Below, one piece after another: positions 1-64,000 of a stretch of DNA of 64,000 nucleotides. The stretch covers positions 2,328,962 to 2,392,961 of the forward strand of contig OZ260106.1 in NCBI GenBank assembly GCA_965284645.1. Reading direction: 5' to 3'. This DNA is from an uncultured Bacteroidia bacterium (GTDB lineage Bacteria > Bacteroidota > Bacteroidia > JAIBAJ01). Below the pieces are notes generated by a model. The model saw nothing but the letters and a program-made list of their open reading frames with translations, was not told the DNA's origin and did no database searches. Positions within the stretch are counted from its first letter, which is position 1. Every line of letters starts with the position of its first letter. The translations under genes and the position numbers were made by a program.

Positions 1-90
1 CTGCAAGTCCTCGGTATGCTCCGTGCCTACGCATCCCTGTGGGCTTTACGCTTCTATCCTTGCCCGATACCTGTTTACCTGGGTTTGGGT
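1..90 (-). repeat. Family-1 structured intergenic repeat, copy A (truncated by window start, reverse orientation)
   Basis: Near-identical to 39185-39283 and to the reverse complement of 18830-18900 (core 'gggcaaggatagag...cccacagggatgcgtaggcacggagca...ccgaggact'). Confidence 0.8.
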
Positions 91-124
91 GAAATTTACA
101 CCTTGGGATTTTTAACCTAAATTC

Positions 125-200
125 CGCATTAGAATGGCATAAGTGATTAACCAGTTGTAAATCAATTTTGTTTTACCAATTATGCATTGGTTAGTTGATG
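125..200 (+). repeat. Family-2 repeat, partial copy (5' hairpin module)
   Basis: 'cgcattagaa...gattaaccagttgtaaatcaattt' matches 9636-9690 and 35867-35890. Confidence 0.6.
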
Positions 201-320
201 CTATTCAAGTAATAGGTATTTGAAAATTCAATAATATGGGTGAAAAATGGTCTTTGTATTTCAATTTGCCACTATGGGATGAAAAGCAATGGCCCAGCTA
301 CAGTAGAATGTTATGCGGAG

Positions 321-483
321 GTGTCGGGCAAGGATAGAGCGTGATACCCCGCAAGCTTGCAGCCCCCGGGCATTTTCGGGGGCTGCAAGCTGAGGAGTAT
401 TAGCGAAAGCCTGACCCAACCGCCCTGGTAAATGGTTTATTCAAACGCAAATGGTTTTTGGCGGTTGGGGGCCCGCCAAATCT
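321..483 (+). repeat. Family-1 repeat, copy B (variant internal segment, conserved ends and 3' hairpin)
   Basis: 5' 'gggcaaggatagag' and 3' 'agcgaaagcctgacccaaccgccc...tttttggcggttgggggcccgccaaa' are shared with the other copies; the middle is replaced by a different perfect hairpin 'gcagcccccgggcattttcgggggctgc'. Confidence 0.75.
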
Positions 484-581
484 AAATTTTACAAGGTAAA
501 TTACTTGTCCTATAGCTACTTAAAATATCTTGAAGGCTCTTGGTTTTACAAGCAATCCAAAATGCTATGGATAATTTTAGC

Positions 582-1703
582 TTAATCTGCTTTGTTTTTC
601 AGTTCCATCAGAAGGGTGTAAGCGGATTGAATGACAATTGTTTCTTTTTCCAAGGATGCTCCATTTTTAATTTCAACCCATTTCCCTTCTTTTTCGCCAA
701 TCTCTACAGGCACTAGAACAAAATTGTTATTTCGCTTAACAAATACACAGTTTCGCCCGTCAAAAAACAATACAGATTCCTCGGGTAATGCTAAACTTTG
801 CATGTCCTTTAATTGAATATCTGCATTCATATACATCCCTGGTAGTAGACTTTTGTCATAGTTTTCAAAATGGCAATGAACCTCAGCTGTGCGGTCTTCG
901 GCAATATCTTGGCTGATAAGAATTATTTCACATAAATATTTTTTGTTTGGATTGGAATTCGTGTAGGCCATTAACTTTTGACCAATTTCAAGTTGAATTA
1001 AATCTTTCTCAAAAACCTTCAAATTGAGGTGTATATCATTGGGGTTTACCAACTCAAATAGTACGTCCGATGGGTTAACATATTTACCGATGTTCACATT
1101 AACTTTAGAAACAAACCCATCAAATGGCGCTTTAATCGTAATACTTTTTGAAATATTTTGCTCTGATAGTTTTTCTGGATCAATCGCAATTAAACGTAGT
1201 TTTTGCTCCAGTGCACTTAAATTGATTTTTAAACTTAGGTAGTCGGCTTTTGCTTGTTGAAAAACCTTGTCGCTGCTAGCTTTGCTTTGATTCAGCTCAA
1301 GTTGGCGTTTGTATTCTTTTTCAGCCATTTCTATTCTTGCTTGGGTAATTAAATAGTCCTGCTGAAGCTGAATGTATTGTTGATCCTCCAATACGGCAAT
1401 CACATCGCCTTTGGCTAAATGCATTCCGGGAAGTAGTTTGGTGGATTTTAAATACCCACCTAACGGTGTACTTACCGAAAGGAGGTTTTGCGGCGGAACA
1501 TCGATTTTTCCATTTACTTTAAGGGTGCTTGATAATTGTCGTTTTTCAATTTTACCCAAAGTGATTTTTGATTCCTGAATTTGCTTCTCGTTTAAAACTA
1601 AGATGGAATCATTTTCGCTTGTTGCTTGAGTTTGGGTTTCGGTATTAGGTGATTGGCAAGCCTGAAGAAAAAGCAGGGCCAAAAGTATATAGCTGTAATG
1701 CAT
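582..1703 (-). CDS. Efflux RND periplasmic adaptor (HlyD/CzcB-type membrane fusion protein), lipoprotein
   Basis: 373 aa with an N-terminal lipobox ('LLALLFLQAC'), coiled-coil and beta-barrel MFP layout. Start overlaps the stop of the upstream RND gene. Confidence 0.85.
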   Translation of the reverse strand: MHYSYILLALLFLQACQSPNTETQTQATSENDSILVLNEKQIQESKITLGKIEKRQLSSTLKVNGKIDVPPQNLLSVSTPLGGYLKSTKLLPGMHLAKGDVIAVLEDQQYIQLQQDYLITQARIEMAEKEYKRQLELNQSKASSDKVFQQAKADYLSLKINLSALEQKLRLIAIDPEKLSEQNISKSITIKAPFDGFVSKVNVNIGKYVNPSDVLFELVNPNDIHLNLKVFEKDLIQLEIGQKLMAYTNSNPNKKYLCEIILISQDIAEDRTAEVHCHFENYDKSLLPGMYMNADIQLKDMQSLALPEESVLFFDGRNCVFVKRNNNFVLVPVEIGEKEGKWVEIKNGASLEKETIVIQSAYTLLMELKNKAD

Positions 1704-1704
1704 G

Positions 1705-4700
1705 TTATTGTGCGTTTAAATAGGTTACTTGAATGGCGTAGAAATTGTATAATTCGATGGCTGCTAAATAATTAAGTTTGATTTCAAGGGCTTGTTTTTG
1801 TAAGCTTGCCCAATCCAAATAATTTATTTCACCGGCGCTCAGTTGTTTTTGAGAAAGCAAAAGGATTTGTTCGGCATCCAAGCTTTGGTGTTCCTCTAGG
1901 TAACTCAGTTGTTCCTGGCAAAGCTTAAGTTGGTTACTTGCCAATTTTAGTTTGTTTTTCAAATAGGCTTTTTCCCATGATTCTTTGTTTTGGGCTATTT
2001 TTAGCTTAGTTTCCAAGGCTTTGGTATAGGCCTTGTTTGCCCCAAAAAACAAGGGAACCCCAAGTCCGATTTGATAGGATGTAAACCTGTTTTTTGAGGT
2101 ATATAAATTATTGTCAGGCCCAATTCCTCTGAAACTTTGGTTAGTTATCCCCAAATTTATGGATGGCAATTGCTGAGATTTCTGCAATAAAACCTTCGAT
2201 TTAGCTAAATCTATCTCCTTCTCTAACCTTTCTTGAAAGGGATGCGCTCCGTTTTTTGAAAGGGAATCAGCTAAAAATTTAATTCCTTTGAAACGGGGCA
2301 CAAGTCTTTTCTGACAATTGATGAGTAACTGAAAGCCTAACAAGCAATTTTCTTTATCCAGTTGAAGCTGTTGTTTTTGAAGATGCAAGTTGCCAACAAA
2401 TAGGTCGGCATAGGATTTTTCCAACGCATTGCTTTCCCCTTTTTCAAACCGCAATTGAGCTTTTTGTGCAAATTCCTTCGCAATACTGTCGGTTTTTTCC
2501 AAAACATTTTCCTTTTCTATCAAAACCAAATACCTGAAAAATTGTTCTTCTACAAGCCTTGTCAGTTCCAAATCGTTCAATTGTTTAGCTAACTGCAATA
2601 ATTGACTTTCTTGGGTTAGGACTAGCTTTTGCCGGGTATAGATCATTGGCAAACTGAATCCTTGGCTAAGTGTCAATCGGCTGTCAGGGAAAACGCTGTT
2701 TATATTTCCACCTTCGAACGAAAGGGAGGTTGAATTTGGATTGAAGGCCGTTTTTTCTAAACTTTTTTGGTATTCTTGTTCTAAACTTTGGTTTCTGCTG
2801 CTCCAATGGTTTTTTAATGCCGAATCAATACTGCTTTTTAAGTCGATTGTTTGGGATTTGGCGTTTAAGCTAAAACCAAGGAAAAGGATGGCCATAGCCA
2901 ATGAGGAGGGGTTCAACTTTCGAGGCTCTAGACGATCAAGTAAAATATAAAGAATAGGCAATACAAACAAGGTAAGAAAGGTTGCTAAAAGCAAGCCTCC
3001 AATTACAACAGTTGCCAAGGGCCTTTGCACTTCTGCGCCTGAACCATTGCTCATGGCCATGGGTAAAAAACCTAAGGATGCAACAAATGCTGTCATTAAA
3101 ACTGGCCTTAACCTCAACTTGGTTCCAATAAGAATAATGCGATAAATATTGGAGTGTCCTAGTTGTTTCAATCGATTGAATTCAGAAATCAAAACAATAC
3201 CATTCAGAACAGCCACCCCGAACAAAGCAATAAAGCCAACACCAGCGCTAATACTAAAAGGCATTCCACGCAAGGCAAGAAAGAAAATCCCACCAATGGC
3301 AGATAACGGAATCGCTGAATAAATCAATAAACCTTGTTTGACTGAATTAAAAGCAAAAAACAAAAGAATAAACACCAGCAACAAGGATATTGGCACAGCA
3401 ATGGAAAGTCGTTTCTTGGCCTCATTTAGGTTCTCAAAAGTGCCTCCATAACGAATGAAATATCCTGGAGGGAGTTTGATTTCTTTTTCAACCTTGGCTT
3501 GTAGTTCTTCAACTACGGTCTGAACATCTTTTTTCCTCACATTAAAACCTACAACTATTCTTCGTTTGGTGTCTTCTCTTTGGATTTGATTTGGGCCATT
3601 GATTGTTTCCACTTTGGCCAATTGTTGCAAAGGGATTTGGGTGCCGTTTGAAGCTTGTATCAAAAGGTTTTTAATGTTTTGGGCATCCATTCGCAAATTG
3701 GGTGAAAGTCGAGCTACCATATCAAATCTTTTTTCCCCTTCATTCACCGTGCCTGCACTTTGTCCGGCAAAGGCAGTATTTACGATTTTATTTACCTCCG
3801 AAATGGATAAATTGTATTGGGCTAAAACGGCCCTATTGTATTGAATTACAACCTGTGGCATTCCATTGATGGGCTCCAAATACAGGTCTTGGGTTCCTTC
3901 AACGGTTTCGATGGTCTTGGCTAATTTTGTTCCAAGGGCGGCCAAGCTATCCAAGTTCTCTCCAAATATTTTACAAACAACATCTTGTCGGGCTCCAGTC
4001 ATTAGTTCGTTGAATCGCATTTGAACAGGATATTGAAATCCTGTTGTTATTCCTGGGACTTCCTCCAAAGCCGCACTCATTTTTTCTGCCAGTTCATTAA
4101 AGGTCGATGCAGAGGTCCATTCGCTTTTATCCTTTAAAATTACCATTAAATCGGCTGCTTCCAAAGGCATTGGGTCTGTAGGAATTTCGCCACTTCCAAT
4201 TTTAGTCACAACCTTTTCTACTTCCGGAAACTTGGTCTTTAAAATACCGGCTGCTTTTTGGGTATAGGCAATGGATGTGGAAAGGCTGCTGCCAGTTAGC
4301 AAACGGGTTTCTACAGCAAAATCGCCTTCTTCCAATGCGGGAATAAATTCTCCTCCCATATTGAATAGAATACCTAGGCTTATTGCAAACAAAACAAGTA
4401 CAGTTGCCACAACCCATTTTAGCCGATGCAAGGATTTTAGCAAGGCCATTTGGTACCATTTTTCAATTTTAGCCATCATTTTGTCTGAAAAAGTTGGTTC
4501 ATGCTTGATTTTCTTGCTTAAAACTAAGGAGGTCATCATTGGTACATAGGTCAAGCTTAGGATAAAGGCACCAATAAGAGCGAACGAAACGGTTTGAGCC
4601 ATGGGTTTGAACATTTTACCCTCGATCCCACTTAAACTTAAAATAGGCAAATAGACAATCAAAATAATAACCTGTCCAAAAACGGCACTGTTCATCATTT

Positions 4701-6039
4701 TGCTTGCACTTTTATTGACTTGGCTATCCATTTCAGGTTGGTTTAATTGTGTTTGGAAACCAATTTTGGGGCTATTTGAAATTTGGTGCATGGCCGCCTC
4801 CACAATAATAACAGCTCCATCCACGATTAATCCAAAATCTAAGGCTCCCAAGCTCATTAGGTTTCCGCTTACCTTAAACAGATTCATCAAGATAATAGCA
4901 AACAACATGGCTAAAGGAATAACCGAGGCCACAACCAAACCGGCTCTAAAATTTCCTAAAAACAAAACCAATATAAATACCACAATTAACGCTCCTTCTA
5001 GAAGGTTTTTTTCAACAGTAGATATGGCATTGTTTACCATTTTGGATCGATCTAAAAATGGTTCGATTATCACCCCTTGAGGTAATGTTTTTTGAATATT
5101 GGTTATTTCTTTTTTTACTCGTTTGATTACCTCTGAACTATTTTCTCCTTTTAGCATCATCACAACAGCACCAGCTACTTCGCCTTCGTCGTTATAACAT
5201 AAAGCGCCATAACGGATAGCATGTGAAATATTCACTTGGGCTACATCCCTTATTCGAATAGGAATTCCATTGGGTGTGTTTTGTATGTTTATTTCTTCGA
5301 TATCGGTTTTGGAGGTCAATAATCCTTCGGTTCGGATAAACAACACCGAAGGCCCTTGTTCAATATAAGCTCCTCCTGTATTTTGGTTATTGTTTTCGAG
5401 GGCATTGAAAACATCCGATATGCTTAAGCCAAAGGCATGCAAATTGTTAGGGTTAATGGCAATTTCATATTGTTTGAGTTTGCCACCAAAACTGCTTACA
5501 TCAGCCACTCCTTTTACATTTAACAGTTGTCTCCTTACAATCCAATCCTGAATGGTTCGTAGTTCAGTTTCGTTGTATTTTGATTCATAACCTTTCTTTG
5601 GTCTTATTACATATTGGTAAATTTCCCCTAACCCTGTTGTAATAGGCCCCAGTTCGGGCTTCCCAATGCTTGCAGGTATTTGCGATTGTATCTGTCCCAA
5701 TCTTTCCGATACTTGTTGCCTTGCCCAAAACACATCTGTATGATCATCAAATACAATGGTTACTAGAGAAAGACCAAATCGAGAAAAACTCCTTATTTCA
5801 GTTTTGCCGGGAATATTGCTAACTGCTTGTTCAATTGGATAGGTAACAAGCCGTTCAATATCAGGGGCTCCATAAGATGGTGCCATGGTGATGATTTGTA
5901 CCTGATTGTTAGTAATATCTGGAACGGCATCAATTGGAAGCCTATATGCTTCGAACAGACCATATATGACCAAGGCAAAAGTCAAAAGGCCTACAATGAG
6001 TTTTTGGCGGATGGAAAACGCTATAATGGAATTCAACAT
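1705..6039 (-). CDS. CzcA/CusA-family heavy-metal efflux RND permease (about 1048 aa) fused in frame to a TolC/CzcC-like outer-membrane factor (396 aa)
   Basis: N-terminus is a typical CzcA ('AVPDITNNQVQI...'). The C-terminal 396 aa are OMF-like and begin with a signal-peptide-like 'MAILFLGFSLNAKSQ' at an internal ATG (2893-2895). No stop codon lies between the two parts. Confidence 0.8.
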   Translation of the reverse strand: MLNSIIAFSIRQKLIVGLLTFALVIYGLFEAYRLPIDAVPDITNNQVQIITMAPSYGAPDIERLVTYPIEQAVSNIPGKTEIRSFSRFGLSLVTIVFDDHTDVFWARQQVSERLGQIQSQIPASIGKPELGPITTGLGEIYQYVIRPKKGYESKYNETELRTIQDWIVRRQLLNVKGVADVSSFGGKLKQYEIAINPNNLHAFGLSISDVFNALENNNQNTGGAYIEQGPSVLFIRTEGLLTSKTDIEEINIQNTPNGIPIRIRDVAQVNISHAIRYGALCYNDEGEVAGAVVMMLKGENSSEVIKRVKKEITNIQKTLPQGVIIEPFLDRSKMVNNAISTVEKNLLEGALIVVFILVLFLGNFRAGLVVASVIPLAMLFAIILMNLFKVSGNLMSLGALDFGLIVDGAVIIVEAAMHQISNSPKIGFQTQLNQPEMDSQVNKSASKMMNSAVFGQVIILIVYLPILSLSGIEGKMFKPMAQTVSFALIGAFILSLTYVPMMTSLVLSKKIKHEPTFSDKMMAKIEKWYQMALLKSLHRLKWVVATVLVLFAISLGILFNMGGEFIPALEEGDFAVETRLLTGSSLSTSIAYTQKAAGILKTKFPEVEKVVTKIGSGEIPTDPMPLEAADLMVILKDKSEWTSASTFNELAEKMSAALEEVPGITTGFQYPVQMRFNELMTGARQDVVCKIFGENLDSLAALGTKLAKTIETVEGTQDLYLEPINGMPQVVIQYNRAVLAQYNLSISEVNKIVNTAFAGQSAGTVNEGEKRFDMVARLSPNLRMDAQNIKNLLIQASNGTQIPLQQLAKVETINGPNQIQREDTKRRIVVGFNVRKKDVQTVVEELQAKVEKEIKLPPGYFIRYGGTFENLNEAKKRLSIAVPISLLLVFILLFFAFNSVKQGLLIYSAIPLSAIGGIFFLALRGMPFSISAGVGFIALFGVAVLNGIVLISEFNRLKQLGHSNIYRIILIGTKLRLRPVLMTAFVASLGFLPMAMSNGSGAEVQRPLATVVIGGLLLATFLTLFVLPILYILLDRLEPRKLNPSSLAMAILFLGFSLNAKSQTIDLKSSIDSALKNHWSSRNQSLEQEYQKSLEKTAFNPNSTSLSFEGGNINSVFPDSRLTLSQGFSLPMIYTRQKLVLTQESQLLQLAKQLNDLELTRLVEEQFFRYLVLIEKENVLEKTDSIAKEFAQKAQLRFEKGESNALEKSYADLFVGNLHLQKQQLQLDKENCLLGFQLLINCQKRLVPRFKGIKFLADSLSKNGAHPFQERLEKEIDLAKSKVLLQKSQQLPSINLGITNQSFRGIGPDNNLYTSKNRFTSYQIGLGVPLFFGANKAYTKALETKLKIAQNKESWEKAYLKNKLKLASNQLKLCQEQLSYLEEHQSLDAEQILLLSQKQLSAGEINYLDWASLQKQALEIKLNYLAAIELYNFYAIQVTYLNAQ

Positions 6040-6295
6040 GACATAAAGTTTTAAAAGTGAGCAATAGCCCTAGTAAATTCAATAAGGCAAGGAGTGGTTT
6101 ACTCTAAGGCAAAAGATGATTTTTATCCGAACAGCTTGATTTAGTTGAGTTTACCTCACCCTAATGAAATTTAGGATAGAAATTGTAGGGCTTTTTTTCG
6201 GTTTAACAACCAAGGCAAGAGGCCAACAGTGAAAAGTTTTATCCTAGTTGCAATCGAATGAAAGCAAAGGAATAAATAGTCCAATTATTCCACTT

Positions 6296-6420
6296 AACCT
6301 AAATTAATTAATAGAAAGATTGATTAATCTGAACTACTAAATTAAGTTGGGTTAACCCCTCCCAAAACATTTTAGGAAAGCAGTTATAATCAATATTGTT
6401 TGGAAATCGATTATAACTGC
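6296..6420 (-). repeat. Family-2 repeat, reverse copy with a perfect 12-bp-stem hairpin
   Basis: 'aaattaattaatagaaagattgattaatctgaactactaaattaagttgggttaacccc' is the reverse complement of the 9715-9773 module. Hairpin 'gcagttataatc...gattataactgc' at 6380-6420. Confidence 0.7.
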
Positions 6421-6577
6421 TTTATTCGTTTAGGCATTTCTAAAGCATAAACTGGGCTATAGCACCATAGTATAAATTATGCAGACTTCCTCAGTTAGGA
6501 AAACTATTCAGTCTATGCCAATTGAACTAATTGGGGGTTGCTCTAAATATCAGCTTACAATTATCTTCGGAATTTAC

Positions 6578-6949
6578 CTATTGCGGACAACCGTTTTTTA
6601 CCCAACAATCCAATTTGTTGATGATGTCTGCTGACATTTGAGGTTCACCTTCAGGCATTGCCTTTACCCCACTTCCATGGTGAATGGCAATTAGATTATC
6701 ATCGTTGTTCAAAAATTGATTACTGGCAGAGGCATAGGTTGAAAGGTTTATACCCGCTTCTGATGAAGATGCATTATGGCATCCTCCTAGTGCGCATCGC
6801 GTGTTTAAGATAGCGGCTATATCATTCGTATAGGTTGGTGTGGTACCTGTGCAGGTAGCCTGAGCAGCGTAATCAGTTGTGTCTTTTTTACAAGCCTGCA
6901 AAACGATTAGAACTAAAAGTAGCGCAAAGCCCAAATATTGAAGTTTCAT
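6578..6949 (-). CDS. Small Cys-containing lipoprotein, hypothetical (possible metal/heme-binding, CX4CH)
   Basis: 123 aa with a lipobox ('LVLIVLQAC'), a 'CALGGCH' motif and a C-terminal CxxxxxC. Sits next to the metal-efflux locus. Confidence 0.45.
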   Translation of the reverse strand: MKLQYLGFALLLVLIVLQACKKDTTDYAAQATCTGTTPTYTNDIAAILNTRCALGGCHNASSSEAGINLSTYASASNQFLNNDDNLIAIHHGSGVKAMPEGEPQMSADIINKLDCWVKNGCPQ

Positions 6950-7007
6950 TGTTTGATTTTTTAAGTTGTAATTGGAAAAGTTTTAGAGGGTTCGATTTAA
7001 AAATCAA

Positions 7008-7313
7008 CTATGAAACGCGGGGTGGTTGCCAGATTTTGGATAAATAGTCAGATTGGTGTAAAAATTCAGCATTGGCCACGATTGGCTTTTGACTGGCTTG
7101 CTTAAATTCCCAAAAATGTATATTTTGAAGCTGAACGAAATGGATTCCAATTGTAGAGTAAGCCATTTCGGGATGCGATTTAAAAGGTAATTTCTGATCC
7201 TCCTGATCATGCCCTGAAAGATTGGAAGAATAATGTATTTGAAGGAAGTCCCAAATGCCTAAACCCGGATTTTCAGCTTGATGTACAAAGAAATGCTGAA
7301 CCAATTTAGGCAA
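7008..7313 (-). CDS. Hypothetical His-rich small protein (ORF may extend upstream to about 7400 with a non-ATG start)
   Basis: The reading frame stays open upstream through 'KKFVFIALTISYLSSATEFHELF', which is signal-peptide-like, but there is no ATG. Weak call. Confidence 0.25.
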   Translation of the reverse strand: MPKLVQHFFVHQAENPGLGIWDFLQIHYSSNLSGHDQEDQKLPFKSHPEMAYSTIGIHFVQLQNIHFWEFKQASQKPIVANAEFLHQSDYLSKIWQPPRVS

Positions 7314-7439
7314 TTTAAAAAGCTCATGAAACTCTGTCGCCGATGAAAGGTAACTAATGGTAAGCGCTATGAATACAAACTTTTTCAGAGTTCAAAAATA
7401 ATGAATTCAACCCTTGGACGAACAAATATTACCTAAGGT

Positions 7440-8507
7440 TTAATGTTTTTTTGTTTTTGAAAGCAATTGAAAGGAATCCAACCGAATTCTTTTCAGGCAA
7501 ATTCCTCCGTAGGGTAAAATTTTTCCTGTTTCAAATAGGATAAGGATGGATTCTTTGTCAATTTCTACCATGTCGCTGTAGGCTGCTTTTCCTGAATTTA
7601 CAACAATGGATTTTGACCAATCAGATTGCCTTGGCTCAATTCGATGAATTTGAAGGTTTTTTCTCCTTCGTTTATGGTGCGGATTGGAGAAAAGAATAGC
7701 TTCATTGGACAAGCCTAAAAAAGCCCCTTGGCAAATCGGTTCGAGTAGGGTCGAATCAAATTGACTGTTTTTCCAAGATTGTCCTCCGTTTGCACTAAAA
7801 CACTGTTTCCGATTGGGTAGAGTTCTATCCTGGTTGCGCATATTCATCCACAACAATCCATCCGTCCTTTCTACTAAAGTGCATTCATCGGTTTTGGATT
7901 CTGGTACATTTTCTCCTAATTTCCAGGTTTGACCGTGATCGTCGGAATAAATGGCATGGCTTTGATGAACAGTGCTTCCAATTAGGGTATGGTTACATGG
8001 AACAACCAAGCGATTCGCATAAGGTCCTCGCTTTACCTGTATCCCATGCACGGGGCCTGTAGCATACCATGCCCATTGTGAAGGTTTTACACTTGCCGTA
8101 ATTTCTTTCGGTTTTTCCCAAGTTTGACCATAATCTTGGCTTGAAAGTACATAAACTTTATCGTTGTTCAGGCAGGCAATAACCAATAAGGTTTGCGTTA
8201 CTTGGTCGAATATCGGAACAGGATTTCCGCATGTTTGTTGCCCTTCATCCCAAATTACCTGCAAAGCACTCCAGTTTTTTCCCTGATCCTTGGACACTTT
8301 CATGACCAAATCGATATTTCCATGGTCCATTAAACTCTGCCTGCCTTCACAGATCGCAACCAATTGCCCATTGGGTAAGGACACTACAGAAGGTATTCGA
8401 AACATGGGGTACCCGTCTCGGTGGTTTTTAAATAACCATTCCTTGTTTTCCTGCGAAAGAGTAAGAAAGGGCAAAATCAGAATAACTGAGAAAAGTGCAA
8501 TTTTCAT
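7440..8507 (-). CDS. BNR-repeat exo-alpha-sialidase / glycoside hydrolase (secreted)
   Basis: Four Asp-box motifs (SKDQGKNW, SQDYGQTW, SDDHGQTW, SANGGQSW) and an N-terminal signal peptide. Confidence 0.8.
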   Translation of the reverse strand: MKIALFSVILILPFLTLSQENKEWLFKNHRDGYPMFRIPSVVSLPNGQLVAICEGRQSLMDHGNIDLVMKVSKDQGKNWSALQVIWDEGQQTCGNPVPIFDQVTQTLLVIACLNNDKVYVLSSQDYGQTWEKPKEITASVKPSQWAWYATGPVHGIQVKRGPYANRLVVPCNHTLIGSTVHQSHAIYSDDHGQTWKLGENVPESKTDECTLVERTDGLLWMNMRNQDRTLPNRKQCFSANGGQSWKNSQFDSTLLEPICQGAFLGLSNEAILFSNPHHKRRRKNLQIHRIEPRQSDWSKSIVVNSGKAAYSDMVEIDKESILILFETGKILPYGGICLKRIRLDSFQLLSKTKKH

Positions 8508-8554
8508 TTTAGGATAGAGTGGGAGGAAAGTAGAGCAATTAATTCAGGCTAATG

Positions 8555-9490
8555 CTATTTTTCAATGCATAAGATGCTTACAAAGGGAGTGTTTGAAGTA
8601 AATAAAGTAAGAAAATAGAATCCAGAAGGAAGGGCGCTTAAATCAAGTGGAAAAGCTGGGTTTTCATTCCTATAAACAACTTGCCCTGAAAGGTCCGAAA
8701 CCTCCAAAGATTGCAAGGATGGAAGGTTGCCTTTACCTCTCAATTGAACAGGACCTGAAGTGGGATTTGGAAAAATGGTTAGGAAATCATTTGGCAGGGT
8801 TACAATACCCGAAAAAGGAGCTGGGATTTTGTTTGAACATGCAAAACCAGGACTTGGATACACACCTTCACCATTTATGGCGGCACATCCTAAATCATAC
8901 ATAGGGCTTTCTAAATCATAGGGAATAAAACTTCCAAACGAGGCAGAGCACCCAATTCCATCAATAAAGTATAGTTCAGTTAAATAGGGATTTTGAGGTA
9001 TTTGGAAAATAAATTTTCGGTGTGGTTGCAGCGCAAGGTCGAATAGGGTGTCTATTTCTATAAGAATTACTGAATAGGTTAAGGTGCTGTATAATATTCC
9101 CCAATCAGACGGAATGGTATCCCCGATGGATAAGGCATTCACATCAAAAAACAAAACCTCCCCAACATCTCTTTTTTGGTATATTTTCCCATCGGTAGTG
9201 CAACGCATGTAAAAAGAAAGAAAGGAAATACGCTGGGTATCGATTTCTCCAGAACTTAAAAAACTGGTTTGGAATTGTTCCGTGTAAATAGGCGAATAGG
9301 TTTTTCCTTCAAGCTCCAGATTAGAACTTGGACCTCGAAAAACCAAATGTTCTTCGCCTATGGTATTTTGGGTGGTAAAGGCATAATTCCAAAAGGCACT
9401 GTCAGCATCCAAGGGTAAGGGCAGAAATTGTCCTTTACAGCCTATACAGCTTAAAATGGATAAAAGAAAAATAGAAATACCTTTCAACAT
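8555..9490 (-). CDS. Secreted hypothetical protein with T9SS (Por) C-terminal sorting domain
   Basis: Signal peptide plus a C-terminus '...LSALPSGFYFLTLFTSNTPFVSILCIEK' typical of a type-A T9SS C-terminal domain. Confidence 0.7.
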   Translation of the reverse strand: MLKGISIFLLSILSCIGCKGQFLPLPLDADSAFWNYAFTTQNTIGEEHLVFRGPSSNLELEGKTYSPIYTEQFQTSFLSSGEIDTQRISFLSFYMRCTTDGKIYQKRDVGEVLFFDVNALSIGDTIPSDWGILYSTLTYSVILIEIDTLFDLALQPHRKFIFQIPQNPYLTELYFIDGIGCSASFGSFIPYDLESPMYDLGCAAINGEGVYPSPGFACSNKIPAPFSGIVTLPNDFLTIFPNPTSGPVQLRGKGNLPSLQSLEVSDLSGQVVYRNENPAFPLDLSALPSGFYFLTLFTSNTPFVSILCIEK

Positions 9491-9635
9491 CAGAACAGTT
9501 ACAAACGTAAATCAATGGATGCAAAGAAACAGGTTAGTTTTGAATAAAAGAGGTTTAGTCGCTATTCATCCGGTTTCAGCTTTCTAGGAAGGTTAATTTC
9601 TGTTGTGAATAAACTTTTGAAACAAACCCAGATTA

Positions 9636-9773
9636 CGCATTAGAAATACATAAACGATTAACCAGTTGTAAATCAATTTGTATGGCCAAATTGATAACAA
9701 CTGCTAAATCGGGGTAAACCCAACTAAATCAAGTAGTTCGGTTTAGTAAATCCTCCTATTGATTAATTTGGGA
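9636..9773 (+). repeat. Family-2 repeat, full copy (two imperfect hairpins)
   Basis: Hairpin 1 'cagttgtaaatcaattt/aaattgataacaactg'. Hairpin 2 'cccaactaaatcaag...ctattgattaatttggg'. Matches 35867-35993. Confidence 0.75.
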
Positions 9774-9804
9774 TAAAAAAAACCGGGACAATAACTTATC
9801 CCGG
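9774..9804 (-). terminator. Rho-independent terminator candidate for the minus-strand operon ending at 10038
   Basis: GC stem 'ccggga-caataactt-atcccgg' followed on the minus-strand RNA by a U-run (plus strand 'aaaaaaaa' at 9774-9782). Confidence 0.5.
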
Positions 9805-10037
9805 TTGATCACATGGTCTATTTTCTAGAACCATATTAGTTTCGGACAGTTTTTCAGTTTCCCCTCTGTATAATGCTGCTCCGAAATTCTCTTTAAATCC
9901 TTATTACAATTGAACCTGGGTGGTTGGAATTTTAGTTTCCCCAGAATTTGTTGGTCCACTAATCACCTTAAAGTACCTAACATCTAAAATTCCATTCACT
10001 ATTTCTAGTAGAATTTCCACCCGAGTTCAATTGTTTT

Positions 10038-10481
10038 TCATAGGGTTTGTTGTTTCAATAAGTCAAATTTACAAATATCAAATCGCTCCTTCACCATCTT
10101 TTCTGCTTCAGTTCTACTAACCTTAAATTCCATAACCATATGCTCAATGATTAAATTGCTGCATTTGGTATATTCTTCTTTAAATTCAGAATCTGTTAAT
10201 TGTAAATATTTCTTTCTAAAATTTGGCCATATGATGTAAAAACTATCAAAATAAGCCTGTTTTAAAAACTCCTTTTCCTTGTTTTTCTTCTCTTCCTCTT
10301 TTTCTTTATTTAATTCAATTTCCTCCAGCTTTCCCCGTCTATTAATCTGATAAACATTTACACTTAGTATTCCAGCTATTAAGATAAAGATAACAAATAA
10401 AGTAACTGTCAATGGATGGAAGCCTAAAAACATGAATAAGCAATTATTTGCTAAAAAGATGTTTTCAAAACATATTATCAT
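10038..10481 (-). CDS. Small single-pass membrane protein with a Lys/Glu-rich segment, hypothetical (third gene of the response-regulator/kinase operon)
   Basis: One hydrophobic helix, then 'EEKKNKEKE'. Lies 170 bp downstream of the histidine kinase on the same strand. Confidence 0.5.
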   Translation of the reverse strand: MIICFENIFLANNCLFMFLGFHPLTVTLFVIFILIAGILSVNVYQINRRGKLEEIELNKEKEEEKKNKEKEFLKQAYFDSFYIIWPNFRKKYLQLTDSEFKEEYTKCSNLIIEHMVMEFKVSRTEAEKMVKERFDICKFDLLKQQTL

Positions 10482-10654
10482 TCGCCATCACTTTAGTTTA
10501 TCCAAATCAAATCGCAAAAGGAAAGACTTAGAAAAAATTTACCAAAGCAAAGGTCCACTAGAGGTTTTAGAAACCAATTAGAGGCAAATTAGAATGAGAT
10601 TAGAATCCTAAAAGAGGGGCCTAACTGCTTGTGAAATAAGTGTATAATTTTCAG

Positions 10655-12019
10655 CTATTGATGCGGAAGTAGCATTTCTACCTTGGTCCCTTTGCCAATT
10701 TCGGAGCTTAACTTGATTTCTCCTTTGTGTAATTCAATAATTTTCTTTGTCAATGGAAGCCCAATTCCATGTCCACTTTTGTTCTTGGCATTCCTTGATC
10801 TGAAGAAAGGTATGTACAATTGGTCTAAATCCTCGTCTGATATGCCCATACCTTGGTCTGAAATGGAAAGGATTACCATTTTCTCATTGAATGAAACATC
10901 CATAAATGCAGTATGGTTGCCACTGTATTTGCAAGCATTATCCAAAACATTGATAATGGCCGATAATATCAATTGCTCATTTCCTTGAATGGTCAGCCAG
11001 TTTTCTTCAGGAAAGCCCTCAAAATTCAAAATAACTGAGTAATTCGGATTTCGTTTCAAAAGTTCGGCACGGGCTAACCCAACCAATTCGTCTATTCGAA
11101 TCTGAACCAATTCAATTTCAGTAATATCCAAACTGGCCTGGGCTAACTCCAACAAACCATTCGATAACTTGTTCAATTGCTTGATGTCGGTCAACAACGA
11201 ATTCAAAATCTCCCTTCCTTCCTGATTTACTTTGTCATTCATCAAGGTAACCTCTATTTGACCTGTAATCGCTGTTAACGGAGTCCTTAATTCATGGGAT
11301 GCATTCGAAACAAAACTCCGCTGTATTTCAAAAGCAGAATCCAAACGCTCCAACATTTTATTGAATTTAATAGCTAGTTGGGCTATCTCATCCTTGGTAT
11401 TGCCTTCTTTGACCCTCAAATTCAAATTGTTGGCTGTAATAGTGTCAATCTGATTCACCATATTGGCAATGGGTTGCAAAGTCTGTCTCGAAAAAAACAT
11501 CCCTACAATCCATATCAAAAGCATGGCTACCACTACCCCGATTATCAAAATCAATTGCAAATAATTCAATTTTGAATAGCCAAATATATCCTGAGCCGAA
11601 GCTACAACCAAATAATCATCATATCTCCCTTTAAAAAACAATCCTACCATTTCTTCCTTATCTTGCTGAATGTAAATTTCACGCTCATCAACAATTCTTT
11701 TCAAAAGATTTTCAGAAATGGGCGGCTTCGTTTTAGGTAAACTGCTGTATACAAGCTTTTTGTTTAAATCAAAAATAAATACCTTTTGCTTAGGTAACGG
11801 ATTTACAGCATTTTTCTCCAAAATGGGTAAAAGGTCGTTGCTGATTTCATCCACATCCGAAAGCAATTTTACGGAATTTAATGCCTTGTCTCTTAACCTT
11901 CCCTTAAACTCCTCCCGCCTAAAATTACCAAGCAATGAATAGATGATTAGGGAAAAACTAATCAAAAATATCGATACTATAAAGGCAAATTGTAAGGTAA
12001 TTCTAGTCCGTATTTTCAT
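10655..12019 (-). CDS. Sensor histidine kinase (periplasmic sensor, HAMP, HisKA, HATPase_c)
   Basis: H-box 'SHELRTPL', two transmembrane segments flanking a periplasmic domain of about 130 aa, and an ATPase G-box 'GHGIGL'. Confidence 0.9.
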   Translation of the reverse strand: MKIRTRITLQFAFIVSIFLISFSLIIYSLLGNFRREEFKGRLRDKALNSVKLLSDVDEISNDLLPILEKNAVNPLPKQKVFIFDLNKKLVYSSLPKTKPPISENLLKRIVDEREIYIQQDKEEMVGLFFKGRYDDYLVVASAQDIFGYSKLNYLQLILIIGVVVAMLLIWIVGMFFSRQTLQPIANMVNQIDTITANNLNLRVKEGNTKDEIAQLAIKFNKMLERLDSAFEIQRSFVSNASHELRTPLTAITGQIEVTLMNDKVNQEGREILNSLLTDIKQLNKLSNGLLELAQASLDITEIELVQIRIDELVGLARAELLKRNPNYSVILNFEGFPEENWLTIQGNEQLILSAIINVLDNACKYSGNHTAFMDVSFNEKMVILSISDQGMGISDEDLDQLYIPFFRSRNAKNKSGHGIGLPLTKKIIELHKGEIKLSSEIGKGTKVEMLLPHQ

Positions 12020-12696
12020 TCTTTTTCCTTTAATACATAGCCCATTCCTACATAGGTATGTATGAGTTTTGGAGTAAAATCTTTATCTATTTTCTTCCTT
12101 AAATAAAAAATGTATAAATCAATAATATTGGTTCCGGTGTCAAACGAAATATCCCAAATTTTTTCAGCAATGTCCGACCTCGAAAGCACAATACCTTTGT
12201 TTCGCATTAAATATTCTAACAGGTGAAATTCTTTGACTGTCAGGGATATAGGTTTGCCACTCCGTTTTACTGTCTTGGTTTTTGTGTCTAATTCCAAATT
12301 GGAAATTTTCAAAATCGATTCCATCACCGGTGCCACACTCGAGCGCTTTATCAAAGCTTTAATCCTGGCCAATAATTCGTCAAATTCAAACGGTTTTACT
12401 AAATAATCATCTGCACCCAGGTCAAATCCTAAAACCTTGTCCTTGGTCGAACCCAATGCAGTAAGCATAAGTATGGGTTTTTTGAAATTCCCTTTCCTCA
12501 ATCGGGTGCAAACCTCAAACCCATTTACCACCGGTAGGTTTACATCCAAAATAATCAAATCAAATTCCCCTTCCTCCGCCATTCTCAATCCTATTTGTCC
12601 ATCATAAGCAATCTCAGTTTCAAAACCATTAACTTCCAAACCCTTGGAAATGAAGGCCGCCACCTTTTGCTCATCCTCAACTATCAGAATTTTCAT
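12016..12696 (-). CDS. OmpR-family response regulator (REC plus winged-helix)
   Basis: 'MKILIVEDE', phospho-acceptor 'LDVNLP', and a C-terminal wHTH. 4-bp overlap with the kinase. Confidence 0.9.
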   Translation of the reverse strand: MKILIVEDEQKVAAFISKGLEVNGFETEIAYDGQIGLRMAEEGEFDLIILDVNLPVVNGFEVCTRLRKGNFKKPILMLTALGSTKDKVLGFDLGADDYLVKPFEFDELLARIKALIKRSSVAPVMESILKISNLELDTKTKTVKRSGKPISLTVKEFHLLEYLMRNKGIVLSRSDIAEKIWDISFDTGTNIIDLYIFYLRKKIDKDFTPKLIHTYVGMGYVLKEKE

Positions 12697-12829
12697 CCCT
12701 ACAAAAGTAGAATTATTTTCTCCTAAATTGCCTTAGAATTTGGGTCATTTTTTCATTTATTCTTCAAATATTTTGCTTTTTTGTCTGATCAAATGCTTCC
12801 TATCTGCCCCATCATTTAACTATTTTTCT

Positions 12830-13000
12830 TTATTTGGTGGGCCCCCTCCGCCCATTTACCTTTGGATATATTTTACCATTCTACCTGGGGCGTTCGGGTC
12901 AGGCTTTCGGCGGTAGTCCTCGGTCCGCTTCGTTGCCCTACGCGTCCCTGTGGGCTACACTGCCTCTATCCTTGCCCTGGGCCGTTGTACCTGGCTTTGG
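12830..13000 (-). repeat. Family-1 repeat, copy C (reverse orientation, divergent variant)
   Basis: Reverse complement aligns to copies D/F/G with clustered substitutions in the middle segment. 3' hairpin 'aaatgggcggagggggcccaccaaa'. Confidence 0.8.
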
Positions 13001-13078
13001 TAGGTATACTAGTCAGTTGTTTTTCATATTTGTAGTGGTGCATGTTTGTTTCAAATAACCTTGCTGCTTGTCATTTCA

Positions 13079-14326
13079 ATGCAATCGCCCTACCTTTGCC
13101 CCGTGAAAAAACCGTGGGAAATTTCCATAGCAGATTTTACTTATTCGCTACCTCCTGATAGGATTGCCCAGTTCCCTTTGTCGGATAGAGAGGCTTCTAA
13201 GTTGCTCTATTTCAATGGGCAAGATATTATTTCAAAGACTTTCCTTGATATTCCTTCCTTTTTGCCCCCACAATCCTTGTTGGTGCTTAATGCAACCAAG
13301 GTGGTGAAAGCCCGGTTGCTTTTTTCAAACAGTACGGGAGGTAAAATCGAAGTGTTTTGTTTGGAACCTATTAGCCAATTGCCCTCCGTCGCCCTTGAAT
13401 CAAGCCATTCTACGGTTTGGAAAACAATGGTCGGCGGTCTGAAAAAATGGAAGAATGAAACGCTTTTCCTCGAAATCTCCGGTCCTCCATCCATTGTACT
13501 AAAGGCTAAAAAGCAGGCTGAACAAGGAAATATTGTTACCATTGAATTCTCCTGGGAGCCATCTGATCTGAGCTTTGCCGAAGTGCTGGAAGCGGCTGGA
13601 AAGGTTCCTTTGCCTCCATACATGAAACGGGATGTGGAAAAGTCAGACGAAAATCGCTACCAAACAACCTACAATAAATTCCCGGGTTCAGTGGCCGCAC
13701 CTACAGCTGGACTGCATTTTACAACTCAAGTATTGGACCGCATTCGCCAAGTTGGTCACCATACAGCTGAACTTTGCCTCCATGTAGGTGCTGGTACTTT
13801 TGCCCCGGTGAAGGCCGATAAAATGGAAGAGCATCCTATGCATGCAGAATGGTTCGAGGTGGAAATGTCTGTTCTTGAATCCTTGAAAAATCAGGGCGAT
13901 TATCCCGTAGTGGCTGTTGGTACTACCTCCCTACGAACCCTGGAAACCTTGTATTGGCTGGGGGTGAAAGTATCGCAAGGTATCGATTTTCAATCTTCGG
14001 CCTATTGCCTCTCACAATGGGAACCGTATCAACTAAATTCTACCCTTTCTTTTTCGGAAAGCCTTAATTTTTTGATAAATTATCTTAATTCGAAAGCCTT
14101 GAAGTCCATTATCGGACAGACCCAAATATTAATTGCACCTGGTTATGAATTTAAGGTAGTAAATGCATTGGTTACAAACTTCCATCAGCCCAATTCCACC
14201 TTGCTTTTGCTCATAGCGGCTTTCATAGGCGAATCATGGCGAAAGGTATATGAATTTGCACTCGAAAATGAGTATCGTTTCTTGAGTTATGGTGATAGTT
14301 CCTTGCTAATAAAACCTACTACCTAA
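13079..14326 (+). CDS. queA: S-adenosylmethionine:tRNA ribosyltransferase-isomerase
   Basis: QueA-like over its length ('LPPDRIAQFPL', 'GKVPLPPYMKR'). The first ATG is at 13079; the track's TTG at 13046 lies inside repeat copy C. Confidence 0.85.
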   Translation: MQSPYLCPVKKPWEISIADFTYSLPPDRIAQFPLSDREASKLLYFNGQDIISKTFLDIPSFLPPQSLLVLNATKVVKARLLFSNSTGGKIEVFCLEPISQLPSVALESSHSTVWKTMVGGLKKWKNETLFLEISGPPSIVLKAKKQAEQGNIVTIEFSWEPSDLSFAEVLEAAGKVPLPPYMKRDVEKSDENRYQTTYNKFPGSVAAPTAGLHFTTQVLDRIRQVGHHTAELCLHVGAGTFAPVKADKMEEHPMHAEWFEVEMSVLESLKNQGDYPVVAVGTTSLRTLETLYWLGVKVSQGIDFQSSAYCLSQWEPYQLNSTLSFSESLNFLINYLNSKALKSIIGQTQILIAPGYEFKVVNALVTNFHQPNSTLLLLIAAFIGESWRKVYEFALENEYRFLSYGDSSLLIKPTT

Positions 14327-14362
14327 TTTGTATTTATTCTTTTTTCGTTCCTTTGTCCTTCG

Positions 14363-14632
14363 ATGAGTTTGTTTCGCGTAATTCTCCTTCTGATTTTTGG
14401 CTGGTACATGTTGGCCATTTTTGGACGGTACCTTTTTCCTTGGCTACTTCGTCTGCTGTTTAATTCTGCCGCAGAAAAGGTGGCAAAGCAAATGGGTGGT
14501 AACCAAACCCCTCCGCGCCAAATAAAAAAGGAAGGTGAAGTTACCATCAGTCGCAAACAAACAAACCCTAACCAACAATCAGGGCAATCAGGCCATGATG
14601 ATGAATATGTCGATTTTGAAGAAATTCCTTAA
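14363..14632 (+). CDS. DUF4834-like small membrane protein
   Basis: 89 aa with an N-terminal transmembrane helix, a Gln/Asn-rich linker and an acidic tail 'DDEYVDFEEIP'. Confidence 0.5.
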   Translation: MSLFRVILLLIFGWYMLAIFGRYLFPWLLRLLFNSAAEKVAKQMGGNQTPPRQIKKEGEVTISRKQTNPNQQSGQSGHDDEYVDFEEIP

Positions 14633-14656
14633 CCAATACCTAACTATACCTATCCG

Positions 14657-17092
14657 ATGAATTTTAAAAAGTACCTTCCTCATGTTTTGGTAATTGCTGC
14701 TTTCGCCGTTATTTCCCTTGGATTTTTCTTTCCTCTTCTTCAAGGAAAAGCACTGATGCAACAGGATATCAGCAATTTTAAAGGAATGAGCCAAGAAATA
14801 AAGCAGTTCCGTGAAACGTACCACGAAGAACCACTTTGGACCAATTCTATGTTTGGTGGAATGCCGGCTTACCAAATTTCAACACTCTATCCTTCCAACT
14901 GGATTGCGGCTATCGACAAAGGCTTGATTTCCATTTTACCCCATCCTGCCAACTACCTTTTCCTACTTATGGTAGGTTTCTTCCTCACCGGACTGATGCT
15001 GGGTGCACATGTTTGGGTTTCAGCAGCTTTGGCCATAGCCTTTGCCTTTTCATCCTATTCCTTAATTGTAATCGAGGCCGGACACAATTCAAAAGTACAT
15101 GCCATTGCCTATTTCGCTCCGGTGCTTGGTGCCGTAATTATGACTTTCCGTGGAAAATATGTTTTGGGCGCTGTACTAACCGCGCTTTTCCTTTCCCTTG
15201 AAATCGCTACCAACCACTTGCAAATTACGTATTACCTCATGCTAACCTTGCTTGTTTTTGGCGTTGGTAAGCTTATTGAAATGGCCATTCAAGGTAAATT
15301 GGCCGATTTTTTTAAATCTACCGCCATCCTGCTTCCTGCAGTGGGTATCGCTATTTTGCCCAATATTACTAACCTTATGGCAACCTACGAATATGGTCAA
15401 TTTACCATGCGCGGAAAAAGTGAATTAAAGCAAGTAAGCGCCAAATCTACAGGTTTGAATAAGGATTACGCCCTTGGCTGGAGCTACGGGGTTACCGAAA
15501 CCGGAACTATTTTAATACCAAACTTTCATGGAGGGGCCTCCCAACAAGAAGTGAGTGCTAAATCTGAAATAGCCGATGCCTTGAAAGAAAACGGCCAACC
15601 AGCCAGCGTAGTAAAGCAGTTTGTTAAATCGGTTCCAACCTATTGGGGTGATCAACCTTTTACCTCTGGTCCAGTTTATTTCGGTGCTTCGGTAGTATTC
15701 CTGTTTGTACTTGGTTTACTTGCCTTGGGCAACGCCGACCGTTGGTGGATATTAGTTGCTGCTTTGCTTTCAATGGCTTTATCCTGGGGTAAAAACTGGC
15801 CTCCATTAACTGACTTTTTCTTTGATTATTTCCCCGGCTACAACAAGTTTAGGGCAGTTTCTATGACCTTGGTTATTGCCCAGGTTGTGTTTCCTTTCCT
15901 TGCTTTGTTAGTGATTAAAAAACTTACCGAAACCAAACAAACCTTCGAAGAATGGAAACCAAAACTTATGATGGCCTTGTATATCACAGGCGGGATTTGC
16001 TTGTTTTTTGTTCTTTTACCCGGTGCTTTCTTCAGTTTTGAAGGGGCAGGCGACGAACAAATGAAAGGTTCTTTCCCTGATTGGTTGATGGCTGCCATCG
16101 TTACTGAAAGAGAAAGTATGCTTCGGATGGATGCCCTACGTTCCTTGGTTTTTATCGCCTTAAGTTTTGGATTGATATGGTTTTACTTGAAAAATAAAAT
16201 TACTGAAATGGTCTTAATGGCTGGTTTAGCTTTGTTGTTTTTGGTGGATTTGGGCGGTGTTGACAAACGCTATATTAACAGTGAAAGCTTCGTGAATAAA
16301 TCAAGGGTTGAAAAACCTTTTGTACCTACCGAAGCAGATGAGAAAATCCTTCAAGACCCTGATCCGAATTTCCGTGTATTTAACTTGGCTGTAAATACAT
16401 TTAACGATGCTAGCACCAGCTATTTCCACAAAAGCATTGGAGGTTACCATGGCGCCAAATTGAAACGCTACCAAGAAGTAATCGATTCCTGCCTGAGCCG
16501 AAGCAACATGGGTGTTATAAATATGTTGAATACCCGCTATGTCATCATCAAGGATAAAAATTCAGGACAACTAATTCCGCAACGAAACCCTCAGGCCTGT
16601 GGCAATGCATGGTTTGTTCCTGCTGTAAAATTTGTTCCGGATGCAGATGGCGAATTAAATGCCTTGATGGATTCGTTTGCCCCCGTTAAAGAAGCCATTG
16701 TAAACGAGAAGTTCAAAGAGCAAATCGGCAATTGGACAGGTGGAACCATCGACTCGTCGGCTTCTATCAAATTAACCGATTATAAAGCCAATGACTTGAA
16801 ATATGAATATGTAGCCTCCAAAGAACAAATCGCAGTATTCTCCGAAATCTATTACGAAAAAGGCTGGAATGCCTATGTGGATGGACAATTAACACCTCAT
16901 TTTCAAACCGATTATATCTTGAGAGGTATGAAACTGCCGGCAGGTAAACACACCGTTGAATTCAAATTTGAACCAACAGTTTACCGAACAGGCGAAAAAA
17001 TAGCAATGGCCGGAAGTATTTTGTTATTGCTTTTGGTTGCCGGAGGTATTTTCATGGAGGTAAAAGGGCAAGCCGGTAATGACAAAGCTTAG
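14657..17092 (+). CDS. YfhO-family polytopic membrane protein (putative glycosyltransferase)
   Basis: 811 aa with more than 12 transmembrane helices, a large extracytoplasmic C-terminal domain and a final transmembrane helix: YfhO architecture. Confidence 0.7.
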
Positions 17093-17795
17093 TGTAAACA
17101 TCAATAAAATTGCCACCTTACGCAATGCACGTGGGGGCAATGTACCCAATGTTTTGCAAGCTGCGTTGGATATTGAACGGTTTGGTGCACAAGGAATTAC
17201 AGTGCATCCTCGCCCCGACGAAAGGCATATCCGATACCAGGATGTGCGTGACCTAAGAAAAGCCATTACCACTGAATTAAATGTGGAAGGTTACCCAAAC
17301 GATTCGTTTATTGAATTGGTACTGGAAACCATGCCTGAGCAAGTTACCCTTGTTCCCGACCCGCCTCATGTGCTTACGTCAAATGCCGGTTGGGATACCA
17401 TCAAAGAGTTGGATTTTTTAAAAGAAGTCATCCGGATTTTTAAGGACAAGGGCATTCGAACCTCGCTATTTGTTGACCCAATTGAGGAAAGAGTAGAAGG
17501 TGCAAAAAGAACCGGAACCGACCGTATTGAACTGTATACCGAAAGTTATGCTTCCCATTTTCCTATCGACAAATTTGCTGCAATAAAGGCTTTTATCAAG
17601 GCTGCTGAAACCGCCAATAAACTCGAATTAGGCGTAAATGCAGGACATGATCTTTCCTTAGAAAACCTGGCCTATTTTTACAAGCATATTCCCAATCTTT
17701 TGGAGGTTTCCATCGGTCATGCCTTGATATCGGATGCCCTCTATTTCGGATTAGAAAATACCGTACAGCTTTATTTAAGGGAACTAAATAACTAA
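17079..17795 (+). CDS. pdxJ: Pyridoxine 5'-phosphate synthase
   Basis: '[17 protein letters not shown]...[12 protein letters not shown]' is the PdxJ signature. Confidence 0.9.
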
Positions 17796-18684
17796 AAGTT
17801 CATGTAATCCGCTGGATTGAGCGGGGTTCCATTGTACCAAAGTTCAAAGTGTAAGTGAGGTCCTGTAGTAAGTTCGCCACTGTTTCCAATAATGGCTATT
17901 GGTTCTCCGGCTTTTACCATGTTCCCTGTTTTCTTCAATAAGGTACTGTTGTGCTTGTAAACCGACAAAAGATTGTTGTCGTGTTGAATGGCAATCACAT
18001 AACCTGTTTCGGAGGTCCAGCCACTAAATACCACTTTTCCACCCAAGGTTGCTTTAATGTTTTCGTCTTTAGGGGCCACAATATCTACACCAAAATGACT
18101 GTCGATGGTATTGAATTTGGTTGTAACAACGCCTTTGATTGGAGGAAAAAGAAAACACCAGCCATGCTTCCGCTTGTCCTGCTGTTTGGATTGTTAGCAA
18201 TAACCCTTCCCCCGCCAAGTCGCTCTTCTTCTGCTACTTGTTTGCGCAATAAGGAATCTTCGCTCGACTTTTTGAAACTTAAATTGTTGTATTTCTTTGT
18301 ACTATCGGGTTTGGAAAGATCGCCTTGTGGCGGAACCTGTCCTGAAATAATATAATTCAGGTTTTTGATGTAAGCATCCTTGGTCCGCATTTCGTTTTCG
18401 AGCGAATCAACTTTGATGCTCATAGAAAATACAGTCCTACGCATTCCTACATCCGCATAACCGGGTATGTACTCACGCAGGGGTGTAAATGCAATGATGT
18501 ACACCATAGAAATAATCAAAAACAAAGTGAAGGAACCAAAAACGGTGATTACATTCATAGGGGAAAGGGTTAGGGAAGCCTTTTCCTCGAAGGTTTCATC
18601 GTTCATGATAACCAAACGGTATTTGCTTTTCAGCCGTTTGATTAGCTTTTTCTTTTGTTTGGGTTCTTCTTGCTGTTCCATCAA
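17792..18684 (-). pseudogene. M23 (LytM-type) metallopeptidase, interrupted by a frameshift at about 18140-18160
   Basis: N-terminal ORF 18085-18684 (transmembrane plus coiled-coil) and C-terminal ORF 17792-18079 ('HFGVDIVAP...PHLHFELWYNG'). The M23 frame reads 'PIKGVVTTKFNTIDSHFGVDI' but carries a stop at 18194-18196. The frames switch within the T-rich 'ggtgttttctttttcctcc' on the minus strand. Confidence 0.75.
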
Positions 18685-18829
18685 ATCGGCGCGAAGATAA
18701 TAAACTTAACCCCAAAATAGTGAAGTGCCAGGAGGAGCTATTATGCTTCAGTTGTTTTTATTCACCCCATCTACCATTTTTGGATAAATCTTCACTGGTT
18801 TTATTTCACCAAATACTAGATCGGAGGTG

Positions 18830-18985
18830 TCCGGGCAAGGATAGAGGCAGTCTAGCCCACAGGGATGCGGAGGCACGGAGCAGACCGAGGACTAGCGCCG
18901 AAAGCCTGACCCAATCGCCCTTGCAGACTATTTTGTTTTCAGTAGACAGTGGTTTTGGCGATTGGGGGCCCGCCACATAAAAAAA
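18830..18985 (+). repeat. Family-1 repeat, copy D (forward)
   Basis: Core plus 3' hairpin 'ttttggcgattgggggcccgccaca' plus A-run. Lies in the divergent intergenic region. Confidence 0.85.
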
Positions 18986-19020
18986 GAAAGCATAAATGGG
19001 AAAAGCTAATAAATTGTGAA

Positions 19021-19830
19021 ATGATAAGGGATTTTCTGTTCAAAACCTATTTTTGTGCTGTGGAAAAAACAGTACCGCTCAATTTTAAAGTGTATGGCGA
19101 ATCAGGGCCTGCCTTGGTTATCGTTCATGGTTTGTTTGGCTCGTTGGACAATTGGGCAAGCTTAGCAAAAAGATTTTCTAATGATTTTCAAGTATTTACC
19201 GTCGATCAACGCAACCATGGATTGAGCCCGCATACCGACGATTTTTCCATTGAATTGCTGGCCGAGGATTTAAAGGCATTTTTGGACGACCGGAATTTAA
19301 AAAAAGTGAATCTGATAGGGCATTCGCTGGGAGGGAAAACGGGCATGCACCTGGCTATTGCCCATCCCGATCGGGTAGGAAAGTTGGTGGTGGCCGATAT
19401 TGCGCCAAAAGCGTATCCCCTGCATCATCAAGTTATTTTGGAAGCTTTGCATAGCTTGGATTTTGGCGAATTAAGCAGTAGGAAAGAGGCTGAACTTTTG
19501 ATGGGACAACGAATTCAGGAACCGTCTACCTTGCAGTTTCTGTTGAAAAACCTCACTTGGAAAGAAGAGGGGAAATTGGCCTGGAAATTCAATCTCAAAA
19601 GTTTAACCCAACATATTCAGGAAGTGGGAAAGCTCCAGGAAGGCATTTGCACCGTGGAAACGCTTTTTTTGAGAGGCGACCGATCGGGTTATATCCATGA
19701 AAGCGATTACCAAAGCATCTACCAGCAATTCCCATTTTCCGAAATTCATACCTTATCCAATTGCGGTCATTGGTTACATGCCGAACAACCTGAATTGTTT
19801 TATCAGGAGGTGAGTAAGTTTTTTGCTTAA
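19021..19830 (+). CDS. Alpha/beta-fold hydrolase (esterase/lipase-like)
   Basis: Nucleophile elbow 'GHSLGG'; His in 'CGHWLH'. The track's GTG start at 18949 lies in repeat D; first ATG is at 19021. Confidence 0.8.
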   Translation: MIRDFLFKTYFCAVEKTVPLNFKVYGESGPALVIVHGLFGSLDNWASLAKRFSNDFQVFTVDQRNHGLSPHTDDFSIELLAEDLKAFLDDRNLKKVNLIGHSLGGKTGMHLAIAHPDRVGKLVVADIAPKAYPLHHQVILEALHSLDFGELSSRKEAELLMGQRIQEPSTLQFLLKNLTWKEEGKLAWKFNLKSLTQHIQEVGKLQEGICTVETLFLRGDRSGYIHESDYQSIYQQFPFSEIHTLSNCGHWLHAEQPELFYQEVSKFFA

Positions 19831-19968
19831 AATGTTGGTGTTGAAATTTAATCGTTGCAGGCTTTATTTTTGCCGATATTTCAATAAAATGGAAGGTTAT
19901 ATTGAAAAAAAATAAACGAAGAATAAAACCTTTGGGTCATTGGGTAAAGACCTTATATTTGGTAGGTC

Positions 19969-20943
19969 ATGACTACAAAACGGGTCTCGTCTTTATTGTT
20001 GCATCTTTCGGCCTTGGTTTTGTTCCTGTCGTTTATGCTAATCCATTGGGATGACTACTCCTATGGCCTTTCTGCCTTCAGTGAAACAGCATTCCAGGCA
20101 GCCTTCGTTACCTGTGTACTTTTGGTAGGCGTATTTTATTTGAATTACTTCGTTTTAATACCTCGATTTTATTTAAACAAAAAGTTTATTCATCAAGGCC
20201 TGTCTTATTTTTCGCTTTTTGGATTGTTATATCTGTTTTGTTGTGTGTGGGAGAAAAAGAGCTATCCGGTTGAATTAGGCGCCGTATTGGTGTTTCCGAT
20301 GGCTACAACCCTGGCTCTTTCCTCATTGCTTAGGGTGAATTACCATTGGAAAAATCTGCAAACGGTAAGGAACGACCTCGAAACAGGGCAATTAAAGGAA
20401 CAACTAAGCCCGCATTTCTTGTACAATACATTAAATGGTATTTATTCCTTGGCCTTATTGAAATCAGAAGAAACACCTGAGGCTATTTTGAAACTTTCCA
20501 ATTTGTTAAGGTATGTTTCCAATAAGGAAACGCCTTCAAAAGTTAATGTGGAGGAAGATATCGAATACCTTGAAAATTACATTCATTTGCAACAATTGAG
20601 GGCAGGAGCCACTGCTCAAATTAGTTATCAGAAAGAAGTAAATGCTTCCGGATTGAAAATTGTTCCGATGTTAACCTGGGTTTTTGTTGACAATGCTATT
20701 AAATTTGGAATCAATCCTGAGTTTGATTCACCCATTTCCATTGATTTGAAAGTCTCGGAGCGTAGGTTTTTCTTGAAAGTAATGAACAGGAAAATGAAAT
20801 TACCCCAGAATTTAATGGAACAAAAAGAAGTGGGAACAAGTAAAACTATAGAAGCCCTAAATTTGTTTTATCCGAATAGGCACGAACTTCACATCCATGA
20901 TGATATCGATACCTATACCGTTGAATTGAGTATAAACCTATGA
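19969..20943 (+). CDS. LytS/YehU-type sensor histidine kinase (membrane)
   Basis: N-terminal transmembrane helices plus a His_kinase (PF06580-like) region 'FLYNTLNGIYSLAL'. Confidence 0.8.
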   Translation: MTTKRVSSLLLHLSALVLFLSFMLIHWDDYSYGLSAFSETAFQAAFVTCVLLVGVFYLNYFVLIPRFYLNKKFIHQGLSYFSLFGLLYLFCCVWEKKSYPVELGAVLVFPMATTLALSSLLRVNYHWKNLQTVRNDLETGQLKEQLSPHFLYNTLNGIYSLALLKSEETPEAILKLSNLLRYVSNKETPSKVNVEEDIEYLENYIHLQQLRAGATAQISYQKEVNASGLKIVPMLTWVFVDNAIKFGINPEFDSPISIDLKVSERRFFLKVMNRKMKLPQNLMEQKEVGTSKTIEALNLFYPNRHELHIHDDIDTYTVELSINL

Positions 20944-21647
20944 AAGTTAGAGCCATAGCCTTGGATGACGAACCTTTGGCCCTGCGGGTAATAGAAACCT
21001 TTTGCAGTAAAATCGACTATATGGATTTGCAAAAAACTTTTACTCGCACGGGTGATGCTTTAGAATACTTCGAAAATTTTCCAGTCGACCTGATTTTTCT
21101 GGATATCAATATGCCCGCCATTTCTGGACTGGAGTTTTACAAAAAACTGGGACAAAATACCTTGGTCATCTTTACTACAGCCTATAGTGAATTTGCTGTG
21201 CAAGGCTTCGAATTAAGTGCTTTGGATTACCTGCTAAAACCTATTTCCTTCGAAAGGTTTTCGAAAGCTACACAAAAAGCCTTAGATGCCTGCAAGCTGA
21301 AATCCCAAACCATCAGCAATACCAACTCCTTTATTAATCTGCGTGTTGATTATGGCCTAACCAAGGTAGAATTGAATGAAATACTTTGGATCGAAGGTTT
21401 AGACGATTACCTCAAAATCCACCTTCAAGGCAAAAGGCCATTGGTGGTGCGCATGACAATGAAATCTATGCTTGAGAAACTTCCGCTAACTCAATTTGTA
21501 CGTATTCACCGCTCTTTCATCGTTCCTTTTCAAAAAATCCTGAATGTGCGTAATAAAACGGTTTTCCTCGACCAAAAAGAATTGCCGATTGGACTGAGCT
21601 ATGAAGCTGATTTTATGAGGCAATTTGTAGGTCAATCTTCTTTATAG
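20940..21647 (+). CDS. LytTR-family response regulator
   Basis: REC domain ('LDDEPLAL...LDINMP') plus a C-terminal LytTR DNA-binding domain. 4-bp overlap with the kinase. Confidence 0.85.
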   Translation: MKVRAIALDDEPLALRVIETFCSKIDYMDLQKTFTRTGDALEYFENFPVDLIFLDINMPAISGLEFYKKLGQNTLVIFTTAYSEFAVQGFELSALDYLLKPISFERFSKATQKALDACKLKSQTISNTNSFINLRVDYGLTKVELNEILWIEGLDDYLKIHLQGKRPLVVRMTMKSMLEKLPLTQFVRIHRSFIVPFQKILNVRNKTVFLDQKELPIGLSYEADFMRQFVGQSSL

Positions 21648-22014
21648 GAAGAAAAAAAAGGTTGTTTGTCGATTGAAAGTGTAATTCGCCGCATCTTTTT
21701 TCAAGTTTACCTCAATTTATTTTTTGCCGTTTTCAATCCTTTCATCTTTGTTGCGAAGTTTTATTTCTGGATAGTATGAATAACCAAACAACAACACAAA
21801 AAGACATGAAAACAAATACAACAAATCTATTGGAATTCGGAAAAATCCGTAACCTACGTATTATCATTAAGAAGTAGTTTTCGTCCAATTCCCTGTGGTC
21901 GAAAACTTGGGCCACAAAAAGATTAATCCCGAAAGCGTGCCGATTAGGTATTTTAGTTTACACAAACTAAAACCTAATTGGCACTTTCTTCTTTCAGGCC
22001 TTTCCAAAACTTTC

Positions 22015-23799
22015 TTATTCCTTTACAAATTTCCTAGTCCAAACACGGTCGTTGCAACTTACCTGCAACAAGTAATACCCTGAGGCAAGCGATTCTGACG
22101 AAAACATGAGCAAGCCGCTTTTTTCAGCTCCTTTCATTACGGTATTTCCAAGCATATCATAGATTTCAACCTGTACTGTAGATTTTAAGTCGTAGTTGTC
22201 AGGAATCTCGATAAATAGTTTGTCCAAATTGGGAATGGGAAATACATTCATTCCGGTTTCGCTTTTTTCTGAAACGGGCTTACTTCCCAATATCCTCGAA
22301 TTGGTTACCGAAAAGCAACTCAAGGCTACCTCATCTTCATCAATTACACACAATTGAACGGAATCTCCTCCAAAGACCTGAATTTCCCCGAATGCATTTT
22401 TAAAGTTCATGTTTTCCAATCCGTTTCCACCTTGGTTCCAAAGCGAATCTTTAATTGCAGGTTCTCCAAAAACAGGGGCATACAAATTCAAATAATAGGC
22501 TAAACTGGTATTGGTTACACTCAGTCCGCTGGCATTGATTTCAGGTATTCCTCCATTTCTACCATCATCCATAACATTGTGGTGGGTATCGCCCGAAATA
22601 AACAAAACGTCTTTGATTTGGTTGCTCTCCAAAAAGCTCAAGAGTTCGTTTTGACTGGTTGGATAGCCAGGCCAATAACCACCAAAGGCCAAAGCCAAGT
22701 GCATGCCTGTGCTATTGATACCCTGCGACGAAAGCTGGAATGAATAGGGTTGCAGGCGAATACCAACCTCAATCAACCGCCGCATCGATTTGTTGAAGGG
22801 AACACCGCCCACAATAAATTTCCAATCGGCTGTTGATTGGCTCAATCCGTTTTTCAACCAATCCATCTGTGTCTGACTGATTATCCGATGACCTGTATCG
22901 GGTTGAAACGACCATAAATTGCTATCTGCATTGTAAACAAAAGCTTCGGCTTCGCCATCCTTATCGTTTCTTGTATCCAAAAAGAAAAATTCACAGTTCC
23001 CAGCCTTGAAACTGTGGTAAAGAGCCACGGAAGTATCAGGTAGGGAATAACCAGGAAAATATTCAACATAAGCCTTTTTTACATTGGTTCGGTGCAGGGT
23101 TGGTATGCTGTCAGTAAGGATAAAGTTTACCAATCGCCCATTAATGGAATCGTAATACGACCGGCAATTCACATACTTTGCCGATCCCCAGCCATCATCA
23201 TCATCGTTGATATAATCGATTGGCACACTCCAAAGCATTTCCCGGGTGCGGTTTTCGTCATACCGTCTCCGCCACGATTTCTGCACCGTAGCATAGGTTC
23301 CCGGATAGGTGTCATTCAGCTGATAGCTCGGATACGTGAAATCGCCCGTATGGATAAACAGGTTGGGCTTATGGGCTTTCATTACATCAAAAACCTTCAT
23401 ATTGGCGGTTTCTTGGCAACTTCCGGTGGTAAATTTCAAATAGCTACGCGTACCTACCGTCGGAAAAGTCTTAAAACTTCCACTCCTGTTATCGTATTGC
23501 TCCTCGAAACGGAACCGCAGGTAATAGTCCATATTAGGCAGCAAATTAGAAAGGGTAAAAATGCAGGTGCTGTCTAAATTGGCTTTGGTAGAATCGGTGC
23601 TGGTTTCAAAATTCGTAAAAAGGGAGTCGCTGCTGTATTCTACGACAAAATTTCGGGCTTGGTGGCTGCGGATATAAACCCTAGCGCTGGTGTCGGTAAG
23701 TGCGCCCACTACTGGTCCGTGCGATATAAATTGGGCCGAAAGCTGAATGGAACTGAATAAGGATAAAAAAAGGAAATAGTATTTGAATTTTTGACTCAC
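22015..23799 (-). CDS. PhoD-like/calcineurin-like metallophosphoesterase with T9SS C-terminal sorting domain
   Basis: 'FIHTGDFTY', 'ISGDTHHN', an N-terminal FN3-like region, and a C-terminal domain '...GYYLLQVSCNDRVWTRKFVKE'. Confidence 0.7.
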   Translation of the reverse strand: MSQKFKYYFLFLSLFSSIQLSAQFISHGPVVGALTDTSARVYIRSHQARNFVVEYSSDSLFTNFETSTDSTKANLDSTCIFTLSNLLPNMDYYLRFRFEEQYDNRSGSFKTFPTVGTRSYLKFTTGSCQETANMKVFDVMKAHKPNLFIHTGDFTYPSYQLNDTYPGTYATVQKSWRRRYDENRTREMLWSVPIDYINDDDDGWGSAKYVNCRSYYDSINGRLVNFILTDSIPTLHRTNVKKAYVEYFPGYSLPDTSVALYHSFKAGNCEFFFLDTRNDKDGEAEAFVYNADSNLWSFQPDTGHRIISQTQMDWLKNGLSQSTADWKFIVGGVPFNKSMRRLIEVGIRLQPYSFQLSSQGINSTGMHLALAFGGYWPGYPTSQNELLSFLESNQIKDVLFISGDTHHNVMDDGRNGGIPEINASGLSVTNTSLAYYLNLYAPVFGEPAIKDSLWNQGGNGLENMNFKNAFGEIQVFGGDSVQLCVIDEDEVALSCFSVTNSRILGSKPVSEKSETGMNVFPIPNLDKLFIEIPDNYDLKSTVQVEIYDMLGNTVMKGAEKSGLLMFSSESLASGYYLLQVSCNDRVWTRKFVKE

Positions 23800-23984
23800 A
23801 AAACAGTGTATTAATCGTTTGATTTATAATTCTTTGGTTTGTAAATATAGTAAAAGAATGCTTGCCAAAAAGGTTGAAATGGAAATGGGGGGGAGAGAAG
23901 GTGTTTCATTTTTAGGCGTGCCCCCTTTCGCCCTAAACCATTTGCTCGTAATTTAAACATTTTACAAAGGGCTTCAGGGTCGGG

Positions 23985-24085
23985 CTATACACTGCAAGTC
24001 CTCGCGCCCGTTCGCTTTCGCTCCGTTCAGCTGTGGGCTTTCCGTTCCTATCCCTGCCCGGAAACCTCCGAACCTGGCAGTCTGC
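23985..24085 (-). repeat. Family-1 repeat, degenerate copy E (reverse), followed by a degenerate family-2 5' module
   Basis: 'ctgcaagtcctcg...ctgtgggctttcc...ctatccctgcccg' parallels copy A. 24086-24110 'ttgaaatcaattt' resembles the family-2 start. Confidence 0.5.
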
Positions 24086-24228
24086 GTTGAAATCAATTTC
24101 GTATTCCAAACTTAATCATTTATTAACATTTCAAGTGTTTGGGATTGTGGAAAACCTTGGCTTGCCTATGAAACTAAAGCTCAGATAAGTCGTTTACATT
24201 TATGAACTGTTTTACCTAAACCTAAAGA

Positions 24229-24819
24229 ATGCTTTATTCTTTGCCCTTTATTGCCGCTTTTGTTGGTTGGTTAACCAATTGGATTGCCCTCAAATTGATG
24301 TTCTATCCACAAAAACCAATCAATCTTTATTTCTTTGAGCTACAAGGGATTTTCCCCAAACGACAAAGGGAAGTTGCCCACCAAATCGCCAAAATGGTCT
24401 CCGCCGAGTTGATTTCTTTCAATGATATCCGCACCAAACTCAATAGTCCAGAGCAATTGGCCGATATCAAACAGCATATCGACGAAAAAATAAACGACTA
24501 CCTCTGTCATACTTTTCCGAGTAATTACCCGATTACGTCTTGGTTTTTTGGTCATCACCAACGGCAAGGGATTCGCGAAGACTTAATTCTGGAAGTTGAA
24601 AAATTTACTCCTGAAATCATTCAAAAATATACGGATAATTTGGAGGACGAACTCAATATCGAGCGAATGGTCGGTGAAAAAATAGAAACCATGGATCCTA
24701 TGCATTTTGAAGTCATTATCAATGGTATTTTGAAAAAAGAATTCGCTCTGCTCAGCATAGTTGGAGGCATTTTGGGCTTTACGGTGGGAATAGTTCAAGT
24801 GTTGATTTTGAGTATGTAA
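24229..24819 (+). CDS. DUF445-like membrane protein
   Basis: N-terminal 'LPFIAAFVGWLTNWIALKLMFYP', central 'GIFPKRQRE', and a C-terminal transmembrane helix. Confidence 0.55.
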   Translation: MLYSLPFIAAFVGWLTNWIALKLMFYPQKPINLYFFELQGIFPKRQREVAHQIAKMVSAELISFNDIRTKLNSPEQLADIKQHIDEKINDYLCHTFPSNYPITSWFFGHHQRQGIREDLILEVEKFTPEIIQKYTDNLEDELNIERMVGEKIETMDPMHFEVIINGILKKEFALLSIVGGILGFTVGIVQVLILSM

Positions 24820-24907
24820 AGTTTCAAAAAATTGTTTTGAATTCTTAAACGAATTTGCCCTCATTGGAGAAGAGGTAGTATTTTACGTCCCCATTTTATT
24901 GATTTCT

Positions 24908-25324
24908 ATGACAACAAAAATAAAAATCCAGGCACAAGTAAATACTACTATCGACAAGGTTTGGGAAGCATGGACCAATCCAAAACACATCATCCATTGG
25001 AATTTTGCTACCTCCGATTGGCATTGTCCGGCAGCTACAAATGAGTTAAAAGTAGGTGGGAAGTTTTCAACCACCATGGCCTCCAAGAATGGAGAATTTA
25101 GCTTTGAATTTGGAGGTGTTTATGAAGTAGTAGAATACCCGAGCTTACTCGCTTACACCTTAGAGGATGGAAGGAAAGTGAAAGCCATGTTTGAACCCAA
25201 TGCCGAAGGTGTTTTGGTAACTGAATTATTTGATCCGGAAGACCAAAACCCAATAGAACTCCAAAAGGCAGGGTGGCAAAGTATTTTAAATAATTTCAAA
25301 ACTTATGCAGAGCAATTAGGATAG
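24908..25324 (+). CDS. SRPBCC/AHSA1-like domain protein
   Basis: 139 aa with the Aha1/BPI fold sequence pattern. A paralogue is at 32962. Confidence 0.6.
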   Translation: MTTKIKIQAQVNTTIDKVWEAWTNPKHIIHWNFATSDWHCPAATNELKVGGKFSTTMASKNGEFSFEFGGVYEVVEYPSLLAYTLEDGRKVKAMFEPNAEGVLVTELFDPEDQNPIELQKAGWQSILNNFKTYAEQLG

Positions 25325-25347
25325 TCTAACTTTGGAGGAAAATTGCT

Positions 25348-26445
25348 TTGAAAAAAAACGCTTTACAAATTGAAATCGACGCTTCCTATTTGTATGGCGT
25401 TTTAGCAGATTTGGAAAAGGATCCGGCCATGGTTGCCATTTTTAAACAAATGAGCGAGATTGAATTAAGTCATGCTCATGGTTTTGCTGAAAAAATGGGT
25501 ATACCAATTACCCAATTGCCAAGCCCTTCAAAAAGAGCTCAAGTTTTAAGGCAAATAGGAAAATGGTTGGGCAATGACTATATTCTTGGAGTTTTGTTGG
25601 ATACGGAGAAAAGCCTTTCCAATTCTATTCTGTCCCAACGGAACAAGCAAAAAAGTTCTCCTTCCATTTCAGATACGGCACATGTTTCGATTTTGAAAAA
25701 TATGCTGAACAATCCTCAAAATATTTCAGCATCCAATTTGGCCAGATTTGAAAAGCGGCACCGTTCGATAGGAGGAAATGCTTTGCGAGCGGCCGTTTTA
25801 GGAGGAAACGATGGTTTGGTTTCTAATTTTAGTTTGGTAATGGGTGTAGCTGGCGCTACTAATGGAAATAAGGAGGTTTTGTTGGCTGGAGTTGCAGGTT
25901 TGCTGGCTGGAGCGCTAAGTATGGCATTAGGCGAATGGATTTCAGTTAAAAGTTCTCAGGAATTGTATCAAAACCAATTGGATCTAGAAAAGGAAGAGCT
26001 GGAAACCAATCCTGCAGGCGAAGAGAAAGAATTGGCCTTGATTTATATGTCAAAAGGAATTGAAGCTGAGCAAGCCAAGGAAATGGCAGCTAAAGTGATG
26101 TTGGATGCTGATTCGGCTCACCAAATATTGGTAAAAGAGGAATTGGGTATCAATGCTGATGATATGGAAGGTTCAGCTATGGAAGCCGCTGTTTCTTCCT
26201 TTGTGCTTTTTTCAATTGGGGCAATCATTCCAGTCTTTCCATTTTTCTTTTCTAATGGAATGATTGCTATTTTTTTAAGTGCTGGATTAAGCGCTGTTGG
26301 ACTTTTTGGCATTGGCTCAGCTATTACTTTGTTTACAGGGAAAAGTATTTGGTTTTCAGGTTTTCGTCAAGTAGTTTTTGGATTAACAGCTGCGGCCATT
26401 ACCTTTGGAATCGGAAAATTAATCGGTATCTCTATCGCTGGATAA
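25348..26445 (+). CDS. VIT1/CCC1-family Fe/Mn transporter with N-terminal ferritin-like (rubrerythrin-type) domain
   Basis: N-terminal 'E..E..H' helices, then 'GGNDGLVSNFSLVMG' and the VIT transmembrane bundle. Confidence 0.7.
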   Translation: MKKNALQIEIDASYLYGVLADLEKDPAMVAIFKQMSEIELSHAHGFAEKMGIPITQLPSPSKRAQVLRQIGKWLGNDYILGVLLDTEKSLSNSILSQRNKQKSSPSISDTAHVSILKNMLNNPQNISASNLARFEKRHRSIGGNALRAAVLGGNDGLVSNFSLVMGVAGATNGNKEVLLAGVAGLLAGALSMALGEWISVKSSQELYQNQLDLEKEELETNPAGEEKELALIYMSKGIEAEQAKEMAAKVMLDADSAHQILVKEELGINADDMEGSAMEAAVSSFVLFSIGAIIPVFPFFFSNGMIAIFLSAGLSAVGLFGIGSAITLFTGKSIWFSGFRQVVFGLTAAAITFGIGKLIGISIAG

Positions 26446-26462
26446 ACTAATACATAGTCATT

Positions 26463-26924
26463 ATGGATAATCCTCACTACCATCTTTTATTCAATCATCT
26501 CCCAATTTTAATTCCTTTCGTTGGACTTTTGGTTATGCTTGGGAACTTATATTTTAAATCTATTCCCGTGCAGCGAACGGCCTTGTTGATTTTTGTTTTA
26601 GGAGGAATCACCACATTTTTGGCACACGAATCGGGTGAGGAAGCCGAACATGCCTTGAAAAACGATACCAGCATTAGTCACGACCGTGTTGAAAAGCATG
26701 AGGAAGCGGCTGAACCCTTTACCATTTGCACCAATTTGTTGGGTTTATTGGCCTTGATTGCTTTATGGGCCAGTATTAAACAAAAATCCTTTGCCAACTA
26801 TTTGGCCTATGGAACCATTGTTTTAGCTTCTCTTTCTTTTTATTTCTCCTATCAAACAGGATTAACAGGTGGTCAAATCAGACATCCGGAGATTCGATCC
26901 GAATTACCTACCAATCAAAATTAA
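26463..26924 (+). CDS. Hypothetical membrane protein (four predicted transmembrane helices)
   Basis: Hydrophobic segments with no recognisable domain. Confidence 0.45.
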   Translation: MDNPHYHLLFNHLPILIPFVGLLVMLGNLYFKSIPVQRTALLIFVLGGITTFLAHESGEEAEHALKNDTSISHDRVEKHEEAAEPFTICTNLLGLLALIALWASIKQKSFANYLAYGTIVLASLSFYFSYQTGLTGGQIRHPEIRSELPTNQN

Positions 26925-27126
26925 AGAGATCAATTTGAACGTAGTTGGTCTCCGAATAGCCTAATAAAAGAAAAGAAGTTGATTTAATAGGTGAAATATG
27001 CATTTTTAAAGACGAATAATTTGTTTTTGTAGAAAATCCTATAAAAAGGATTGTTGTTGAGCCTTTCCTTTGATATTTCAAACAATATTTATCTTTTCTT
27101 TGTTTTTAGAAACAGATACGCAATTT

Positions 27127-27849
27127 ATGAAAATAGGCTTGGCCCAAATTCAGCCCAAGAGTGGAGATATAAACCATAATTTAAAGCTGCACTTGGATTA
27201 TTTGCGTTTAGCAGATGAGAATGGGGCTGATTTAGTCTGTTTTCCTGAACTTTCCCTTTCAGGGTATGCACCTCATTTAGCCCATCAACAAGTTTCAAAT
27301 ACATTGGATAGTCTATGGGATTCCTTTCAATTGTTTTGCAATAGAACCGGAATTGTAGCCTGTATTGGTATGCCTTCCTCCGGATTGCTAAAACCTCGAA
27401 TTTCAATGTTTGTGGTTCAGCCTCATACCCCAATTCAAATATATTCCAAGCAAAAGATACACCAAGACGAACAGCCTTATTTCGAAGAGGGTGATACGGA
27501 TTTGCTTTTGGATTGGGGAAAGGAGAAAATTGTACCCGCCATTTGTTACGAATCCTTGCATGAAGACCATGCCAAACGTGCCAAGGCCAGTGGCGCTACT
27601 ATTTATTTGGCCAGTGTGGCAAAATCAGCCGGTGGATTAGAAAAAGCCCAAAAGTATTATCCTAAAATGGCGGCTGATTTGGGATTAAAGGTGGGAATGG
27701 TTAATAGTTTCGGACCACAGTCTGATTTTCATAGTGTTGGTCAATCCGCCATTTGGAATGCCGATGGAACTGCACTTGGAAACCTAAGTGCTGATCAAGA
27801 AGGACTCCTCATTTGGGATGTGGAAAGTGCTACCTTTAAGGCGGTTTAA
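27127..27849 (+). CDS. Carbon-nitrogen hydrolase family (nitrilase/amidase-like)
   Basis: 'MKIGLAQIQP...LVCFPELSLSGY' and an 'AICYE' catalytic Cys context. First ATG is at 27127. Confidence 0.8.
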   Translation: MKIGLAQIQPKSGDINHNLKLHLDYLRLADENGADLVCFPELSLSGYAPHLAHQQVSNTLDSLWDSFQLFCNRTGIVACIGMPSSGLLKPRISMFVVQPHTPIQIYSKQKIHQDEQPYFEEGDTDLLLDWGKEKIVPAICYESLHEDHAKRAKASGATIYLASVAKSAGGLEKAQKYYPKMAADLGLKVGMVNSFGPQSDFHSVGQSAIWNADGTALGNLSADQEGLLIWDVESATFKAV

Positions 27850-27900
27850 ACTATTTTGCCTTGCCCTACTTTCCTTCAAGATTTAAATGCCTTAGCAACC

Positions 27901-28470
27901 ATGAATAATTCTTATTTAACTAGTATCCGCAAACAGTTTGATTACTATAAAATGCTAGGTGATAAAACCATGAACAAACTTTCCGATGAACAACTTTTTT
28001 GGCAAGCTAATTCGGAGAGCAATAGTATAGCTACCTTGGTTTACCACCTAAGCGGAAACATGCTATCACGTTGGACCGATTTTCTAAATTCCGATGGGGA
28101 AAAGGAATGGCGAAATCGGGATGCAGAATTTGAAAATGAATCACAATCCCGCCAACAGCTTTTGAATCGGTGGGAAGAAGGATGGCGTTGCTTTTTTGCT
28201 GCACTTGAATCACTAACCGAATCAGATTTAGAACGCCTAGTTTATATTCGAAACCAAGGCCATACCGTTCTAGAAGCTATCAATAGGCAATTGGCCCATT
28301 ATCCTTACCACATCGGTCAAATGGTTTTTTTGGGTAAATTGCTTTGTGGTCCCAATTGGGAAAGTTTGTCTATTCCCAAAGGCAATTCTTCTACCTATAA
28401 CCAAGAGAAATTCTCAAAGCCCCAAGAAAAGGGCCATTTTACGGATGATTTTTTAGGAAAAAAGGAATAA
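27901..28470 (+). CDS. DinB/YfiT-like (DUF1572-type) four-helix-bundle protein
   Basis: 'LVYHLSGNMLSRW' and 'HYPYHIGQMVFLGK' His-containing helices typical of the DinB superfamily. Confidence 0.55.
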   Translation: MNNSYLTSIRKQFDYYKMLGDKTMNKLSDEQLFWQANSESNSIATLVYHLSGNMLSRWTDFLNSDGEKEWRNRDAEFENESQSRQQLLNRWEEGWRCFFAALESLTESDLERLVYIRNQGHTVLEAINRQLAHYPYHIGQMVFLGKLLCGPNWESLSIPKGNSSTYNQEKFSKPQEKGHFTDDFLGKKE

Positions 28471-28573
28471 GGTAATTGTTTGTGTATCAAATGTTCTAGT
28501 CTTTTTATCGTACTAGTTTATTCTTTCTAGAAGGTAAAGAATTCCTACCTTTGATTCCCTATTCAAATATCTC

Positions 28574-29368
28574 ATGCAGCTTAAATCTCTTGCCATTTTT
28601 TATTTAGGTTTTATCTTGTTTTTGGGCTCTGTTTTTGTTCAGTCATGCGACCGTAGAAACGATGGTGCTAAGGAAGAACAGGTCGCTCTCAGTCCAGAAG
28701 ATGAAACTTCCATAAATGATAGCCTTGGGAATCAGCTAACCAATAGGATGCTTATGAACGATACTTCAACTTATCCGAACAGGGTCATCCTTACCGGTTT
28801 AGCTCAACATCGATTGGTGAGTATTTATAAACGAATCAAACATAAAGATAATCGCTCAGGTTCTTTCTATAGTCCATCAGAAGGTGGATACTCCGAAGAG
28901 AACAACGAACATTTCATGCCCGGAATTGATGTATTATATGGATTCAACTTGGTCAATATTTCCCACTACGACTTCCAAACCGAAAAGCAAAACCTCTTGT
29001 TCAAAAGACCTGTTTTGATAAAGTCCTTATATTACCCTTCCTTTGTTCAAGATTCCATTGACAATAAGCCTGTAAACCGGGATTTTTACCTGGTTTCAGT
29101 TTATGATGAAGATACCAATAAAGACACTTTGCTGAACCGTAAAGACCTCCGACATTTTTATTGGTTTGATGCATCTGGGGCGCAAAGTTTGAGTTTGCTT
29201 CCACCTGATTTCTCGGTGCTCCGTTCGGATTATGACCCTAGTAATGATGTGATGTATCTCTTTGCCAAACAAGACAAAAACAAGAATGGAATGGTCGAAA
29301 GCAATGAACCTATTCATTTGTTTTGGATAAGTCTCAAAAGGCCTGAAAAAGCTAAATTGGTGTATTGA
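28574..29368 (+). CDS. Hypothetical lipoprotein
   Basis: Signal peptide and lipobox 'VFVQSC'; no recognisable domain. Confidence 0.5.
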   Translation: MQLKSLAIFYLGFILFLGSVFVQSCDRRNDGAKEEQVALSPEDETSINDSLGNQLTNRMLMNDTSTYPNRVILTGLAQHRLVSIYKRIKHKDNRSGSFYSPSEGGYSEENNEHFMPGIDVLYGFNLVNISHYDFQTEKQNLLFKRPVLIKSLYYPSFVQDSIDNKPVNRDFYLVSVYDEDTNKDTLLNRKDLRHFYWFDASGAQSLSLLPPDFSVLRSDYDPSNDVMYLFAKQDKNKNGMVESNEPIHLFWISLKRPEKAKLVY

Positions 29369-29389
29369 ATTTAAAACCGTTTTTTAGGC

Positions 29390-29881
29390 ATGGAATTATC
29401 AGTTGCACTTAGGTTAAAAAAGAAAATAACAACATTTACCCTTCTCTTTATAACCGGCTTGGTGTTGAGTGGTTTAACCGCCTTTCCAATCGAAACCCTA
29501 TTGGCCTTTGGTGCTCAGCATATTTCAAATTTTCCACCTGCCTTTCAAGCATGGTATTTAAAGGTGTATGAGGGCGTTCGGATTACGAACCTAGCCTATC
29601 CTTTTTTGGCATACGGAACCGATTGGTTGGCCTTTGCACATTTGGTGATTGCTGTAGTATTTTTTGGACCGCTTAAAGATCCTGTCCGAAATAAATGGGT
29701 GTACCAATTTGGAATGATTGCATGCTTTATGGTTTTTCCTTTGGCATTTGTTTGTGGACCAATTCGAGGAATACCTTTCTATTGGACATTGATCGATTGT
29801 TCGTTTGGAGTGTTCGGTTTTGTTCCACTTTATTTGTGTTATAAATGGACAAATGAATTGGAAAGTATTGCTAATCAATAG
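29390..29881 (+). CDS. Hypothetical membrane protein
   Basis: Four hydrophobic helices. Confidence 0.45.
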   Translation: MELSVALRLKKKITTFTLLFITGLVLSGLTAFPIETLLAFGAQHISNFPPAFQAWYLKVYEGVRITNLAYPFLAYGTDWLAFAHLVIAVVFFGPLKDPVRNKWVYQFGMIACFMVFPLAFVCGPIRGIPFYWTLIDCSFGVFGFVPLYLCYKWTNELESIANQ

Positions 29882-29977
29882 GTAAATAAAACAAACAGGC
29901 TATTTTTAAAGTTAAGGATTATTTACTGCTAGTTTGTATCTTAAAGAAAATACTACATTAGCTGAAATATCCTTTAA

Positions 29978-30388
29978 ATGGCTAATTTTTCCATTGGCAC
30001 CAAAGATGCCCCACTATTACTCAAAACTCCACCTCTAAGTTCGGAATACACCATGCATGTGGAAGCCAAAGATGGCAAGGATGTATTGGTTTGCACCGTT
30101 GGGAAAACCGTTTTGCATTACAATATCCAATGCCTCGACGATTTGCATGCCATGCTAAAAAAACATGGCGATTGGATGGAATTGGGAAGTGCGGATGAGC
30201 AAAAGCCAGCCAAAGAAGGCACAGTTGAGGCTTGGGGCCGCTCTTCCGAAAACCCAGTTGGAGGTTGGTATGGACTTAAAAAAGGCTTGCGAGGCCGTTT
30301 TGGTATGTATATTCCACCCTTGATGGAAGCCTTAGGGTTGGCCGAACTTACTCATGAAGCCAAAGGAAATAAAATGAGGGCAAAATAA
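29978..30388 (+). CDS. Hypothetical protein
   Basis: 136 aa, soluble, no recognisable motif. Confidence 0.4.
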   Translation: MANFSIGTKDAPLLLKTPPLSSEYTMHVEAKDGKDVLVCTVGKTVLHYNIQCLDDLHAMLKKHGDWMELGSADEQKPAKEGTVEAWGRSSENPVGGWYGLKKGLRGRFGMYIPPLMEALGLAELTHEAKGNKMRAK

Positions 30389-30398
30389 AGGTTTCGAT

Positions 30399-30881
30399 TT
30401 GTTTAAATTCAAAGCAGAACTTGCTATCATAGGAGTAAATCCTTATGTGTTTGTCCCTGAACCAATCTTGAACTCCCTTTTCACTTTAGCAGGAAAAAGG
30501 GCAGGTAACATTCCCATACATGGCAAAATAAATGGGAAAGAATTCCAGCAGACACTCGTAAAATATAATGGTTTTTGGCGACTTTATGTCAATACCAATA
30601 TGCTCAAGAATTCTCCGAAACGTATAGGAGAAGAAGTTGACTTTGAAATACATTTTGATCCTTCTGATCGTTCCATTCCTATGCCCGAACAACTCCAGCT
30701 TGCACTTGATCTTCACCCGGATGCCAAGGCCGTTTTTTTAGCGCTTTCCCCTTCACGTAAGAATGAAATTGTACGGTATATTGCTCGTTTGAAATCGCCT
30801 GAAATACTCGAGAAAAATATTAATCGGGCTATTTCTTTTTTGCAAGGAAAGGAAAGGTTTGTGGGGCGAGAAAAGCCTTGA
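30399..30881 (+). CDS. YdeI/OmpD-associated family protein (DUF1905 plus YdeI domain)
   Basis: 'YVFVPEPILNSL...HGKINGKEFQQTLVKYNGFWRLYV' (DUF1905), then 'SPSRKNEIVRYIARLKSPE'. Confidence 0.6.
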   Translation: MFKFKAELAIIGVNPYVFVPEPILNSLFTLAGKRAGNIPIHGKINGKEFQQTLVKYNGFWRLYVNTNMLKNSPKRIGEEVDFEIHFDPSDRSIPMPEQLQLALDLHPDAKAVFLALSPSRKNEIVRYIARLKSPEILEKNINRAISFLQGKERFVGREKP

Positions 30882-31028
30882 TTGTTTATGTTTTTTTATT
30901 GGAATTTTGGCGCAAAAAAAGTTATTAACCTTTTATATAGCGATATAGAACTGATTTAATTTTGTCTCAGATTCAATTCTTAATCTAGTTAAAATCAGTT
31001 TAATTTTTTCATTTTAAATCGTATTCAA

Positions 31029-32972
31029 ATGGGTGCTTTTTTCATGTATGCTTGGATTATATTGCTTGTGCTTTTAATCGTTTTATATAAATATGTTCTC
31101 CGTTTCTTTCTTGGGATGGTTATTGTTCCGGAAGACCGCTTGGGCCTTGTAACTAAGAAATTCGTGTTGTTTGGGCCAAACAAGGAACTTCCAGGTGGAC
31201 GAATTATTGCAACCAATGGGGAAGCAGGTTTTCAGGCCAGTACTTTAGCCCCTGGTTTGTATTTCGGAATGTGGTTTTGGCAATACGAAATTACTATGGA
31301 GCAATTCACCATTATTCCGGAAGGTAAAATAGGTTTAGTCCTAGCGAAGGATGGTACAGAAATTCCAACTGGTAATATCCTTGGTCAAAGGGTCGATTGC
31401 GATAATTTTCAAGATGCAGATAAGTTCCTTAAAAATGGAGGTCAGCGAGGTCGACAAACAGCCTACATAACCGCTGGATCGTATCGTATAAATACCATGC
31501 TTTTCCAAGTTTCCATTACCGATATGGTTCGTATCCAAGAAAGTAGGGTAGGTATTGTTACCACCTTGGATGGTATGCCTATTGAACAAGGACAAATCGC
31601 CGGTAAATTGGTGGAAGGACATAACAATTTTCAGGACTTCGATGCCTTTATCAAAAATGGTGGTAACCGAGGATTACAACCCCAAGTAATCTTGGCTGGT
31701 TCCTATAACCTAAATCCTTGGGCCATCCAAATTGAAGAAACCCCAATGACTGAAATTCCAATTGGATATGTGGGTGTGGTTATATCCTTTGTAGGTAAAG
31801 ATGGAGCTGATTTAACGGGCAAGGAATTTACACATGGAAATATTGTTGAGCGTGGCACTAAAGGCGTTTGGATGGAACCGCTTGGGCCGGGAAAATACCC
31901 CATCAACAAGTATACGATGAAGGTGGAACTGGTGCCTACAACCAACTTGGTGCTTAACTGGGCATCCGCTAGAAGTGAGGCGCACAACTTGGATAAAAAT
32001 CTATCAACAATTACGGTTCGATCTAAGGACGGTTTCCCTTTCAACCTCGATGTAGCGCAAATTATCCATGTGCCTTCTATCGAAGCGCCAAAAGTTATTG
32101 CAAGGTTTGGAAATATGGTCAACTTGGTATCCCAAGTATTAGAACCAACCATTGGAAACTATTTCCGAAATTCAGCACAAGACAGTGATGTGATTGCCTT
32201 TTTAAGCACAAGGAAGGAAAGACAGGATTCGGCCAAAGCCCATATCAAAAAGGTGTTGGATGAATACAATGTGAATGCAGTGGATACTTTGATTGGAGAT
32301 ATCGTTCCTCCTGAAACCTTGATGAAAACGCTTACAGACCGTAAAATTGCCGAAGAACAAAAAGTAACTTACGATACCCAGAAAAAGGCTCAAGAAACTC
32401 GTCAGGGAATGGAGAAAGAAACTGCCATCGCTGATATGCAAAAGGATATTGTACGGGCCCAACAAAGTGTTGAAATAGCTGAACGCACAGCCAATGCAAC
32501 AGTAAAGAAAGCAGAAGGGGATGCGGCAAGTGTTAAACTAGCCGTTAGTGCCGAAGCCGAATCAACTAAAATGAGAGCACACGCCGAAGCTGAATCTACA
32601 AAATTGAGAGCCGAAGCTGAATCACAGGCTATTAAAATGAAAGCCTCTGCCGAAGCTGAGAAAATAACTTTGACCGGTAATGCTGAAGCCTCCAAAATTT
32701 CAGCCATAGGTAAATCAAATGCCCAAGCTTATGAACTCGCCGTTAGTGCCTTAGGTGGTGAGAACTTTACTCGTTTTAAAATTACAGAAGAATTATCCAA
32801 AGGGAAAATTAAACTAATTCCTGATGTTTTAATTGGAGGTTCGGGCTCTAATGGAAATGCTATGGAAGGCTTGCTAGGACTGAAATTGATGGAAATGATG
32901 GATCCAAATTCAAAAGTTCAAAAAACAGAAACAGAAGATACTCAACCTACTAATAACCCAAGTGAACAGTAA
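31029..32972 (+). CDS. Flotillin/SPFH (band-7) family membrane protein
   Basis: N-terminal transmembrane helix, a PHB domain, and a long Ala/Glu-rich C-terminal region with repeated 'AEAES(T/Q)K(M/L)RA' heptads. Confidence 0.8.
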   Translation: MGAFFMYAWIILLVLLIVLYKYVLRFFLGMVIVPEDRLGLVTKKFVLFGPNKELPGGRIIATNGEAGFQASTLAPGLYFGMWFWQYEITMEQFTIIPEGKIGLVLAKDGTEIPTGNILGQRVDCDNFQDADKFLKNGGQRGRQTAYITAGSYRINTMLFQVSITDMVRIQESRVGIVTTLDGMPIEQGQIAGKLVEGHNNFQDFDAFIKNGGNRGLQPQVILAGSYNLNPWAIQIEETPMTEIPIGYVGVVISFVGKDGADLTGKEFTHGNIVERGTKGVWMEPLGPGKYPINKYTMKVELVPTTNLVLNWASARSEAHNLDKNLSTITVRSKDGFPFNLDVAQIIHVPSIEAPKVIARFGNMVNLVSQVLEPTIGNYFRNSAQDSDVIAFLSTRKERQDSAKAHIKKVLDEYNVNAVDTLIGDIVPPETLMKTLTDRKIAEEQKVTYDTQKKAQETRQGMEKETAIADMQKDIVRAQQSVEIAERTANATVKKAEGDAASVKLAVSAEAESTKMRAHAEAESTKLRAEAESQAIKMKASAEAEKITLTGNAEASKISAIGKSNAQAYELAVSALGGENFTRFKITEELSKGKIKLIPDVLIGGSGSNGNAMEGLLGLKLMEMMDPNSKVQKTETEDTQPTNNPSEQ

Positions 32973-33441
32973 GCAAAGTTTTCTTCCTGCCCATTCTATC
33001 CAGGTTGCTCCTACTTCGGAAATCACAACCACCCGCGACTTCTCTTTCTCCTTGTCAAGGTTATATCTAGCATGGTCGGATCCTAGGTTGCTTGAAAAAT
33101 GGTGGGGACCCAACGGTTTCACGAACACCTTCCATGTTTTTGACCTCCAACCTGGAGGGAAATGGAGTTTTATTATGCATGGACCAAATGGTTCAAACTA
33201 TCCGAATGAATGTGTGTTTTTGGAAGTTGAACCACTCCAACGACTGGTTTGGAACCATTTCCCTGAACCAGAATTCCAAGTGGAAGTATTGTTTAAAGCC
33301 CTTTCGGAAAGCCAATCGCAGGTAGTATTTAAAATGAAGTTTTTATCCAAAGAACGCTGTCGTCAATTGCGTGCATTTATAAGCGAAAAAAACGAGGAAA
33401 ATATGGATAAACTACAAAAAGTAATGAGTGAAATGCCTTAA
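32962..33441 (+). CDS. SRPBCC/AHSA1-like domain protein (second copy)
   Basis: 'LLEKWWGPNGFTNTFHVFDLQPGGKWSFIMHGPNGSNYPNE'. Confidence 0.6.
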   Translation: MNSKQSFLPAHSIQVAPTSEITTTRDFSFSLSRLYLAWSDPRLLEKWWGPNGFTNTFHVFDLQPGGKWSFIMHGPNGSNYPNECVFLEVEPLQRLVWNHFPEPEFQVEVLFKALSESQSQVVFKMKFLSKERCRQLRAFISEKNEENMDKLQKVMSEMP

Positions 33442-33788
33442 TAAGCAACAATTATGGACGTTCATCCCAACAGTTTTTTAGCTAATAAGGGAAGAATACT
33501 TTTGAGTATATTTTTTTATTTCAAGTTATTTTATAGTTGGATTTTTTAATCCTTACGGCACTATTTGTCCATTCGGTAAATTTTACAATTTGCCCAAAGA
33601 AATTGAATTGCCACTTTTGAATCGCCAAAGCCTTTCTAATTCAGAATCTGTGTTAAGTAAGCTTTTGTAAACGTAGTTTAACATTTGGATTTTCCTTTTA
33701 AGGTTTAATTTGTCGCCTAATAAAAAGCTAAAAAAAAATTAAGTAACCGCCTTGTTTCCTAAAACGCACCATAAATCAAATTTTTGAA

Positions 33789-34589
33789 ATGGAACTATTA
33801 CCTGTTCACGAAATAATTGTCAACCAAGCTAAAATTAATCAGATTGATAATTTAGTAAAATCAATCTATCGGCTCATAATTTATAGCCGATACCATTTGG
33901 ATGATGATTTGCTGGATACTTATTTGAATAGTGTGCAGGAACTTCAAGAATTACTAAGTTTGAAAAATGCCCAAATGGAAGCCCAAACGGAAGAAGAAGC
34001 CAAGGAGTATTTAAAAAACCTGAAAATTACCCTAAGCTTTGTAATAGATGAAATAATTAGGCACGATAATTTTGAGAAAGAAGTTCAACTATTTCAGCTC
34101 CTTCGTCTTGTTTCGCCCGAAACGAATGCACTTCACCCCAATCGGTACCGACAAACCTTGGTGCAAATCGGTGGTCATATTTGTCCGGAACATACCGTTG
34201 TCCCTCACTTGGTTTCAAACCTTTTTTACCAAATGCAAAGCATAACCAATCCAATTGTTAGGGCGATTTATTTCCACCATGAGTTAATTAGAATTCATCC
34301 TTTTGCTGATGGAAATGGTCGGGTAACAAGAATTGCTAAAAATTGGATGCTTATGTTTGACTTGTATCCGCCAATTTTCATTAATGATGCTACCCAGAAA
34401 AAGGAATATATTTCAACGCTTTCAAATAGCTTTAGGGAACTTGACTCCTCCCCTAAAAAATGGAATGAACACACAGAAGCCTTTTTTGAGCAAGAACTTG
34501 ATAGGCTGTTGGTAAATACAACCTTCCTTTATGAAACCGTTAATAAAATGGGGCTAGAAAGGGAAAAATCTGCAAATTTGCCAAACTAA
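33789..34589 (+). CDS. Fic/DOC family protein (AMPylase-type)
   Basis: Canonical Fic motif 'HPFADGNGRVTR'. Confidence 0.85.
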   Translation: MELLPVHEIIVNQAKINQIDNLVKSIYRLIIYSRYHLDDDLLDTYLNSVQELQELLSLKNAQMEAQTEEEAKEYLKNLKITLSFVIDEIIRHDNFEKEVQLFQLLRLVSPETNALHPNRYRQTLVQIGGHICPEHTVVPHLVSNLFYQMQSITNPIVRAIYFHHELIRIHPFADGNGRVTRIAKNWMLMFDLYPPIFINDATQKKEYISTLSNSFRELDSSPKKWNEHTEAFFEQELDRLLVNTTFLYETVNKMGLEREKSANLPN

Positions 34590-35110
34590 TGTTCGAATAC
34601 AAAGTTCAAATAATTGAATCCTTGGTGGTTGTAGTGGGTTATTTGCTTACCCACTATGTGACCAGAATATTTATTAATACCTATTTAAAGCAAACGCATC
34701 TTGATCGCGGCAGAAGGAAAATGATAATCAAGGTCGTACACCTCTTATCTTTTTTAACACTTTCGGTTTTATTAGCCGCTATTTGGGGACTCCAACAAAA
34801 TGAAATTGCCGTTTTTGTTGGAACTATTTTAACAGCCTTCGGTATCGCCTTTTTTGCCCAATGGTCCTTGCTCTCAAATATAACTTCTAGTCTGTTACTG
34901 TTTTTTAATCACCCCGTAAAAATTGGTGACACCCTTAAGGTACTCGATAAGGATTATCCATTTGAAGGTGTTGTTACGGATTTGACCTTTTTTTTCATTC
35001 ACCTCAAAACTTCCAAGGACGAAACAATTACAATTCCTAATTCACAATTGTTTCAGAAAGCTATTTTAGTGGTAGAAAAAAAGCTTGGATCAAAACCTCA
35101 ACCCGAATGA
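34589..35110 (+). CDS. Small MscS-family mechanosensitive channel protein (short form)
   Basis: Pore-lining TM3 'FGIAFFAQWSLLSNITSSLLLFF', then 'IKIGDTLKV...ITIPNSQLF'. At 173 aa it is shorter than canonical MscS. Confidence 0.55.
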   Translation: MFEYKVQIIESLVVVVGYLLTHYVTRIFINTYLKQTHLDRGRRKMIIKVVHLLSFLTLSVLLAAIWGLQQNEIAVFVGTILTAFGIAFFAQWSLLSNITSSLLLFFNHPVKIGDTLKVLDKDYPFEGVVTDLTFFFIHLKTSKDETITIPNSQLFQKAILVVEKKLGSKPQPE

Positions 35111-35829
35111 AGTGTGTTTTTGGAATTGCTCCCTTCATCCTTTTTGGGTATTTTCCTGCCTTTTCTCAAGCATTTGATTTAGGAAGTTGGAATATACTGA
35201 ATGTTAAATACAACCATTCCGAAAAACTAAGCTTTTTTGCAGAAGGCCAGCTGCGTTCCCTAAAATTTTATAACCATTTTCACTACTACGAATACAAAGG
35301 TGGAATTAACTACAAGGTTCATAAACAGGTGATGCTATCCTTGGGTTTTGGTTCTTACCAAACCTATAAGGAAGGAGGCGATTTCGTTTTGCCAAAGAAT
35401 AACAACGAGTTCAGGATTTGGCATCAAATTCTTTTGAATCAACCATTTGGGAAATTGAGAATAGAACAACGCTATCGAATGGAATGTAGATTTACCCAAA
35501 ATGGTTATCGAAATAGGTATCGATACAGACTTGGTATTTCTTACCCTTTAGGAAAGGAGAAAAATGACTATTTCCCTTTTCAAATCAGCGTAAGTGATGA
35601 GCTGTTTTTTACCGAGAATGAACCTTATTTTGAAAGAAATAGGTTGTTCTTTTCTTTTAACTATAAACCTTCAAAAACTACTTCCATTCAAATAGGTTAT
35701 TTGCATCAGTTCGATTATAAAATTGATGACGAAACAGGAAGAGACTTTTTAGTTATTGGTTTTTATTATGAATTGTTTCGAAAAAAAGGAACAAAAAAGG
35801 TATTGGAAAATTCTTCCAAGGATAATTAG
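35107..35829 (+). CDS. DUF2490-like outer-membrane protein
   Basis: Signal peptide with alternating aromatic/hydrophilic beta-strand pattern and a C-terminal '...FYYELF'. Confidence 0.45.
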   Translation: MKCVFGIAPFILFGYFPAFSQAFDLGSWNILNVKYNHSEKLSFFAEGQLRSLKFYNHFHYYEYKGGINYKVHKQVMLSLGFGSYQTYKEGGDFVLPKNNNEFRIWHQILLNQPFGKLRIEQRYRMECRFTQNGYRNRYRYRLGISYPLGKEKNDYFPFQISVSDELFFTENEPYFERNRLFFSFNYKPSKTTSIQIGYLHQFDYKIDDETGRDFLVIGFYYELFRKKGTKKVLENSSKDN

Positions 35830-35866
35830 CTATTCAATAATTTTCTGACAAGGTTAGTTGAACCCA

Positions 35867-35993
35867 AACCAGTTGTAAATCAATTTATTTTTCCAAATGG
35901 ATAACAATTGCTATCCCTAAATTTCTTCGGGAGGGGTAAACCCAACTAAATCAAGTAGTTCGGATTATTAAATCCTCCTATTGATTAATTTGG
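35867..35993 (+). repeat. Family-2 repeat copy, immediately upstream of family-1 copy F
   Basis: Aligns to 9661-9773. Confidence 0.75.
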
Positions 35994-36021
35994 GTTTAAC
36001 CAACACCCAGGTTCGGAGGTT

Positions 36022-36180
36022 CTCGGGCAAGGATAGAGGCAGTCTAGCCCACAGGGATGCGTAGGCACGGAGCAGACCGAGGACTAGCGCCGAAAGCCTG
36101 ACCCGAACGCCCCTTGTACCCCGGTTTATTTTGGCACCGCTGTTTTTGGGCGGAGGGGGCACGCCAAATAAAAAAAAAAA
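36022..36180 (+). repeat. Family-1 repeat, copy F (forward)
   Basis: Core identical to D/G; 3' hairpin 'tttttgggcggagggggcacgccaaa' plus A12. Confidence 0.85.
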
Positions 36181-36321
36181 TTGAAAATAGCCTTTAAACA
36201 AGGAACGAAAAAAGTATAATAAATTTTCATTTCCATTGTAGATTCTTTGTGGTGAAATCAGATAAATTCTATCTTTGAAAAGGTGGAAAAGCAAAGGAAA
36301 ATAGCCAAGTGTAAGCTTTTG

Positions 36322-37043
36322 ATGTCGTTTATGTTCTTGTCTGTCAGTGTATTAGCTCAAACTGATTTGCCAAAGCTCCAAATTTCCAAACTGGCACCCA
36401 ACTATTATGTTTTTACAACTTATCGTCTTCTAGGCGAGGATCCCTTTCCAGCCAATGGTCTTTACATGGTGGGCAAAACAGGGGTTTACATGCTTGATAC
36501 GCCTTGGGATACTACGCAATTTCAGCCTTTGTTGGATAGTATCGAAGCACGTCATCATTTGCCGGTAAAAATGGTACTCGCCACACATTACCATGACGAT
36601 CGTACGGCCGGCTTGGCTTATTATGCCCAAAAGGGAATTCCTACTTACACGAGCAAATCCACTGATAATATTTCGAAAAGAAAAGGCGAAAAAAGAGCAC
36701 AATTTCATTTTCTTTCCGATACTACCTTTAACTGGGATGGTACTTTTGTAGAAGCCTTTTTCCCGGACCTGGACATAGCCCTGATAATATTGTTGTTTGG
36801 TTCGAGAATGAAGGTATTTTGCATGGTGGCTGCCTGGTGAAAAGTGTGGAGGCCACGAATTTGGGTAACTTAGAAGATGCCGATGTGAAGAAATGGGAAG
36901 GGGCCATCCTTAAATTGATAGATCGTTATAAATCAGTTAAATGGGTTGTTCCTGGGCACCAAGAATGGTCGGGAAAAGTAGCCTTGAAACATACACTTAA
37001 TCTGATAAATGGGTATCAGCGAACCCTGCAAAGTAAAAAGTAG
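36322..37043 (+). pseudogene. Subclass B1 metallo-beta-lactamase, frameshifted in a poly-T tract at 36757-36761
   Basis: Signal peptide, then 'HYHDDR' (the HxHxD motif). After a +1 shift the sequence reads '[28 protein letters not shown]...VVPGH'. Adding one T to 'ttttt' restores 'EAFFPGPGH'. Confidence 0.75.
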
Positions 37044-37090
37044 ACCCTAGTAATTCCCCATTCCTTTAAAGATGTAGTTCCTTTCAAATC

Positions 37091-37405
37091 ATGGTTTCTA
37101 TCCACACTTTTAAAACTTGGTCTCTCAACTTCCCTGGAACCTCCGAAGAACCCCATTTTGAAAAGACTTCTTTCCGAGTGAAGAAGAAAATTTTCGCTAC
37201 CCTGGACGAGAAAACAGGGAAGGCCGTCTTGAAATTAAACCTTGTGGATCAGGAGATTTTGTCCAGTCTTGGAAAAACTGCAGTTTATCCAGTCGCAAAT
37301 AAGTGGGGATTACAAGGTTGGACGGTTTTTGAATTGGAAAATGCCCAGCCCGAAATGGTTCAAGATGCCTTGCAATTGGCTTATCAATGTGTTTTGAAGA
37401 AATAA
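37091..37405 (+). CDS. MmcQ/YjbR-family protein
   Basis: 104 aa, 'EEPHFEKTSFRVKKKIFATL' pattern. Confidence 0.55.
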   Translation: MVSIHTFKTWSLNFPGTSEEPHFEKTSFRVKKKIFATLDEKTGKAVLKLNLVDQEILSSLGKTAVYPVANKWGLQGWTVFELENAQPEMVQDALQLAYQCVLKK

Positions 37406-37501
37406 AAAACGGTCGACTTAGAAAATATTTCAGTAGAAATTCTTTACGATTAGGACTTTTGCTGTTTGAATTTCCCATTTTTGTCCCCCAATCCCATTTC
37501 A

Positions 37502-38419
37502 ATGCGCCAGCGTAGTATCCTCCTTCTTTTCATGCTCGCTTCTTTCGCTGTTTTGGCCCAATCACCATTCAACTACGGGAAGAATAAACAAGTGTATTTC
37601 ATGTCAGCTAAGGAGCGGGACTCCCTAGGTATTCAAGTCATTTACACCATAAAGCAATATGCAGAAAAAGAAAGAGGCGGAATGGGCGAAAATTGGAGTG
37701 TGGTAATTACCTCTTTTTCCGAAAATTTGATTTCCGACGATTGGGCTCCATTCACCAAAGACAGCCTGTTCAAATTTAATTTTGATAGCTTAACGGCTAA
37801 TCCTCCAATATTGAATGGTACACGGTTCGAGCTTTCCAAAGGAACGGTACTAGCCTATGGAGGAGGTGGTTATGGTAGTTTTGATTGGAATGATTTTACA
37901 AAAGTGAACGATTCGGTGGTTTTGGTTGCCATTTCCTGCGTTGGTCACTGTGGCGATCAACCTCCGAAGTTTTCAAAATCCATTTACGATAAACAAGGGA
38001 AATTGGCTCGCTCAATCCATTATCCCTTGAAAGACTATAGCGACGAAACCATGTCGGCCGAAACCCCGCAATCCTTTGTGGAAAGTTTGGAAGCAGCCTA
38101 TAAATCAACAGGACTTTCTCCAGATACCACGTATTTTTATTACGATGAAAAAGGCCGATGGTTGGGCCCTGCCGAAGGTTTAAACGAACGCAAACAAACA
38201 GGGATTTCTTGGTATAATATGGGCGAAGAAATTAAGAAATCAAAGTATTTTAACCAGGTTTTCATTGGCAATCAACCGATGGATAAATTCATAAAATCCA
38301 AAATTGGCTACTGTCCTCAAGTCTTGTTTTTTGAAATTTACCGCAACGCTGCATTTCTTTTTAAATATTCCCCTGCCGATAAAAAATACCACCGCTGGAT
38401 GGATGTGGTTTTAGAATAG
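37502..38419 (+). CDS. Hypothetical secreted protein
   Basis: Signal peptide 'MRQRSILLLFMLASFAVLAQ' from the first ATG; no recognisable domain. Confidence 0.45.
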   Translation: MRQRSILLLFMLASFAVLAQSPFNYGKNKQVYFMSAKERDSLGIQVIYTIKQYAEKERGGMGENWSVVITSFSENLISDDWAPFTKDSLFKFNFDSLTANPPILNGTRFELSKGTVLAYGGGGYGSFDWNDFTKVNDSVVLVAISCVGHCGDQPPKFSKSIYDKQGKLARSIHYPLKDYSDETMSAETPQSFVESLEAAYKSTGLSPDTTYFYYDEKGRWLGPAEGLNERKQTGISWYNMGEEIKKSKYFNQVFIGNQPMDKFIKSKIGYCPQVLFFEIYRNAAFLFKYSPADKKYHRWMDVVLE

Positions 38420-38446
38420 TCGGCCTCGAAAATAAACGCTACGAAA

Positions 38447-39073
38447 ATGGCTATTACACGCGATATTGATACGTATTTTTCTGAAGGTTGCGGTCGTTGC
38501 AGCCTCGGTGGTACACCCGAATGTAAGGTTCATACTTGGGCCACCGAACTCCATCTTATGCGCCAATTAATCCTCGAGTGTGGACTTACCGAAGAGGTTA
38601 AACGGGGCTCGCCCTGTTACACATTTCAAGGCAGTAATGTGCTTTTGATAGGTGCGTTTAAAGAAAAAGCTGTTTTGAGTTTTTTAAAGGGCGCCTTAAT
38701 CAACGACGAGGCTGGAATTTTGGAATGGCCAGGCGAAAATTCCCAATCAGCAAAGGTGTTTAAGGTTACCAAGGCGGATCAAATCAGAGCACATCGCGAC
38801 TTGCTCAAGGCTTATATTTTTGAAGCCATCGAATTGGAGCGTTCAGGTGCAAAGGTCGAAACTAAAAAGGCTACCGATCAGGATTGGCCTGCCGAATTGG
38901 TACAGCAATTTACCGCGCAACCGGCGTTTAAACAGGCATTTTTGGCCTTAACCCCTGGTCGTCAACGGGGCTACCTCATGCATTTCAATTCGGCCAAACA
39001 AGCCAAAACCAAGGAAGACCGTATCTTGAAATGTATGCCCAAAATTTTCGAAGGAAAAGGTATGCAGGAGTAG
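38447..39073 (+). CDS. YdeI/OmpD-associated family protein (DUF1801-like N-terminal domain)
   Basis: C-terminal 'LALTPGRQRGYLMHFNSAKQAKTKEDRI' resembles the 30399 paralogue ('LALSPSRKNEIVRYIARLKSPE'). Confidence 0.5.
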   Translation: MAITRDIDTYFSEGCGRCSLGGTPECKVHTWATELHLMRQLILECGLTEEVKRGSPCYTFQGSNVLLIGAFKEKAVLSFLKGALINDEAGILEWPGENSQSAKVFKVTKADQIRAHRDLLKAYIFEAIELERSGAKVETKKATDQDWPAELVQQFTAQPAFKQAFLALTPGRQRGYLMHFNSAKQAKTKEDRILKCMPKIFEGKGMQE

Positions 39074-39109
39074 GTTTTGAAAATGTTTTTTTGTCTGTAA
39101 ATGGGTGTT

Positions 39110-39283
39110 TTTTATTTGGCGGGCCCCCAACCGCCAAAACCAGTTTAACCTTTGAATTTTTCAGTCTGCAAGGGCGGTTGGGTCAGGCTTTCGGCGCTAG
39201 TCCTCGGTCTGCTCCGTGCCTACGCATCCCTGTGGGCTAGACTGCCTCTATCCTTGCCCGAAACCGAAGTACCTGGCTTTTGT
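39110..39283 (-). repeat. Family-1 repeat, copy G (reverse)
   Basis: Reverse complement is more than 95% identical to D/F across the core; 5' hairpin 'tttggcgggcccccaaccgccaaaa'. Confidence 0.85.
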
Positions 39284-39565
39284 GCTTTATTTAGGCAGTT
39301 GTTAGTAATCTCGAAATTGTTATTGAAACAAAGAAAACAAGTTACAAGGAATGTGGTTAGATTCTTGTTAAGTCCAAGTTTGTGCAAGTTTGGATTTTAA
39401 TCAAAATTTACTTAAAAACCTTATTTGGCCTTGTATTAAACCTAGTTCAAAATTTCTATGGATAATTTGGGGTTAATTCAGTCAATAGTTTAATTTGAAT
39501 GCGGTTTTAATCCATCCTTCAGTAATGCAACCTAAAAGCTAAGCGACATTCCTTCTGATTTGGAC

Positions 39566-40408
39566 TTACAATGAAAAGGACCAAACCTGTCCGTATTTTT
39601 CTAATCCTTGGAGTGAAATACTTTTTTTGAATAAGCCAAAAACAGTTGATCCACTTCCACTCATAGAAGCATAGCTAGCCTCCAAATTATAAAGTTCCTC
39701 TTTAAGCTCTTTCAGCAATGGATACTGAGGGAAAATACTAGCTTCAAAATCGTTTATTACCACCTCCTTCCATTCCTCCACTGGAAGTTTTTCAAGGCTT
39801 TTTAGGTCGAACTTTGCCTTTTGTGGTATTACCCCGGCATAGGCTTCCTTGGTTCCGATATGAATGGGGGGGTAAACCAAAACTAGCCAATATCCGGTCA
39901 GATTTAAAGATACTGGTTCAAATAATTCACCTCGGCTATAGCAAAAGGCAGGTTTGTTTTGGATAAAAAAGGAGCAGTCGCTACCCAATCTTGCAGCAAA
40001 TTCCAATTTTTGTTCCATAGATAAGCCAATTTGGCAAATCTCATCCAAGATATGGATAAAGAAGGCCGCATCCGAACTTCCACCTCCCAAACCGGCTCCC
40101 ATCGGAATAAGTTTGTGTAAATGGGCTTTTACCCCAGGTAAGGGGTTGGTATCATGAAGCATTTGATAGGCTTTCACACATAAATTCGAATCGGTATGAC
40201 CTGGAATGTTCAATCCGGAGCTTGTAAATTGAATTTCACCACGACCTAGGTTCGGATCCACAACAGCCTCCACCGCATCTTTCATGGGAATAGGATAAAA
40301 GATACTGTTAATATTATGGAAATTGTCTGGTCGACGTTCCACAATACTAAGTCCAAGATTTATTTTTGCATTCGGAAATAAAAGCATGCTTTGCTGGGTG
40401 TGGGACAA
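39566..40408 (-). CDS. ispE: 4-diphosphocytidyl-2-C-methyl-D-erythritol kinase
   Basis: 'KINLGLSIV' and GHMP-kinase motif 'PMGAGLGGGSSDAA'. Start is probably the internal 'MLLFPNAK' at 40387. Confidence 0.85.
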   Translation of the reverse strand: MSHTQQSMLLFPNAKINLGLSIVERRPDNFHNINSIFYPIPMKDAVEAVVDPNLGRGEIQFTSSGLNIPGHTDSNLCVKAYQMLHDTNPLPGVKAHLHKLIPMGAGLGGGSSDAAFFIHILDEICQIGLSMEQKLEFAARLGSDCSFFIQNKPAFCYSRGELFEPVSLNLTGYWLVLVYPPIHIGTKEAYAGVIPQKAKFDLKSLEKLPVEEWKEVVINDFEASIFPQYPLLKELKEELYNLEASYASMSGSGSTVFGLFKKSISLQGLEKYGQVWSFSL

Positions 40409-40473
40409 AAGTATCCATTTCAGGTATGGGAGCAGTTTTTTTTCATGGGGTTTGACTAATTGATAGAAAACTT

Positions 40474-42312
40474 ATGGCATACGATTCGATGCAAAGCTGT
40501 TTGGCCTTTTTAGAAAAGAATGGTCAATTGCTTAGGATAAAAGAAGAAGTGGATCCTTATTTAGAGGCAGCGGCCATACATCTTCGGGTATTTGAAAACC
40601 AAGGTCCTGCTCTCTTGTTTGAAAATCTTAAAGGAACCAAGTTTCCAGCCGTTTCTAATATTTTCGGCACTTTGGATCGCAGCCGATTAATATTCAAAGA
40701 CAGTTTGGAAGAGGTTAAAACCATGGTAAATCTAAGGGCCAACCCTATGGAAGCCATCAAACATCCTTTTTCTTATATCAAAACAGGATTAGCCGCAGTT
40801 TCAGCTTTACCCATGAAGGTTTCAACGGGCCCGGTTCTTTGGAAAGAATGTAAAATCAGCGATATTCCTCCTATTGTGAATTGGCCTAAGGATGGTGGTC
40901 CTTTCGTAACTCTTCCGATAGTCTACACCGAGGATGTCGAATCGCCTGGAATCATGAAGGCCAATATGGGAATGTATCGTATTCAACTTTCAGGAAATAA
41001 CTATGCGAAAGATAAAGAAATTGGACTTCATTACCAGCTTCATCGCGGAATAGGTGTGCACCAGGCAAAGTCAAACGCCTTGGGTAAACCATTAAAAGTT
41101 TCAATTTTTGTAGGAGGCCCTCCTTCTCATTCCGTTGCGGCCGTAATGCCTTTGCCCGAAGGTATTTCTGAAGCAACATTTGCCGGTGTGCTCGGACAAA
41201 GGCGTTTTAGATACACTTACCGCGATGGTTTTTGTATCAGTACCGAAGCCGATTTTGTTATTACGGGTGAAGTTTACCCCAATGAAAACAAACCCGAAGG
41301 TCCTTTTGGTGACCACCTCGGTTATTACAGCCTAACCCATGATTTTCCATTGCTTAGGGTGCATAAAGTTTGGCACCGTGAAAATGCGGTTTGGCCGTTT
41401 ACCGTGGTGGGGCGTCCCCCTCAAGAAGATACCAGTTTCGGCGCTTTGATACATGATATAGTTGGTGGTGGTATATCGAGCGAAATACCTGGTTTGCAAG
41501 AAGTACATGCAGTAGATGCGGCTGGGGTTCACCCTTTGTTATTGGCCATTGGAAAGGAACGATACACGCCATATATGCCAGTTGTACAGCCTCAAGAGAT
41601 TTTGACCATAGCCAATCATGTGCTTGGAACCGGACAGCTTTCTTTGGCTAAGTTTTTATTTATTTCTGCGCCGGCACCGGGTCGAAGCTTAGATACCCAT
41701 GATATTGCCCATTTCTTTCAAGATTATTTAGAAAGGTTTGAACCGGCAAGAGATATTCACTTTTATACCAAAACATCAATCGATACCTTAGATTATAGCG
41801 GTGATGGACTCAATACGGGTTCTAAGGTTGTTTTTGCCTGCGCTGGGGAAAAGAAACGGGAATTGGGTACTGAAATTCCAGGAGATTTTACCTTGCCTTC
41901 CGGATTTAGCAATCCAAATGTTGTGTTACCGGGTGTTTTAGCGATTCAAGCTCCCTCTTTTTCAGGAGCAAATGTTGAAGTTGAAATTAAACGATTACAG
42001 GATCAAATCGGAACAAAAGCTTTTGATTTACAGAAGCAATTTCCTCTATGGATTCTCTGTGATGACAGCCGTTTTGTGACCCAAACCTTAAATAACTTTT
42101 TATGGGTAAGTTTTACTCGAACCAATCCAAGCCACGATATACATGGATTAATAACTCGGTTCGAAAACAAACATTGGGTATGCGAAGGTCCTGTTATCTT
42201 GGATGCAAGGATTAAACCCCACCATGCACCAGTTTTGGAAAAAGTGCCTGAAGTTGAAAGAAAAGTGGATAGGCTAGGGGAGAAGGGTGGAAGCTTGTAT
42301 GGAATTATTTAA
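40474..42312 (+). CDS. UbiD-family (prenylated-FMN-dependent) decarboxylase, menaquinone/ubiquinone biosynthesis type
   Basis: 612 aa, UbiD-like throughout ('MAYDSMQSCLAFLEKNGQL...'). Confidence 0.75.
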   Translation: MAYDSMQSCLAFLEKNGQLLRIKEEVDPYLEAAAIHLRVFENQGPALLFENLKGTKFPAVSNIFGTLDRSRLIFKDSLEEVKTMVNLRANPMEAIKHPFSYIKTGLAAVSALPMKVSTGPVLWKECKISDIPPIVNWPKDGGPFVTLPIVYTEDVESPGIMKANMGMYRIQLSGNNYAKDKEIGLHYQLHRGIGVHQAKSNALGKPLKVSIFVGGPPSHSVAAVMPLPEGISEATFAGVLGQRRFRYTYRDGFCISTEADFVITGEVYPNENKPEGPFGDHLGYYSLTHDFPLLRVHKVWHRENAVWPFTVVGRPPQEDTSFGALIHDIVGGGISSEIPGLQEVHAVDAAGVHPLLLAIGKERYTPYMPVVQPQEILTIANHVLGTGQLSLAKFLFISAPAPGRSLDTHDIAHFFQDYLERFEPARDIHFYTKTSIDTLDYSGDGLNTGSKVVFACAGEKKRELGTEIPGDFTLPSGFSNPNVVLPGVLAIQAPSFSGANVEVEIKRLQDQIGTKAFDLQKQFPLWILCDDSRFVTQTLNNFLWVSFTRTNPSHDIHGLITRFENKHWVCEGPVILDARIKPHHAPVLEKVPEVERKVDRLGEKGGSLYGII

Positions 42313-43282
42313 CCATCCTTAAACTAATTTCATGTTGGATATCTACATTGGAAAGGCCTTCCATGCATTTGAAATGCTTTTTTGGACATTGGGAAAAGCC
42401 TAGTTTGGAGCATGGTCGACAAGAGAGATCCTTTATTTCAAAGTTGGAAATGTTTTCATTAACTTGATAAGCAAACATGCCAAATGCTGGAATTGTATTT
42501 CCCCAAAGAACAATGGAAGGTTTACGAAAGGCTGCTGCGATATGCATCATGCCAGTGTCGTTGGTTAGAACCAGTTGTGCATTTTTAACTAATTCCGCAG
42601 ATTGGTCTAAACTGCATTTTCCACAAAGGTTAAGCACATGGGATAATTTATCGCCAATTAAATCGCCTTGTTCTGCATCTTCTTTCCCTCCAAGCAAAAC
42701 ACAGGGGTAAGGCAATTTTGAAAGAATATCCTTGATTTTATGGGCTGGAAACCGTTTAGTAAAATGAGTGCCACCTATCGCCCAGGCTAAATAAGGTTTA
42801 TGAAAACTTTCAGGGAGAGAAATTGCTTGAAAATCCTTTTGGAAGAAGTAGTCCAACCCTTTTCCGTCGTTATTAATTCCTAATTTAGAAAGGGCATTAA
42901 AATAGCGATCAACCAAATGTATTGTAGGTAATTTGTTGACTTTCAAGTTTACAGCCATCCATTTTTCGATATTCAGTTTATCAAAACTTAGAGCTGGTTT
43001 TCGGAGGGCTAAAACAATTTGGGCCGATCGTAGGTTTTTATGCAGGTCGATTACGCAGGAATAATTCTCTTTTTGGAGTGCAGAAATGGTCAACGAAAGG
43101 GAATTCGTAAACGTGAAAACCTTATCTAGGTAAGGGTTTGATAAGACTAAACTTTCATACGACTTTTTTGTCAGGAAATGGACTTCAGCCCCAGGAATTT
43201 GGGTTTTAATAGCACGTATAACTGGGCTTGTAAGAACAATATCTCCAATTGAACTAAACCGAATAAGCAGAAATTTTGCCAA
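42305..43282 (-). CDS. Glycosyltransferase family 9 (LPS heptosyltransferase-like)
   Basis: 'MAKFLLIRFSSIGDIVLTSPVIRAIK' GT9 N-terminus. Confidence 0.8.
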   Translation of the reverse strand: MAKFLLIRFSSIGDIVLTSPVIRAIKTQIPGAEVHFLTKKSYESLVLSNPYLDKVFTFTNSLSLTISALQKENYSCVIDLHKNLRSAQIVLALRKPALSFDKLNIEKWMAVNLKVNKLPTIHLVDRYFNALSKLGINNDGKGLDYFFQKDFQAISLPESFHKPYLAWAIGGTHFTKRFPAHKIKDILSKLPYPCVLLGGKEDAEQGDLIGDKLSHVLNLCGKCSLDQSAELVKNAQLVLTNDTGMMHIAAAFRKPSIVLWGNTIPAFGMFAYQVNENISNFEIKDLSCRPCSKLGFSQCPKKHFKCMEGLSNVDIQHEISLRMVK

Positions 43283-43293
43283 GAGAAAACAAA

Positions 43294-45777
43294 TTAGGAG
43301 GCCAATTTACCAGAATTGGCTTTCTCCATGATTTCGGCCACTAAGTTAGCCAAGTCGTCCTTTTTAATTGGTTTATGCAAAATAGCATTCATTCCTGAAG
43401 ACAAGGCTGAATTTCTGGCATTTTCAAAAACATCTGCGGAAACACCAAGGATGGGCAAATTGGATTTCGAACTGTTTTCAAGTTTTCGGATACGCCTAGT
43501 CGTTTCAAAACCATCCATTCCTGGCATATGGAAATCCATTAAGATAAAAAGATATTGGTTTTTATCAATCAAATCCAATGCTTCTTGTCCACCCATGGCA
43601 CATTCCACCTCATAGCCTAAACTCTTAAGCATTAAACCAATTATTTTTTGGTTAACAGTATTATCATCTACACTAAGGACTTTCCTGTTTTTTGCCAAAG
43701 GCATAGTTAAAACCTTAGGTTTTTCTTCCATGATTTTTACCTCTGGCACTGGAACAACCACCTTATTCGATTCAAAATCATTAAGTACCAAAATAAATTC
43801 AGAACCTTGCCCTATTACAGACTTGACTAAAATATCGCCACTCATTAATTCCGCCAATTTTTTGGCAATGGGCAATCCTAGACCACTTCCACCAAAAATT
43901 CGGGTTATGTTTTCTTCGGCCTGGGTGAACTTTTCAAAAATATATTTTTGTTTTTCAGGGGCAATTCCAATTCCAGAATCTTTTACTGAAAACAACAATT
44001 GTTTCCCATCTGGGCTATGGCAAATAGTAAATTTAATATTTCCTTCGGTGGTAAATTTGATAGCGTTGTTAAGTAAATTCCCTAAAATTTGGAACATACG
44101 AACAGGATCTCCTTTAATCATTGCAGGAACCTTTTCATCAAGGTTTAATTCAAAGTGCAAGCCTTTTGCCTTAGATTGGATATAATAATTCCGGCTAAGT
44201 TCTTTGATCAAGGCATGGAGATTAAAATCGGTTTTTAATAGAGAGAGTTTACCTGCTTCAATTTTGCTGTAATCTAAGATATCATTGATAATTACCATTA
44301 AATTATCAGCTGAAAACTTGATGCTTTGCACAAATTCTTTCTCTTTTTGTCCAAGGTTTTCGGCCATCAGAAGGTCGGTAAATCCAACAATACCATTCAT
44401 AGGCGTTCGGATTTCATGACTCATATTGCTCAGGAAATCGGATTTGGCTTTTAAGGCATTTTCAGCACGGATATTGGCCAATTTAAGCTCTTTGTTTCTT
44501 TTCTTTTGTACTATGGTAAAGCGTAAACTAAAGGATGCGAAAATGGCTACAATTAACATTATTGCCAGCATTACACGCAACCTAAAGGATTGTTCCTTGA
44601 TTTTTCCGTCTGCCTTGGTTTTGTCCATTTTGGCTTCAGAGATTTGTTTATCTAGTTTATGGATTTCATCTTGACTTGTAGCCAATTCGAATGCCTGCTG
44701 CATTTGTCTGACGAGAATATCATCCTTCATGTCAGCCAACTTTTGATAATAAGAAAAGGCCAATTCGGAACGACCCGTATTTTTGAAAATATCAATTAAG
44801 TTGTTGTAAGCCGCACTGATTAATGGATCGGATTTAGCAATTTTGGCATTATCGGTGGCTTGGTTTAATAAGCTTTCTGCTTTAGCAAATTCTTTTTTGT
44901 CTTTGTATATTTCGGCCCAACGAAGGTACATTTTTGCTAAGGGCGCATAGGCTCTTTCTTTTTCAAAATAGGCTTTGGAAAAGGCAAAGCATGAATCAGA
45001 TTTTGGGTAATTCCCAGTCAGAGCATATAATTCACCTTTGATGGAGTATACATTGGCTAATTGAAGGGAATCACCAATTTTCAAGTTGTATTCACTGGCC
45101 TTGTTTAAACAAACTTCGGCAGAATCCGGAATATTTAATCGAATGTAGTCGATTCCAATGGATTTGTAGGAATGGGCCATTAAGCTGTGGTCCTTTGAAC
45201 CTTGCCTTAATTCTAACCCCATTTTGTGGTTTTCTAAGGCTGCTTTGTAGTTTTCATTTTGAAAATGAACCAATCCTTCGTTGTTTAAGGAAACGGCTAA
45301 GGAGAATCGATATTTCGGTGAGCTTTTTCCTAGTTTAATACCTTTTCTATAATATTCCAATGCCTTATTAAAGTCATTTATTTCAAAATAGCAGTTTCCT
45401 ATATCATTGTACGTATATATTTCTGCATCAATATTTTTCATTTCCTTGATAATGGCCAAGGAACGCATAAAATACTCTATAGAGAGGGAGTAGTTTCCGC
45501 TAGCTCTATAAATTTCACCCATATGGTGATACAATTGTTGAACTTCATTTTTATCATTTATTCGTTCTGCTAGGTCCAGGGCTTTAATTACATAACCATG
45601 AGCTTTAGCTGGATCCTTTAAAGCATAGTGATTATAAAGGTTTTTGAGTAGTTTGATATTCTCACGGATATCAGTTGGATTATGATTTTCAGTCAGCTCA
45701 GTATCCTCTTGGTCTCCTTGGCCAATAGCAAGCCAATTGGTGCATAAAAAAGAAGAAAAAAGTATAGGTTTTTTCAT
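43294..45777 (-). CDS. Hybrid sensor histidine kinase/response regulator with periplasmic TPR-repeat domain
   Basis: Signal peptide, about 330 aa of TPR repeats, a transmembrane helix, HisKA 'SHEIRTPMNG', HATPase and a C-terminal REC ('LSVDDN...MDFHMPGMDG'). Confidence 0.9.
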   Translation of the reverse strand: MKKPILFSSFLCTNWLAIGQGDQEDTELTENHNPTDIRENIKLLKNLYNHYALKDPAKAHGYVIKALDLAERINDKNEVQQLYHHMGEIYRASGNYSLSIEYFMRSLAIIKEMKNIDAEIYTYNDIGNCYFEINDFNKALEYYRKGIKLGKSSPKYRFSLAVSLNNEGLVHFQNENYKAALENHKMGLELRQGSKDHSLMAHSYKSIGIDYIRLNIPDSAEVCLNKASEYNLKIGDSLQLANVYSIKGELYALTGNYPKSDSCFAFSKAYFEKERAYAPLAKMYLRWAEIYKDKKEFAKAESLLNQATDNAKIAKSDPLISAAYNNLIDIFKNTGRSELAFSYYQKLADMKDDILVRQMQQAFELATSQDEIHKLDKQISEAKMDKTKADGKIKEQSFRLRVMLAIMLIVAIFASFSLRFTIVQKKRNKELKLANIRAENALKAKSDFLSNMSHEIRTPMNGIVGFTDLLMAENLGQKEKEFVQSIKFSADNLMVIINDILDYSKIEAGKLSLLKTDFNLHALIKELSRNYYIQSKAKGLHFELNLDEKVPAMIKGDPVRMFQILGNLLNNAIKFTTEGNIKFTICHSPDGKQLLFSVKDSGIGIAPEKQKYIFEKFTQAEENITRIFGGSGLGLPIAKKLAELMSGDILVKSVIGQGSEFILVLNDFESNKVVVPVPEVKIMEEKPKVLTMPLAKNRKVLSVDDNTVNQKIIGLMLKSLGYEVECAMGGQEALDLIDKNQYLFILMDFHMPGMDGFETTRRIRKLENSSKSNLPILGVSADVFENARNSALSSGMNAILHKPIKKDDLANLVAEIMEKANSGKLAS

Positions 45778-45958
45778 TTAACAACAGCAATCAAGGGTTC
45801 TAACTTTTTTTTAACGGTTTTGTTTCATAAATGCCAGCTAAATCGATTAAACTACCTGTTTTTTAAGGTGCTTATCGTTTTTTTCGTTAAAAGTTCTGAA
45901 TGGATTTGAACCAGCGTAAAATGGTAGTATTTTTAGAAACCATTTTAAACAACAAATT

Positions 45959-46612
45959 ATGTTAGCAAGGAAGTTTTACTTTTTACTTGCCCTAAGCTTG
46001 CTTTCCTTTAGCCTGACGGGCTGTTTTATAGCCACGTCCTATACCCATGCATCCTACAAAAGAGCAATGCCTCATGTTCCTTTTGATGCTGTAATTGTTC
46101 CAGGTGTTCCTTTCGGAGATTCGGCTACGAGCTCTGTTTTTAGAGCAAGAATTTTATGGGCTAAGTATTTATTTGATCAAAAATTAACCAAGAATATTAT
46201 TTTTTCAGGAGCGGCAGTTTATAGTCCTTATGAAGAAGGAAAGATTATGAAAATGATTGCCGATAGTTTAGGTGTTCCATCCAAAAATACCTTTTCTGAA
46301 ACGGTAGCTGAGCATAGTACCGAGAATGTCTACTATTCTTGGAAAATGGCTCAGAAATTAGGATTTGAGAATGTTGCCCTGGCCACAGATCCCTTTCAAA
46401 CTATCATGGTTCAATCTTTTATAGAGAAATATTGCCCCGATGTAAAAACAATACCTATTATATTTCAACGAATTGATATGGATTCAAAATCATGGCTTCC
46501 TAAAATAAATCCAGAATTAGCCCAAAAGGAAGGCTTTGTCAATTTGGAACATAGGGAATCCTTTTGGGAGAGGTTTAAAGGTACGAGAGGAAAGAAAATT
46601 AAGTTTGATTAG
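45959..46612 (+). CDS. DUF218 (ElyC/YdcF/SanA) family protein
   Basis: 'AVIVPGVPFGD' and 'STENVYYS' DUF218 pattern; N-terminal signal/transmembrane segment. Confidence 0.6.
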   Translation: MLARKFYFLLALSLLSFSLTGCFIATSYTHASYKRAMPHVPFDAVIVPGVPFGDSATSSVFRARILWAKYLFDQKLTKNIIFSGAAVYSPYEEGKIMKMIADSLGVPSKNTFSETVAEHSTENVYYSWKMAQKLGFENVALATDPFQTIMVQSFIEKYCPDVKTIPIIFQRIDMDSKSWLPKINPELAQKEGFVNLEHRESFWERFKGTRGKKIKFD

Positions 46613-47634
46613 TTTGAATGGCTCTTAATTTTTTCAATATACAGTCTTAGGTTACCGTGATAATTTTTATGGTAATCTTTTTCCAAACTATCTTGAAGTT
46701 TTCCATATCTCGAAAAACCCATGATGTAGTCATTTCCTTCTAAATACAAGTACTTTCCACTTTTAATGTAATTTGTTTTTTCGTTTTTTGAAATAGGGAG
46801 TTGAAAAAGTCCCTTATAGATATTTCGAAAGACCTTTCTTTTTTCTTTTTCTAAATTTTGCCTTTCAATTGTTTGATAAATGTTTGCTAAAGAATCTTTA
46901 TAGCTCATATAATAGGTGTTCACCACTTTTTCGGCATATAAAGTTTCTTTGAATTTATTAAGATTTAGGGTATCATTTTTAAACTTGAAATAGGCAATTG
47001 CTCCTTTGTTTCCGATAAAGTCTGCTAGGTTTTCGCTGTAGTCAACATCTGAACCAAGGTAAACAGTTCCATGTACCATTTCATGAAGAATTAAGGCAAC
47101 CAAACTGCCATCTTCTTTGTTAAGCATACTTGAAAGAATAGGGTCGCGAAACCAACCTAAGGTACTCCAACCGGAAACCTTGCCAATTCCTGTTTCCCAA
47201 CCTTCCATTTGTAATTGAATAGCCTCTTTCTTGGCTTCCTCCCAAGTAAAGAAACCTTTATAGCTTAGGTTGCCGATAAATGGAAATTTCCATTTTTTTT
47301 CCTCAAAGGAATAAGGTTTACATCCTGTAACAACCCAAACTAAGGGTTTACCTTTTTGATCAAAAATATTTTCGAAATTTCCATTGTCTATCAAACCTAA
47401 TTGAGAAACGCCGAATTTTTTAACATCTTCAATGAGCTTTATTTTTCTTTTTTGGTCCGCAGTCCATTGTGGGGAAGAAAGGACTTTTTCGTTTGATTCA
47501 GCAAGTAGGAGAATTCTGAATTGTCCATAAGCGGATTGAAGGCCATATCCAATTAAGGATCCATAACTAGCCCAAATAAAAAGAAAAATCCCAAATCCAA
47601 AACCTAAAAAGAGTCTGAATTTGGGATTCTTCAT
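46609..47634 (-). CDS. Putative Zn-dependent aminopeptidase (DUF2265-like; HEMVH motif)
   Basis: N-terminal transmembrane/signal segment and 'LILHEMVHGTVY'. Confidence 0.5.
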   Translation of the reverse strand: MKNPKFRLFLGFGFGIFLFIWASYGSLIGYGLQSAYGQFRILLLAESNEKVLSSPQWTADQKRKIKLIEDVKKFGVSQLGLIDNGNFENIFDQKGKPLVWVVTGCKPYSFEEKKWKFPFIGNLSYKGFFTWEEAKKEAIQLQMEGWETGIGKVSGWSTLGWFRDPILSSMLNKEDGSLVALILHEMVHGTVYLGSDVDYSENLADFIGNKGAIAYFKFKNDTLNLNKFKETLYAEKVVNTYYMSYKDSLANIYQTIERQNLEKEKRKVFRNIYKGLFQLPISKNEKTNYIKSGKYLYLEGNDYIMGFSRYGKLQDSLEKDYHKNYHGNLRLYIEKIKSHSN

Positions 47635-47646
47635 ATGAATTTCTAA

Positions 47647-50600
47647 TTAATCAGCTTTTGAAACCTTATAATTAATTTGAACATCTTTAAGGCGATAGGT
47701 TGAATTAAATAATGCTGAAGTAACAGAAGGAATTGAAACGACAACATAATAAGAAAAACTGGCATTGTTTATAGTTTCACCGGTTGGCGCAAGCGTTAAT
47801 GCTTGAACTCCAGAACTTACGGAAGAGGTAGCAGAGGCAATAACTGTTGGTGCCACACCATTTGAATTATAAGGCATCTTCTCGAAAGAAACACTAATAT
47901 TCGAATTGCCTAAATCATACACATTAAAGGTTAAATTTGTTATGGATGCTCCATCAGGCAATCGTACAGGAGCTACTGCTCGTCTAAAAGATGAAGCTGT
48001 AATTGATCCCGAAAAGTATAAATAGGGTTCAGAGATAGTGCTAAACAAGTAATTATACATTTCTACGCCATCATTGGTGGGAATATCACCTCCAACCCTT
48101 TTTACGAAGTCATAAGGATTTAAAGTTAAATACCTTGTTTGTACTGTTGTATAGCTATATTCACCTCCTGTTTTAAAACCTTGGCTTCCTGTTATTGTAT
48201 TTGTACCTAAAACATCTCCTTCTACATATAATTTATAAGAAGCTTCGCTTGTTCCAATTGAAACATTCCCATTGAACAATGCATTTCCGCCATTGACATG
48301 CAATTTGGTTAAAGGTGCAGTGGTTCCAATTCCAACATTGCCAGCTGGTGAAATAGTTAACCTTGGTGTTGCTTGAATGGTAAGGTGAAGCGCTCCAGCT
48401 GTATTTCCTGCACCAGTTCCGAAGTCAATATCTCTTGGAGAAACTGAAGAAGCAAAGGAACCTAAATATCCATTATACACACCATCTTCGAATAAACCAA
48501 TATAGCCATTTGTCCCCATGTCAAAAATGGAAGTTAAAGCTGTGGAAGATTTTACATGAAGTTTTGCGGAAGTAGTCGTTGTGCCTATTCCGATATTGGT
48601 GCCATTGTCATAAATATTACTATCCTCTAATTTAAATGCAGTGGAATTCCATCTTGGTACATACTTATTGGATAACGCACCTACACGTGGATCCGTTTCA
48701 CCATTTGAAATTGCTGCTGATAGGCTAATCCATTCAGGACGGCTATTCAGTGAATTCCATCCCATGTAATAATCTGCTGCACCGTTCGTGCCATTAAGTG
48801 TAATATCTCCTGAAATGCTCGCTCCAGAGGCAACTTTAAAACTACCATTTACATCTAATCTGGCTTGAGGAAATGTAGTTCCAACACCAACATTAGTGCC
48901 ATCATAATACATGGAGGTATTGCCAAGTTCGCCTGCATCATCAAACCAAAAAGGCATCATACCGTCTGTAAGTGAACCAACGCGTGGATCGGCTTCATCA
49001 CTCCATTTTAAATATCCATTTGCATCGGCACGTAAAATTTGGTCTGTTGCACCGTAACCATTGGACGTTACAATAACCGAACTATTTAATATTGTTTCTG
49101 AATTATCCGCAAATTTTATTTTTCCATATTGAGGACCTAATTCTACATCATAATAGGTTGGTGTTCCATTCACTCCTACCAATGTGTTTCCAGAAGGACC
49201 TTGAATTACTGTTATAGAATTATCAATGACCCATTGAGAACCATCCCAATGAGGCGTTTGTCCGTTGGCGGTTCCATTTGCAAAAGAGCCTGTTGCACCA
49301 GTTGCGCCAGTGGCTCCAGTTGCACCAGTCGAACCAGCAGCACCTGTTGCACCAGTAGCTCCATTCGTTCCGTTTGTGCCAGCTGTACCAGTTGCACCTG
49401 TAGCTCCAGTTGCACCAGTTGCGCCATTCGTACCGTTTGTGCCAGCTGTACCAGTTGCACCTGTAGCTCCAGTTGCACCTGTTGCGCCATTCGTACCGTT
49501 TGTGCCAGCTGCACCAGTTGCACCTGTAGCTCCAGTTGCACCAGTTGCGCCATTAGTACCGTTTGTGCCAGCTGTACCAGTTGCACCTGTAGCACCTGTA
49601 GCTCCATTGGAACCATTCGTACCAGCAGCACCTGTTGCGCCAGTTGGGCCTGTTGCACCGGTAGCTCCATTAGTTCCGTTTGTGCCAGCTGCACCTGTGG
49701 CACCTGTTGGGCCTGTAGCACCAGTAGCTCCATTTGTACCGTTTGTGCCAGCTGTACCAGTTGCACCTGTAGCTCCAGTTGCACCTGTTGCTCCATTAGT
49801 ACCGTTTGTGCCAGCTGCACCTGTTGCACCTGTAGCACCTGTTGCACCTGTTGCACCTGTAGCACCTGTAGCTCCATTAGTACCGTTTATGCCTGCTGTA
49901 CCAGTAGCACCTGTAGCACCAGTTGCACCAGTTGCACCAGTTGCTCCATTGGTACCGTTTGTACCAGCCGCACCTGTAGCACCTGTAGCACCAGTTGCGC
50001 CATTGGTACCGTTTGTACCTGCTGCACCTGTAGCACCTGTAGCACCTGTAGCACCTGTAGCACCAGTTGCTCCATTGGTACCGTTTGTACCAGCCGCACC
50101 TGTAACACCTGTAGCACCTGTAGCACCAGTTGCTCCATTAGTGCCGTTTGTGCCAGCTGCACCAGTAGCACCTGTTGCACCAGTTGCTCCATTGGTACCG
50201 TTTGTACCAGCCGCACCTGTAGCACCTGTAGCACCAGTTGCTCCATTGGTACCGTTTGTACCAGCCGCACCTGTAGCACCTGTAGCACCAGTTGCTCCAT
50301 TAGTGCCGTTTGTGCCAGCTGCACCTGTAGCACCTGTAGCACCTGTAGCACCAGTTGCTCCATTGGTACCGTTTGTACCAGCAGCACCTGTAGCACCTGT
50401 AGCACCTGTTGCTCCATTGGTACCGTTTGTACCAGCCGCACCTGTAGCACCTGTAGCACCTGTAGCACCAGTTGCTCCATTGGTACCGTTTGTACCAGCC
50501 GCACCTGTAACACCTGTAGCACCTGTAGCACCAGTTGCTCCATTGGTACCGTTTGTACCAGCCGGACCTGTAACACCTGTAGCACCTGTAGCACCAGTTG

Positions 50601-51525
50601 CTCCATTAGTGCCGTTTGTGCCAGCTGCACCTGTTGCACCCGTAGCACCTGTTAATCCTGTTAATCCTGTTGGCCCCGTTGCGCCCGCAGCACCATTGGC
50701 TCCAGTAGCACCTGTTAATCCTGTTGGACCTGTTGCACCCGCAGCACCATTGGCCCCGGTAGCACCTGTTAATCCTGTTGGGCCTGTTGCCCCCGCAGCA
50801 CCATTGGCCCCAGTAGCACCTGTTAATCCTGTTGGCCCTGTTGCACCCGCAGCACCATTGGCGCCTGTTGCACCTGTTAATCCTGTTGGCCCCGTTGCAC
50901 CAGCAGCACCATTGGCGCCTGTTGCACCTGTAAGTCCGGTTGGTCCTGTTACACCATTAGCACCAGTTGCACCTGTTAATCCTGTTGGACCGGTTACTCC
51001 ATCGGCACCAGTTGCACCTGTTAATCCAGTTGGACCTGTAATACCATCAGCCCCAGTTGCCCCAGTTGCCCCAGGGTTTCCTGGATTTCCAGAATTAACA
51101 GAATATAAAGCAAAAGGAACAGATAATAATTCGGTTGTTCCTACTGTTTGAAAGTTAGTTCCACCAGTTGCATCCGCCTCAACTTCTACATAAATATCTG
51201 TACTTCCCCAAGAAATACTATTGTAGTTGCCTGAAACAGGGCTACCATTTCCAATTTTTACATTAAAAAGTCCCACGTTGTTGGTAGCAGTGCTTTGGGT
51301 TTCTTGATAAATGACTGTTCCTACTGGCGAAGCTTGGCGTAGGCTAATACGCAAGTTTACAGCTTGGTTTTGCTGAACTATACCGGCATTATTTCTAAGA
51401 ACTCCTTGGTAACTGATAAACCTGGACTGTGAAAATCCATAGAATGCCAAGCATACCGTAAAAACGAGGGTGGAAAGGACTCTTTTCATGGTTAGGCTAT
51501 GTGTAGTAAGTATATTCATGATCAT
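47647..51525 (-). CDS. Collagen-like (Gly-X-Y) triple-helix repeat surface protein with tail-fibre-like C-terminal region
   Basis: Signal peptide, then about 630 aa of uninterrupted GXY triplets ('GATGATGATGAAGTNGTN' units), then a C-terminal region with three 'N(V/I)G(V/I)GTT.P...L.V' motifs. The ATG overlaps the stop of the upstream gene (ATGA). Confidence 0.8.
49215..51110. repeat. Tandem 9-bp/54-bp DNA repeats encoding the collagen-like region
   Basis: Near-perfect reiteration of 'ggtgctacaggtgctaca...ggaacaaacggtaccaat' units over about 1.9 kb. The repeats produce long spurious ORFs in other frames on both strands. Confidence 0.9.
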
Positions 51526-53327
51526 TCGAAAACAATTTTGTTAAAGTACTTATGCCCGTTTCTTTCTATTTCCAGCAAATACATACCAGGTACAAGCTGT
51601 TCGGGGCTTAGAATAAGTTCAGATTTATTAAATTCCTTGAGATGGAGGATAAGTTTACCTGCCACATCTTGTATTTTTATTTCAGCTGGTTTGAACTGAG
51701 CATTTCTTATTTGTATGGTCATGTATTCGTCAGCAGGATTTGGAAAAATACTAACCCAATTGGCTAAATCGTCTTCATCAATTCCTTCTGGAGTAGGATT
51801 ATTGTCCATGTAGATTCCAGGTCCAACATCATTTCCTGCTGCATTAATTGTATCAATCCAAAAATTCAATTGTCCTTCTACTGAATCTGAAAAAGTCAAA
51901 CAAGGTGTGTAAGTTTGTTCATCTGGATTTCCAATATTCCCTAAGTTAAAATGGTTTAATCCAGCATAGTTAACATAAATTCGGTAGCATTCTCCGTTTC
52001 CAACAGGTAAATCTACAAATTCATAATAACCACTTGTATCAGTTTGAGTATAGTCAATTAGAATTCGAGAAGGAACAGAATCTTTTTCAACCACCACATC
52101 AATCAAAGGAATAGGATCATTGTTTGTTTCTGTTTTACAAGTTGCGCAATCCCAGCGAATATAACCCCAAAGTCTACCTGGACCCGTTCTGTTTGGCTTT
52201 TCTACCATAGGGAAGTTTAGAGTAGTGGTGTCTCCACAATTAGAAAAAACCGAATCAGCTACTTGCCATTGATAAACTGGAACAGTATCATAATCAAAAT
52301 AGGTACAAGCCGCATTCGGTATATTCTGCAAATTTCTCGGTCGGGCTAGAAGATAATAAAAAACATCGTCTTGGTTACCTTGGATTCTATACCGTCCATT
52401 GGCATCTGTAAAGGCTGTGCGTGGGAAATTTAAGGTATCAATATTTGGAATTAAATCATAATTCTCTAAGGCTCCTAATGCATAATCTGTAGGGAATAAA
52501 AATACTTCTACATCTCCCGCACCTACTGGATTACCTTCATAAGTGATGGTGCCTTCAAACCATCCTCCGGTTGTACTAACTTCTAAGTTTTGGTTTCCTA
52601 AGGCAAAACAACCATGGTAGTCAGTTACGGTGACTAAGTAAGAGAAGGTGTTGATAGGATAAAAGATAGGTGTTGGAGTATTAGGGTCGCCTAAGATGTC
52701 GGATGCATTGGACCAATCATAAGTGTAAGGTTCAGTTCCTCCATTCACCACCATGTTGAATTGAGCAATTCCATCCAAACAAGCAGATAATGATTCAGGA
52801 TATGTCGCTGAAATAACGGTCAAGATTTCAGGTTGTAGAATTTCAAAAGAAGTGTCAGATTGAATTCCAAAGGCATCAGTAACCGTAACTTGGTATATGC
52901 CAGCATTCAATCCATACACTGAATCAGTATCAGATTGACCACTGCTCCATTGGATGGTATAATTAGGTGAACCTCCTAGGATGGTCAAACCCGCTGCCCC
53001 TGTTTGAGTGCCAAAACAATCCGCGCTATCGGTTGTTACGGATAATGGAAAAGTACTTAATCCTTGCTGAAATCCTCCATTTATTAATACAGAGGTGTTT
53101 TGAACATCTGAAAAGAAGGATTGTCCAATGCTAAAGCTAATATTGTTAGTGCCATTGCCAATGACTCCTCCACCTGAATTAAAATCCTGCTGGAGAATCT
53201 GTTGGCTAAATCCTTTAAGGATTAGCAACGGAAACATCAGAATAAGTAAAAGTAGTCTCAAAGTCAATTTTGGGTTAAGCGAACAAAAGTGTATAAACTT
53301 TTGCAAATTTGGGCAATAAAACGACAA
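51522..53327 (-). CDS. SprB-repeat-containing secreted protein with T9SS C-terminal sorting domain
   Basis: '[15 protein letters not shown]' and '[16 protein letters not shown]' SprB-type repeats. C-terminal domain '...[22 protein letters not shown]'. Confidence 0.7.
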
Positions 53328-53473
53328 AAAAGTGCAATTGGGTTGTGTAGATGGTCGAAAAACAGGGTATTAAGTTTTCAACAAATTCCTAACGATTGTT
53401 AATTTATTGAAATACAATAAGTTAAATAAAGTTGAATTGAAGAAAAAAATGTCTTAAAAGAGGAATTATAAAA

Positions 53474-53686
53474 TTATGTCAGATTTTTTTGAATTGAGCC
53501 ATAGTTTTTAGGGTTTGGACTTTCTAAATAGCCATGGTGTTTGTTTTTTCCCCAAGTTGGGCAATCGCATTTTTTGCTTTTACATGAAAAGAGGCCTAAA
53601 ATGCAAACTGAAAGTAGCAAGGCAACTGAGCTGTTTTTTTTAGCCTTCATTTTAGTATTTAGTACCTGAAACACCAATATTTTCAA
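53474..53686 (-). CDS. Small lipoprotein, hypothetical
   Basis: 'MKAKKNSSVALLLSVCILGLFSC' lipobox followed by a Cys/His-rich 'CKSKKCDCPTWGKNKHHG'. Confidence 0.35.
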   Translation of the reverse strand: MKILVFQVLNTKMKAKKNSSVALLLSVCILGLFSCKSKKCDCPTWGKNKHHGYLESPNPKNYGSIQKNLT

Positions 53687-54605
53687 TGGGGTGCCAAGTG
53701 GTTTTGGTTTCCTGGAAATCTTTTATTGAATAAGGCCCAACCTCTATTTTTGCCCAATCTTTTATTTGGTTATAAAGGACAACCCTTTTTAAATTCAAAG
53801 TTGCCAATTCTCCAATTTGTTTAATTTCAGCAGGATTGTTTCTTGCATAACAAATAGCCTTTACCTCTATATGGTTTGCCATATGGCTAAGTAATTCCGT
53901 GCTAGTACCAGTTAGGATATTTACAACTCCGCCTGGAACATCACTACTATTCAATACTTCCGAAAAACTTATTGCTGTAAGTGGAAGTCTCTCTGACGCT
54001 AGGACTATACAAGTATTCCCACCAACAATGATAGAGGAAACCAAGCTAACTAAACCAAGTAAAGGAGAATCCTCCGGAGCAATAACAGAAACAACGCCCA
54101 TCGGTTCAAGGACTGAAAAGTTGAAAAATGGAGCAGATACAGGGTTTATGGAACTGAAAATTTGTTGGTATTTATCAGACCATCCTGCGAAATAAACCAA
54201 ACGATCTACCGATTGTTGTACTTCAATTAGGGCATTTTTTTCCGTGTAACCTAACGAAACTAGTTCTTCTACAAATTGGTTGGTTCTGGATTCCAACATT
54301 TCAGCAATACGGTATAATATCTGACCTCGGTTATATGCCGATTTTCCCGACCAACTGTTCCATGCATTGGATGCTGAAGCAACTGCATTTCTAAAATCTT
54401 TTCGACTACTTAAACACACATTTGCCAACAATTTTTTATCAGAAGAGAAGACTTCATAATACCTTCCCGATTCGGTTCTAGGAAATTGACCTCCAATATA
54501 AATTTTGTAGGTTTTCAATACGTTTAATCTTGGCATGGGAATGCTAATGTACTTATAATAGGCTTTCGATGATTTTTTCAAGGCTAATATTATCTGCTTC
54601 TGCAC
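53652..54605 (-). CDS. Aldehyde-dehydrogenase-family N-terminal/NAD-binding region only (truncated before the catalytic Cys)
   Basis: 'EPMGVVSVIAPEDSPL', 'GNTCIVLASERLPLTA' and 'VPGGVVNILTG' match ALDH motifs, but the ORF ends at about 300 aa, before the catalytic Cys region. Start is probably the internal 'MPRLNV'. Confidence 0.55.
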   Translation of the reverse strand: MQKQIILALKKSSKAYYKYISIPMPRLNVLKTYKIYIGGQFPRTESGRYYEVFSSDKKLLANVCLSSRKDFRNAVASASNAWNSWSGKSAYNRGQILYRIAEMLESRTNQFVEELVSLGYTEKNALIEVQQSVDRLVYFAGWSDKYQQIFSSINPVSAPFFNFSVLEPMGVVSVIAPEDSPLLGLVSLVSSIIVGGNTCIVLASERLPLTAISFSEVLNSSDVPGGVVNILTGTSTELLSHMANHIEVKAICYARNNPAEIKQIGELATLNLKRVVLYNQIKDWAKIEVGPYSIKDFQETKTTWHPIENIGVSGTKY

Positions 54606-55551
54606 GATAATTCCTCACCACACGGTGTCTAAGGATGGCAGTTGATACGGCTTTTACATCTTCAATATCAGGTGAATATTTTCCACGAATAGCAGCATGA
54701 CATTTTGCTCCAATTACCAAAAACTGACTAGCTCTCGGTCCTGCTCCCCAGCTGATGTATTTGTTGACCATTTCAGTTGAATGGGCCGTATGGGGTCTTG
54801 TTTTTGAACTGAGCTTTACTGCGTATTCTACGACATTGTCAGCAACTGGTATACGTCGAATTAAATCTTGGAAATATAAAATTTCCTCGGCACTTAAAAT
54901 TTTGTTTAAACTAACTTTTTGGTTAGTAGTAGTTTGCTTTACGATATTGATTTCCTCATTTAAACTTGGATAATCTAACCAGATATTAAACATAAACCGG
55001 TCCAATTGAGCTTCTGGTAGAGGATAGGTTCCTTCTTGTTCAATTGGGTTTTGAGTGGCCAAAACGAAAAACGGTTTATCAAGATCATACCTTTTTCCGG
55101 AAACGGTTACAGCCATCTCTTGCATGGCCTCCAATAAGGCACTTTGGGTTTTGGGAGGGGTCCTGTTTATTTCATCTGCCAAAATGATATTGGCAAACAA
55201 TGGTCCTTTTATGAATTTAAAATGCCTTGTTTCATCCAATATTTCTGTACCGGTAATATCACTAGGCATTAAATCAGGTGTAAATTGAATCCTGTTGTAA
55301 CTTAATCCTAAAGAATTGGCGATGGTATTTATCAAGAGTGTTTTTGCCAAACCTGGAACACCTACCAAAAGGCAATGTCCACGGCTGAAGATACTGATAA
55401 GTACCATTTCAACCACTTGATCTTGGCCTACAATAACTTTAGAAATTTCAGTTTTTAAGGTTTTGTATTTTGCGCCAAAGGCATCAATCGCTTCCGCATC
55501 AGTGCTGTAATTTGCCATAGAAATCAAAATTAATTTGTTGCTTTTATCCAA
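54553..55551 (-). CDS. MoxR-family AAA+ ATPase
   Basis: Walker A 'GVPGLAKT', Walker B 'ILADEINR', about 330 aa. Confidence 0.9.
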   Translation of the reverse strand: MDKSNKLILISMANYSTDAEAIDAFGAKYKTLKTEISKVIVGQDQVVEMVLISIFSRGHCLLVGVPGLAKTLLINTIANSLGLSYNRIQFTPDLMPSDITGTEILDETRHFKFIKGPLFANIILADEINRTPPKTQSALLEAMQEMAVTVSGKRYDLDKPFFVLATQNPIEQEGTYPLPEAQLDRFMFNIWLDYPSLNEEINIVKQTTTNQKVSLNKILSAEEILYFQDLIRRIPVADNVVEYAVKLSSKTRPHTAHSTEMVNKYISWGAGPRASQFLVIGAKCHAAIRGKYSPDIEDVKAVSTAILRHRVVRNYRAEADNISLEKIIESLL

Positions 55552-56969
55552 GCGTTTTCAAACGTACAATTTTTATAATCTTCGTCAATTTTGACATAAA
55601 GATCAGTCGAGTGTTTCTTAATCCATTCTCTTACAATTCTCTGTTTTTTCTCAGACAAGGCTGCATCCTGCAAACGTTGGTAATCATCCTTCATATTGGC
55701 TTTATGTGGAGCAGTGCGGCTTTTTAGAAAATATATTTTGTAAGAATTTCGTCCTCTTTCATCCTTCCCCGCTAATGGTTTTGTATATTGTCCTGGCTCC
55801 AAGTCATTTATTGCTGAAAGTAATAATGGATCGATTGAATTCAGTTGGTCCTCCTCAAATCTTGAATTTCCAGTGGCTGGATTTTGCATGATTCCACCAT
55901 TATTCTTGGTGGTTTCGTCATCTGAATATTTTTCGGCAGCCTTTTCAAAGCTAATTTTTCCAGATTGTATCTCTGCATAAACAGAATCTAGTTTGTTTTT
56001 TGATTTGGCAATAGTTTCCTGTGAAAGTTTCGGCGTAATAAGAATATGCCTAACATTCACCATATCCCCCCTCCTTTCGATTAGTTGCATGAAATGGAAT
56101 CCAAAATCAGTTTCAAATACTTCTGAAATTCCATTTCCCTTTAATCGGAAAGCCCAACTGTCAAATTCAGGAACCATTTGTCCTCTTTCGAAAAAGCCAA
56201 GTTCTCCGCTATTCGAAGCAGTTCCAGGATCTTCAGAGTAGAGCACGGCTAACGATCCAAAATTATCACCTCCTAATACCCTCTGCCTTAATTCTTCAGC
56301 TCTGTCCTTTGCAATTTTTTTCTCCTCAGAATTGAACTTGGGCATCGACACTATTTGTCCAACTTCGACCTCAGAATTAATGTAAGGAATACTGTCCGAA
56401 GGGATATTATTAAAGTATTGTCTTACTTCTGCAGGAGAAACTTTGGCATCTCCCGTTATTTTTTGCTGCATTTGTTGGGCAAGGAGCTGGTCTTTAATTA
56501 AATCTTTAAAATCGGATTTAATTTCTACAAGTGATTTTCCATAAAATTCTTCTAGCTTTTCTTGTGAACCAATTTGTTGAATGAAGAAACGAATCCTACG
56601 GTCCATTTCGCTTTCAATTTGATCTTCACTTACCTCTAAACTATCATGCTCCGCTTGATTTAGTAATAAACGCTGGAACAATTGGTCTTCCAATAAATCG
56701 CAGCGTGTATCTTCATCAACAGCAATTCCTTGTTGAAGCACTTGTTGGTACTGTGATTCGACTTCACTTAGTAAAATAATGTGGCTCCCCACAATTGCTA
56801 CTATTTTATCTGCAACTTGGTTGCTAGGCTGCGCTATACTAACCCTACTCCCAAACAATAGAAAGAGGAATGCAATTAGAAAGGAAAGGGAAAGCTTGGT
56901 TCTGTTTGGTATCATTTTCGTCCCAAAAGTACTTTTTAAGCGGGAATTCTTTATCAAAACAGCAATCAT
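55530..56969 (-). CDS. SurA-like periplasmic chaperone / parvulin-type peptidyl-prolyl isomerase
   Basis: Signal peptide, SurA N-terminal domain and two parvulin domains ('GELGFFERGQMVPEFD', 'GFHFMQLIE'). Confidence 0.8.
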   Translation of the reverse strand: MIAVLIKNSRLKSTFGTKMIPNRTKLSLSFLIAFLFLLFGSRVSIAQPSNQVADKIVAIVGSHIILLSEVESQYQQVLQQGIAVDEDTRCDLLEDQLFQRLLLNQAEHDSLEVSEDQIESEMDRRIRFFIQQIGSQEKLEEFYGKSLVEIKSDFKDLIKDQLLAQQMQQKITGDAKVSPAEVRQYFNNIPSDSIPYINSEVEVGQIVSMPKFNSEEKKIAKDRAEELRQRVLGGDNFGSLAVLYSEDPGTASNSGELGFFERGQMVPEFDSWAFRLKGNGISEVFETDFGFHFMQLIERRGDMVNVRHILITPKLSQETIAKSKNKLDSVYAEIQSGKISFEKAAEKYSDDETTKNNGGIMQNPATGNSRFEEDQLNSIDPLLLSAINDLEPGQYTKPLAGKDERGRNSYKIYFLKSRTAPHKANMKDDYQRLQDAALSEKKQRIVREWIKKHSTDLYVKIDEDYKNCTFENAWIKATN

Positions 56970-57028
56970 AAAAAATCAAAATTTAATAAATGCAAAATTC
57001 TCAATGGCTTAATTCAAAGAAATAGGGA

Positions 57029-57937
57029 TTAATAAATTTCAAATTTGCCTTTATCGGAGGCTTCCTTGAACTGTTTTTCCTCCATGGTTTTCACTATGGC
57101 CAACTTTCGAATATTTAAAAGTATATTTTTGATATTTTCCTTTTCAACACTGATGGGAGAAATATCATTTTTTGTTTTAAATCCTTTTATGTTAACTAGG
57201 TAAAGTCCCGTGCTGTCTTGTATTTCAACAAACCGATTATTCTCCAAAAAATCTTCTTGATCATAGGTTTTAATAGGAATTTCCTTTAATAAGTCGTCAA
57301 AAATTAACCATGAATTGTCATCCAAATAATAATTTATTGCGCCCGACATACACCAATCTTCAAGGTTTTTACGATCGGTGTTATCCGAAGATTTAATCCA
57401 TTTTCTAACCTTCTCCAAATCCTTGTTTTTTTTGTCAACCTTAACATAAACTACCTTGATAATATTGTTTTTTAGTTCAAAATTAGCCTTGTTTCTGGCA
57501 TAATAGTCTTCAATTTCCTTATTTGAAATGTTGGTGTCTAGCTTTAAATCAATTAATTCCTTTTGGTACTGGTAGAGAATTAATGAGTTTTTATAATTCT
57601 CCACCTGGTCGTCTAAGTCTTCCGGCATATCTTTGATATTATCCAAAGCTTCCTGAACAGCCAATTTCTCTTTTATCCATTGGTTGATATAGGTTTGTAT
57701 GACTTCTAGACTATCTGTACCTGCATAACCAGCAGGTATGACTTGCTTTATGTCAGCTTCATATAAATAGTCGTTGCCTACCCTTGCAACTTTTTTGCCT
57801 TTCCCTTTTTCAAAGAAGGAACAAGATGTACCTAAAAAACTTAGGAGAATAAGGAATAGTACCCAAAGAGAAAATGCCTTACCCCAGTAGGATAAAGCAT
57901 TTTCAAAAAGACTTTTTATGGATTTAATGTGAATCAC
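57029..57937 (-). CDS. SurA-N-terminal-like chaperone domain protein (no rotamase domain), membrane-anchored
   Basis: Transmembrane helix/lipobox 'LGTSCSF'; SurA_N-like coiled-coil pattern. Confidence 0.45.
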   Translation of the reverse strand: MIHIKSIKSLFENALSYWGKAFSLWVLFLILLSFLGTSCSFFEKGKGKKVARVGNDYLYEADIKQVIPAGYAGTDSLEVIQTYINQWIKEKLAVQEALDNIKDMPEDLDDQVENYKNSLILYQYQKELIDLKLDTNISNKEIEDYYARNKANFELKNNIIKVVYVKVDKKNKDLEKVRKWIKSSDNTDRKNLEDWCMSGAINYYLDDNSWLIFDDLLKEIPIKTYDQEDFLENNRFVEIQDSTGLYLVNIKGFKTKNDISPISVEKENIKNILLNIRKLAIVKTMEEKQFKEASDKGKFEIY

Positions 57938-59904
57938 TTAATGCTAAATAGTACATCCTTATTTACCTGGAATGGATATTTTTTTCTCAAGGAGTCAATC
58001 CATTCTTTCTCAAGGTAAGTTTGATAATCTGCTGTAACAAGGCCTTTAGCTTCATTCAATGTTTTTGGAGCAGGAGCTACTTTTCCACGAACATTTACAA
58101 TGGCGATTTGCCCATTAAACGCTATATCTGAAGAAAGTCCTGGTTCCCATTTTACATTTTCTAATACATCATTTTCTCCCTTAATGAATTTTCCAGCTTC
58201 AACTTTTAAGTTCAATTGGCTATCTTTGTTTAGTTCTGCCTTAATTTCATCATCGCTTGGCTTGCCCGACTTACTTTGTTTGGCTAGCATTTCTCTAACT
58301 TTTTTGGCAATTTCTGCATCTTTACAAGTATAGATAGTGGCATCCAAACGTTCTTCCCACATATAGTTGTTTTTGTTAGCTTCATAATACACTTTCAATC
58401 CCACAGTATCTTTTACCGCTTTGGACCAAACTTTTTTATCAGTAAGGTCAAACAATAAAATGCCATCACGGTATTCACGCATCAAGTTACGGAATTCAGG
58501 GTATTTGCCTTCCAATTTGGTATCTTCATAGGCAATGCAACTTTCATCAACAAATTGTTTGTACAAACCGTTCAAATAAACAGACATATCGGTGGCTGTA
58601 CGTTTGGCTTGATGTTTAGAGATATAGGTGGCAAAATCAGCTTGGGTATATTGTTTGTCGCCAATTTTAAAAAGATTGGCTTTCAAATTCTTTGCAGATT
58701 CCATTTTCCAAAGTCCTTTGAAAACATTGGTGTCTACCACACTTGCAAATTCGTCTCTTTTTTTCAAATCCTCAGAAAACCCATAATCCTTTTTAATGCG
58801 AGCAATGATACTTTCTTTGCTCAATTGGGAGCGACTATCCTTGGATACTTTTTGTTTAAGGTCATTCTTTTGCTCCTCAAAGCTTGGAATACCTTTACGA
58901 TCTAAACGTTTAATTATATGCCATCCGTATGACGTTCTAATTGGTGCAGAAAAATCCCCATTGTTTTTTAATGAAAAGGCTGATCTTTCAAATTCAGGAA
59001 CCATACGTCCTGTTCCGAACCATGGCAATTCTCCACCCTTTGTTGCACTTTGTTTGTCATCGCTATATTGTTTGGCCAAATCTTTGAAATCACCACCTGA
59101 CAAAAGTTTTTGATAAATTTCATTAATTTTAGTTCGAGCCGCAACCGTATCTTCAGGTTTGGCATCCTTGGCAACCTTAACCATAATATGTGCAGCAAGT
59201 ATTTGCCCTTGCGCATCACGTTTGTCGTTAACTTTGAGAATATGGTAACCATATTTGGTGCGAACTGGACTTGAAACTTGACCTACAGGGGTATTGTAAG
59301 CAGCATTTTCAAAAGGATAAACCATTTGCATAGAAGTGAAGAAACCTAAATCACCGCCATTGTCCTTTGCAGAAGGATCATCGCTGTATTTTTTAGCAAG
59401 TTCATCAAATTTTTCTCCAGCCACTACCTTTTTACGCACATCCAAAGCTTTATTGTAGGCCGCTAAGGTGTCCTTAGGAAGCGCATTTTGGTCGCACTTA
59501 ATTAAAATATGTGCAGCACGAATATCTGTCTTTTGACGATCGTATGCTTCTTTCAAAAGTTTGTCTGAAACTTCTTTATCAACTAAATAGGGTTGCGACA
59601 ATTGTTTGCGATATCCTGCCAATTCGTCTCTAAAAGCTTTTCCAGTATCCAATTTCGCTTCTTCTGCTTCCTTCACTTTCATTCGGAAGTTGATATACAA
59701 TTCCATGTATTCTTCCAAAGCCTTTTGGACGTTGCCAGAAGTTTCTTTGTTGTTCTTTTTGTAAACTGCCTCGAATTCGGAGCGGGATACTTTAGAATCT
59801 CCAACGGTTAAAACTATTGGGTCTGAACCACTTTGTGAAAATGCTGTAGATGCCGCTAAACAAGCAGTTAAGGCAAATATTGGCGTTATTTTCTTCATAT
59901 TCAT
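57934..59904 (-). CDS. PpiC/parvulin-type peptidyl-prolyl isomerase (two rotamase domains)
   Basis: 'AAHILIK', 'GGDLGFFTSMQMVYPFE', 'YGYHILKV'; second domain 'GGELPWFGTGRMVPEFE...YGWHIIK'. Confidence 0.85.
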   Translation of the reverse strand: MNMKKITPIFALTACLAASTAFSQSGSDPIVLTVGDSKVSRSEFEAVYKKNNKETSGNVQKALEEYMELYINFRMKVKEAEEAKLDTGKAFRDELAGYRKQLSQPYLVDKEVSDKLLKEAYDRQKTDIRAAHILIKCDQNALPKDTLAAYNKALDVRKKVVAGEKFDELAKKYSDDPSAKDNGGDLGFFTSMQMVYPFENAAYNTPVGQVSSPVRTKYGYHILKVNDKRDAQGQILAAHIMVKVAKDAKPEDTVAARTKINEIYQKLLSGGDFKDLAKQYSDDKQSATKGGELPWFGTGRMVPEFERSAFSLKNNGDFSAPIRTSYGWHIIKRLDRKGIPSFEEQKNDLKQKVSKDSRSQLSKESIIARIKKDYGFSEDLKKRDEFASVVDTNVFKGLWKMESAKNLKANLFKIGDKQYTQADFATYISKHQAKRTATDMSVYLNGLYKQFVDESCIAYEDTKLEGKYPEFRNLMREYRDGILLFDLTDKKVWSKAVKDTVGLKVYYEANKNNYMWEERLDATIYTCKDAEIAKKVREMLAKQSKSGKPSDDEIKAELNKDSQLNLKVEAGKFIKGENDVLENVKWEPGLSSDIAFNGQIAIVNVRGKVAPAPKTLNEAKGLVTADYQTYLEKEWIDSLRKKYPFQVNKDVLFSIK

Positions 59905-60108
59905 TTTGATGAAAGTCTTTTTCTTGCGGGGTGCAAATGTATAAGTATTTAGAAAAGCCGACTTTAAAAATAGTTAATACACAATAAAACAACTAAATTT
60001 TGTTTGAACAGTCCAAAAATAGAAAGAATTCCAGCGCTTTGAAATAGTGTTTTTACAATTCCCAATTGGACCAAGTCTTGTGTTCTTTTTCCTGTTTACT
60101 TTTGGGCG

Positions 60109-61332
60109 GTGGAAATTTTACGTTTTATAACAGCCGGAAGTGTCGATGATGGCAAAAGTACGCTTATAGGTCGTTTGTTGTATGAAACCGGAAATATTCC
60201 TAAGGATGAGTTTGAAACGGTAAAAGGCCTTTATAAAACGGCTAATGGAAATGTAGATTTCTCTAGGTTTACCGATGGTCTGGCCGATGAAAGGGCCAAA
60301 GGAATTACCATTGATGTAGCCTATCGTTATTTTTTTACCTCCAAGCGCAAGTATATAATTGCCGACTCCCCTGGACATAAAGAATACACCCGAAATATGT
60401 TTACAGCGGCCTCCAATGCAGATGCCGCCATAGTATTGGTGGATGCTACTTTCGGAGTAACAGAACAAACCTTTCGTCATAGCCAGGTTTTAGCTTTGCT
60501 CAAAGTTCCTAAGCTTGCCTTTGCTGTAAATAAAATGGATGCCTTTTCTTATAATCAGGATAGGTTTCAAACCATTAAAAACGCCCTTGATCAGTTGGCT
60601 CTTCGTTTAGGTATGTCTGTTGAAACGGTTCCAATATCAGCATTAGAAGGAGAAAATTTAATCATGGCCAGTCCGAAAATGCCTTGGTATTCAGGACCAA
60701 CCTTACTGGCCTTTTTGGAAAACGCTCATCCGAAATTTAGACAAGTAGGAAATTCGGTGGTAATGGTTCAATATGTTTCCACGCAGTATCAAAGCGAGCG
60801 TGCTATGGGTAAGCTTTTAATTGGTGATTCCTTGCCTAATGAGATGGTGGTTTTGCCTGCTAAAAAAAGAGTCGCACTTAAAGGTGTTTGGGCTGAAAAA
60901 TTGAGGGAGAAAAAAGAAAGTTTAGCACAAAATGTTTCTTTTGAATTAGCAGAAGCTATCCATCTGAAGCGTGGTGATATTTTGGTGGAAAATCCAGCCG
61001 ACTTCCAGGTTTCTTGCACGATAATGGCTAAATGTTGCCACTTTTCTGAAGAGGAAATAGGGGAAGGCCAATCCTTCATTTTGAAAATAGGAACCCAAGA
61101 AAGGGTTTGCCGGGTGAAAACCTTGATGGAAAAATTAGATCCTACAACGGGCCAAATAAATTTTAATCCAAGTTCTGTCGCTATGAATGATTTTGCCTGG
61201 ATTGAGCTGCAAACTGAGGAGGCCATTGTTTATGCAACAAGGAATTGCGAAGAATTAATGCAAGGTGTTTTAATTGATATCCGCTCCAATTTTACTGCTA
61301 GCGCTATCCTAGTCGATTCAAAAGGCTTTTGA
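60109..61332 (+). CDS. cysN: Sulfate adenylyltransferase large subunit-like GTPase
   Basis: 'LRFITAGSVDDGKSTLIGRLL', 'DGLADERAKGITIDVAYRYF', 'DSPGHKEY', 'NKMD'. GTG start; no cysD next to it. Confidence 0.75.
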   Translation: MEILRFITAGSVDDGKSTLIGRLLYETGNIPKDEFETVKGLYKTANGNVDFSRFTDGLADERAKGITIDVAYRYFFTSKRKYIIADSPGHKEYTRNMFTAASNADAAIVLVDATFGVTEQTFRHSQVLALLKVPKLAFAVNKMDAFSYNQDRFQTIKNALDQLALRLGMSVETVPISALEGENLIMASPKMPWYSGPTLLAFLENAHPKFRQVGNSVVMVQYVSTQYQSERAMGKLLIGDSLPNEMVVLPAKKRVALKGVWAEKLREKKESLAQNVSFELAEAIHLKRGDILVENPADFQVSCTIMAKCCHFSEEEIGEGQSFILKIGTQERVCRVKTLMEKLDPTTGQINFNPSSVAMNDFAWIELQTEEAIVYATRNCEELMQGVLIDIRSNFTASAILVDSKGF

Positions 61333-61514
61333 AAAATTGTTAAGATATCAGGTCAATTGAAGGAAAAGTGGGTATTGGGGTTATCTTTGTTCAGCAATAC
61401 CTGTCGAAGCTAACATTAGACATTGGAAAACTTCACTATTCCAATTTTTCTTTTTCGTAATTTTCTAGTAAATTGCACGTTTATTATTGACTAAGCAAAC
61501 GACCCCATTCTATA

Positions 61515-63080
61515 ATGGTAAAAAAAATAATAGTTCTATTTGTAGGTTTCCTATTTACCTGTAACCTTTGGGTTTCATCCCAGGTGCAATCCGTACTTAG
61601 GTTTGTTGAAGACGACCCAATCATTTCAGTTTTGGATAGTCTTTCTACCTTGAAGTTCTTCAGGAATTCAAGTTTTACAACCGATCGTGATATTTTAAAT
61701 ATCTACAAATTTCCACCTGATTCGGTTCCACGATACGATGATTTTATTTATCAATACAGAATTTCTAAACTCAATGCAAAATCTCCGTTTCATCTGGTTT
61801 ATAATGATGCTGTAAAACAATACATTGAAGCTTATTCACTTCGGAAACGTGATTTGGTTCCTCGACTTTTAGGATTGGCTCAACAATATTTTCCATTGTT
61901 TGAAGAACATCTAGATAAATACAATTTGCCATTGGAATTGAAATATTTGGCCATTGTTGAATCAGCCTTGAACCCCATTGCAACTTCCAAATCAGGCGCT
62001 AGAGGATTGTGGCAATTTATGTATCAAACGGGTAAAATTTACAACCTGGATGTAACTTCCTATGTTGATCAACGCTGCGACCCATTTTTAGCTACCAATG
62101 CAGCTTGCGAATATTTTAAATACCTGTATGATATGTTTGGAAATTGGGAACTTGTTTTGGCAGCCTACAATGGAGGTCCAGGTACAGTAAACAAAGCCAT
62201 TCGCCGTTCAGGAGGGAAAATGAACTATTGGGAAATACGACCAAATCTTCCAGTCGAAACCCAAGGATATGTACCCGCTTTTTTTGCGGTAAACTATATT
62301 ATGAATTATGCCTCTGAACACAATCTTTTCCCAATTTCTCCTAAGGTTTTTCATTACGAGGTTGATACCGTTGTTTTGCGCGATAGAGTGACATTTGAAG
62401 CCTTGTCAAATGCCTTGGATATCGGTGTAGATGAAATTCAATACCTGAATCCAATGTATCGTCGCATGGTTATTCCTCCGCCTCAAGCAAATTCTGAACC
62501 CTTTACCTTGGTTCTTCCCATTTCAAAAATTGGAAAGTTCCTAAGCAATGAAGCCGCTGTTTATGAGTACTCCAAAGAAATTGAAAATGTAGCTTTTGCC
62601 CAAACCAAGGAATTTGAAAGTGTGGAGGTAATGAAGAAGCATAAAGTGAAAAAGGGAGAAACCATGACAAGAATTGCAGCTCGCTACAAATGCACGGTTT
62701 ATGACATCAAAACATGGAACAATCTAAAGAAAAATAGCGTGCACACCGGTCAGCTATTAACTATCTATGTAAATAAAAAAGTGGAAGTAAGCAAGCCTGA
62801 AAGTAAACCCACAGCATCTTCCACTAGCAATTCAATCGCCTTAGCTGAAAACAATACCAATGATGAAGCAAGTGCCACACCAGAAGTGGTTGCTGAAAAA
62901 ACTGTAGAAAAGAAGCTGGCTGAAAATGCAGTTAAATCAAAATTTTATACCGTTAAAAAAGGGGATACCTTATTTAGAATAGCTAGTGAAAACAACCTAA
63001 GTTTGGATGAATTGCTTCGCTTGAATGATATGAACCGAAATTCAACCTTGAAAATCGGACAACGTTTAAAAGTTGGATAA
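61515..63080 (+). CDS. MltD-like lytic transglycosylase with C-terminal LysM domains
   Basis: Soluble-lytic-transglycosylase motif 'AIVESALNPIATSKSGARGLWQFM'. Two LysM repeats ('KKGETMTRIAARY', 'KKGDTLFRIASEN'). Confidence 0.85.
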   Translation: MVKKIIVLFVGFLFTCNLWVSSQVQSVLRFVEDDPIISVLDSLSTLKFFRNSSFTTDRDILNIYKFPPDSVPRYDDFIYQYRISKLNAKSPFHLVYNDAVKQYIEAYSLRKRDLVPRLLGLAQQYFPLFEEHLDKYNLPLELKYLAIVESALNPIATSKSGARGLWQFMYQTGKIYNLDVTSYVDQRCDPFLATNAACEYFKYLYDMFGNWELVLAAYNGGPGTVNKAIRRSGGKMNYWEIRPNLPVETQGYVPAFFAVNYIMNYASEHNLFPISPKVFHYEVDTVVLRDRVTFEALSNALDIGVDEIQYLNPMYRRMVIPPPQANSEPFTLVLPISKIGKFLSNEAAVYEYSKEIENVAFAQTKEFESVEVMKKHKVKKGETMTRIAARYKCTVYDIKTWNNLKKNSVHTGQLLTIYVNKKVEVSKPESKPTASSTSNSIALAENNTNDEASATPEVVAEKTVEKKLAENAVKSKFYTVKKGDTLFRIASENNLSLDELLRLNDMNRNSTLKIGQRLKVG

Positions 63081-63130
63081 AATACCATTGATTACAAGGA
63101 AATTGCCTCAACTTTTTCCTTGTATTCTTT

Positions 63131-63355
63131 CTATTCCATTACCTTAATTATATTTACCGGACAACTTTCCACAACCTGTAAACTCAACTCTCTGGCAAAT
63201 TCAGGAATTTCAAGAATATGGGTTGTCTTTTTCAATACAGAATGTAATAAGGTGGCTTTACCATCTTTTTTTGACAATCGCCAATATTCGGGCTGCATTT
63301 CAAAACAGATATTACAGCCAATGCATTTGGAGCGGTAATGGACCAGTTTAGGCAT
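63131..63355 (-). CDS. Small 4Fe-4S ferredoxin-like protein
   Basis: 'CIGCNIC' ... 'CP' single-cluster pattern. 8-nt overlap with the upstream U32 peptidase. Confidence 0.45.
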   Translation of the reverse strand: MPKLVHYRSKCIGCNICFEMQPEYWRLSKKDGKATLLHSVLKKTTHILEIPEFARELSLQVVESCPVNIIKVME

Positions 63356-64000
63356 TGTCAGTAACTACTTTATAAAGCTTATCATTTTTCTTAATGGCCT
63401 TATTAAATTTAAAGGTGATTCTATCGCCTTTTCCTGCATTTTCTGATTCGTTGCCATTCACAAAAAGTGCATCCAAATGTATTTTGTCGTATCCCGTATC
63501 CCTGCCTATAACCATAATGGTATCTCCCTTTTTCAATTGCCCTGTTTCTATCTCAAATTCTGCAACTTCCAATTTGGGATAGTACTTGGTACCGCGAGCA
63601 ATATAGATTTTCTTTTCAGTGGCCACAGAACCGGGATGTTTGTTGGTCCATTCGCCCAATTTTTTGCCCATAAAATAGCCTTCCCAAAAACCTCGGTTGT
63701 AAACACTGGATAATCTTTCCTGCCAAACCTGAATTTTTTCTGAAGTATAGGTATTGTCATGAACTGATTGAATCGCTTCCTGATAACATTGGGTGGTAGT
63801 GAAAACATAATCGGCAGATTTTCCACGGCCTTCTATTTTGAAAACATCCACACCGGCCTGCATCAATTGATCTACAAAATCAATCGTACACAAATCTTTA
63901 GGCGACATAATGTATTCATTGTCAATTTCCAACACATTACCGGTTTCTTTATCGATTACCTCATAGGGCCGGCGGCAATTTTGTACACAGGCTCCGCGAT
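63348..64000 (-). CDS. Peptidase U32 family protein (N-terminus beyond window end)
   Basis: 'FKIEGRGKS' U32 signature region. The reading frame stays open to 64000. Confidence 0.7.
   Translation of the reverse strand, partial: RGACVQNCRRPYEVIDKETGNVLEIDNEYIMSPKDLCTIDFVDQLMQAGVDVFKIEGRGKSADYVFTTTQCYQEAIQSVHDNTYTSEKIQVWQERLSSVYNRGFWEGYFMGKKLGEWTNKHPGSVATEKKIYIARGTKYYPKLEVAEFEIETGQLKKGDTIMVIGRDTGYDKIHLDALFVNGNESENAGKGDRITFKFNKAIKKNDKLYKVVTDNA

What the first reader, a model, noticed from the sequence alone, without database searches (positions are those of the whole stretch)
9636..9773. Family-2: a second dispersed element of about 130 bp built from two imperfect hairpins
- **Copies.** 9636-9773 (+), 35867-35993 (+), 6296-6420 (-, with a perfect 12-bp-stem hairpin), a partial at 125-200, and a degenerate one at about 24086-24180.
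- **Module 1.** Stem 'cagttgtaaatcaattt' / 'aaattgataacaactg' (16 bp with one mismatch) around an 8-nt loop.
- **Module 2.** 'ggggtaaa CCCAACTAAATCAAGTAG ...20 nt... CTATTGATTAATTTGGG', where the capitalised arms are near-complementary.
- It has no sequence similarity to family-1.
Basis: seen in the sequence. Interest (0 to 1): 0.55.

Follow-up and report, generated by a model that had tools for sequence, protein, structure and literature searches.

The report
TTAA-flanked hairpin MITE family in Bacteroidota
The repeat is real: it is a small non-coding mobile element of about 150-180 bp (a MITE) with short inverted ends and TTAA on both flanks, scattered between genes of an uncultured Bacteroidota bacterium and its relatives, so it is an ordinary kind of selfish DNA from a family that seems not to have been described.

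Summary
The finding holds and is larger than described. Family-2 is a modular element of about 150-180 bp.

The window holds three near-complete copies (9626-9773 +, 35861-35995 +, 6297-6458 -). It also holds three degenerate or partial ones (116-179 +, 6112-6202 -, about 33511-33659 -). The claimed copy at 24086-24180 is not supported.

The family also occurs at unrelated intergenic loci: a MAG labelled Sediminibacterium and 18 metagenome contigs, at 70-99% identity. Contigs often break at it. No transposase or consistent neighbour gene is present.

Related genomes lack copies A, C and F at the orthologous sites, with a single TTAA at C's site. A 98%-identical strain carries a family-2 right end at a TTAA that is empty in the window.

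M0 and M1 show strong compensatory changes. There is no Rfam, plasmid or phage match.

Best reading: a MITE moved in trans. An IS1380/piggyBac-like transposase is an untested lead, because the ends resemble those of ISEcp1. It is a new member of a known kind, of moderate-low interest.

The parts
9626..9773 (+). Copy A, full length. It comprises the 5' end ACCCAGATTA, M0 hairpin (about 9633-9654), M1 long hairpin (9655-9711, core stem 9663-9703), M2 long hairpin (9717-9773) and the 3' end TAATTTGGGA. The flanks are degenerate TTAA (ACAA / TAAA). It sits directly after the terminator of the upstream minus-strand gene.
   Evidence: Model R1 scores 161.7 bits. It is 98% identical to the copy in L007 and 95% to L001. 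It is absent from the orthologous spacer of L026 and L028.
35861..35995 (+). Copy B. The 5' end AACCCAAA is joined directly to M1 (the M0 hairpin is deleted). It also has the optional GC hairpin TCCCTAAATTTCTTCGGGA, M2 and the 3' end GGGT, followed by TTAA (35996-35999). It abuts a family-1 copy (35995-36180).
   Evidence: 106.3 bits. A 98% strain (L022) has the same copy plus a 72-76 nt TTAA-bounded insertion at its 3' end.
6297..6458 (-). Copy C, full length and divergent. It has M0, M1 with a perfect 14-bp stem, the optional GC hairpin and M2.
   Evidence: Model R1 scores 113 bits. It is absent from L026, L027 and L028, which have a single TTAA at the corresponding point (GGTTCTAT TTTAA GGAATC).
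6112..6202 (-). Copy F, degenerate. It starts ACCG immediately after TTAA (6203-6206). It has the optional GC hairpin and the 5' half of M2, but no M0 or M1, and its 3' arm has decayed.
   Evidence: blastn E 5e-13; nhmmer E 1.2e-6; exact match to the 25-nt core pattern. The whole stretch is absent from L026-L028.
116..179 (+). Copy D, truncated. TTAA (112-115) is followed by CCTAAATTCCGC, then M0 and the 5' arm of M1. It lies between two inverted family-1 copies.
   Evidence: nhmmer E 5e-11; R1 28.1 bits. It is also present at the orthologous place in the roughly 82%-identical relative L026, so it is an old insertion.
33511..33659 (-). Copy E, strongly degenerate. M0 and M1 are recognisable at 33584-33657.
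   Evidence: blastn 64% over 157 nt, E 2e-10; nhmmer E 2.7e-5. The covariance model does not find it.
33328..33333 (+). An unoccupied TTAA-containing target (TTTAAA) inside the AHSA1-like ORF. In the 98% strain L022 a family-2 right end (CTATTGACAATTTTGGGTT) is joined exactly here.
39436..39477 (+). A possible ends-only remnant: TTAA ACCTAGTT...CTATGGATAATTTGGGGT TAA. Its status is uncertain.
   Evidence: The end motif matches with 1 mismatch. The M2 right arm matches at 15/19. It was not found by nhmmer or the model.

Best explanation
Family-2 is a miniature inverted-repeat transposable element (MITE): a non-coding, non-autonomous DNA transposon.

**What is shown**
- It carries short terminal inverted repeats, 5'-(A)CCCARATTA ... 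TAATTTGGG(T)-3'.
- It is usually flanked by TTAA.
- It sits in intergenic DNA, mostly just downstream of stop codons.
- Its internal modules (M0, M1, an optional GC hairpin and M2) are hairpins. They are gained, lost or truncated between copies.
- The stems of M0 and M1 are kept by compensatory substitutions.

**What is inferred**
- It is cut and pasted, or copied, in trans by a transposase encoded elsewhere in the genome that recognises these ends. The transposase inserts at TTAA and duplicates it.
- The hairpin modules are passengers kept as structure in single-stranded DNA or in read-through RNA.
- The transposase may belong to the IS1380 family, the bacterial relatives of piggyBac. This is a lead only: the first 8 nt of the ends match the ends of ISEcp1 at 7 of 8 positions, and TTAA is the piggyBac target.
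For: **Ends and flanks**
- Alignments of 20-23 copies show conserved ends. TTAA lies within 0-1 nt of the 5' CCC in 10 of 19 copies, and of the 3' GGG(T) in 16 of 22.

**Dispersal**
- The window holds 6 copies and fragments.
- There are 2 copies on one contig of a MAG labelled Sediminibacterium and 18 metagenome loci. None shares flanking sequence with the window.
- Near-identical copies sit at unrelated loci: A against L007 is 98%, and L001 against L016 is 99%. Copies within the window differ by 20-25%.
- Contigs frequently end in or next to the element.

**Presence or absence**
- Copies A, C and F are missing from the orthologous spacers of L026-L028. C's site there holds a single TTAA.
- Strain L022 (98% identical) has a family-2 right end joined to a TTAA that is empty in the window.
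- Copy D is shared with L026 and is degenerate, so it is old.

**No function-linked context**
- Neighbouring genes are unrelated housekeeping genes, and none of 30 scanned proteins is a transposase.
- Orientation relative to the nearest incoming gene is 11 antisense and 7 sense.

**Modularity typical of MITEs**
- Short forms lack M1 (L004, L005, L021).
- M2 occurs alone (L006 8115-8200).
- Copy B lacks M0.

**Resemblance of the ends to IS1380-family ends**
- ISEcp1 IRL is CCTAGATTCTACGT (PMC6061673).
- Its IRR, ACGTGGAATTTAGG, was read in pEK499.
- The family-2 ends are CCCAGATTACGC and CCCAAATTAATC.
Against: - No autonomous element or transposase with these ends was found. The source genome and the wider collections could not be searched again.
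- TTAA is a palindrome and could be part of the inverted repeat rather than a duplication. The two empty sites come from a 98% strain (one junction only) and from 80%-identical relatives whose spacers have diverged, so no clean filled/empty pair at nucleotide resolution exists.
- The compensatory changes in M0 and M1 are stronger than a purely selfish element needs: 20 pairs changed on both sides against 10.9 +/- 1.8 in shuffles. The reverse-complement strand folds better as RNA in 18 of 19 copies. Both hint at a single-strand function.
- The metagenome copies were ascertained with a pattern inside the M2 left arm, so conservation of that arm is uninformative.
Confidence: 0.72

Rival explanations
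1. Family-2 is a multicopy structured non-coding RNA gene or RNA-level cis element, for example a 3'-UTR stabiliser or regulatory sRNA. On this reading its hairpins are the functional unit, and its dispersal is secondary.
For: - Compensatory changes in M0 and M1 are strong.
- Folding z-scores are about -5 to -6.
- Many copies lie within 0-50 nt of a stop codon.
Against: - Orientation relative to incoming transcription is mixed, 11 antisense and 7 sense.
- There is no conserved promoter or terminator and no Rfam match.
- Truncated and module-swapped copies are common.
- Copies are present or absent between relatives, and the flanks are TTAA.
- The strand asymmetry is partly inherited from common ancestors, so the copies are not independent observations.
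Confidence: 0.1
2. Family-2 is mobilised as single-stranded DNA by a Y1 (HUH) transposase. On this reading it is either a REP/BIME-like element served by a RAYT, or an IS200/IS605-derived palindrome-associated element. The hairpins would be the recognition sites.
For: - Several subterminal hairpins are kept by compensatory change.
- There is a folding asymmetry between strands.
- M2 contains a conserved GTAG next to a small hairpin.
Against: - True terminal inverted repeats and TTAA on both flanks are not features of IS200/IS605 elements.
- The unit is 150-180 bp, far longer than a REP.
- The left and right hairpins are unrelated in sequence.
- No Y1 transposase gene was found among the neighbours.
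Confidence: 0.08
3. The copies are conserved intergenic regulatory hairpins or terminators of the neighbouring genes, not a mobile family.
For: They are intergenic and often close to gene 3' ends.
Against: - There are no U-runs. The real terminator next to copy A is a separate hairpin.
- The neighbouring genes are unrelated.
- Near-identical copies sit at unrelated loci.
- The copies are absent from orthologous spacers.
Confidence: 0.02

Closest known systems
Bacterial MITEs such as Correia elements (Neisseria), ERIC (enterobacteria), RUP (Streptococcus pneumoniae) and Nezha (cyanobacteria). The comparison rests on general knowledge.
   Same: - They are non-coding and 100-200 bp long.
- They have terminal inverted repeats.
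- They are intergenic and multi-copy.
- They fold into long imperfect hairpins.
- They show presence/absence polymorphism.
- They often lie next to gene ends.
   Different: - There is no sequence similarity.
- The flanks are TTAA rather than TA.
- Family-2 has three or four separable hairpin modules rather than one long palindrome.
- The host phylum is Bacteroidota.
BOX elements of Streptococcus pneumoniae (modular boxA-boxB-boxC). The comparison rests on general knowledge.
   Same: - The build is modular, with modules that are present, absent or repeated between copies.
- The ends are complementary.
- The mobilising enzyme is unknown.
   Different: - The sequence and host are unrelated.
- Family-2 has defined TTAA flanks.
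- Its inverted ends look like insertion-sequence ends.
IS1380-family insertion sequences (for example ISEcp1) and their eukaryotic relatives, the piggyBac transposons.
   Same: - The ends start CC(Y)ARATT. ISEcp1 IRL is CCTAGATTCTACGT (PMC6061673) and its IRR reverse complement is CCTAAATTCCACGT. Family-2 has CCCAGATTACGC and CCCAAATTAATC.
- The duplication is short and AT-rich. The IS1380 family makes 4-5 bp repeats by general knowledge; 5 bp was seen.
- piggyBac targets TTAA and its ends start CCC. IS1380 transposases are distant prokaryotic relatives of piggyBac (PMC10140906).
   Different: - Family-2 has no transposase gene.
- The similarity is 7 of 8 terminal bases plus ACG after a 2-nt gap, which is a lead and not a test.
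- ISEcp1 duplicates 5 bp of variable sequence, not TTAA.
Flavo-1 RNA motif (Rfam RF01705). This applies to family-1, not family-2.
   Same: The family-1 copy next to family-2 in L001 matches Flavo-1 over the whole model at 30.3 bits, E 0.0027. Flavo-1 hits in Flavobacterium psychrophilum lie in either orientation and often outside transcribed regions (PMC9723704), which is how a repeat behaves.
   Different: The score is below the gathering threshold of 42 bits. The window's own family-1 copy at 35995-36180 gave no Flavo-1 hit. Family-2 itself matches no Rfam family.

Membership tests
MITE (non-autonomous DNA transposon) | Small (under about 300 bp) and non-coding. | tested here: met
   Copies are 110-180 nt, AT-rich and hairpin-forming, lie between called genes, and contain no long ORF.
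MITE (non-autonomous DNA transposon) | Terminal inverted repeats. | tested here: met
   The ends are 5' (A)CCCARATTA and 3' TAATTTGGG(T). The consensus is 12-14 nt and is conserved across 20+ copies.
MITE (non-autonomous DNA transposon) | Target-site duplication. | tested here: inconclusive
   TTAA flanks most copies. Two empty sites hold one TTAA. However, TTAA is palindromic, and no clean filled/empty pair at nucleotide resolution was obtained.
MITE (non-autonomous DNA transposon) | Many dispersed copies, with insertion polymorphism between relatives. | tested here: met
   The window holds 6 copies. There are 20 loci elsewhere with unrelated flanks. Copies A, C and F are absent in L026-L028, and L022 has an extra insertion end.
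MITE (non-autonomous DNA transposon) | A cognate autonomous element with the same ends. | not testable with these tools
There is no transposase in the window or next to any copy, and no match in plasmids or phages.
IS1380 / piggyBac-type transposon derivative | Ends of the CC... type and a 4-5 bp AT-rich duplication (TTAA for piggyBac). | tested here: inconclusive
   The ends match ISEcp1 IRL and IRR at 7 of 8 terminal bases, and the flanks are TTAA. The similarity is short and was compared with only one member.
IS1380 / piggyBac-type transposon derivative | Mobilisation by an IS1380-family DDE transposase. | not testable with these tools
   No such gene is available in the held sequences.
REP / BIME | A 20-40 nt palindromic unit with a GTAG head, associated with a RAYT gene. 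| tested here: not met
   The unit is 150-180 nt with several unrelated hairpins and true terminal inverted repeats. No Y1 transposase was found among the neighbours.
IS200/IS605-derived palindrome-associated element | No terminal inverted repeats, no duplication, and similar subterminal hairpins at both ends. | tested here: not met
   Inverted ends and TTAA on both flanks are present, and the M0 and M2 hairpins are unrelated.
Any Rfam RNA family | A score at or above the family's gathering threshold. | tested here: not met
   There were no hits at gathering threshold on the window. In E-value mode the best hit on family-2 is a chance hairpin match, Plastid-ccsA-ndhD-2 at 25.6 bits against a threshold of 51.5. 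Nothing matched the L001 copy.
Intrinsic terminator | A GC-rich hairpin followed by a U-run. | tested here: not met
   The only such site is 9781-9806 (-), adjacent to copy A but outside it.
Integron attC array | Sites in one orientation at cassette spacing, next to an integrase. | tested here: not met
   Copies lie on both strands, 0.1-26 kb apart, among housekeeping genes.

The most novel reading that the evidence does not exclude
Family-2 may be the non-autonomous partner of a Bacteroidota IS1380-family transposase that shares piggyBac's behaviour. That behaviour would be strict TTAA targeting, and possibly precise excision, given the TTAA-bounded indels between 98%-identical strains. The covarying M0 and M1 hairpins might additionally act as single-stranded DNA or RNA signals. 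This would give a bacterial model for the origin of piggyBac target choice.
Probability: 0.25. Interest if true: 0.5.

Novelty: new member of a known kind. Interest (0 to 1): 0.3.

Why it matters
- **Annotation and assembly.** This repeat, together with family-1, breaks metagenome assemblies of this Bacteroidota lineage. It marks recent rearrangements, including a 6.2-kb deletion between strains. It should be masked or annotated rather than mistaken for an RNA gene or a regulatory site.
- **Biology.** The family is a well-behaved set of copies for studying how hairpin structure is preserved in a selfish element.
- **The IS1380 lead.** If it holds, it links TTAA targeting in bacteria with piggyBac.

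None of this overturns current understanding.

Tried and rejected
**Searches with no match**
- Rfam at gathering threshold and in E-value mode gave nothing for family-2.
- blastn against plasmids and phages gave no match.
- A scan of viral contigs gave 0 hits.
- Literature searches for a described Bacteroidota MITE with TTAA flanks found nothing.

**Analyses that failed or were uninformative**
- RNAalifold on the raw MAFFT alignment failed to find the hairpins because of gaps. I replaced it with a hand-specified structure and a covariance model.
- The source genome could not be retrieved. It is seen only as a 4.43-Mb NCBI contig.
- A second protein search (PdxJ) showed only that the nearest named relatives are about 72% identical. 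The lineage therefore stays 'uncultured Bacteroidota'.

**Ideas considered and dropped**
- L003 (a Neisseriaceae MAG) is a chance match inside a coding region.
- A fixed family-1 plus family-2 composite was rejected, because adjacency occurs in all relative orientations and spacings. Family-1 has neither the inverted ends nor the TTAA flanks.
- A function tied to orientation was not supported (11 against 7).
- The 76-nt L022-specific insert next to copy B is not a repeat in any held sequence.

Full report

Yes. Reading the three main coordinates shows the quoted sequences.

A sensitive self-blastn links 9660-9777 with 35867-35999 (81% with indels, E 1e-27). It links both with 6294-6456 on the minus strand (E about 1e-20) and with 114-179 (E 1e-11).

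A 25-nt degenerate core (AACYCAACTWAATYWAGNNGTTCRG) occurs four times in the window, against 0.00 expected in shuffles. Copy A folds with z = -5.7 on the plus strand and z = -5.1 on the minus strand.

The claimed copy at 24086-24180 is not supported. Its blastn E-value is 0.07, and it has no nhmmer or covariance-model hit.

**2. Anatomy**

Alignments of 20-23 copies from the window and elsewhere give the following layout:
- **Ends.** 5' (TTAA)(A)CCCARATTA and 3' TAATTTGGG(T)(TTAA). The two ends are inverted repeats of each other.
- **M0.** A 9-bp hairpin, ATTACGCAG/CTGCGTAAT in its best form.
- **M1.** A long hairpin whose base is CGATT/AATCG, below CAGTTGT..ACAACTG and ATCAATTTG..CAAATTGAT.
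- **Optional hairpin.** TCCCGAAATTTCTTCGGGA, present in some copies.
- **M2.** AACCCAACTAAATCAAGTAG / CTATTGATTAATTTGGGTT around a small variable tip hairpin.

The modules come apart between copies:
- L004, L005 and L021 have M0 joined directly to M2 (about 125 nt).
- L006 8115-8200 is M2 alone between two TTAA.
- Window copy B keeps the 5' end but has lost M0.
- Copy D is M0 plus half of M1.
- Copy F lacks M0 and M1.

In full-length copies M1 is bracketed by the direct repeat AATCGATTAA ... AATCG(GG)ATTAA. It therefore looks like a secondary insertion or duplication.

**3. Distribution**

The host is a Bacteroidota bacterium. It has T9SS sorting domains and about 39% GC. Its nearest named relatives are only about 72% identical in PdxJ.

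The metagenome scan found 18 loci. Viral contigs, plasmids and phages gave nothing.

None of these loci shares flanking sequence with the window. All copies are intergenic. Their neighbours are unrelated housekeeping genes: tpiA, ispG, fmt, SUI1, response regulators and others. No transposase was found among 30 proteins scanned.

The copies fall into subfamilies with 91-100% identity inside each. Window copy A is 98% identical to L007 and 95% to L001, but only 75-81% to the window's own copies B and C. Many contigs stop in or beside the element: L010, L011, L017, L018 and L019, and the strain contigs L023, L024, L025, L029 and L030. Multi-copy repeats cause exactly this in assemblies.

**4. 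Mobility**

Cluster look-ups of window proteins led to contigs of close relatives.

*L022, L025 and the more distant relatives.*
- L022 and L025 come from one JGI sample and are 98-99% identical to the window. L026-L028 are about 80-91% identical, and L029 and L030 about 88-90%.
- After the shared terminator CCGGG...CCCGGTTTTTTT, the window has the 148-nt copy A. L026 and L028 have an unrelated 30 nt at that position.
- Copies C and F are absent from L026-L028. At C's position they read GGTTCTAT-TTTAA-GGAATC, where the window reads GGTGCTAT-A[GCCC...AGGT]TAAGTGGAAT. This is an empty site with a single TTAA. F begins right after GTTGTTAA.
- Copy D is present in L026 too and is degenerate, so insertions of different ages coexist.

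*Two further differences between L022 and the window.*
- L022 lacks window 27094-33327 (6.2 kb). At the junction it carries 19 nt, CTATTGACAATTTTGGGTT, which match the family-2 right end at 17 of 20 positions when the following T is counted. This fragment is joined to the TTTAAA at window 33328-33333, inside an AHSA1-like ORF. The simplest history is an insertion at that TTAA in the L022 lineage, followed by a deletion running leftwards.
- L022 also has a 72-76 nt insert exactly at the 3' end of copy B, bounded by TTAA on both sides. This insert is not a repeat in any held sequence and remains unexplained.

Across copies, TTAA lies within 0-1 nt of the 5' CCC in 10 of 19 and of the 3' GGG(T) in 16 of 22.

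**5. Structure conservation**

I specified the structure by hand and built a covariance model from it. On that alignment 86.8% of cells are paired, against 80.2% in shuffles and 25-51% when partners are slid. Twenty of 47 pairs show changes on both sides, against 10.9 +/- 1.8 in shuffles (0 of 500 shuffles reach the observed value).

The covariation is in M0 and M1, for example CAGTTGT/ACAACTG, GAATTTGT/ACAAATTC, GATATTGT/ACAATAT and CGATT/AATCG to CGCTT/AAGCG. The M2 arms are almost invariant. However, the left arm was the search pattern, so only the conservation of the right arm is informative.

The reverse complement folds better as RNA in 18 of 19 copies, by 5.4 kcal/mol on average. Much of this is inherited within subfamilies, so it is only a hint that one strand matters as single-stranded nucleic acid.

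Orientation relative to the nearest gene that transcribes into the element is 11 antisense and 7 sense. That gives no clear rule.

**6. Relation to family-1**

Family-1 is a GC-rich element of about 190 nt. Its window copies are at 18800-18995 +, 35995-36180 +, 39108-39260 -, 12820-12977 -, 3-95 -, 316-486 + and 23909-24096 -.

It lies next to family-2 at copies B and D and at the unsupported site G. It is also next to family-2 in L001, L008, L010 and L016, in every relative orientation. It has no inverted ends like family-2 and no TTAA flanks, and it ends in a terminator-like hairpin with an A-run. The two are therefore separate families that share intergenic space, not one composite.

One family-1 copy (L001) matches Rfam Flavo-1 below threshold, at 30.3 bits against a threshold of 42.

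**7. Interpretation**

The following fit a MITE moved in trans by a transposase encoded elsewhere:
- small non-coding size;
- inverted ends;
- TTAA flanks and TTAA at empty sites;
- multi-copy dispersal with young and old copies;
- insertion polymorphism;
- a modular and truncated build;
- lack of any linked gene.

Which transposase does this is inference. The ends CCCAGATTACGC and CCCAAATTAATC resemble the ISEcp1 ends CCTAGATTCTACGT (PMC6061673) and CCTAAATTCCACGT (the reverse complement of the IRR read in pEK499). IS1380 transposases are the prokaryotic relatives of piggyBac (PMC10140906). piggyBac targets TTAA and has CCC ends; that last point is general knowledge. This is a lead, not a test.

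The rivals are less likely for the reasons given under each: an RNA gene family, a Y1-transposase REP or IS200/IS605-type element, and terminators.

**8. Novelty and verdict**

No Rfam family, plasmid or phage record, or searched paper describes this sequence. It is best called a new family of a well-known kind of element. Interest is moderate-low. The points worth a specialist's glance are the TTAA association with IS1380-like ends and the unusually clear compensatory evolution of the passenger hairpins.

Noticed in passing
window 18800-18995 (+), 35995-36180 (+), 39108-39260 (-), 12820-12977 (-), 3-95 (-), 316-486 (+), 23909-24096 (-); also L001 6137-6294, L002, L008, L016, L029: Family-1 is a GC-rich structured repeat of about 190 nt. 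It has a covarying long-range helix (CCCAATCGCC...GGCGATTGGG, changing to CCCAACCGCC...GGCGGTTGGG) and a terminator-like end, GGCGG..CCGCCAAATAAAAAAA. The copy in L001 matches Rfam Flavo-1 over the full model but below threshold (30.3 against 42 bits). Some copies are positionally conserved in a 90% relative (L029).
   Followed up: partly
window 27094-33327 against L022 5727-5745: There is a 6.2-kb presence/absence difference between two 98%-identical strains. It removes eight ORFs and truncates an AHSA1-like gene in L022. A 19-nt family-2 right end sits at the junction.
   Followed up: yes
L022 8416-8491 (corresponds to window 35995/35996): A strain-specific insert of 72-76 nt lies exactly at the 3' end of family-2 copy B. 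It is bounded by TTAA on both sides. It has no inverted repeats and is not repeated in any held sequence. Its origin is unexplained.
   Followed up: partly
window 47647-51525 (-): A 1292-aa protein has a very long collagen triple-helix repeat region (Pfam Collagen, E 1e-87). This region is the 9-nt periodic, 50-56% GC tract that dominates the repeat finder's output. The next gene (51522-53327) is a SprB-repeat protein with a T9SS sorting domain.
   Followed up: partly
window 1705-6039 (-): A single 1444-aa ORF combines a complete AcrB/CzcA-type RND pump (residues 5-1034) with an outer-membrane efflux protein (OEP) domain (residues 1271-1434). The same fusion is called in the relatives L025 and L026.
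   Followed up: no
window 39436-39477: A 42-nt stretch reads TTAA-ACCTAGTT...CTATGGATAATTTGGGGT-TAA. It looks like a family-2 element reduced to its two ends and lies just downstream of a family-1 copy. It was not statistically tested.
   Followed up: no
L004 2907-3024, L005 103-227, L021 1344-1462; L006 8115-8200: Short family-2 variants exist. One form has M0 fused to M2 without M1 (about 125 nt). Another is M2 alone between two TTAA (about 80 nt). In full copies M1 is bracketed by the direct repeat AATCGATTAA / AATCG(GG)ATTAA, which suggests that M1 was acquired secondarily.
   Followed up: partly
L023 (end at 2527), L024 (end at 1196), L025 (start), L029 and L030 (ends equivalent to window 9812): Assemblies of related strains repeatedly break inside or within about 100 nt of family-2 copies A and B. 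This is consistent with a high copy number in those genomes.
   Followed up: partly

Follow-up and report, generated by a model that had tools for sequence, protein, structure and literature searches.

The element at positions 18,830-18,985 of the stretch analysed here (64 kb in length and referred to below as the window) recurs at several other intergenic sites within that stretch, and the question it raises is what kind of repeat it is. An earlier note, made from the letters alone, described a structured repeat with a GC-rich stem-loop and read it as a MITE- or REP-like element or a multi-copy small-RNA family. The host belongs to the Bacteroidota: a T9SS sorting domain is encoded in the window, and matches to the copies come from Bacteroidota genomes. 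It represents an uncultured lineage, its QueA being only ~50% identical to named Cytophagales and Chitinophagaceae sequences.

Copies of the repeat in the window

The window contains exactly seven copies, as identified with nhmmer and a covariance model, R1 (67.8-133 bits, E 1e-15 to 1e-32); no further copy was found in the 64 kb by either method. The number and approximate positions agree with those in the earlier note, as do the intergenic placement of every copy and the density (seven copies per 64 kb, or one per 9 kb). The covariance model detects 33 more copies beyond the window, in Cytophagales, Chitinophagales, Flavobacteriales and freshwater metagenomes. Copy limits are set from the first base of the 5' strand of helix P1 (described below) to the trailing CC.

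1-66, - strand: copy interrupted by the start of the window, with 62-66 as P1 5' strand; R1 67.8 bits (model positions 1-74)
325-477, + strand: long form with a 37-nt near-perfect P3 hairpin; R1 108 bits
12836-12978, - strand: long form, type A; R1 110 bits
18770-18831, + strand: weakly conserved 5' extension of ~60 nt before P1 (...ACC.A..CC(A/G)GG.AC.GGAGG..T)
18832-18974, + strand: flagged copy, long form, type A, 143 nt; R1 126 bits, E 7e-31
23915-24060, - strand: long form, type B; R1 133 bits
36024-36165, + strand: long form, type A; R1 125 bits
39118-39260, - strand: long form, type A; R1 132 bits

The orientations of the copies alternate along the window (- + - + - + -). Two copies had been set apart from the rest: the one placed at 23985-24085 and called degenerate is in fact full length (133 bits) and of a different subtype, type B, while the "variant" at 321-483 is also full length, though it does differ in its long, perfect or near-perfect P3 hairpin. 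This latter copy forms a divergent doublet with copy 1-66, with 5' ends 258 bp apart. Copy 39118-39260 is 98% identical to positions 18832-18929 across 98 nt, copy 12836-12978 is placed between a response-regulator gene and queA, and copy 36024-36165 has GCACG as its P1 3' strand, giving a G.A mismatch at the middle pair. The ~60-nt 5' extension is common to a subset of the long forms and lies outside the constant core.

Of four open reading frames proposed to be spurious products of the repeat, three exist mechanically, each starting at TTG or GTG; the length of the fourth, in its stated coordinates, cannot be divided by three.

Relationship to the Flavo-1 RNA motif

We identify the repeat family, with high confidence, as a divergent subfamily of the Flavo-1 RNA motif (Rfam RF01705), a multi-copy structured element of Bacteroidota described by Weinberg et al. 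(2010, Genome Biol 11:R31). Searching Rfam with cmsearch, as the earlier note had suggested, was the decisive check, since it exposed the family as a sub-threshold relative of this motif. At gathering thresholds Rfam gave no match; the Flavo-1 match appeared only when a permissive threshold was combined with the right subtype, and came first from a short-form copy. Eleven copies align with the Rfam model over its full length (1-76 of 76) and on the same strand at 29.0-37.1 bits, with a best E-value of 4.5e-6 in small searches. None reaches the gathering score of 42 bits, the best overall being 37.1 bits (L016). The only window copy seen by this model is that of type B (23974-24062, 32.5 bits). 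The five type-A window copies gave no Flavo-1 match at E<=1 (at E<=10 for two scanned alone); they differ by a bulge in P2a, by the loop GAAAG and by having CGGGC/GCCCG as P1.

The family shares with Flavo-1 a series of invariant blocks in the same order, GGGAUAG ... AGCGGAAAG-CCC-ACAG ... GAGGAC-UUG.A.CG.AUAGCCCGACC, and a 2010 seed member has the same block order (GCGUGA-GGGAUAG-AAGUGGAAAG-CCC-ACAG-...-C-GAGGAC-UUGUAAC-GGAUAG-CCC-GA-CCCGGA). The seed architecture, GGGAU.G - helix - CCC.CAG - hairpin - GAGGAC - helix -.A.AGCCCGACC, can be parsed in all 38 full-length copies, and identical blocks are present among the seed sequences of F. johnsoniae, F. psychrophilum, Gramella and Bacteroides plasmids. 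Shared, too, is the covarying hairpin arm, whose pairs the cmscan alignments place in the published register. Like Flavo-1, the family is confined to Bacteroidota, is multi-copy, and is tied neither to particular genes nor to an orientation. In contrast to published Flavo-1, which is a single hairpin, the hairpin here lies within a three-way junction with P1 and P4; the long forms also carry a ~40-nt AT-rich insert in P4 and a 3' A-run, and some copies have the ~60-nt 5' extension.

The F. psychrophilum genome is ~2.86 Mb in length. Flavo-1 occurs there about once per 30 kb (96 copies in ~2.86 Mb), as compared with once per 9 kb in the 64-kb window. To the 2010 alignment, F. psychrophilum contributes 96 copies and F. 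johnsoniae 35.

Fold and covariation

The constant unit of the family is a three-way junction formed by a closing helix (P1), the published Flavo-1 arm and a hairpin (P4). It extends from the 5-nt 5' strand of P1 to its complement plus CC (the base that follows is A in most copies and U in many), and is ~93-100 nt long in short forms and ~140-155 nt in the long forms of the window. The Flavo-1 arm consists of P2 (RGG/CCY), an internal loop (AUAG / (G)AA(U)AG), P2a and P2b, the junction CCC-RCAG ... GAGGA, and a variable P3 hairpin. P4 starts at GA-CC and has 3 bp in short forms, but ~10 bp and an AT-rich distal insert in long forms. In the flagged copy (+ strand), the segment boundaries come from an anchor parse and the helices are backed by covariation:

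18832-18836, P1 5' strand; 18837, A; 18838-18840, P2 5' strand
18841-18844, loop AUAG; 18845-18855, P2a/P2b 5' strand; 18856-18858, CCC; 18859-18862, ACAG
18863-18886, P3 hairpin; 18887-18891, GAGGA; 18892-18899, P2b/P2a 3' strand
18900-18904, loop GAAAG; 18905-18907, P2 3' strand; 18908-18909, GA
18910-18966, P4 hairpin; 18967, G; 18968-18972, P1 3' strand; 18973-18974, CC

From Cytophagales to Flavobacteriales, the helices covary freely and the unpaired purine-rich blocks are invariant. In a model-guided alignment, 78.6% of cells pair, as compared with 31-50% when the partners are slid, and 132 double-sided changes are observed versus 56 in shuffles. In a curated register, own partners are canonical more often than permuted ones in each helix compared: 89 versus 75% for P1, 73 versus 52% for P2a, 84 versus 60% for P2b, 71 versus 51% for P3 and 77 versus 61% for P4. 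All helices of the published arm (P2, P2a, P2b and P3) covary, and pairs are swapped at single positions (for example, AT18/TA18, GC17/CG14 and CG13/GC10).

The prediction of P1 and P4 was carried to independent canonical Flavo-1 sequences of the same subtype, taken with their flanks: a P4 hairpin followed by a P1 3' strand is present in 12 of 12, and this strand is fully complementary in 11 of them. P1 pairs among canonical members include GCGUG/CACGC, GCGUU/AACGC, GCAUU/AAUGC, GCGCA/UGCGC and GCACA/UGUGC; the present copy set adds GCGGC/GCCGC, CGGGC/GCCCG, CGGGU/ACCCG and GGGGC/GCCCU. Because P1 covaries in this way, selection on it is for pairing and not for sequence. RNAalifold paired the GG at columns 9-10 with CC in GACC, an assignment superseded by the covarying helices P1 and P4.

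This anatomy revises the GC-rich stem-loop described earlier ("ttggcgg-ttgggggc-ccgccaa"), which is mostly a misparse of the 3' strands of P4 and P1: GGCGGTTGGG pairs with the upstream CCCAACCGCC to form P4, and GCCCG pairs with the 5' CGGGC to form P1. Minimum free energy folds of the 3' region contain P4 in 16 of 25 long forms and the proposed hairpin in 2 of 25. The T-run on its 5' side and the A-run on its 3' side are placed as described.

With respect to the folding strand, the non-canonical cells comprise 52 purine.purine and 17 pyrimidine.pyrimidine cells, and every invariant loop is purine-rich. The ratio of G.U to A.C in cleanly aligned helices (6 versus 4, with misaligned P4 columns removed) does not decide the strand.

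Gene context and orientation

Neighbouring genes are unrelated among copies, in keeping with the previous argument against a gene-specific leader, and the downstream gene is convergent for 11 of the 20 copies at which it can be called. Between co-directional genes, two copies lie in sense and five in antisense. Some copies, antisense ones included, are found inside operons with gaps of 5-26 nt (L009, L014). Four window copies are located upstream of same-strand genes; two window copies precede two-component operons. All three close pairs observed (3/3) are divergent doublets, with 5' ends 160-260 bp apart.

No intrinsic terminator is formed by the copies: the T-run lies ahead of the hairpin and the A-run behind it, which is the wrong order on either strand, and no U-tract follows any hairpin. 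A terminator scan of 35.7-39.7 kb flagged nothing at the two copies there. Upstream of the copies, no conserved promoter and no TAnnTTTG-type box at a fixed distance was found, and an ECF-sigma-like or sigma-A-like promoter in the 5' extension was not substantiated. Only ordinary genes were seen in the window and the fetched flanks, with no candidate for a trans-acting partner. GC skew is too noisy to define the replichore.

For F. psychrophilum, the placement of Flavo-1 matches relative to transcribed regions is reported as "indistinctly in sense or antisense", with many showing no transcription (PMC9723704); the motif is listed as "cis-reg: n" in the table of Weinberg et al. (2010). The unrelated contexts, the arbitrary orientation, the in-operon and antisense copies and the F. 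psychrophilum data (PMC9723704) together argue that the element does not control the adjacent gene.

Conservation, turnover and mobility

At two apparently orthologous loci, the element is 67% and 76% identical while the flanks are 40-55% identical, with change concentrated in P3 and distal P4; for L014 and L006, orthology is judged from an AcrB-like neighbour common to both and from a short stretch of shared sequence, and not from alignable flanks. The conservation of copies at such loci while the flanks randomise argues that the element is maintained rather than junk. Copy 12836-12978 has a counterpart at this locus in L037 (555-726), from a relative with 88% QueA identity. In a relative with 77% QueA identity, the corresponding intergenic region lacks the copy found at 18832. 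A second filled/empty comparison was attempted with L019, in which synteny stops at a gene boundary.

No insertion polymorphism was detected within the species: L040 (same species, 99.1% identical to the window) has both copies tested. Mobility is therefore suggested solely by dispersal and by one empty site in a distant relative. The search for target-site duplications proposed in the earlier note yielded none, the longest flanking direct repeat averaging 3.8 nt as compared with 4.0 nt in shuffled controls. An IS200/IS605-derived element or a TnpB/IscB omega-RNA would have a fixed target motif at one end, a variable guide at the other, and a TnpA, TnpB or IscB gene adjacent or elsewhere in the genome; here the 5' side is no more than pyrimidine-rich, an A-run and not a variable guide lies on the 3' side, and none of these genes is seen near ~40 copies. 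A BLAST search against plasmids and phages gave no match, at a sensitivity that was too low, since two of the 2010 seed members lie on Bacteroides plasmids; a scan of viral contigs gave one chance match only.

Alternative explanations

The description of a dispersed, structured, multi-copy family holds, but its reading as a MITE or REP is not supported. A classical MITE, moved by cut-and-paste and bounded by terminal inverted repeats and target-site duplications, would be small, AT-flanked, intergenic and multi-copy, as these copies are, and P1 does pair the two ends. At only 5 bp, however, P1 is the sole terminal inverted repeat and falls short of the ~10 bp or more, with duplications, by which MITEs are recognised; duplications are absent, and covarying internal helices with invariant loops are not what a decaying MITE would be expected to show. 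The MITE reading is thus already contradicted, and we consider it very improbable. A riboswitch or 5' leader, with the 3' hairpin as a terminator serving as the expression platform for the downstream gene, is still harder to credit. The junction is aptamer-like, the 3' strand of the long-form P4 could pair with the tail instead (...GGCGG/CCGCC...), and four window copies do lie upstream of same-strand genes. This reading is nevertheless already contradicted by orientation and gene context: 11 of 20 callable downstream genes are convergent, 5 of the 7 copies in co-directional pairs are antisense, and the downstream genes are unrelated to each other. The hairpin is also followed by no U-tract, and the alternative hairpin lacks covariation, is part of the MFE structure in just two long forms out of 25 and is absent from the short forms. 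Very improbable, too, is an identity with the "hth-associated ncRNA" of the Bacteroidetes dCas12f-sigmaE RNA-guided transcription systems, or a role as one of their target sites. In Bacteroidetes, multiple loci carry that ncRNA, and it lies upstream of genes for two-component systems and transporters (PMC13472631), which recalls the two window copies that precede two-component operons. Its definition, however, places it in sense upstream of the targets, whereas the present copies are oriented arbitrarily, and no hth, rpoE or dcas12f gene adjoins any copy or occurs in the window; this comparison covers gene context and orientation. Several other classes were dropped for want of motif or Rfam support: twister, hammerhead and hatchet ribozymes; tRNA-like or CCA-ending elements (ARAGORN gave no tRNA-like call); and integron attC sites, IS110 bridge RNA, retron ncRNA and UG27 arrays.

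Two further explanations carry more weight. The copies might be genes for trans-acting small RNAs, or for the RNA of a ribonucleoprotein, expressed from their own promoters, with a junction that binds a protein or ligand and with divergent doublets that share a bidirectional promoter region. The pattern is that of a complex RNA fold, with helices that covary, tandem G.A pairs and loops that are purine-rich and invariant; Flavo-1 is classed as "Gene; sRNA", a likely RNA, by Rfam and Weinberg et al. (2010), all three close pairs are divergent, an arrangement also shown by TwoAYGGAY RNAs, and the cores are conserved in place. On the other hand, the upstream regions have no conserved promoter or TAnnTTTG-type box at a fixed distance, the element is not followed by a terminator, operons contain some copies squeezed to within 5-26 nt of the neighbouring genes, many F. 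psychrophilum matches lie outside transcribed regions (PMC9723704), and tens to ~100 copies per genome would be unusual for a trans-acting RNA; on balance, RNA genes seem rather unlikely. Less probable again is a non-autonomous single-stranded DNA transposon, mobilised without any RNA by a trans-acting HUH/Y1 enzyme (as in IS200/IS605 or REP-RAYT) or by another structure-recognising recombinase. The absence of target-site duplications is shared with IS200/IS605 and REPINs, inverted doublets recall REPINs, presence and absence differ among relatives, and the copies are dispersed in intergenic DNA, indifferent to the direction of transcription and, in F. psychrophilum, in many cases untranscribed. 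Against this, no Y1, HUH or RAYT gene is found near ~40 copies or in the window. The loops are invariant across three orders, unlike REP sequences, which co-evolve with their RAYT and differ between genera. Orthologous copies are conserved and not decaying, and the alternating orientation does not suggest a lagging-strand bias, with the replichore undefined.

Proposed mechanism

We tentatively propose that the element is an orientation- and locus-independent structured repeat that is recognised via its invariant purine-rich loops, and is thus of the same kind as REP, ERIC or TwoAYGGAY elements; this is a real possibility, though not one that we would call probable. The purine-rich strand would fold when single-stranded, most plausibly as RNA during read-through by a neighbouring transcript, and a putative factor conserved in Bacteroidota would recognise the fold via the invariant loops. 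Copies would spread rarely, with no target-site duplication, and after insertion would be kept by selection or by gene conversion among paralogues. Were many of the copies to go untranscribed, as happens in F. psychrophilum, a role at the RNA level could not cover all of them. The divergent arrangement of all three doublets could instead mean outward transcription from a shared promoter, i.e. RNA genes. Considered as a whole, the Flavo-1 identity, the three-way-junction anatomy and this mechanism make up the best explanation of the family, and one that we regard as fairly probable.

It is also conceivable, although unlikely, that the junction is the recognition module of an undescribed, Bacteroidota-wide system of structure-dependent propagation, with a folded single-stranded RNA or DNA intermediate and a conserved loop-binding factor encoded by the host or the element, or else that it is an aptamer that binds a conserved ligand or protein and acts as a sensor or decoy scattered across the genome. 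If there were such a propagation system, Flavo-1 would correspond in bacteria to a SINE-like or REPIN-like replicator, though one whose tertiary fold is complex.

Comparison with other repeat systems

A close parallel in organisation is TwoAYGGAY RNA (RF01731; re-analysed in bioRxiv 10.64898/2026.09.22.753630), likewise a multi-copy structured motif, with tens to hundreds of copies. In both, copy number varies among relatives, divergent doublets ~250 bp apart are frequent, and short tandem repeats lie upstream of some copies. In sequence and fold they are unrelated: TwoAYGGAY RNA, a motif of Pseudomonadota and Bacillota, is built of two hairpins whose loops read AYGGAY and is tied to REP arrays, whereas no RF01731 match is obtained here even at permissive thresholds and REP arrays are not seen.

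REP/REPIN and ERIC elements resemble the present family in being dispersed intergenic repeats in both orientations, inside operons as well, that lack target-site duplications, are inherited vertically with long persistence, and form inverted doublets (REPINs). A REP is a genus-specific, imperfect palindrome, 20-40 nt in length, that carries a GTAG or CGTC tag, whereas the fold here is not a simple tagged palindrome but a covarying multi-helix three-way junction with invariant purine-rich loops that span three orders; in addition, no RAYT gene is present in the window or the fetched flanks. MITEs are alike in being small, non-coding and multi-copy with AT-rich flanks; they differ from a family that has only a covarying 5-bp helix at its ends, no target-site duplications and a structure under selection. 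In full-text literature searches, the sequence strings of the element gave only chance primer matches, and keyword searches on Bacteroidota repeats or small RNAs yielded no description of it.

Significance

Few orphan RNA motifs in Rfam are as abundant as Flavo-1, for which no function has been proposed since 2010. Whole subfamilies escape the current Rfam model, which means that the motif is under-annotated outside Flavobacteriaceae; missed copies also lead to errors in gene calling, namely spurious open reading frames and N-terminal extensions that run into the element. For the GCGUGA/GGGAUAG subtype, the functional unit is the closed three-way junction and not a single hairpin, which changes the choice of construct for probing, pull-downs and ligand screens. 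With a density in the 64-kb window that is ~3 times that of the richest genome in the 2010 alignment, the present lineage is well suited to a search for the partner by phylogenetic profiling.

Copies of Family-1 in the window

An nhmmer search with the flagged copy as query recovered all seven related intergenic segments of the Family-1 repeat, and R1, a covariance model built from 20 members, identified no further copy in the window, confirming the number claimed in an earlier note. With element limits set from the 5' strand of helix P1 through the trailing CC, the copies identified by R1 are:

18832-18974, +, Family-1 copy, flagged
39118-39260, -, Family-1 copy
36024-36165, +, Family-1 copy
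12836-12978, -, Family-1 copy
325-477, +, Family-1 copy
23915-24060, -, Family-1 copy, type B
1-66, -, Family-1 copy, cut by the window start

The six complete copies score 108-133 bits and the truncated copy scores 67.8 bits. The copy described earlier as degenerate (23985-24085) is actually full length and of a different subtype. The intergenic position claimed for the repeat holds for all copies; of the four spurious ORFs attributed to it, three can be found as mechanical reading frames, each starting with TTG or GTG.

The window has a G+C content of 39% and contains ordinary genes only, and T9SS sorting domains show that its source is a Bacteroidota chromosome. Family-1 is present at one copy per 9 kb; all seven copies lie within the first 39.3 kb, with none in 39300-64000 (24.7 kb) despite comparable intergenic space. 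A 9-nt periodic repeat dominates the repeat-finder output because of a 1292-aa ORF at 47647-51525 (-), which encodes a long collagen-like Gly-X-Y repeat (Pfam Collagen, E 1e-87) and is followed by a gene for a SprB-repeat protein with a T9SS sorting domain.

Secondary structure

Variation is concentrated in two segments that form different hairpins in different copies, and short purine-rich blocks are constant. RNAalifold recovers helices with many double-sided changes. In a model-guided alignment of 40 sequences, 78.6% of cells are paired under the full model versus 31-50% with slid partners, with 132 double-sided changes versus 56 in shuffles. Because automatic alignments misregister the two sequence subtypes (type A and type B) and the short and long forms, all 38 full copies were parsed by anchors. 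For each helix, this set pairs better with its own partners than with permuted ones (P1, 89% vs 75%; P2a, 73% vs 52%; P2b, 84% vs 60%; P3, 71% vs 51%; P4, 77% vs 61%), and base pairs are swapped at single positions (AT18/TA18, GC17/CG14, CG13/GC10, CG26/GC7/GU2). Family-1 forms a closed, covarying three-way junction with invariant purine-rich loops.

P1 joins both element ends by 5 bp and is followed by a single A. The long arm comprises P2 (RGG/CCY), an internal loop (AUAG / (G)AA(U)AG), P2a and P2b, followed by CCC-RCAG ... (C)GAGGA around the P3 hairpin, which is variable; GA comes next. In short forms (~93-100 nt in total), P4 consists of CCC/GGG and a tri- or tetraloop, whereas in the long forms of the window it has ~10 bp and an AT-rich distal insert. 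A one-nucleotide gap separates P4 from the P1 3' strand, after which comes CC. In some copies (window 345-395, and on contigs L029 and L037), a GC-rich near-perfect hairpin, CCCC(C)G..(A/T-rich)..CGGGG(G), takes the place of P3. Such hairpins are similar to one another across copies, and may represent a small hairpin module lying within the P3 loop.

Recurrent non-canonical cells are purine.purine (52, versus 17 pyrimidine.pyrimidine), with tandem G.A/A.G in P3 and GA/AA/AG in P4. These mismatches and the purine-rich invariant loops favour the strand as oriented here (18830 on +) as the folding strand; the ratio of G.U to A.C in clean helices (6 vs 4) does not decide the strand.

The GC-rich stem-loop previously placed between a T-run and an A-run actually consists of the P4 3' strand and the P1 3' strand. 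Minimum free energy structures of long forms contain P4 in 16/25 cases and the proposed hairpin in 2/25, and the strand that this hairpin needs is variable and covaries instead with the P4 strand upstream. None of the hairpins, on either strand, has a U-tract after it, and a terminator scan of 35.7-39.7 kb made no call at either of its two copies.

Relationship to Flavo-1

The Rfam check that the earlier note proposed gave Flavo-1 (RF01705), in permissive scans only. A scan at default thresholds was empty and permissive scans of two type-A copies gave no match. One short-form copy matched the whole model on the same strand (34.7 bits, E 4.5e-6), as did ten more copies at full length (29.0-37.1 bits); the window match is at 23974-24062 (32.5 bits), and the type-A window copies have none. 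All scores are below the gathering score of 42. The Flavo-1 seed alignment (Weinberg et al. 2010, supplementary file 151) includes a subtype from F. johnsoniae, F. psychrophilum, Gramella forsetii and two Bacteroides plasmids that reads GCGUGA-GGGAUAG-AAGUGGAAAG-CCC-ACAG-...-C-GAGGAC-UUGUAAC-GGAUAG-CCC-GA-CCCGGA, an architecture identical to that of Family-1 block for block. By these matches and this architecture, Family-1 is a divergent Flavo-1 subfamily, a new sub-threshold variant of a known, uncharacterised family.

Distribution and evolution

A genome collection was scanned with a pattern made from the invariant blocks, and matches were judged by R1. Members among the matches listed are from a Sediminibacterium MAG (five copies on one 95-kb contig), Lacihabitans, Chryseolinea, Cytophagales MAGs and Aquimarina; four pattern matches were rejected by R1 as chance. 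A metagenome scan added at least 18 R1 matches on at least 15 contigs, mainly from freshwater samples. The taxonomic range from these two scans is a lower bound. Nothing real was found in the viral, plasmid and phage collections searched.

QueA of the source lineage is 100% identical to that of one JGI metagenome contig, L040, which is collinear with the window (99.1% DNA identity). Other relatives have QueA identities of 88, 86, 77 and 65%, and the closest named Cytophagales and Chitinophagaceae proteins only ~50%. Specific subtypes recur in the Sediminibacterium MAG with 84-92% identity at non-syntenic sites.

The copy lying between queA and the response-regulator gene has a counterpart at the same locus in L037 (QueA 88% identical), and an AcrB/OEP-spacer copy appears to be common to two Chryseolinea species, with orthology judged by the shared neighbouring gene rather than alignable flanks. 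Flank identity is 40-55% in both pairs, equal to that between unrelated AT-rich sequences; the elements are 67% and 76% identical with near-identical core blocks. Changes are concentrated in P3 and distal P4, and P2a is re-paired in a new register. Since a dead insertion would not decay in this way, the pattern points to selection in place or gene conversion among paralogues, the latter being plausible given the 98% identity of three window paralogues over their 90-98-nt cores. The 18832 copy is absent from the same intergenic region in the relative with 77% QueA identity, which places the gain or loss of copies on a genus-level timescale.

Doublets and neighbouring features

Three pairs of copies lie close together, and each is a divergent doublet whose 5' ends are separated by 160-260 bp (probability of three out of three under random orientation, ~0.016):

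window 1-66 (-) and 325-477 (+), divergent doublet
L025 878-1032 (-) and 1191-1352 (+), divergent doublet
L030 940-1100 (-) and 1316-1403 (+), divergent doublet

A comparable arrangement is seen for TwoAYGGAY RNAs in Pseudomonas. In L025 the spacer contains a 21-nt tandem repeat (AAAATAGAAGTGAGAAAAGAG) in 4.2 copies, and similar motifs occur in the spacer of L030. A second intergenic repeat family of ~150 nt, unrelated to Family-1, was also observed:

window 9624-9777, 35867-36000 and 111-168, second repeat family
window 6125-6186, second repeat family, inverted
L008 4446-4614 and L039 2224-2371, second repeat family

It shows 87-92% identity with the Sediminibacterium MAG and 77% at a syntenic position in the relative with 65% QueA identity, and has no Rfam match at E<=1. 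Two of its copies adjoin Family-1 (upstream of 36024 and inside the doublet 1-66 / 325-477).

Gene callers run neighbouring genes into the Family-1 element. The alpha/beta-hydrolase (window 18949-19830; L040 9211-10092) is called as 293 aa from a GTG inside the element, versus 259-265 aa in relatives, and the response regulator as 268 aa in one relative (GCA_041443025.1) versus 226 aa in the window.

Possible functions

The earlier view that Family-1 is not a gene-specific leader is borne out: unrelated neighbours and arbitrary orientation rule out a leader or riboswitch. Neighbouring genes (alpha/beta hydrolase, MBL-fold protein, two-component system, PhoD, aldehyde dehydrogenase, Usp, SusE/amylase, AcrB/OEP, ACIII subunits and others) are mutually unrelated, the downstream gene is convergent in 11/20 copies with a callable one, and copies in co-directional gene pairs are 2 sense and 5 antisense. 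The suggested MITE-like nature does not stand, and a classical MITE is rejected, as target-site duplications are absent (3.8 nt vs 4.0 nt in controls) and terminal inverted repeats are limited to the 5-bp P1, which covaries. Genes for a transposase, reverse transcriptase, integrase, TnpB/Cas12f, RAYT, ECF sigma factor or HTH partner were found neither near any copy nor elsewhere in the window, and ARAGORN made no call.

Family-1 is multi-copy, conserved in place, independent of the identity and orientation of neighbouring genes, and without target-site duplication. We suggest that it is a self-contained module, like REP, ERIC or TwoAYGGAY elements, whose purine-rich strand would fold when single-stranded, most plausibly as RNA during read-through because of its G.A-rich RNA-like motifs, and that the fold would be bound by a putative factor conserved across Bacteroidota. 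In the F. psychrophilum transcriptome (PMC9723704), Flavo-1 matches lie sense or antisense to transcribed regions alike, which fits the Family-1 orientation data; many lie outside them, so an RNA role cannot hold for every copy. There are two main rivals to such a module. The divergent doublets and complex fold would suit a family of sRNA genes, but promoters and terminators are lacking, and some copies are inserted tightly within operons, where gaps of 5-26 nt leave no room for a dedicated promoter. An element mobilised as ssDNA would account for the missing target-site duplications and the indifference to transcription, but no partner gene was found near any copy or in the window, and the invariance of the loops across orders speaks against it.

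Extension of the Flavo-1 structure

The genomes of F. psychrophilum and F. johnsoniae are ~2.86 Mb and ~6.1 Mb. At these approximate sizes, the 96 and 35 copies in the 2010 alignment (Weinberg et al. 2010) correspond to ~1 per 30 kb and ~1 per 170 kb, versus 1 per 9 kb in the window. Long forms carry an insert in P4 and a 3' A-rich run that starts within a few bases of the trailing CC (e.g. 18975-18986, 36166-36182, 39106-39117); its longest unbroken A stretch differs (A6-A11) among otherwise similar copies, and the run may be part of the element, a product of slippage or a target preference. Some copies also carry a 5' extension of ~60 nt that is weakly conserved. As far as the literature searched shows, the P4 insert, 3' A-run, 5' extension, divergent doublets and density are unrecorded for Flavo-1. 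The apparent 3' end of one copy (L031 1-25, minus strand) is an assembly artefact, reflecting Illumina adapter sequence (AGATCGGAAGAGCACACG...) at the contig end.

The published Flavo-1 consensus (Weinberg et al. 2010) is one long hairpin, equivalent to the P2-P3 arm of Family-1, with the 5' GCGUGA unpaired and the alignment ending just inside P4. Our fold predicts a short hairpin after GA-CC, then the complement of the five bases preceding A-GGG. In the flank-containing supplementary alignment (Weinberg et al. 2010), P4 followed by the P1 3' strand is present in 12/12 readable members of the GCGUGA/GGGAUAG subtype and fully complementary in 11/12, the exception being a GCGUU copy that pairs imperfectly with CACGC. 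P1 pairs in these members are GCGUG/CACGC, GCGUU/AACGC, GCAUU/AAUGC, GCGCA/UGCGC and GCACA/UGUGC, with CC(C)A and then an A/U-rich run coming after them; together with those of our own copies (GCGGC/GCCGC, CGGGC/GCCCG, CGGGU/ACCCG, GGGGC/GCCCU), there are nine matched strand types. A useful by-product of this analysis is that the structure of the family is extended and validated on independent published sequences.

Follow-up and report, generated by a model that had tools for sequence, protein, structure and literature searches.

A dispersed, probably Flavo-1-type repeat in an uncultured Bacteroidota lineage folds into a closed three-way junction

Can one and the same segment of a bacterial repeat fold in two mutually exclusive ways, and are both of the folds kept by selection? 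This question is raised by positions 18885-18976 of the window, i.e., the whole 64-kb stretch of DNA that was analysed here, which comes from an uncultured Bacteroidota lineage. A preliminary description of the segment had proposed a long-range helix competing with a local hairpin and had taken a paired substitution in one copy as a mark of selection on a folded structure.

Results

Long-range pairing in copy D

Positions 18885-18976 were found to be the 3' half of one copy (copy D) of a repeated element, the features of which are as follows (model R2 is described with the other copies below).

18832-18982, + strand: the whole of copy D, a Flavo-1-type element that begins with the P0 5' strand and ends in the A-rich tail, as matched by model R2
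18832-18836, + strand: P0 5' strand, CGGGC, pairing with 18968-18972 in the minimum-free-energy fold
18838-18907, + strand: Flavo-1-type core, from covariation counts and the alignment
18838-18840 with 18905-18907, + strand: P1
18850-18858 with 18889-18896, + strand: P2
18862-18868 with 18880-18886, + strand: P3
18910-18919, + strand: 5' strand of P4 (the long-range helix of the preliminary description), CCCAATCGCC, with the changed base T18915; 4 of the 10 pairs of this helix are changed on both sides
18920-18956, + strand: P4 loop, 37 nt, A/U-rich (the "variable insert" of the preliminary description)
18957-18966, + strand: P4 3' strand, GGCGATTGGG, in which A18961 pairs with T18915
18968-18972, + strand: P0 3' strand, GCCCG; CGCC (18971-18974), which is the 3' arm of the local hairpin, overlaps with it
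18973-18990, + strand: CC and A-rich tail (CCACATAAAAAAAGAAAG)

In copy D, CCCAATCGCC is the exact complement of GGCGATTGGG, and all 10 pairs are Watson-Crick. Copies B and G carry CCCAACCGCC/GGCGGTTGGG at P4, which in copy G is an inverted repeat with 10/10 pairs and 37 nt between the arms; the long-range complementarity was thus borne out in both D and G. Relative to B and G, copy D carries two substitutions, C->T at 18915 and G->A at 18961, on opposite sides of a single base pair, and the compensation that had been noticed in this copy is therefore real. When 18885-18976 (92 nt) was shuffled 3000 times, furthermore, a perfect stem of at least 10 bp appeared in only 0.2% of the shuffles.

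Also, the GGCG segment at 18957-18960 has an alternative partner in copy D, CGCC at 18971-18974, and copy G likewise has a local hairpin of 8 bp (TTTGGCGG/CCGCCAAA). Because this GGCG segment is used by both P4 and the local hairpin, the two helices are mutually exclusive, as the preliminary description had stated.

Copies in the window and elsewhere

The window contains seven copies of the element (A-G) in both orientations, approximately one per 9 kb, and a search with the filters off gave no further copies there. In the list below, R2 is a covariance model for which ten published Flavo-1 sequences, extended by their 3' flanks, were the sole input (Weinberg et al. 2010, PMC2864571, Additional file 4); its E-values are rough because the calibration was shortened.

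1-72, - strand: copy A, cut by the window edge (complete copy in L024, 9450-9609); R2 28.8 bits, with the match also cut by the edge
319-489, + strand: copy B, with a long 14-bp P3 and the P4 middle AAC/GTT; weak R2 match of 15.6 bits, E = 0.21
12824-12984, - strand: copy C; R2 26.0 bits, E = 3.5e-4
18826-18986, + strand: copy D as delimited by model R1 (152 bits); R2 36.1 bits, E = 7e-7, over 18832-18982 and model positions 1-98
23903-24066, - strand: copy E, the nearest of the window copies to the Rfam Flavo-1 model (32.5 bits); R2 60.3 bits, E = 2.5e-13
36018-36177, + strand: copy F; R2 32.1 bits, E = 8e-6
39106-39266, - strand: copy G, with a perfect P4 (10/10); R2 39.0 bits, E = 1.2e-7

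Every window copy is intergenic, and the neighbours are unrelated housekeeping genes, encoding an RND efflux adaptor, a response regulator, QueA, an alpha/beta hydrolase, PhoD, a DUF445 protein, a metallo-beta-lactamase, and a GHMP kinase. Copies outside the window were taken from a Sediminibacterium MAG (L008 and L012), an Aquimarina contig (L010), and nine metagenome contigs, together with L023, which represents a relative (QueA 88% identical), and L024, which is a second assembly of the same organism; the neighbours at these loci (DHFR, RadC, GNAT, a TonB receptor, and PGK) are likewise unrelated. A loose gapped-pattern search of genome contigs gave mostly random matches, with L008, L012, and L010 as the only true ones; nothing was found in the viral contigs searched, and a protein search with an ORF translated across the element, intended to gather more copies, gave no candidates.

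The downstream gene is co-directional in 6 of the 17 copies, and in 11/17 the 3' end of the element faces the stop codon of a convergent gene, 3-146 nt away. L023 holds a copy at the orthologous site of copy C, with an entirely different P3 hairpin, and the orthologous sites of D and C are without a copy in a relative with QueA 77% identical. The element is absent in the comparison with L022, which shows only an empty site, the divergence being too great for exact insertion boundaries. Element subtypes were also found to co-exist in one genome. As for the host, the closest named relatives of its QueA are ~52% identical, and the T9SS sorting domains present in window proteins place it in Bacteroidota.

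The stem and the loop of P4

P4 is a real arm of the element, and its stem is kept by selection. The outer CCC/GGG and the inner (C)GCC/GGC(G) blocks of the stem do not vary. Two separate lineages have Watson-Crick pairs in its middle, namely AAC/GTT (B and G) together with AAT/ATT (D) in one and GTC/GAC (L008) in the other; the remaining copies have a purine-purine loop there, which is mostly GAA/GAA, with GAA/GAG in four copies and GA/AA in two, and from which L021 departs. Also, a C-G pair is exchanged for A-T in the distal (inner) block of L014, and the C-run and the G-run have been lengthened together in L012 and L015. Across the aligned copies, therefore, the covariation extends beyond the single pair of copy D, to the changes in L008, L014, and L012/L015. 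Cognate P4 strands pair with a mean of -18.9 kcal/mol versus -17.1 kcal/mol for swapped strands, and 0/20000 permutations reached the observed mean, a figure that is inflated by the relatedness of the copies, in which at least four independent events are visible. In the published Flavo-1 sequences, a hairpin is located at the same position with unrelated stem sequences. Selection on a folded structure, as had been suggested for the whole 3' module, is hence supported for P4 by the independent compensations and the swap test but not for the local hairpin, which does not covary.

The loop of P4 is 33-42 nt long in 16/17 copies and has common ends (TTGCAGA.. and ..AATGGTTTT). The cores of D, F, G, L016, L017, and L008 are 94-100% identical, but the P4 loops of these six copies are near random, with 51-70% identity (44-70% with copy C added) versus ~50% for shuffled loops. 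The insert between the two arms had been described as copy-specific, which holds for its sequence, near random in the middle, but the insert is not free in length or at its ends. In about 150 kb of DNA searched, the P4 loops have no matches elsewhere; a guide-like role of the loop was dismissed, the matches in that DNA being none beyond chance.

A closed three-way junction

The fold of the single strand is a closed three-way junction, in which P0 is the closing helix and the P1-P3 core and P4 form the two arms. In 20 copies, 94.4% of the cells in the core are paired, 12/23 pairs are changed on both sides, and none of 500 shuffles was as good; the corresponding values for the whole junction model are 87.3%, 15/30, and again 0/500. 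When the 3' partners were slid along, pairing in the same 20 copies dropped to 33-46%. All of the 30 junction pairs are Watson-Crick in copy D, and the closed junction is the minimum-free-energy fold in nine copies of the window family. The thermodynamic z-scores are modest, with means of -2.2 (forward strand) and -2.0 (reverse strand).

The same architecture was obtained from the published sequences; a fresh run of RNAalifold on ten of them predicts P0, P1-P3, and P4 as a closed three-way junction, in which P0 covaries (n = 10), with GC -> UA in 4/10 at one pair and GC -> AU at another. In the published flanks, ..AGCCCGACC is followed by a hairpin CC(C)..GG(G) of 8-38 nt, one spacer base, and the pentamer CACGC (or AACGC/AAUGC); CACGC can pair throughout with GCGUG, which is conserved at the 5' end. 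GCGUG/CACGC is exchanged for GCGUU/AACGC in 4/5 of the published sequences with GCGUU, and GCAUU pairs with AAUGC; P0 is consistent in 14/15 published sequences. In 15/15 of these, P0 is followed by C or CC and then mostly by an A-rich stretch, which most copies examined here also have. In terms of position, CGGGC and GCCCG of the window correspond to the published GCGUG and CACGC, respectively. Within the window family, P0 shows no covariation, and its support therefore comes from homology with the published sequences; a central G.A mismatch, GGGGGCACGCC, is present in P0 of 7/18 window-family copies.

Two other pairings were tried and rejected. One was the 3' helix that RNAalifold had first proposed, GCCCC/GGGGC, which hardly covaries and is disrupted in L014, a copy with a compensated P4; the other was an outer P1, in which GGG would pair with CCC of GACCC. 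P4 and P0 took the place of the two.

Relationship to Flavo-1

As judged from sequence, the element belongs to the Flavo-1 RNA motif (RF01705), an orphan motif of Bacteroidota, as a divergent variant. No match was obtained for the whole window at the Rfam gathering threshold; the gathering score of RF01705 is 42 bits, which no copy reaches, and sub-threshold matches to the core were given by L014 (35.5 bits), L015 (34.5), copy E (E = 0.0055), and L017b (27.9). Copies D, F, and G gave no RF01705 match up to E = 10. Model R2, in contrast, matches 6/7 window copies at an E-value, approximate as it is, of 3.5e-4 or less, the exception being copy B; five of these six, including copy D, cover the whole model, and only copy A, cut by the window edge, does not. 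Since a model made from the published copies alone matches the window copies, the curated Rfam threshold would miss a divergent Flavo-1 variant.

The window copies align column by column with the published Flavo-1 alignment (PMC2864571, Additional files 4 and 5), and direct alignment with the Flavo-1 sequences of F. psychrophilum and F. johnsoniae shows the core and the 3' end in common. The elements of the core consensus were all found, namely P1 with its AUAG/A(U)AG flanks, P2, CCCACAG, a variable P3, GAGGAC, and AGCCYGACC. Like published Flavo-1 (PMC2864571), the window element resides in Bacteroidota, in many copies per genome, with no consistent gene association; a closing helix, a hairpin after GACC, and a similar C/CC and A-rich tail are also shared with the published flanks.

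Several differences were nonetheless noted. P0 is CGGGC/GCCCG in the window element versus GCGUG/CACGC in published Flavo-1, and the P4 stem of the window family has 8-11 pairs and a loop of ~35 nt, whereas in most published sequences these are 3-7 bp and 3-12 nt. P4 of the window family is Watson-Crick throughout in B, D, G, and L008 and is interrupted by the purine loop elsewhere. The host belongs to an uncultured lineage outside Flavobacteriaceae, with related copies in the Sediminibacterium MAG. Furthermore, the Rfam Flavo-1 model consists of the core only and has no outer helix, so that both P0 and P4 are absent from it.

Discussion

RNA or single-stranded DNA

Taken as a whole, the explanation that we regard as probable is a dispersed Flavo-1 variant of ~150 nt with a closed junction, in which the local hairpin is a by-product and the strand is recognised by shape and is probably selfish. 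The folded strand, most likely a transcript, would be recognised by a trans-acting factor, and the family would be an intergenic repeat of high copy number, probably selfish or mobile, and would not regulate adjacent genes in cis. Such a repeat is favoured by the density of the copies, their two orientations, their occurrence in every type of intergenic region, and the subtypes side by side in one genome, as well as by the empty sites of D and C in a relative and the published plasmid copies and F. psychrophilum matches described below. It is more likely that the folded strand is RNA than single-stranded DNA. The forward strand folds better in 15/17 copies, and the helices have features of the RNA type, such as the purine-purine internal loops of P4 and GNRA tetraloops in variants of P3 (GAAA in E; GUAA in L012/L015).

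Alternatively, the family might be mobile at the level of DNA, as are MITE- or REP-like elements, with a single-stranded DNA fold being recognised by a transposase or an HUH-type enzyme and RNA having no role. High copy number, both orientations, the empty orthologous site, and the co-existing subfamilies would all be consistent with such an element, as would the rarity of G.U pairs in the helices. Also, the published Flavo-1 alignment (PMC2864571) includes copies on the Bacteroides plasmids NC_006873 and NC_004703, and in the transcriptome of F. psychrophilum the Flavo-1 matches are sense, antisense, or outside transcribed regions, many of them being outside (PMC9723704). Nonetheless, we consider this alternative unlikely. 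The better folding of one strand and the RNA-like loops (mostly GAA/GAA) and tetraloops described above argue against it, and no orientation bias is seen along the window. Terminal inverted repeats, which together with a target-site duplication would mark a MITE- or IS-derived element, were sought around copies C, F, and G and were not present, nor was a target-site duplication found; no transposase, TnpB, or reverse transcriptase gene was found in the window. Since no mobilising enzyme, terminal repeats, or target duplication was found, mobility is inferred from the distribution of the copies.

In this distribution, the element resembles the mobile or repeat candidates from the Breaker laboratory (PMC11109978) as well as REP/BIME, ERIC, and BOX, all of which are multicopy and intergenic, have a conserved fold and inconsistent orientation, and are often located beside the 3' ends of genes. 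The window element differs from these in that no transposase, integrase, or RAYT gene was seen with it, and in that its fold is no simple palindrome but a three-way junction, in which many unpaired bases are conserved. A more daring version of the selfish reading, to which we give little credence, is that Flavo-1-type elements are structure-dependent and spread via the folded single strand, for example by SINE-like copying of RNA into DNA; the conserved closed scaffold and the variable-length A-rich 3' tail would fit it. In such a process the P4 loop might, although this too is improbable, be renewed or diversified at each copying event; if true, the SINE-like reading would explain why cores identical at 94-100% stand beside nearly random loops.

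The local hairpin and the possibility of a switch

The local hairpin is present in 17/17 copies with 4-9 bp, and 4-5 GC pairs are kept in each. It had been proposed as a second structure of the module, and the element would then be a bistable RNA switch, riboswitch-like or triggered by a protein, in which P4 (with P0) alternates with the hairpin. Indeed, each of the 17 copies could in principle form either helix, the hairpin has a conserved GC core with an adjoining G.U pair in five copies that works only on the given strand, and a minimal GGG..CCC alternative exists in the 3' ends of published Flavo-1. A switch is nevertheless very unlikely, given that covariation of the hairpin is not above that of shuffles (72% paired, 42/500) and its swap test gives p = 0.26. 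The GC pairs of the hairpin never covary, and the hairpin is broken without compensation in C (G->A), D (the top pair and the tail), and L013 (C->A); in D, the substitution that costs the hairpin stability (G->A) is the same one for which P4 has a compensating change. When each helix was imposed in turn, the fold with the hairpin came out 2-13 kcal/mol less stable in 15/17 copies, the difference in D being 13.0 kcal/mol.

The outcome of such a switch would be altered expression of a neighbouring gene or altered activity of the RNA, which is equally doubtful. The hairpin is followed by no U-tract and hence is no terminator; on both strands, the U-run precedes the hairpin, and a terminator role was rejected. 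A co-directional downstream gene is found in just the 6/17 copies mentioned above, and the conserved -7 box (TATTTTTG) of the gene next to copy D is located downstream of the copy, which is therefore not the leader of that gene. In this neighbourhood, the alpha/beta-hydrolase gene that follows D has its probable start near 19064 and is preceded by a -7 box of the Bacteroidota type, CCTATTTTTG, that is conserved between the window (19040-19070) and a relative (L022, 7120-7150); the longer ORFs listed from 18949 or 19006 overlap copy D and are likely artefacts.

The likeness to a riboswitch expression platform lies in the X-X'-X arrangement of segments, where one strand has two possible partners. 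Such platforms have two selected alternative helices and a consistent 5' UTR position with a terminator or a start-site-sequestering helix; in the copies examined here, by contrast, P4 but not the local hairpin covaries, the energy gap is large, and neither a U-tract nor a consistent downstream gene is found. One closed junction is thus a better description than a switch, because the hairpin lacks covariation, has uncompensated breaks, and is less stable; for the idea of a switch, which is left without support, the outcome is sobering. The 3' arm of the hairpin is explained by the P0 3' strand together with the conserved CC that follows, and the hairpin (GGCG/CGCC) would be a by-product of the junction, because in this lineage the extended 5' strand of P4 (..CGCC) resembles the conserved 3' end (..CGCC), and either can therefore pair with GGCG. 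A transient role for the hairpin may still exist.

Chance and known RNA classes

Chance complementarity among the G- and C-runs of a GC-rich repeat, with a 3' module devoid of any selected structure, would draw on the short G3/C3 and GGCG/CGCC blocks that allow several alternative pairings, and on the third pairing that RNAalifold had first proposed (GCCCC/GGGGC), but is hardly tenable in view of the rarity of such a stem in shuffles, the several independent compensations and matching length changes, the partner-swap test that was passed and the pairing lost by slid partners, and the hairpin position kept in distant published sequences with unrelated stems.

Known classes of structured nucleic acid were also considered and rejected. 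Riboswitches, twister and hammerhead ribozymes, RNase P fragments, and tRNA-like folds, which had come into question by their resemblance in sequence, gave no Rfam match. A TnpB/IscB omega-RNA and a dCas12f guide RNA were discarded for the lack of an effector gene in the window and for the wrong size and context; dCas12f guide RNAs are 85-105 nt long and adjoin dcas12f (bioRxiv 10.1101/2025.06.10.658865). A G-quadruplex in GGCGGxxGGGGG would be broken in copy D, where P4 is compensated.

Implications for the Flavo-1 motif

A divergent subfamily that is, to judge by these comparisons, of Flavo-1 and occurs approximately once per 9 kb in an uncultured Bacteroidota lineage is thus missed by the current Rfam annotation. 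The results indicate that the Flavo-1 motif extends beyond its curated model by a closing helix that covaries and a hairpin that is variable, with which it becomes a closed three-way junction, and an extended structural model with P0 and P4 is a useful by-product of this analysis. Such an improved model would reveal many more copies and permit covariation statistics as well as mapping of presence and absence, the latter being a way to tell an RNA gene from a mobile element.

Other repeats in the window and around the element

Two further short repeats were noticed in the window. One is a 'AACCAGTTGTAAATCAATTT' module (114-168, 9625-9706, and 35867-35913), and the other is a hairpin of ~70 nt with 21-nt arms that are 86% complementary (9711-9777, 35933-35999, and, inverted, 6125-6186). 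The two are often neighbours, occurring immediately upstream of copy F and close to copy A, and both gave Rfam matches at chance level only. Also, a coding repeat with a period of 9 nt occupies 49163-51000 within an ORF of 1292 aa (47647-51525, - strand), for which 177 overlapping 300-nt copies are reported; the local GC there is up to 0.45-0.47, and a neighbouring ORF has SprB and T9SS sorting domains.

As for the outside contigs, AT-rich 'GGAATTAAAAATT' repeats are located downstream of the element in L012 (2640-2710), L014 (1540-1607), and L015 (1270-1338), and contig L018 ends (1-30) in an Illumina adapter, AGATCGGAAGAGCACACG, inside the element, which is an assembly artefact in the public record. 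In six copies on different contigs, finally, CAACTG or a close variant is found 41-43 nt upstream of the core, namely in C (about 13026), G (about 39308), L015, L017, L018, and L023, and this hexamer might belong to the repeat as a 5' module or serve as its promoter element.
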